NCBI GenBank assembly: GCA_054661495.1
Contig: BAAFSQ010000133.1
Coordinates: 1 to 27,310, forward strand
Origin: Zygophlyctis sp. KS116
Taxonomy: Eukaryota > Fungi > Chytridiomycota
Length of the DNA stretch: 27,310 nucleotides
Reading direction: 5' to 3'
Part shown: one piece after another, positions 1 through 27,310 of the stretch
How positions within the stretch are numbered: the stretch's first letter is position 1
Layout of the letters: each line of letters opens with the position of its first letter
Translations under genes and position numbers: made by a program
The notes under the pieces: model-generated
Database searches by the model: none
The model's input: only the letters and a program-made list of their open reading frames with translations
What the model was told of the DNA's origin: nothing

Positions 1-127
1 TATAGATCTGATAAGCATGAAGAAACACGTGTAGATAATAAGCAATTAAGCAATCCTGAGCTTAGACTTGAATAACTTAGACTTGAATTGATTTATGAAT
101 TGGAGATATGTGAAATAAAATGTAACA
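1..127 (-). repeat. Probable LTR (partial, runs off the window)
   Basis: Minus strand starts TGTTACA at 127, just downstream of a truncated integrase. AT-rich with a 16-bp internal tandem repeat (cttagacttgaa at 61 and 77). No convincing PPT. Confidence 0.4.
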
Positions 128-145
128 GTTTATTTTAAGCCCACT

Positions 146-1432
146 TCAATCTATTGATGCTACAATATATGGACCTACCCAACGTCCTTGGAACTTAGTT
201 CGATTATGATTCTTCATCTTGACGAATTCACCAATTACAAAACGATGGTTTGAGACATTATTGTCGTTGTCATACCTACTCTTCATTCTCTCTGCTTGTT
301 CTTGTGTTTTTTCATAAGCAATTCCACGAGCGACTCCTAGTGATTCCAACTCTCGTCTAGTAAATTCTTCAACGTCTAATTGTTCAGGAAAATCAAAAAG
401 ATCCACCGGGGGAGAATCTCCAGGCAATCTGGGCTCCAAGACATAGACCAAGTAAAACGGTGAATATCCGGTAGTGGAGTGAATCCGAGTTCTCATCGCC
501 AGCACTGCTCTGCTTACAAATCTAGACCATCTTTCTGGATAACCTTGACAAAGTTTTGAAAGTATAGAATTAAATGTTGCATGAGGACGTTCACCCGCTC
601 CATTTGTTCTTGGATGATAAGAACTTGTTTTGAGATGACTGGTCTTAGAGACTTTCAGTAATTCTTCGACAACCATATTTAAAAAAGACTTCGAGCGATC
701 AGAAACTATTTCTACAGGTGACCCAAAATTTTTAATAATATGATCAAAAATAAACTTAGCACTTGTCTTTGCCAATCTGTCTTTTGTAGGGATTGCTATA
801 AACCACCGAGTAGCACTATCTGTGGCCGTAATACAATTGGTGTATCCCTCTTCCGTCAATGGCAGGTCCTGTAAATAATCAATATGCCAACGCTGGAAAG
901 GCAGCGGTGCAGGAGGAAGAGGGTGAAGAGGCACTGATGTCGTCGAATTTGTTGATGTTTGTTGATTCAACTGGCATAAGTCACAGGCTTCAATAATTCT
1001 ACCTACATCCAATTCTAATGATGGCCAGTAGTGACGCAGTTTCAAAACATTGACAACTGAATCCTTTCGCAAGTGTCCTAGAACTTCGTGGTAATGTCGA
1101 ACAACTTTTTCCCTTTCACTGGAAGCTAAATACGGCACTAATATGTCTGACCCATTGTGCGGGACTTTAACGTGGAGTATATCGTGGAAGAATTTGAACC
1201 TGTGAGCTTGTCTTAAAACCTTTGACTTGAGATCATTTGAAATCCCATTTGACCAGGTAGAGTCTCCCACAAGAAATCTTCCTACAAGTTCCGGCCATTC
1301 CGTGTCCAAATTCGGTCCAACTTCCAGCACATTTAGATTTATATGATTAGAAGTATTATTACGAAATCTTACATCTTCTATAAGCTCCCCTACTTTTTCG
1401 GCTTGCCTACCGGAGCGATCGGCTGAGGACAT
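146..1432 (-). pseudogene. Gypsy integrase (HHCC zinc domain, DDE core, GPY motif; C-terminus truncated)
   Basis: HEVLGH...CDLC, WHIDYL, VSDRS, SYHPRTNGAGER, WVGPY in the ORF translation. Confidence 0.95.
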
Positions 1433-1493
1433 ACATTGTCAACAACTGATGGAGCATTATCTCCGAAGACAGAGGCTTTAGTTTCATTTTCGA

Positions 1494-2860
1494 CTATTCT
1501 TGATAGTGCATCTGCCGTTGTTTATTCCCAGGTACGTAGGTCATTTGGGGCATACAATATTCGATCTCTTCTAGCCAATTCCAAATTCTCGGCTTGGGAT
1601 CCTTGAGTCCTTTGGCCCAAGTCAATGGTCGATGATCAGTGTGGACAATTATTTCTCTTCCCTCGATATAACATCTAAACTTCCTGAGACATAATAATAC
1701 TGCATAAAGTTCTCTTTCTGTCGCGGGATATTTCTGTTCAGTAGGTGACAATTTGGAGTAGTAAAAGGCAATGGGCCTATGATCTTTGTGTATTTTTTGA
1801 GTGAGAATACCACCGATTGCGAATTGACTGGCGTCTGGCCATATATGAAATTCTTTTGAAAAATCAGGCATAATAAAGACAGGCGCAGATATCAAAGATC
1901 TTTTTAACTCTTCGAAAGACATTTGGCATTTCTCGTCCCAACAAAACTCCTTATCCTTTTTAGTGAGATCAAGCAGTGGCAGGGCTATCTTGGTAAAGTC
2001 TTTAATGAACCTTCTATAGTAGTTCAAGAGTCCAATAAACGAGCGTACTTCAGTGACGGTTTTAGGAACTGACCAATTCTGAACCACATCTATTTTTTCA
2101 GGATCTGGTCGGATTATTCCTTCAGATACAATGTGACCCAGATAGCTAACTTCTGTTTTAAAGAATTGAGACTTTTTGAGGTTGATAATCAACCCATAAT
2201 ATTCTAATTTCTGGAAAACTTTTTGCAAATGTTTTTCGTGTTCTTCCTTGCTAGATGAGTAAACTAAGATATCGTCAATATATATCACACAAAAATCATC
2301 TATAAATTCTCCAAGCACGAGATTCATTACTCTTTGAAAAGTCGATGGAGCATTACAGAGACCGAAAGGCATAACTTTGTACTCAAACTTTCCATATCTG
2401 GTGTTAAAAGCTGTCTTTTCACATCCATTTGAATCTGATGGAACCCTGATTCAAGATCAATAGTACTGAAGAAACTTGATCCACCTAGCATATCCAATTT
2501 ATCATCTACTCTTGGGATTGTGTAAGTGTCTTTCTTGGTAATTCGATTCAAGGCTCTGTAATCAACGCACATTCTGAGACTGCTATCTTTTTTTTAACCC
2601 TATCTTTTTTTCTTGCAAATATCACTGGGGCCGCCCAAGGCGATGCGCTCGGGCGTATTATGTCGTTTTCAACCAACTTTTTGAGCTGTTTATTAACTTC
2701 TTCTAGTTCCTTAGGTAACATTCTATACGGGTGTTTCGAGATTGGATTTGCACTTCACTCTGTTACAATCTTATGGCATCCCAAATCTTTAAGTCTTTTC
2801 TTCTTCTCTCCGCTGGATGATCTTGAATTATCAAACACAGTAGGAAAATCCTTCTTGATA
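1494..2860 (-). pseudogene. Gypsy reverse transcriptase and RNase H, frameshifted
   Basis: [65 protein letters not shown]. Confidence 0.95.
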
Positions 2861-2869
2861 CGAACGAGA

Positions 2870-3640
2870 GGGATCGTTGATGACATTTCCAACATCGTTT
2901 TTCTTGACTGTATCTCTTAGATTTTTCAAGACTTCCAAACTGAATTCCCTGCATAGGAGCGACTCCAGTAGTAACTCCAGGTGAACGGGACTTAAAATCA
3001 TTTCGACCACTATCACGATTGTATAAAATCGAGTCAACCTGTAGGGCGATATGCTCTACTTCATCCAAAGTTTTATTATCGTCAAGGTCTCTGAGTCTCC
3101 TTCCTTTTTAACCTGATCCTTTAGGCCATTGATGTAATATGTCTTAGCTTCCAATTCATCAATAGATTCAATTTCCTCTAGATACTCTCTAAATTTTTCA
3201 GAGTATCTCAATAGTGAAGCCTGTTGCTTAATCTTGCTCAATCTTCTTCTAGCCTCCTGTGATTGATTGGATGGCGAGAAATAAAGAATTAGAGCATCCA
3301 ACATAGTTTCGACGTCCGAATTTAGATTCTTTTTTTCCCATCTAGTATACCAGGTGTCTGCAGTCCCAGTTAAAAATCCGGCAACAATATCCAAATGAAG
3401 AGATTTTTCCACTTGAGGCAAACATTTCAAATACCGTCTGACCTTTCTACTGAATTCCCGTACTTTATTTCCTTTTCTATCTCCATTAAACTTTTCTGGT
3501 CGAGGAATCACTTTGTAATCCACTTTATTATTTCCTTCACTTCTTCCAGTAATTACAGGAGTTTGAGGCCTGAGAATTTCTGACCTTAATTGATTGTTTT
3601 CCATTTGAAGCGACTGTAAGCTGCTTAAGAGCCTCTGCAA
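2870..3640 (-). pseudogene. Gypsy gag with truncated zinc knuckle
   Basis: PEKFNG, LTGTADTWY, KIKQ...YSEKFR, YINGLKDQVK, RCWKC. Fused directly to the pre-RT region with no D[TS]G protease motif. Confidence 0.88.
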
Positions 3641-3736
3641 GTCCCCCGCAGTATATTATCCATATTAATATTCATCCTTTTCTTTTAAAATTCTTAGAAT
3701 CGTTAAATCCAATAAGCCCACTTCTTGAAATATAAT

Positions 3737-3807
3737 CTGTTTTCGTTAGAAACTTCCAATTTATTTTCTCGTACCTGTTTTCGTTAGAAACTTCCAAATT
3801 ATTTTCT
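3737..3807. repeat. Tandem duplication, 38-bp period
   Basis: ctgttttcgttagaaacttccaa(t/a)ttattttct at 3737 and 3775. Confidence 0.9.
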
Positions 3808-3965
3808 AAAGAAAACCCGATACCACTTCTCTTCATTCAAAGCACATTCCAGACATTTCTTTGATCAATTTTGAAGCTGCTTCTTACAAATTTGAGTAAA
3901 TACGTTAGAAAATTATCAATTGTGAGTTAAGAAACCTAATCGTGTTAACACTAGTGGTAAAATTT

Positions 3966-4135
3966 TGTTCATACCCAGAATCTTATGAAACTTTATTTAA
4001 ATTAATCTGATTATTGATCTGGGTTTAGGGGCTTTTGGATGCTTATTACTTATTAATTAATGATGATTCCAAATAATGGTTCTTTTTAGAAATTATCAAT
4101 ATACATTTGGTAATTCTAATTAACTAAAAATAACA
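3966..4135 (+). repeat. 5' LTR of element B
   Basis: TGTT...AACA. About 91% identical by eye to 5756-5914. Confidence 0.9.
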
Positions 4136-5755
4136 GAATAATTTCTACCTCAAAATGATGATGATAGAGTAATGTCTCCAACACCTTCTCACTTGGAGGC
4201 ATTTCACAATCAGGCAACTCAAATGAATGAGTTACATACTAGAAAAGTTGCTCTGGAAAATTCATAACTTTCAGTTTCTCAGGCAATGAATCAAATGAAT
4301 AATCAGCTGTTTAATCTGACTAAACCCATTTTTGGCTCTCGTCAATATACAATAGCAGTTCCAAGAGAGAATAACATTAAAGTCCCAGATGTTGAAAAAT
4401 ATGATGGATCAGCAGGAAATTTTGTGGATTTTTAAGTGGACGTTGAATGTTATTTTAGTTCAATGGGAAATAGGTATGAGGATTCAGTCTTGAGAATTAA
4501 CTATGTGTTTACAAGAATATAAGGATTTTAAAGATGCAATGAGAAAAGCTTCTATTTGCCCTTCATGCCGAGATTACGTTGCCAATGGTCACAAGTATCT
4601 CTATGTGCAAATTACTGACTACCCTTCTTCAACTTCTGCAATTTCAGCTCTCACGGTTAATTTAAAATTTCATCGATCAAATGTATCCTGTAAAGCATTA
4701 GTCGACACTGGAGCGTTAGGAAGACTATTCATTTCGAGAAATTCTCTAAACTGCATTAACGATTCGTTGAAACTTTTTAGACGTATCCGACTTATACATG
4801 TTCGCAGCTTTGCAAGACATACTGCATTAGCCAGACAGTTATTCTAAATTTTAGACTTGAATATTGAAGGCCTCTATTAATTGGTACAAATGAACCTATA
4901 GAAATTCGTACTGATCATCAAAATCTTCTTTTTAATTCATCCAAGAGACAGCTTAATAGGAGACAGAGCCGCTGGCAGGAATTCTTAGCCGATTTTAATT
5001 TTGAATTGAAGCACATTCCTGGTGAAACCAATATCGTACCATATGCATTTTCAAGAGATTATGGCGGGGAAAAGGGAAAACAATCCTCAATATTATTACC
5101 AAAAAAGTTATTTGTAAATTCAGTTTTAGAAGGACCAGAACCATCGGTCGAAGAATTGCAGGATTTGCGAGACTTAAGGAAAGAATGTATACCTCATGAA
5201 TCTTAAGAAGGAAAGGTATTGCAGGACCCCACACTTACCACGGGAAAAGTATGGCCAATTTTCTATCTTTACTAACATAAGCAACTGCTATTGCCTCAGA
5301 CGTTACCGGCCAATTTTCAGAGCCTGATTAAAAAGCTAGCCAGCAAGTTTAAACTGCATAATGATACGCTTCTGCAGAAAATCTACTTTAACAAGCAGCC
5401 CCTATGGATACCTTATTTGCAAGAAAGATTTAGAATATCTAAGATGAAAGAATTGCACGAGGTTATGGGTCATTTAAAAACTAAAAGACATGATTTATCA
5501 AAAAATGTTAAAGAGAAATCTTCAAGAAATTTGTAAAACTGGTAATCAGATAGTTGACAAATTTGAGCCAGCTTGGGAGGGACCCTTCATTATCGAAGAA
5601 ATTGGGCCTAACGACTCCTATCGTTTAAAGAAGCCGAATGAAGATCTACTAAAACATCCAGTAAATTTCAATCACATCTCTCCGTACAAGAATGTGGCTG
5701 ATCTTTCCAGCCCACCTCCTCTACATCTGGACTTGGACTTTGAAAAGGGGGATAC

Positions 5756-5951
5756 TGTTAATACCCAGAATCTTATGTAGCTTTATTGGAATTAATCTGA
5801 TTATTGATCTGGGTTTGGTGGCTTTTGGAGGCTTATTACTTATTAATTAATGATGATTTCAAATGAGGGTTCTTTGTAGAAATTATCAATAAACTTTGGT
5901 AATTCTAATTAACTGCTTTGTTTCGATAACTTTATCTTGAAAGAAATAACA
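5756..5951 (+). repeat. 3' LTR of element B
   Basis: Follows the PPT, starts TGTTA, contains AATAAA. Homology is clear to 5914; probable end at AAATAACA 5951. Confidence 0.88.
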
Positions 5952-6224
5952 TGTTTTGATAAATTCGACTTTTTCTTGTACTTTTCTTTTACTTCTGACT
6001 ACTTCTGAGCTCTATCTACTCAGGCTATTTCACTCACTAAAGAACACACTTGATTCTTAGCACAAAATTAACTCTATTACCTTGATTCTTAGCAAAAAAT
6101 TAACTAAGAACCAAGCACCAATCTTTATTAATAAATGATCAATATATGCGACAAAGCACCAAGCATTAATCACTAAAGCAAGTCATCAGTCATATTCCCA
6201 GTATTTTCACCTAAAACTGTAACA
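5952..6224 (-). repeat. 3' LTR of Gypsy element C
   Basis: Minus strand PPT GAGGGAGGAGA followed by TGTTACA at 6224, ending AAAACA at 5952. Shares motifs (ttcttag.acaaaatt, actctattacctt, ctaagaaccaagca) with the LTR at 11142-11439. Confidence 0.78.
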
Positions 6225-7305
6225 TCTCCTCCCTCACTTAAATCTGGCGTATCCTCTGAATCATGTATAGATTGGCTATGCACTGAATCTCTGACTCTGT
6301 TGCCATAGTAAAATTGGCTAATATCTTTTGAATCATAGTGTCGCAAGTCTTCTTGGTGAACTGTGGATATTTGTCCATCTGGCAGTATCAATTTATATAA
6401 AGAGATGTCTAGCACTTCGTCTATAATATAAGGACCTGTGTGTCTATATCTAAGAGCCTTTTTCGCATGATTAATTCTAGTGACAAAACTACCTGGAAGA
6501 AAAACCTCGTCGATAACATCCTCTCCTTGATTTACATTTGCATCCTTGATCTAAGGTATGCTGTGGCTTGATTCTGTCCCAATTCACCAAGCTCTCTAAT
6601 AGCATATTGCATCCTGTCGTCAAAATTATCGAAATCAAAAGTTGCGGGATGTGCTAAATCACCAGGCATCCGGGCATGCATTCCATAGAGCAAATAAAAA
6701 GGGGTCTCTTTCGTAACATCTTAGGGTTAGACCCTATTTTTAAGATTTCTGTGCATCCTTTCTACCATACCATTTGTCCTAGGATGGTATGAACTGGTAG
6801 GCAGATGTTTAACTCCCAATTCTGATAAGTACTCTTGAAATACTCCTTTTGTAAAACAGAAGGCTCTATCAGTGATCAAAGACTGAGGAACTCCATACTG
6901 AGATATGATCTCTTCAAAAAGGAACCTCAGAGCAACTTCCCCCGACCTGGAATTAGCTGGCCTAACTACAACCCATCTGGTGGCATAATCTATGGCAGTT
7001 ATGATATTGGTATTTCCATTTCTACTCGGCGTGAGATTCTGGATAAAATCTATGCCCCACCCCTCGAACGGAAGAGGCGTTGGCTCGATAGGGTGGAGAG
7101 GCGCTGGAAGCTGTGACTTTGACTTATGGAGCTGACATTTTCTACATCCTGCAACGAACAATCGGATACTATGACCCATGATGGGCCACCAATATTTTCT
7201 TTTTACTATTTCATATACAGATTTCGAAGCCATATGTCCCAACACCTCGTGGTTTTGACCAATGATAGAATCTCTATGGTCAGAGAGTATAAAAGGTAGC
7301 GTAGA
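6225..7305 (-). pseudogene. Gypsy element C integrase, internally deleted
   Basis: HEVLGH...CRKC, WGIDF, ITDRA, SYHPRTNGMVER, TPFYLLYG, TGPY. Confidence 0.92.
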
Positions 7306-8410
7306 TTCCCTCCCTTCCTCATCTCTTGCAAGGAGGTCTCCATTCATATAAAGTTGTACTAATTGGGTTACCTTTTTCGATGATAGTCTGTTCCTTCTTT
7401 TTGTATGAATGAAATCATACATGCTCCAAACACTTCAGCGGCTGCCTGAGATGTTGGAATTGCCAAAACAATTTCAGCTGCTTGGAAGAGAACTGGATAT
7501 TTTCCTATTCCTAATTTCTGCCAAAAATATAGAGCGGTATTTCTTTTAATGAACTACTTTTCTTTTTCCGAGGGGTATTGCATATCCTGATTGAATCGAG
7601 TAATTTCATCGTCAATAGCCTTAGAATCTAAACAAAGTTTTTTTTCTGATAGTATGAATTTCTTTATTTGTTCATCGGTATCAAGAATATCATCATCAAT
7701 CATCCCCCTTCCGCCAGCAGTCTTTGGATCCAAATAGAAAGCAAATGCCATAGATGGAGTATGCAGAAATACCCATCTGTTATATACCAACTGAAGAATC
7801 TCTGGATAATGTTCGTATGCTTGCATAAGCTCCAAAAAAGAGCGGTAAATATCGGAAAGGTTTGAGCCATTTGATTCGAGCCTTCCAATTATCTTCGACG
7901 TAGGTCTTAAAACTATTTCACAATCATGAATGTCTGTCCAAAACTTTTCATCAGTTATTGTCTTTAAAAAGTTTTCTTTTTTCTTTTTAGATTTATCCTT
8001 GGCAGATTCTTTGATTTGTTTGAATGTATTACTAAGAACTAATCTTTGTAACGCTCCCTTATTGTGAATCACTCGAGACACACAGCGATGGTGAGTATAC
8101 CATCTTGTTTCCCCCACATATTCCAACTCTAATTTTTTTGATAATTCACCCTCTGCGACCATATTTTCCTGAATCTTCCTAAATCTGAAGACTAAAAGAT
8201 TCTTCTTTTTTACAAATTGTGTAATTTCCCTGGCCTTTAATAGCATTTCACGGTAAATAGGCAAATGACAAATGTCCTTTACTAGAAGATTAATTGTATG
8301 GGCTCCACATCCATTCATTATCAGTCCTGGATATTTTTCTTCCAGTATGTCCCAGGCCGCTCGCATGTTAGAAGCGTTGTCTGTAACAACAGATGCAACC
8401 TTATCTATCC

Positions 8411-8440
8411 CTAAACTTTGTCAGTAAAAGTCTATCTTAC
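8411..8440 (-). other. 30-nt spliceosomal intron in the hAT transposase
   Basis: GTAAGATAGACTTTTACTGACAAAGTTTAG. It has an in-frame stop, and removal gives EPILKIG/IDKVASVVTDNASNM. Confidence 0.85.
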
Positions 8441-9007
8441 CTATTTTTAAAATTGGTTCTTCAATTCCACGAGCGATTGCTTCACCAGTTTGAGAGGTTT
8501 CACCGGTTTGCACAGCATCTATTAAGACGGGCTTTAATTTTGGAGTAACAGCCACGTAGTTCATCATGTGTTCAGCCCTTTGATTTGACCAACCCAAGGC
8601 TGATATATTTAGAATTCTTTAAAACTTCATCCACTTCTGATGCCAGTTTTGTATGTGCTTGTTTAAGCAGCCCATTGGCAATCAGCTTAGCAGATGGAGG
8701 TGCATATGATGGTCTTAATAATTTGATAGCGGCCCGAAAAGCATGATTGTCTGCAAAGTAAAATGGTACACTCATATCATAAAAACATTTTGCTATAGCT
8801 TCATCCAGTGCCATTTTTAAAGATTCATTTGTTTGGCTGACCCAATTGACTAATCTTGACTGGGACTGCGATAGCTGAGAGGCAGATTCTGAAGGGGTAA
8901 CATCGCTTCCAATATAGACAGTATTAGTTTTCTGCTTTTTAGAAGGCAGCTCATGTAAGAGATTTTCTGGAAAATCGTTGCAATTAGTTTTAAAATGAGA
9001 AACCCAT

Positions 9008-9033
9008 CTGTCTATTTAAAGTTAGGAGCTTAC
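9008..9033 (-). other. 26-nt (or 22-nt) intron in the hAT BED finger
   Basis: GTAAGCTCCTAACTTTAAATAGACAG with CTAAC branch point. Removal gives CRYCAQILPPNKDR/WVSHFKTNC. Confidence 0.75.
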
Positions 9034-9278
9034 CTGTCTTTATTAGGTGGTAATATTTGGGCACAGTATCTGCAATAGATAACTCTTTCTTTAGAAATTC
9101 CTTCAGTAGTAATATGTTTCTTTAAGTCTTTCATTTTTTACTCAATTTTTTTAATTAAAAAATCCCCTACGCGTACATATTGGTTGGATATTATACAGTA
9201 TAGTAAAAAACTTAGTGTATAATTATACTGTATAATTTGTATAATTTAACTATACGTATATTTTTTGGGCGAACCCTA

Positions 9279-9597
9279 GTCTATACCGGTATCGACCTCC
9301 CAAGGGACAGGCAGATCTATTAACATCCTTCCGCATAAAATGGGCGAATCACAAGCTGTGGAACTGGTTCCTTCGACTGTGAAATTATTTAATTGAATTT
9401 TATGTATACTATTGGTTTCTTTATAGATCTTACAGTCGTCTTTAAACTCCCCTGCCTCTTCCGCATGCCAACCGAGACGACTGAGGATTTGCTATTGAAA
9501 TGGACCAATTTTCCAGATTCGTTTGTAGAACTTTTAGAATGTGTCCTTTTGACCAGTGTCCTGAATTTGGTATCAGATTTGGGGCAGTGTCCCACCT
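9279..9597 (-). pseudogene. Gypsy gag-end/protease start fragment, interrupted by the hAT
   Basis: Reads ...GHCP... then LCGRMLIDLPVPWEVDTG immediately before the hAT TIR. Possibly the 5' part of element C. Confidence 0.55.
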
Positions 9598-9869
9598 AGC
9601 CAGACTACAGACTAAGTGTTTAGATTGATTAGTGGCTTTAATGCTTTAATTACTTTAACCGCTTGGAAGGTTAGGACAGATTTAGATTAATCATACAGTT
9701 TGTTGCATAACCTAGATTTAACACTAAAACTAGTAGATTTGATTTATAGATTTCAAGAAAGATAATAAATTCACTCAAATAGACAATTAGACTAATTTCC
9801 ACGAATTTTATTCAAAATTGAAGATAAACCACTAAAGAAAGAGAATAAGTCTCCCTCCGAGAATGAATT

Positions 9870-11439
9870 TGACCCTAGACTCTACTTCATCTAAATGTTG
9901 TAACCATGAATCGGGAGGACTGACGTCACCAGACAGCCGCGGATTCACCCCAAATAGTAAATAGAAAGGAGAAAAATTAGTGATAGCATGAGTTCTTACA
10001 CGGATATCTAACACTACCTCGTCCAAATATTCATCCCAGCGATTAAATCTGGTAAACCCACAGGGCGCTGATTCCCTGATTTAACATGGAGTGCATTCTT
10101 TTAATCAATCCATTCGTAGCCGGGTGATACGGCGGGTTAGCCCCGTTATCCCCGCCCTGGCTTCCTGTAGCATCATCCGCTAGTCCTTTTGAAGAGTTTC
10201 CAAGTTTCATTTCCAGTAAAGATGATCGAAAAACATAATTTGATCTACAGGCGACTGAATGTCGACTTTGCTGCTTGCATGAGAAGCAGCGATCCTCTTT
10301 TCTTAAGCGAGCTTGTTCTTCTAAAGACAATCTTCCAAATTGCACTCCTTGCATTGGAGAAGGTCCTGAATTACTAAATGAAGGACGGACTATGGGGCGG
10401 TTCTGGAAAACAATAGAATCTACTTGAACAGCCATTTGTTCGATCCTATCCAAAGAACAACCATCATCTAAGTCTTTCAATAGTACTTCTTTCTTCACTT
10501 GATCCTTTAATCCATTTATAAAGTAGGTCTTGGCCTCTCCTTCAGAAATGTCTCCTATCTCTTCTAACAAATCTCGAAATTTCACAGAATAATCCTGAAC
10601 AGACGTTCGTTGTTTCAATCCAGATATCTTTCTACGAGCTTCCTGGGCAACATTAGCGGGTGAAAAGTGACCGACTAAATCTTCCAAGAGGGAGTTTTTC
10701 TTGGCTACGTTTCCAGCGATTAAACCATGTATCAGTTGGTCCAGTCAGAAATCCTGCAATTATATCCACTTGTATTTGCGGGTCTAAATTGGGAATACAG
10801 CGGATATATCTCTCCATTTTACGGCTAAACTCCTTAGCTTTATTCCCTTTTCTATTTCCATCAAATTTTTCTGGTCGAGGAATGAGCTTATGGTCTAATC
10901 CTCGGAAACCTGTTTCATGCACCGGCAAAGGAGCTACTACCGGTGTGTTAGGCCGGCTCATTTCACTTCTAAGGTGACTATTTTCAACTTTCAAATTTTG
11001 AAGTCTGCTTATTTACTCATGAATCTGAGCTGGGCAAAGTATTTATATCCATATCCATTTTCTTTCTTTCTCTTATTTTCTTCTACTATATCTCTTCTTT
11101 CTTCTCTAATCTCTTCTTCGATTTTCTCTTGTCTAACCCAATGTAAAATCTTCACTTTTTTTTGTGCTAGAACCCTCTTATTATATTATATAATCTATAA
11201 CTTTCGTAGTCCTCAAGAAACCTTAGTTCTTAGTACAAAATTTAGACTCTATTACCTTAGTTCTAAGTACACCTAAGAACCAAGCATTGATCAATCAAAC
11301 AAATACTAACAAAGCACCCAAAAGAAAAGCGCACAAGCATTAAAGCGTTAAAGCAGTATCATCAACAAAGACCAGAAACTAAAACCAACCTAAATCAGCA
11401 TTAAACAAAACCTTAGCAGAAAAACATCAAGACCCAACA
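9870..11439 (-). mobile_element. Ty3/Gypsy element D (related to A): 5' LTR, gag, and a small integrase remnant
   Basis: gag LIPRPEKFDGNRKGNK matches A (VIPRPEKFNGDRKGNK). It is fused to PYHPATNG...RWDEYLD...SPFYLLFG. Protease, RT and RH are deleted. LTR about 11142-11439 (TGTTGG...TTTACA). Confidence 0.9.
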
Positions 11440-11981
11440 TATGTGTTGCGTCTTAAGGACTCAACTCATGGATAATTTATATGCTTATCTCTATTTGCTT
11501 ATATGATTATTAGGGTTCAGTGCTTATTACGGTTGTTGGCTTTTTATGCTTGATCGATTAATGGTTGCTCAAGTGTGGCTTAGATACTTTGTAGTTTTTA
11601 ATTCAAAGTATTTTTGGTTGTTACTCGTATTATCTACTGTCTGAGTTAGTCCAGACCGTATCATATGTTAAAATTTGCACTTTTAGATATAGTTGACAGC
11701 AAATTAGATTATCTGATTTTCAAAGAAAGAATTCAAGATCTCAATCAAATGGACAAATTCAATAGATATCGTTTTACTTCAAGATAAAACAACTAAAAAA
11801 ACTAGCCTTGCCCATCTGAACCCAAGCCGTTAAAAACCCTTGAAGATTCAACAGTTATGTTATGAAGTGATATATCATAACCTTTAATTAGCTTATTAAG
11901 TAGTCTAATTGGGTTATAATTTATATGTCTTATTACATTTATAAGCTCTCAGACCTCGGAATATTTCTTTGTACTAATTAT

Positions 11982-12058
11982 CATAATTGATATTTATACA
12001 AAGGTAAATACATAATTGATATTTATACAAAGGTAAATACATAATTGATATTTATACA
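11982..12058. repeat. Tandem repeat, 29-bp unit x2.7
   Basis: cataattgatatttatacaaaggtaaata at 11982, 12011 and 12040, inside AT-rich LTR-like DNA. Confidence 0.92.
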
Positions 12059-12441
12059 GAGTTAATTGGGTTATTTCATTAAAGACTCACATGTTACAAT
12101 TCAATGATCTTATTACTAATTATAGCCTATTAAGGGATGTTATAATCAGGCTTTACTTAAATTATGTGTGAACTTTAACCAAGTAAAAACGGAGATGTAA
12201 TGCATGATTCTTTTATTTCTTTTTCTACTTCTAATATTTTTCGGGATTCAATTATGAAACATCTATGTGCCGATCATACATCAAATTTGCTCGATTTTCT
12301 TAACTATAAAAAAGGTGACTTTTGAAACTAGTATTCATAATTGGATTATCTTAGTTTTTAGTTATCAACTAATAGCTTTCTTAATTGAGTATCCCTTAAT
12401 AATCCAGCTAATCGCAACAAGTATAATCCAATTATTTCTCC

Positions 12442-13752
12442 ATGCCTCCTAAGCGTTCAACCCGAACCCGGTTTACAAGCTTTAAATGATTTGGTGCAAT
12501 TAGTCCAGTCCTGATCGTGTGACAGCCCGTAAAGGGGCTGAAGCACAAACTCATCAACCAGAACAAGCGGTTTCCCCAGGTCTATCACAGACACTTTCTA
12601 TTTATACTGATTCTTCTTCAATTGAAAACAAAATCAAAGCATCTTTACCGGACAAATTTGATAGATCTGCTTCTAATTATGATTCTTTCGTTCAATCTGT
12701 GGACAACTTTTTAAATTCGAGTTCGCACTGTTGTCATGGTTTGGTACCTTAGTCAAAACAAAGTCTGCACTTTTATCAAATTACAGTTTATTCATGAAAG
12801 AGCTTGAAAGACTATTTTCTGATCCAAAGTGAAAGTCTTCGCCAAGGGACAGGATCTGCTCTAGCTTACGCTTCCAAATTTCGAATTCTTGCAATCGACA
12901 GTGGATCGCTCTAATGGCCGCTTTTAAAAATGGTCTGAAAGAAGAAATTAAGGACATTGGTTCCCGTTGTGCAATAATTCAAAAATTACAAATCCTGAAG
13001 TCACTTCTCTCGGAAAAGATGGATCATTATCATGTGTTTCTTCTGACTTCTTGTTTCAAAACTTCAATTTAAATGCATTTTAGGACTCCCTGGATGACTA
13101 AAGCTCGACCAGTAATCAACTGGGACACATTAACTATCTCTTTAAATAATCAGATTTCAATCGCTGCTATTAATCCAGAATCTATTCCTATAAAATATCA
13201 AGAATTCTCAAACATCTTTAACCCAAACAATGCGGTATCCCTGCCTCCTCTTCGATCTTTGGACATGGAAATTAATCTCAAAGACTATTCTAAACCTCCT
13301 AAGAAACAACCAATTTATTCATTATCTTTAAAAGAGCAAAACAGTCTTAAGGAATGGATTGAGGTGAACTTAGATCAAGGACTAATCCGGCCTTCAAAAT
13401 CAGAATATGGAGCCCCTATATTTTTCGTTCCTAAGAAAGATGGAACATTGAGACCTTGTATTGATTATCGAGATTTAAATCAAAACACTTAGCTGGACGT
13501 TGATCCTTTACCACTTATTGCACAGTTGATGGATCAATTGGCTCATTCTAAAATCTTTACCAAACTCGACCTGCGCGGAGCCTATAACTTAGTAAGAATT
13601 AAAGATGGTGATCAATATAAGGCAGCCTTCAGATGTAGAGACGGACACTATGAGCCTAGGGTTATGGTTATTCAATTTGGTCTTACCAACGCCCCTGAAG
13701 TTTTTCAACGCTTTATGAATTCTATCGTTCAAGATCTTCTAGATAAGTTTGT
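12442..13752 (+). mobile_element. Ty3/Gypsy element E (Tf-like): gag, protease and RT remnants
   Basis: LPDKFD, YASKFRILA, FKNGLKEEIKD, GTPWM...[53 protein letters not shown]. Truncated before YxDD. Confidence 0.92.
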
Positions 13753-13779
13753 AGGTCCCACTCTCGATTGAACATCACT

Positions 13780-14795
13780 TCCAGATTATTTTGTCTGTAA
13801 TTTCCTTCATAGTAGTATTCAGAATCAAATTCGTTAAACGGAGCAATATAATAAGGATTTACGGGAGTATCAGTACCATTCTAGGCGGTTAACCTTCGAC
13901 CATCAGGTCGTATTAAGAAATATGTGTTATAAGGACCTTTATCTGCTACATAAAATGGGCCGAGAAAGCGAAATTTGAATCTTGTACGACTATGATTTAT
14001 CATCTTTACTACATCACCTAATCGATATCTTGCATCAGAGACTCCCAGTTTCCTATCATAGTAAGATTTCATCCGGATATCGAGTTTGGATTTTCTGCAG
14101 TGCTGCAGCTCAATTTCGACCCAAACGAGCTAATTCTCTTTCTGTAAGTGTTGCAACATCGCCTGAATTATTCAAATCATAAAATCCTGGTAGAACAGCT
14201 GGTAATTCATCACCGGGTAGTCTTGGTTTCATTCCATGCGATAAATAAATAAAAAGCTGAGAGGTTTTTAAGTAAGACAGTGTGACTGTAAACCAAGATG
14301 TTCCCCTATCAATAAGATCCCCCAATATTGAGTTCATTAAAGCCTGAAATGTACCAGGAGCATTTTTTAAGCCAAAGGGCATCACCAAGTATTCAAAATG
14401 ACCATACTTAGTACGAAAAGCAGTGAGATATTTCTGATTTTTTGTAATTCTTATAAGGTTGAAAGTACATTTCAAGTCTTTTTTTGAAAAATACTTTGAT
14501 CCATTAGCTCGAAACAACAAATCCCGTATTATAGGCAAGGCCGCACGATTAGTTTTTGTGACAGACCCATATGATTTCTTAACAAACATGACCGGAGCAC
14601 ATGCTGATGATGTGGACTCTCTAATTATTTCAGCAGCAAATGCCCCATCCTAATGTTTCTTCAAAAACTTTTCCTCCTGTACGCTGATAGAGTAGATTGG
14701 CCCAAACGGAGCTGATTTCCCTTCTAATAAGTCAATAGACAAATCAACTCCAACACGGTGAGGAGGAAGATCAGTGAACTCTTTCATAGAAAATA
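13780..14795 (-). mobile_element. Ty3/Gypsy fragment F: RT fused by deletion to the integrase C-terminus
   Basis: LPPHR...[25 protein letters not shown], then [10 protein letters not shown] and FLGPFYV. Confidence 0.9.
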
Positions 14796-14804
14796 CTAAC
14801 CCTA

Positions 14805-15466
14805 GTCAGAGAACGCACAGGCTATGGAATATCGAGTAGATCTGTCCACTGCAATAAGGATCTAGGTCTTGCCTCCTGAATAAAGTCCAAGTGCCATGTG
14901 TAAATAGGAACACCTGGATCTGGCAATGGATTCATGGGAGGAGACCGAGGGCGAGTAGATGTATTATTTAGCTGACAATTAGCACAAGATTTACAGTAAT
15001 TTTTATATCCAGTCCTTTTATTCGGCCACCAGAAGCGAACTTAAAGTGATGGAAAAGTTGCACGGACTCCTAAATGTCATAGTGTTTCATTATTCTCGCG
15101 TCATCTTTAAACGAGCCGCTGTCTGCAAATATGGAACAGCTACCATTTGTACATTAAACCTCAACCCTAAATGATGTAATTGCGCTCTGAATCCGAAAGT
15201 TTGCGTAAGAAGAATGCAATAGGTTTAAATGTCCACTCTTTTCAGAGTACTGATGCAACGCAGCGCCAATCGCGAAATTTGATGCATCACAGAAAAGGCT
15301 CTTTGCGATCCGGTAATTTAATCGTTCTTCGTTAGACAGTTTCTTCAATATTATAAATGCATCCTCACAATTTGCAGACCAAATAAACTTAGAATTCTTC
15401 TTTAATAACTTAATGAGCGGCTTGCATGTTTCGGTATACTTAGGAATGAAAGTCTTATATAAATTT
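14805..15466 (-). mobile_element. Ty3/Gypsy fragment G: RT connection/RNase H start joined to the integrase N-terminus
   Basis: FIPKY...LLKKNSKFIW, CDASNFAIGAAL, then CANCQL, WHLDFIQ, IAVDRSTR. Confidence 0.88.
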
Positions 15467-15599
15467 GGTTAGGGTAATATTGGTTATTTAGGGTTAGGGT
15501 ATACTATTCAAAATTCAGTATTTTACTTGCCCTTAAGTATATCTTTCTTAACCTATCTTTCTTTCAATTTGAACCACATCCGTGATCTTTTTGGCTCGA

Positions 15600-16300
15600 A
15601 TTTAAATGCTGGTCGTTTGTAGCATACAGCTTCTCATATGGAATATCTGTTTTCGTGATTTCAGATATAAATTATATTTTAGTAATACAATGACTTACCT
15701 TACTAAAAGCATCACATGAAACGTGTGCTACTGCCTGTAGAGAAGCGTACTGTCTGAGCTGAAATAATGAAAAAGAATATAGCATGGATGCGTCAACAGG
15801 ACAAAATTCTGCCTGTAGTAATATAGATTTCTTTAATTATTGTTCACAAATTTACCAATGTTCTCGACAGATAGATTTGCATATATCAAACTAAACTTCT
15901 TGTAGAAGTTCCATACTAAATGAATCTGCTGTTTTCCAAGCTGTGCTCCCAGTAACCCTAACCTTTTTAAATTTACTGCGGCAGATTTAAAATTGGAAGT
16001 ATTCAATTTTTTGAGCAGTATTCATTGTAAGCACAATAAATTTCAAATTCATTAATAGTCGACCATCTTTCATCCTCTTTCTCTTTTCAATGAAGATTCT
16101 TTCGCGAGCACATCGTACCTATATTGGTACTCCTGGTCAAATAATGCTGCTTGAAATGCGGCCTCTTCCCGCCAATATGACTGTAAAGCATCATTACTGA
16201 TATTTTCATCAGTTTCGTTTCGATTAGAAAAGCTCGATATTAATATATTCAATTTGATCAAATTGGACTTGTTTCATATCTTCTTTCTGAACTGCATTAG
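15600..16300 (-). pseudogene. Degraded intron-containing gene, weakly resembling the CxC N-terminal region of KDZ (Kyakuja-Dileera-Zisupton) transposases
   Basis: ICKSIC...LLQAEFCP...FSLFQLRQY..L......SCDAF. Candidate 25-nt intron at 15855-15831 and GTAAGT donor at 15698. Pattern recall only. Confidence 0.3.
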
Positions 16301-16474
16301 GAAATGTTGACATGTGTCGATCAACTATTAGTGCAAGATGCTCTTTTCCCGTACTTAAAAATTGTCTGCGATCAGGGCTGAATCGTATTCACAAGTGCAG
16401 TTAGTGACTCAAATTATATCTATTCGGATATAATAAGCCTTTTGACAATATTTTTTATTGGGTTATAATCTAGC

Positions 16475-16530
16475 TAGAAATGATGAATAAACAAAACTAA
16501 ATTAGAAATGATGAATAAACAAAACTAAAT
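16475..16530. repeat. Perfect 28-bp tandem duplication
   Basis: tagaaatgatgaataaacaaaactaaat at 16475 and 16503. Confidence 0.93.
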
Positions 16531-17833
16531 CTCTTGACTGGTATACGAACTTTAACCTTGGTGAAAAGAAAAAAGGTACTGGGGCTCTCACTTCTTATAA
16601 ACTATTTTGGGCAAAATTTGCTAAACAATTGAGGCCAAAGTACGGCACTATGGTGGCAGAACAAAAAATTCACCAAATACGCTGGGTAAGGTTCTAATAT
16701 TAATGAATATATACAAGAAATTGAAAAATTATTAGCTCTTACGGCATCTAATAAACCTTGAATCATCATCAATAACTTCATGTATATTCCTGATGTTTCC
16801 CAGTGAGAAGAGCAAATGCACACGTTACATAAAGCCGCGTAACTTGGTTGTACGTTCTAAGTACTATGAATCCATCAGGGGCGGTTTTAAAAGTTCCATC
16901 AAGGAAGCAATGACTATTAATCTTAAATCCGCACGCCCCTCCGCAGACATCCATAAAATGATTGCATGTAACTCCTTGTCTATCATAAATTTGGCATATT
17001 CCCGAAACATTGGCAGCCCTTTTGAATCATTGCAATCTGGAGGTAAGCAGATTCTAATTAGTGAATCACTAGTATCTAATTTACGAATTTTATCTACTGT
17101 AAACGCTAGTTTTAGAGGGTATAATATAAGCAGAGTCACTGTAATTCTTCTGTAAATCAGATAATATTTCCTGGTATATGTTAGAGCGGTTCTTTGAAAA
17201 ATTCTGACTTAGACTTGCAATCTATCCTCAATAAAATCATCTCCTTCAGCTGTAGTGGCACTCTTCTCTTCAATAGGATTTAGACGTGCATCGTAATGTG
17301 GAGTTTTCTCTGTAACTACCCCTTGATGAACCCATAATGAAGCAGAACATTTTTTCCTTTTTACTTTGAGCAGTGCCATCTTTCGGTTACCTTGTTACTC
17401 AACACACCATTTTAAGAAAGTTTTTTTGTTTATGAATAAGGCTTTTTGAATTTCCCTCGTGCTCTTTTTCAGAGGAGCTGTTGTATTCTTGAAGCACTTG
17501 AAGCATTAGAGATATATAACACAAATTATAGTACAAAGAAGAAAAAAGTCAAATGAGCTAACCCTAAAAATCAGTTTATTTTATTTTTAGAAGAAAGACT
17601 TTTACCGAACTAGTTCCATTTATAATTCGTAAGCCCGAGGGTTAGCGGGCTACAGGACCTTATGTCATTTTACCAATTTAAAAGCTGCTAAAGCTACTCA
17701 AAGGGGGTAATAGGACTATTCGGTGCTCGACACGGTGCTCCTCTTAAATTTGTGGATTGTTTTACAGGGGAGAGATTGGCATATGTAGATTTGCTTTTAA
17801 AAGAATTCATTCAAAGGAAAAGCTCTCTTAAGA

Positions 17834-19225
17834 ATGAGTAGTAGAATTACAAGATCAAGATCAGTTCAGCCTAGACGATTACCAAGAGCAGGAGAAGGTT
17901 TAATTCCTAACAAAAATGTTCCCGACGCAAGCCCTAGCAATCCCGACGCAAGCCAAAATGTTCCCGACGCAAGCCCTAGTCTTCCCGACGCAAAATTTGG
18001 AACTTCAAGCTACTTCGTTCTAGTTGCGAAAGAAGATTGGAATATTCTGCCACTCTCGAAAAAAATTACTTATCAATTGTGGAGCAAATAGAAAAACATC
18101 TAGTCGATATTCTAATTCAAAGACAACACACTGAATATAACGTGTATGAAATTCAACAGTCAATAATTAATAACTTATGGGAAATGATTATTAACTGGAT
18201 CGAAACCGCACTGAAAAAGTCCTGTGAAAAAAAGAAAACAATTCAATGTATCTGATATATTCTGTACACCTGATCTTAACCAGCAGAAAAATCAGATAAT
18301 GTCAGATAATTCTTATATTCTTTACAAACGCTACTGCAAAAATTTGGCTAAAAGAAAGAAAGCACTTTATCTTGAAATGATTTCAGAAAAATCAGGAGCT
18401 TGAAAACGTGGAGATCTCTTCAAATTGATTAAATCAGGCAATAGAAAAAAAAATGCTTTCTCAATCCAAAAATTTGCAAAAGCATACTGGATATTTTTTG
18501 CAAACCTTTGACAAGCTACCGCAAGGAGATAGCTCAATTTTTGATTCAGAAATTCTAGAGTCTTCTAATCCCAAAGAAACCAATAATTGTTTGGACGAAT
18601 TATTATCGATCAACTATGAAGATGTAGAAAATTCTCTGAAAAAATTAGCTAATGGAAAGGCCCCTGGAGCTGATAGTTTAATTGCAGAAGCATATAAATT
18701 CGGAGGATAGGCAATGATATATGTTCGAGCTTCATTCTTCAATATGTGCGCAAAAACTCAGCTAACGCCTTCACCATGGAATGAATCAATTATAATACCA
18801 ATCTTCAAAAATAAAGCCTCTGAAACAAAAATTAAAAATCACGGACCAATCGCTCTCACGATTGTAGGAAAAAGAATCTTTTAAAAGATCATTGATTCAA
18901 AACTTTAAAATTACAAAGATATGCTATATACTTTTCAAGGAGGATTCTTTAAAAAATCCATTCTGCATCAAGTATATTATCTAATGGAGCTTCTGATTTA
19001 ATTCAAGTATTTCTGGATTTATCTGTAGCTTACGATAGGGTTAAATTTTGTGGACTTTACTTGCAAAGCGATTTAAAATGCCAGGGTTAGACTTCTAAGA
19101 TCACTCTTTGATTTTAATTACAGCAGATTAAATATCTCTGGAACTAAATCAGAAAAAGCATCTACGTGGTTAACCTCAAGGGTCTTCACTCTCACCAATT
19201 CTTTTTAATCTTTCTATCGACACTC
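17834..19225 (+). mobile_element. Non-LTR retrotransposon (LINE-type) RT remnant
   Basis: GKAPGADSL, WNESIIIPIFK, PIALT, FQGGF, FLDLSVAYDRV, PQGSSLSPILFN. Many stops and deletions; truncated before YADD. Confidence 0.9.
17914..17993 (+). repeat. Coding minisatellite, about 21-bp unit x4 (PDAS repeats)
   Basis: tcccgacgcaa at 17920, 17941, 17962 and 17983. Confidence 0.88.
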
Positions 19226-19259
19226 TTTATTAAAAACGAAATTCCCCAACTTATTGTTG

Positions 19260-20570
19260 TTCAACTAAAACTGATGTCCAAATACCTCATCCAGAAATTA
19301 GAGTTGATTTTATAACGTTGGGGCAAGTGCTGCTTAAGAAGGATCGTCTCTTTCGGAAAGAAGTTTCTTGCAAACAGGGTGCGCATAAGTGCATTTCGGT
19401 CGCTCTTACTGATTCGGGATCTATGTAATTTGGCTACACGGACTATGATTTGGCGGTAGAGCATAAACTTATTTTGGTACACCTAGAACAAGTAGTAGAG
19501 GTCAAAGTAATCGATGGAAAACCTTGCGGAAGAATCACTCATAAAATCAGCCTGTATATTAAATTAGAACCACATTGTGAACAAGCAGAACTTTATTTAA
19601 TTAGTTCCCCAAAAAATCCAGTAATTTTGTGTCTAGATTGGTTGCGTTTGCATAATCCGCAGATAGATTTTATTTCCGAGCTTTAAATGTGATCGTCAAA
19701 AAATTGGGACCCTGTATGATAGCACTACAGCATGGGACCCGCAAAGGCAGCTTATGCAAGAAACGCATTTACAGGAGAGAAATTACTTAATAGATTGCTT
19801 GAAATGTTTTCAACAGTATTTTCGATTTAAGAATTTCCTGCTTTACCGCCTTGTTGCCCCGGTATAGATCTGGATATTGAACTACTGGATGAACCGAATC
19901 AAACCTTTGGACCAATATACGCATTATCTGGAGAAGAGGAAATCGCTTTGCGTAAGTATTTAGATGTAGCATTATAGGCTGGTATCATCAAAGAATCGAA
20001 TTCCCCTGCAGGATCTTGGTCAAAATAGAGCAGATGCCCTTCAAAGATTAGGATAACAGGCTATTCGAACGAAGAACTATTATGATAAGAAAGTTGGAGC
20101 CACTGACAGCCGATACGAACCAGGAGATGTGGGAAAAATGATTAATCACGGTCTAACTAGATTCAAGCAAACAATACCTATTTTTTAATGCGACCTGATG
20201 GTCGAAGATGATCTGGTCAAAATGGCCCAGATACTCCAGGCAATCCGGATGATTTAGCCCCATTTACAGATTTTGATGCAGAATATTATTATGAAGGAAA
20301 CTCTTCTTAAGTTGAATGCGATTTCGTGCTGGGTTTAATCAATATCCCCAGAGGTTTTTCTTTCGTGAACGGCTTAAGCAGGGGGTGATGTTACGTTCTC
20401 ACTTCTCATTCCTCAATTCTTATTAACTCACATTATTCAATTCTTATTTATTCATATTATTCAATTATTATCTAATCCTATGAAGATAACAAAGAAATTT
20501 AATCATCAAAGTCGGAGTCTTTATAAACCAAATGGAGCGGAGTCGCGTATCGCTCTTTGTTCTGAAAACA
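19260..20570 (+). mobile_element. Ty3/Gypsy element H (related to F): gag end, protease, RT start, large deletion, integrase C-terminus, 3' LTR
   Basis: VILCLDWLRLHNPQIDF, GPIYALS, SNSPAG fused to LGQNRADALQRL, RPDGRR. PPT AGGGGG followed by TGTTACG at 20389. Confidence 0.85.
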
Positions 20571-20599
20571 ATAAATTCTTACCCAAAAGAGTCTCCTGT

Positions 20600-21960
20600 T
20601 GTCTTTGTCTATTGTTGAGAGTTACTATATTCCTACTTCCAATAATCCAATAAAACTAAAGTAGTATTTACAACTTGAAAAGCCTATAAGAAGTCACTGC
20701 CTGACAGTACACTCCCCTTCACTCACGGTAAAGATTAAAGCTTATAAAGCACTAATGCAGAAGACTTGCCCGGAATGACTTTGAGCTGATTTTAACTTTG
20801 GGAACTAATAAAAGGCGCTAAATGATTAGCATTTACTGGGTGAGGTTCCAATTGTCCATTTAGTTTCTTTAAAATATATGAATCATGAGGTCCTGCACTT
20901 TCAATGATAAAGGGACCTTCCCAACGAGGAGCTAACTTTGGGATCATCTGATTATGGAGTCTTTTTCGAATTCTTTTCACAAATTGTCCGGGAGTAAATC
21001 TGTCGGCAATAGTCTGGTGAGTTCGGTCGTGAATCTTCTGAATTTCGAAAATTAAACAGTCGAGGTGGGTCGATATGCTGGGGAGAAAAATAACTAGCTC
21101 TGTCAGTGATTATGCGGGCAGGGACACCAAAACATAGCTGATGCAAAATTCTTGACATGCAAAAAACTTAACCCTGACCCTGAATCTCTATAAGAAAATG
21201 CAGAAGCGACAGAAAATCGATCGGTCAACAGCAATCAATATCTGGCTATTTCCCATAGCTGTTGCGGGCAAATCTTGAATAAAATCGATATGCCAAGTAT
21301 GAAAGAGCACCCCAGGATCAGGCAATGGGGTCTAGGATACGGTCTTGGCTTAGTGGAGGTATTATTCAGTTGGCAAACAGAACATGACTTACTATAGCGC
21401 TCATAGTCTAGCGGATTCCAGGCCACCAGAAACGAATCAGTAATGAAGAAAATGTGGCTCTTTAGAAGTGACCCAAACTTTCGTGCGTCTGTTTCATTAT
21501 TTCTTGCGGTGTTCGTGATATAAGTACGGTACAGCCACAATTTGAGAGTTGCATTTTACTTTACGAAAGAGCTGTCCATGTTTAACATAAAATGAATCTT
21601 GCTCTTTGTGAATGCGGCTTTAAAATTGTTTTGGTAAATAAGTAGGGTTTGTTTTAGATGTCAGGAACCCATAAATAAAAATGGGCCATATTTGATAGTA
21701 AGTAGAAGCAGGATCCGACAATGCTTCTTGTATTTAAGTGGTTTAGGGTGCTTGTCCTTTCCAGAGCAGAGACAAACAAACTAGAAGGAAGTAGCTTTGT
21801 TTCTTGTGGAGAAGAATTCAAATAATCTTTCCTGAGAGAAAGAGCGTCAGCTACGACATTCTGAGACTCTGGAAATGGTGAATTTTAAAATCGTAGTCTG
21901 CAAAGAATTGTTGCCAACGTGCCTGTCGTTGGTTGAGTTTTTAAGAGCATTTAAAGTAGG
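20600..21960 (-). mobile_element. Ty3/Gypsy fragment I (related to B): RNase H end, integrase remnants, PPT and 3' LTR
   Basis: RQARWQQFFADYDF, CSVCQL, FGVPARIITDRA, RWEGPF...HPVN. PPT GAAGGGGAG followed by TGTCAGG at 20706. Confidence 0.85.
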
Positions 21961-21964
21961 TAAG

Positions 21965-22663
21965 ATTATCGTGATCAGAATAAATAGTTATAGGAATCGC
22001 AGTACCAATCAGCAAATGGCTTTTTTTAGCTCAGTAAGTTTTATCCTTTTTTTAAGGTTTAGGCCTATGTTTTTTTATTGAAAACTACTTTTTATACTAT
22101 CAAGCTATTAATAGAATCCTTTTTATGCCTTTTCACTTCACGATCTGATCTTCCAAAGTTCACTTCAACACTCCCCCGAACGAACTTTGCAACAAAAATC
22201 TTCTGAATTTTGTAAATTTCGTAACGTCTAATGCCTTGGTGAACATATCGACAATATTTTCATCGGTGCTTCTATACTTCAGCTTTATCGCTTGCATACG
22301 CTCTGATAAATGATAATGTAGCTCCCAAATGTTTCGACCCTTCTCTAATAGATTCTTCTCCAATCTAATGACTGGTCTGCAGCATGAATTTCTGCTTCGC
22401 ACGATGAAGTAGACGATATAGGTTGCTTTTAGCTTTTCCAATGTATCAAATGTCCATTTAAATAAATGCACAATCCTGTTGTAGATATTAATGTGTCATC
22501 ATCTCCTAAATATGAAACATCCACAAAAGCTTCCAATACCATTTCTTGTGGTTCTTTTTCTCTTTTTAAATATTCCAGACCAACATCTCTATTATGGAAT
22601 AAATACCTTAATGTCCTCCGAGCACAATTCCAATGAGCCAAAACCTCAACAACCTTGGTGCAA
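21965..22663 (-). mobile_element. Ty1/Copia 3' fragment (RT end, RNase H, PPT, LTR)
   Basis: HWNCARRTLRYL, LEAFVD, STTG...IHWKS, ENIVDMFTKAL. GGGGGAG followed by TGTTG at 22170. Confidence 0.88.
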
Positions 22664-22669
22664 CTAACC

Positions 22670-23003
22670 ATACTTCTCATAGATCAGGATATCATCTATG
22701 TAGATATAAACCCCTCTTCCAATAATATCTGAAAATAGCTGATTCATTACATCCTGAAAACGACCCGGATCATTCTTTAAACCGAAGAGTATCACTTTAC
22801 CGAATTTGGTGATAAATTTTGATAAATCTTCGGATCCTTGAGTCAAACGTAGCAAATTAAATGCGCCCTTTGGATCGATTGTTGAGTATAATGGTTGGAG
22901 CTCTGACTGTCCTCCTAATGATGCTTATACATCCTGAATGTCCGGCAATATGGCTTGGGTAGATACAATGACTTCATTTACTTTCCTGTAGTCTACACAT
23001 AAC
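22670..23003 (-). mobile_element. Ty3/Gypsy RT fragment
   Basis: CVDYRKVN, IDPKGAFNLLR, FGLKNDPGRFQ, YIDDILIY. Confidence 0.88.
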
Positions 23004-23529
23004 AAAATTTAAAATTCAGATAACTGATTTTTTTATAATTTTTCCAGATCCTTTTATTTTTTCACCCTTTACTATTTATACCAGTCAAATTTTTAATCAC
23101 TTGATACTTCTATATTGTTCCGTTTAGAATTGTGGCTGAACATTATTGGTTGTGCAGGAACAAACCTTAACCGAACCTTTAAAATCTGACACTCCCCTTA
23201 ACATTAATGATATTTTGCAGATATATTAAGGGTCGGAAAATTTATTAAGGTGAGTCCGAGACTTGGTCCAGAGCCAAATATCTCAGGTTTAGGACCACAC
23301 ATAAATACGCCCACACACAGTAATTTAGATAGATATCTGATTCAGAGAAGAATTATCTGATTCAGAAGACTAAAAGAGTAAAAAATCGAAATTCATTTTT
23401 TTATTGTATCGTTCATTTGAGATATTTGAGATTTCTGATGTCATAAATTTTATCGAGCTTGAGTAACTGGAAAATAGAATCACATAGATTTCTGACAGAC
23501 CTATTTCCTCGGATTTCTTCCAGAAAATC

Positions 23530-25900
23530 AATTGCTCTCCCTTCCTCATAGCCATAATCTTTCTTTTTAATACAAATTTAATTACCGTCTGTTAATTTGC
23601 GAATTGCTTCATAGAGAGGCTTTCGCCGATTAAAAAACCTAGTTTCTGATTCTGATCTACACCAAGAATTCTTCTTTTCTAACAGAGGAGCTAAATATCT
23701 ACTATACTCACACCAAGCAGCTCTAACAGTATTGATTTTTCTGTCCATTGTGAAGTATTCTACACCTCCAAGATTGCTTGTACTATCTTTCCCACAATTA
23801 TCTTGAATAGTATTAGTAGACAGCTGTTGCGTAGATTGAGAAGACGACTGCATTTCATTTCCCAATCTACTCAACTGTTGTCCCATTGAGAATTTTTGCC
23901 TCTCCAGTGCGGCATCTAAATCTTCAGCAAAAGCTTTCATTTTTCTATCATATACCCTTCAATAAAATGGAATATCCTCTGATTTCAGAGAGCTGCTCGG
24001 ATATCACTGGTACCACTCTTTCCAGCTCTAAATTTTCAGGAGTTTTGGCGCTTTCACATTCTTGTAAAAGTTTTTTTTGGTAATCTAAGAATTCTAATGA
24101 TTTGAAGATCCATTCTTGTAAAAGTTTTTTTTGGTAATCTAAGAATTCTAATGATTTGAAGATTGGATTTTGAAAAATTGTGTGAGATTTATACTTTTCC
24201 AAAGTAAGTAATACAGCGGCATCTTGTAGAACTATTAGCCTCATATAATCAATTAATTCAAAGAAATTGTTTCCTATTTTTTTAAATCAAAAAAAGTACC
24301 TGCCAAATCCATAGAAGCATCTGAATTTTTAAATTTCACTTTCTCCCTGATAAAATCAGGAAAAATTAGATTGACCAACGCAGCAGGAGGCTCCACGTTG
24401 GCTCTTGCTACATAATATCTATTTCTTTCTGGACCAAAACTATTAAATTATAATTATACATTTTTTACCCAGCTGAACATCTCACAGCTTGCCATGGAAC
24501 GCAGTGGTTGGCGTACGCTCCATTCCTAGGGCCAGTAGACCAACCACCGTGCTTGTCGACTGAAGAAGCACTGGCACCTTTGTTTTTGAGGCCTGCAGCT
24601 CGTTTTCTGCCTGTTTGAGTTATAACAGAAGTTACAATATCAGGTTCTTTGAACTTTTCTTTTAATTTTTTATGTTGAGTGGTGTAAGTTAATTGTGAAT
24701 TTTCTTTTTCGCCCTCCAAAGCCCATATGTCATACCTAGATATTAGATTTTAAGTACATATATACCATAGAATCTTTTTAGAAAAATCCGGCGTTCTAGA
24801 AGGTGTAAATCGCGCAAAAAAATAGAGCGCGATTGCTCCAAATGGAAATTCTGTCACATCCATGTGTCTATAACTTAATGAACTCCTAATTTTTTATCTT
24901 AACATTCCAGTTTCTTGTATATTTCCAAATTGATTTTTCTACAAATTATGGCTGTATAAAAATTTACCTTGGACTTTCTCCAGACTGTTCGAAATAAATG
25001 GGCACCCTTCGGCCCTTCTGCTGGGAAATATTTAACACCTATATCTGAGATGTATAAATTTCTCAGTTGGTCTCCTCGACTGCATACTCCATAGGACATC
25101 ATGAAATCCGCGCGAAATTTTAAGCCGTCCTACCTTTAAGCTTGTACGCACTTACCTCACAATTCTGATTCCAATACGCATAGCAAACGTCTTTCAATGC
25201 TCCATCTGGAATTTCATCAATCATTGTGCCTTTTTCTCGGTCTTTATGTGATTTATTCTCTATTTCTACCATTTGTTTTTTTTTATTTTTGAGTAATTGC
25301 TTGACTAATTCTGGTCTGCAAGGTGCTGGTCCTGTAGAGCCTGAAAGCTATAATCAAAAAAAATATGGTTACCATATGTAGATTTTTCCAATGATTTACA
25401 ATTGCATTCGCATATTGTTCTAATAAATTGTATCCACATATTTTGAGCTCTGGCGGTGGTGTTGCTACAAGTAATTCTTGTACAGAAATCGAATTAGGTA
25501 AAGCAGGTCGTTGGGCTTCTTCACTCACTTCGATGTTTCCACCATCCGCAGATTTTCTTTTCCTGCCTCTCTGTCTTGGAGGTCTGTTTTGAACTTCCTC
25601 GCTCAAGAATCTATGTATGTTTTGTTTGTTATTTCATTTGGTCTGTCTGGATACTTTACTTTACGCAAGTTCTTTTCTTTTAGTTAAAGTAACATACCAT
25701 AAATTCAACAACTTTTGGGTCATAACATTTTTTATTATTTGATGCAGTATACTGCCGAGTTTGCATATGAGTGGCCATTGCATGCCTTTGTTCTTCTAAT
25801 CTATTGTCAGCAGCTCGTATAAGCATGCCCTGTACTATTATAGTAGCTGTTGGAGATGCTTGAGTTTCCATTTTTTGAGAAGTAGGCGCGTGCTTCAAAA
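23530..25900 (-). mobile_element. Crypton (CryptonF-like) tyrosine-recombinase transposon gene with Ndc10-like YR domain and C-terminal GCR1_C domain, pseudogenised
   Basis: After removing 8 mini-introns: DREKGTM, SRGDQLR (Arg), KSKKNQFG (Lys), LRHMDV..FPFGAIALY, TQTGR (HxxR with H to Q), GGW, AY, AGF..Y..R..VEPP..L..IFP, LQDAA. GCR1_C-like MDRKINTVRAAWCEY...W...FFNRRK. Frameshifts near 23945 and 25615. Confidence 0.88.
24057..24163. repeat. 54-bp in-frame tandem duplication
   Basis: Duplicates IFKSLEFLDYQKKLLQE; copies start at 24057 and 24111. Confidence 0.93.
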
Positions 25901-26049
25901 TTCCCCTAAAACTCTAAAATATTCGAAATAAAATTCTCTTCAATAAAGTTATTCGGGATATTTTTGAATAAGCATGAGGACCGGTCTGAAACCCGCGAGC
26001 CTAAACCCGCGTAACCTCGGCGAAAAAGCCGCGCTCGGTCCGGACCAAA

Positions 26050-26560
26050 AAATTTATATTTATAAACTTTTCAAATTGAGAACGTCCAAGTGGCTTTGTC
26101 ATTATATCTGCCACTTGTTCATCTGTAGGAAAATATAGCAGATTGATCATCTTGTCTCGTTTAGCTTCTCTTATAAAATGATATTGAATAGCTATATGCT
26201 TCTGCAACCCTAACCCTAACGCAGACTATATTCTTTCGTGGTCTTTAAATATACCAACATCCTTTTTGGTGCTGGTTTTGTTACATATTTACTCAACAGG
26301 TTAACTGCGTATGTAATTTCAGGTCTAGTCTGTCTAGAAATATATAAAAGGCTTCCAATTAACGATCTAGATGGTACTTCTCCTCTTATAATTAAATCTT
26401 GTGCTAACCCTTCGTGATTCTAGCCTATCTTTGAACAAATTTCCATAGGTTTGTATTTGTCTTTGGCATCATTGACTTTAAATTTTCCTGCCAAGTTTTC
26501 AAAATAATTTTTCTGACTATGATATATATAATTTTCTGTAACCTTTAATTACAATGTAAG
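26050..26560 (-). mobile_element. Ty1/Copia RT/RNase H fragment with internal deletion
   Basis: TPME-like PME, RSLIGSLLYI...TRPEITYAV, KRMLVYLKTT, then KHIAIQYHFIRE, EQVADIMTKPL. Confidence 0.9.
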
Positions 26561-26584
26561 ATGTGTGATATCATCTCTTTGAAC

Positions 26585-27310
26585 CAGTGTCAGGAAAATT
26601 ATAATTTCAAATTAATTTTTTTGAATGTTACAGGAAAATTAAATCTTCCATTAATTCTGCATAATTTTCAATTTTTTTATCCACTTTAGTAGAAATCGCT
26701 CTTTGTACTGTCATTTGACTCCAAAGATGAGCATTCATCTTTAAGAACATTATTGTCCCAAGGGTTCGTGGCAGCATATTGTTACGTAAATTAGTGAGAT
26801 TCAGCTTCACTTGACTAAAGAACCTTTCTTCAACATTGCTTGTACACGGTATCATTTTAAGATCATAAGTTTCCATCATTTGCTTCTTAACTATTTTCAT
26901 AATAGAGTCAATATAAGAGGCTTTTTCATTTGTAACAGCTAAAATAATGAAACATCTATGATCTTACAATTCATATGAGCAGCACTAACAGTCGCTGGAA
27001 CTTTAAAGCATTTCAAATATTCAACATCAAGATCATTCAATGTTTCTTCTCTAATCGCCTTCACTATAGCTTGATCAAACTCCTTACAGATGACAATATC
27101 AGCAGACGCATCTAGATAGTGCTTAAAATCTTCTCCAAAATCTTGAATCAGCCGGTCAAACATATAACGAACCATACTCAAGTCAATTGCCCCATCCATC
27201 TTCTGAAGCTCCAGTGACACAGATTTAATTTACGACTACTACACCCGATTAATGGTTTTTTCATTAAATGACACAGCTTAATATTGGTAGAGCAGTTATC
27301 TCCAACAAGA
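26585..27310 (-). mobile_element. Second hAT-like transposase, C-terminal part
   Basis: SVSLELQ, IPCTSNVEERFFS...R..MLP.TL..IMFLKMN..LW. TIR-like CAGTGT at 26585. Confidence 0.78.

Follow-up and report, generated by a model that had tools for sequence, protein, structure and literature searches.

Short telomeric-type tracts at rearrangement junctions in a transposon graveyard of the chytrid Zygophlyctis sp. KS116, and an apparent skew in the register of their 3′ ends

The insertion of telomeric sequence at sites of break repair is a kind of event already known from mammals, whose interstitial telomeric sequences were inserted at break sites exposing a few nucleotides that match the hexamer (PMC2246262). 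In primates, rodents and horses these insertions consist of several exact hexamer units, are sometimes accompanied by deletion or duplication of the flanks, and have telomerase as the proposed enzyme (Nergadze et al., PMC2246262; Santagostino et al., PMC7215372). During human neotelomere formation, or chromosome healing, telomerase extends a non-telomeric 3′ end, aided by microhomology to its 11-nt template, which yields a terminal telomere with loss of the distal arm (bioRxiv 10.1101/2022.10.31.514589). In Pyricularia, internal two-unit motifs are over-abundant, occurring at about 2–6 per Mb; these telomere-like motifs and MoTeR relics are tied to rearrangement and end-joined deletions and are explained by internalised telomeres and by retrotransposons that target telomeres (PMC8381367, PMC7367193). 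According to the literature, the chromosome ends of chytrid fungi carry TTAGGG (PMC9926174).

Here we analysed a stretch of 27,310 nt from Zygophlyctis sp. KS116 (contig BAAFSQ010000133.1, hereafter the window). It is a graveyard of dead Ty3/gypsy, hAT and Crypton-like transposon pieces with almost no internal DNA repeats, and Rfam and tRNA scans of it were empty. Searches for further loci returned four distant matches of 33–34% identity from a metagenome scan and no match from a scan of a viral collection, from exact look-ups of three window ORFs or from two cluster look-ups. The closest named relatives share no more than 38–58% identity, and the argininosuccinate lyase on a linked contig has its nearest counterparts in chytrid and zoopagomycete fungi. 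The region is contained in the sequencing runs SRR35555750 and SRR35554702. An unrelated metagenome contig, L007, carries TAGGGTT motifs clustered within a repeated unit.

A tract was defined as a perfect TTAGGG-period run of at least 8 nt. Fifteen such runs, 8–15 nt in length, were observed in the 27-kb window against 2.6–3.5 expected, eight on the plus and seven on the minus strand, so that about 2.6 of the 15 are attributable to chance. In a comparison of 300 hexamer units TTAGGG ranked first as an outlier (Poisson p = 4e-6) and was the sole unit strongly over-represented, while plant-type TTTAGGG gave three independent short runs in the window, which is not significant. The excess of TTAGGG-period tracts is genuine. 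Shorter runs in the window were at chance (7-mers, 7 versus 8.2 expected) or below it (6-mers, 23 versus 34). AGGGTT is common to all 15 tracts, and 12 of them have TAGGGTT. Related contigs with a total of 54.5 kb, some of which bear intact members of these transposon groups, contained only two runs of at least 8 nt; tracts sought in intact relatives were not found, and genic contigs from related organisms (37 kb) lack them as well.

Judged on related copies (about 70% DNA identity) and not on an orthologous empty site, two tracts are absent from otherwise collinear sequence, namely at 6721, where 14 nt (6721–6734) stand in place of the 86 nt kept by the intact relative L004 in the DNA alignment, and at 2595, where a net 17 nt were inserted. 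The former tract, TTAGGGTTAG at 6721..6730 on the plus strand, lies at a deletion in an integrase gene that is also seen in the alignment to protein P0003. Relative L004 gives no match to the hexamer that could serve as priming microhomology there. A possible second cap, TAGGGT on the minus strand at 6731..6736, opposes this tract head-to-head; alternatively, its GGGT may be native sequence. The latter tract, TAGGGTTA at 2595..2602 on the minus strand, lies in the reverse transcriptase of a Ty3/gypsy copy. A 5-nt filler, GGTTA (2595–2599), is placed there between the two copies of a 12-nt direct duplication (2583–2594 and 2600–2611), and the alignment to protein P0073 stops at residue 433 and restarts from 433 in another frame. 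At this site, the only one where a priming match can be read from the sequence, the last three bases of the upstream duplicate (TAG) match the repeat, and the filler continues them in register. The 6721 tract is present in assembly L002 and the 2595 tract in L002 and L003; with these 2 of 15 tracts reproduced in independent short-read assemblies from two runs, an assembly artefact was ruled out.

Further tracts are located where transposon fragments meet. Tract TAGGGTTAG at 14796..14804 (minus strand; automatic breakpoint 14790) lies between out-of-order integrase (15100..14864) and reverse transcriptase (14739..14305) fragments. Fragment 15171–15466 is capped on the left by TTAGGGTT at 15163..15170 (minus strand; automatic breakpoint 15173), between an RNase H fragment that ends at 15176 (about residue 721) and an integrase fragment that begins at 15139 (about residue 940), and on the right by GGTTAGGGT at 15467..15475 (plus strand; automatic breakpoint 15465), which adjoins the RNase H fragment where it starts (15465, residue 624). 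Shorter runs occur at junctions as well. The 7-nt GGGTTAG at 10134..10140 (plus strand; automatic breakpoint 10131) joins a gag fragment running to about residue 169 to an integrase C-terminal fragment, with an internal loss of about 2.7 kb. The 6-nt GGTTAG at 22664..22669 (minus strand; automatic breakpoint 22677) marks the point where a reverse transcriptase fragment (P0073 residues 436–547 at 23008..22673) is truncated, and the 7-nt TAGGGTT at 9272..9278 (minus strand) adjoins an integrase fragment (P0073 residues 843–904 at 9476..9279) at its end, each of these two being too short for significance alone. The boundaries marked in this way are gag/integrase, integrase/reverse transcriptase, RNase H/integrase and fragment ends. 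Four of the 15 tracts lie within 25 nt of automatic homology breakpoints, where 0.68 are expected (p = 0.004), and no tract is present at about half of the mapped junctions. Read along the sense strand of the transposon, the inserted sequence is G-rich at five of the mapped junctions and C-rich at three of them. The original reading that the tracts are inserted is supported by the DNA alignment at 6721, by protein collinearity and a flanking duplication at 2595, by the positions at fragment boundaries and by absence from intact relatives. A common element surrounding the tracts was ruled out, since their flanks have no family-level similarity and the window is nearly free of repeats.

Among the other tracts, TTAGGGTT at 11510..11517 (plus strand) has flanks without recognisable homology, and TAGGGTTA at 13657..13664 (plus strand), which lies within a continuous reverse transcriptase alignment and adjoins a 6-nt tandem duplication, is probably native coding sequence that matches by chance. 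A 13-nt tract ending in GGGT (15488..15500, plus strand) follows 12 nt downstream of the 15467 tract, and an 11-nt tract at 15953..15963 (minus strand) ends in GGGTTA. Another copy of TAGGGTTA at 19036..19043 (plus strand) is followed after 39 nt by AGGGTTAG at 19083..19090 (plus strand); near the end of the window, a 15-nt tract ending in GGGTT (26206..26220, minus strand) and a further AGGGTTAG (26404..26411, minus strand) were detected. A 7-nt GGGTTAG at 11133..11139 (minus strand) has no mappable junction and belongs to the chance-level length class. The 70-nt fragment 17568–17637 has TTAGGGTTAG as its left cap (17558..17567, minus strand) and AGGGTTAG as its right cap (17638..17645, plus strand). 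In both this fragment and 15171–15466 the left-hand tract is a C-strand and the right-hand one a G-strand tract, facing outward, as would be expected of a linear fragment whose two 3′ ends had each been extended. Double caps in head-to-head arrangement were rejected as a general feature, with one case versus about 1.5 expected per window (5 + 5 nt), and so were hairpin flanks, which are not significant with offsets allowed. Two zero-offset cases remain: the perfect 6-nt inverted repeat directly flanking the 17638 tract and the perfect 5-nt inverted repeat directly flanking the 26206 tract do not follow from simple extension and ligation.

The 3′ ends of the tracts, read on the G-rich strand, had been noted to favour GGTTAG and, at mapped junctions, to avoid TAGG and TAGGG. 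All nine positions named in support of this read GGTTAG, on runs of 8–10 nt at 6721–6730, 14796–14804, 17558–17567, 17638–17645, 19083–19090 and 26404–26411 and on shorter runs at 10134–10140 and 11133–11139 (7 nt) and 22664–22669 (6 nt); three of the eight cases originally counted (26404 having been an ambiguous ninth) are therefore of the chance-level class of 6–7 nt. Across the 15 tracts, six end in GGTTAG, four in GGGTTA, three in GGGTT and two in GGGT. None ends in TAGG or TAGGG, so that this part of the observation holds for all 15, with one unmapped 7-mer (9669–9675) ending in TTAGG. Compared with simulated, randomly phased captured fragments, the 15 tracts deviate in the direction stated, but not significantly so (overall Monte Carlo p 0.08–0.10). 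Sharper tests on the same 15 tracts, which are post hoc, gave probabilities of about 0.004–0.006 for zero ends in the two G registers and of about 0.03 for at least six ends at GGTTAG. The skew exists in the claimed direction; it is statistically insecure because there are only 15 tracts, and the window alone does not establish it. Template lengths differ among TTAGGG-making telomerases, e.g. 9 nt in Neurospora and 11 nt in human. The tracts ending in GGTTAG are all at most 10 nt long, so that a single pass along an 11-nt template of the human type would suffice for each, and the three longest tracts stop mid-repeat. The bases following GGTTAG are not constant, hence there is no sign of read-through into telomerase RNA beyond the template.

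The reading we favour, to which we give an even chance, is that the tracts fill junctions left by the repair of old double-strand breaks and were formed by telomerase-type extension before joining. A free 3′ end would be extended by telomerase-type reverse transcription, usually for one template pass and rarely for a second, partial pass, and would then be joined to another end; the joining would leave deletions, a small duplication or a scrambled fragment order. Excess and junction position are observed, and that telomerase was the filling enzyme we infer. The proposal that the tracts are direct telomerase products is consistent with their single-pass size and with the two doubly capped fragments; a register bias would not exclude the capture of very short telomeres. 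The "slight trimming" that was part of the same proposal could not be upheld as stated, because it is indistinguishable from incomplete synthesis or ligation microhomology. Only tentatively do we suggest that the excess of GGTTAG at 3′ ends marks the 5′ end of the telomerase template.

It is quite possible, though short of an even chance, that the fillers are real and the register skew is sampling noise plus base composition, uninformative on the template boundary. Besides the overall p value and the post hoc character of the sharper tests, chance 8-mer runs speak for noise, as in DNA with the window's 36% GC 71% of their ends already fall into the three favoured registers GGGTT, GGGTTA and GGTTAG, and so does the shortness of the three cited cases mentioned above. 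On the other hand, the counts drop monotonically from GGTTAG (6, 4, 3, 2, 0, 0), neither G register receives any end although the two together should have about 30%, and short runs at three mapped junctions, namely 10134, 22664 and those of 8–10 nt, likewise end in GGTTAG.

We consider it unlikely that the telomeric sequence was not added by telomerase at the break, but derives from captured critically short telomere ends, fused once eroded, or from short repair-polymerase copies of telomeric DNA or transcripts arising in templated-insertion end joining. The only demonstrably recent deletion in the window, at 4848..4855, where 253 nt of RNase H coding sequence kept in assembly L002 were lost, has the non-telomeric filler TTTTAG that forms a snap-back palindrome with the flank, and this filler shows that a templated-insertion pathway operates in this genome. 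The hairpin-like contexts of two tracts point in the same direction. Moreover, natural telomere G-strand ends are also register-biased, so that the skew is compatible with the capture of very short telomeres. Nevertheless, captured telomeres should be far longer than 8–15 nt, a repair polymerase usually takes its template from close to the break, yet no unit other than TTAGGG is strongly over-represented, and the filler at 2595 runs on in register from the TAG at the primer end.

It is very improbable that a retrotransposon reverse transcriptase switched onto telomerase RNA or a telomeric transcript in the particle and back, with deleted, patched copies then integrating: several tracts do lie at internal deletions of Ty3/gypsy copies, but the mixture of G-rich and C-rich insertions at the mapped junctions fits no single RNA template, fragment order is scrambled (integrase/reverse transcriptase/integrase C-terminus) with different element groups joined, and the 12-nt flanking duplication at 2595 lies inside an element. 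Hardly more credible is a motif proper, i.e. a telomere-type Myb site with the core TAGGGTT or an intrinsic transposon part, to which the shared AGGGTT and frequent TAGGGTT as well as the clusters in contig L007 would be congenial, since a telobox-like site would be kept among copies at regulatory positions, whereas the tracts sit at breakpoints, interrupt coding sequence and break reading frames, are missing from intact relatives and from the genic contigs, and have flanks without family-level similarity.

In mammals and yeasts, telomerase is actively excluded from breaks. If each tract stems from a single telomerase pass, the enzyme acts at internal breaks far more commonly here than in mammals or yeasts; thousands of scars per genome would then be a natural archive of the points at which telomerase begins and ends synthesis on non-telomeric DNA ends, and the template boundary would be readable from genome sequence alone. 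In its widest form, which we find rather doubtful, telomerase would be a routine end-joining partner in this organism, extending most free ends by one template pass before they are joined, those of small extrachromosomal pieces (for instance, fragments of retrotransposon cDNA) included, and junk DNA would hold thousands of one-pass products that read out the template boundary. If the skew is noise, a clear but ordinary case of repair junctions filled with telomeric sequence remains, set in a transposon graveyard.

In arrays of Penelope-like and other terminal retroelements, telomeric tracts all run in the same direction, each placed behind a specific element's 3′ end. In the window, too, transposon fragments are set apart by short telomeric-type tracts, but they occur in both orientations (8 plus, 7 minus) and among Ty3/gypsy, hAT and Crypton-like pieces rather than with a telomere-specific element. 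Internalised telomeres and fusion relics are multi-unit and often head-to-head; here, the longest tract has 15 nt and there is one possible pair of 10 + 6 nt. The association with rearrangement and end-joined deletions is shared with the Pyricularia motifs (PMC8381367, PMC7367193), whereas the 27 kb of the window contain 2 two-unit tracts and 15 shorter ones, which point either way and are not accompanied by a telomere-specific retroelement. Human chromosome healing is likened to the proposed events in that a non-telomeric 3′ end is extended, but about one pass followed by internal rejoining is proposed here in place of a terminal telomere (bioRxiv 10.1101/2022.10.31.514589). The primate, rodent and horse insertions (PMC2246262, PMC7215372) are matched by exact telomeric-type units at breaks, in the form of 15 perfect runs of 8–15 nt, and by occasional deletion or duplication of the flanks. 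No flanking sequence derived from telomerase RNA was seen in the window, and unlike the several units of the mammalian insertions, the tracts comprise one to two and a half units, occur about once per 2 kb, cap some fragments at both ends and reside in a microbial eukaryote.

In the window, perfect runs of the TTAGGG period of at least 8 nt (tracts, each named by its start coordinate) occurred 15 times compared with 2.6 in first-order Markov simulations, and runs of 6–7 nt were found at chance frequency or lower. Among 300 hexamer units, TTAGGG was the strongest outlier (15 versus 3.5, p = 4e-6). Only two runs of at least 8 nt were present in 54.5 kb of related contigs, a set in which the same element groups are represented by intact copies (L004, L012, L013), alongside hAT copies (L009–L011) and two genic contigs from related organisms (L014, L015). 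Tracts 2595 and 6721 were found again in assemblies of independent runs matching the window at 99.98%; therefore, they are neither part of the transposons nor an assembly artefact. The tracts are real telomeric repair scars, unusually densely spaced and of a kind already known. Tract 13657, inside an unbroken reverse transcriptase (RT) alignment, is probably native sequence. In unrelated metagenome contig L007 (8090-8260; also L008), TAGGGTT-containing motifs cluster within a repeated unit, which looks like a motif array, unlike repair scars.

The ORFs of the window (36% GC; no match in tRNA and Rfam scans) are transposon pieces: Ty3/gypsy gag, RT, RNase H and integrase, a hAT-type DUF659 protein with a hAT dimerisation remnant, and a minus-strand ORF (23578-23940) whose GCR1_C domain is a type found in Crypton tyrosine-recombinase transposons. 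Mapping with the related polyproteins P0073, P0059 and P0168 located one near-whole Ty3/gypsy copy (152-3244, minus strand), outside of which the pieces are truncated and scrambled in order. The hAT copies in L009 and L010, from two metagenomes, are 92–97% identical to positions 7338-9160 and carry an internal deletion of 512 nt that lacks a filler; in the window, position ~7338 is where the hAT element ends, marking its plain insertion into the integrase fragment. The nearest proteins come from environmental assemblies, the closest named relatives being from Absidia (38%) and, for hAT, Aphanomyces (47%). For argininosuccinate lyase, a host gene on the linked contig L011 queried as a single first-exon ORF, the best named relatives were chytrid and zoopagomycete fungi (55–58%). 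This enzyme is 77–80% identical in L014 and L015; these contigs also carry DAHP synthase and a sequence weakly matching CatSper-beta, which suggests a non-animal, possibly zoosporic lineage. The window also contains tandem repeats at 24057-24164 (54 nt), 11982-12065 (29 nt) and 17913-17993 (21/42 nt), as well as a 47-nt imperfect palindrome (9190-9236) just past the end of the overlapping assembly L002. Nine copies of the motif ATAATCAGAT(AAT) are present (4005, 5543, 5795, 11707, 13146, 17155, 18290, 20946, 23352) compared with 1.4 expected, two of the nine lying within a 160-nt repeat pair (3966-4125 / 5756-5914).

At 6721, the window carries 14 nt, a 10-nt tract followed by ACCC, in place of 86 nt in the intact relative L004 (~70% DNA identity), which is collinear to either side. 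When the two bases that follow are included, ACCC can be read as a 6-nt opposing C-strand tract, the GGGT of which could be native instead. At 2595, the RT alignment breaks off and restarts at the same residue after a 17-nt insertion, in which the 5-nt filler GGTTA is flanked by two copies of a 12-nt target ending in TAG. Further tracts mark the boundaries gag/integrase (10134), integrase/RT (14796) and RNase H/integrase (15163), the start of an RNase H fragment (15467) and the ends of an integrase (9272) and an RT fragment (22664). When breakpoints were called automatically, based on drops in coverage, 4 of the 15 tracts were no more than 25 nt away from one, with 0.68 expected (p = 0.004). 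In fragments 15171-15466 and 17568-17637, the left end bears a C-strand tract and the right end a G-strand tract, as would be seen if a linear piece had been extended at each of its 3′ ends. Roughly half of the junctions that were mapped lack a tract; one of these, 7338, is merely the end of the hAT insertion.

At 4848-4855, a recent deletion polymorphism has removed from the RNase H coding sequence 253 nt that L002 (4375-4627), otherwise 99.98% identical, retains; its 6-nt filler TTTTAG is non-telomeric and, together with the flank, makes up a snap-back palindrome. Two tracts form the loops of perfect hairpins with zero offset (17632-17651, 6-nt arms; 26201-26225, 5-nt arms). Direct flanking of two of 15 tracts by perfect 5–6-nt inverted repeats has p ~2e-4 in a post hoc test, and no mechanism was found for these two. 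A 13-mer beside tract 19036 (19024-19036) is identical to the flanks on either side of tract 17638 (17627-17657) with a 16-nt hairpin-like insert taken out. The two junctions are 1.4 kb apart, and the match could be due to templated copying between them or to chance.

The G-strand 3′ ends of the 15 tracts were GGTTAG (6), GGGTTA (4), GGGTT (3) and GGGT (2), never TAGG or TAGGG; start registers showed no significant non-uniformity. The original prediction had taken a bias towards GGTTAG as the signature of telomerase products and of the template boundary. Its direction, a neat fall-off and the two empty registers were recovered, but the overall test against simulated telomeric fragments, placed at random phase into the window sequence and detected identically, gave p = 0.08-0.10. 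Tests picked post hoc on these simulations gave ~0.005 for zero ends in the two G registers and ~0.03 for at least six GGTTAG ends. Of chance 8-mers in AT-rich DNA, 71% end in the same three registers, GGGTT, GGGTTA and GGTTAG. Three of the eight GGTTAG cases initially counted are only 6–7 nt long, a chance-level class, although two of these three lie at mapped junctions and retain some weight. The skew is unproven and needs a genome-wide sample. All GGTTAG-ending tracts measure at most 10 nt, as would be expected from one pass on a template resembling that of human telomerase (11 nt); the three longest (11, 13 and 15 nt) stop mid-repeat, which is not significant (~0.18, calculated by hand from the counts). 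Each round of human telomerase finishes at GGTTAG. Because TTAGGG-making telomerases vary in template length (9 nt in Neurospora), the human boundary is not transferable here. The host telomere repeat is assumed to be TTAGGG, by analogy with related fungi.

Alternatively, the tracts could be captured very short telomeres or copies that a polymerase made from telomeric DNA or RNA. The mixed tract orientation and the scrambled fragment order speak against a template switch by the RT of the transposon itself. A binding-site motif is at odds with the location at breakpoints and with relatives lacking tracts. For repair by telomerase, a broken 3′ end would be lengthened, aided by a few matching bases, synthesis would halt mostly within one template pass, and the end would then be joined, by a pathway that seems prone to templated fillers. 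The simplest account is that proposed for mammalian interstitial telomeric sequences, in which telomerase extends broken ends before they are joined (PMC2246262).
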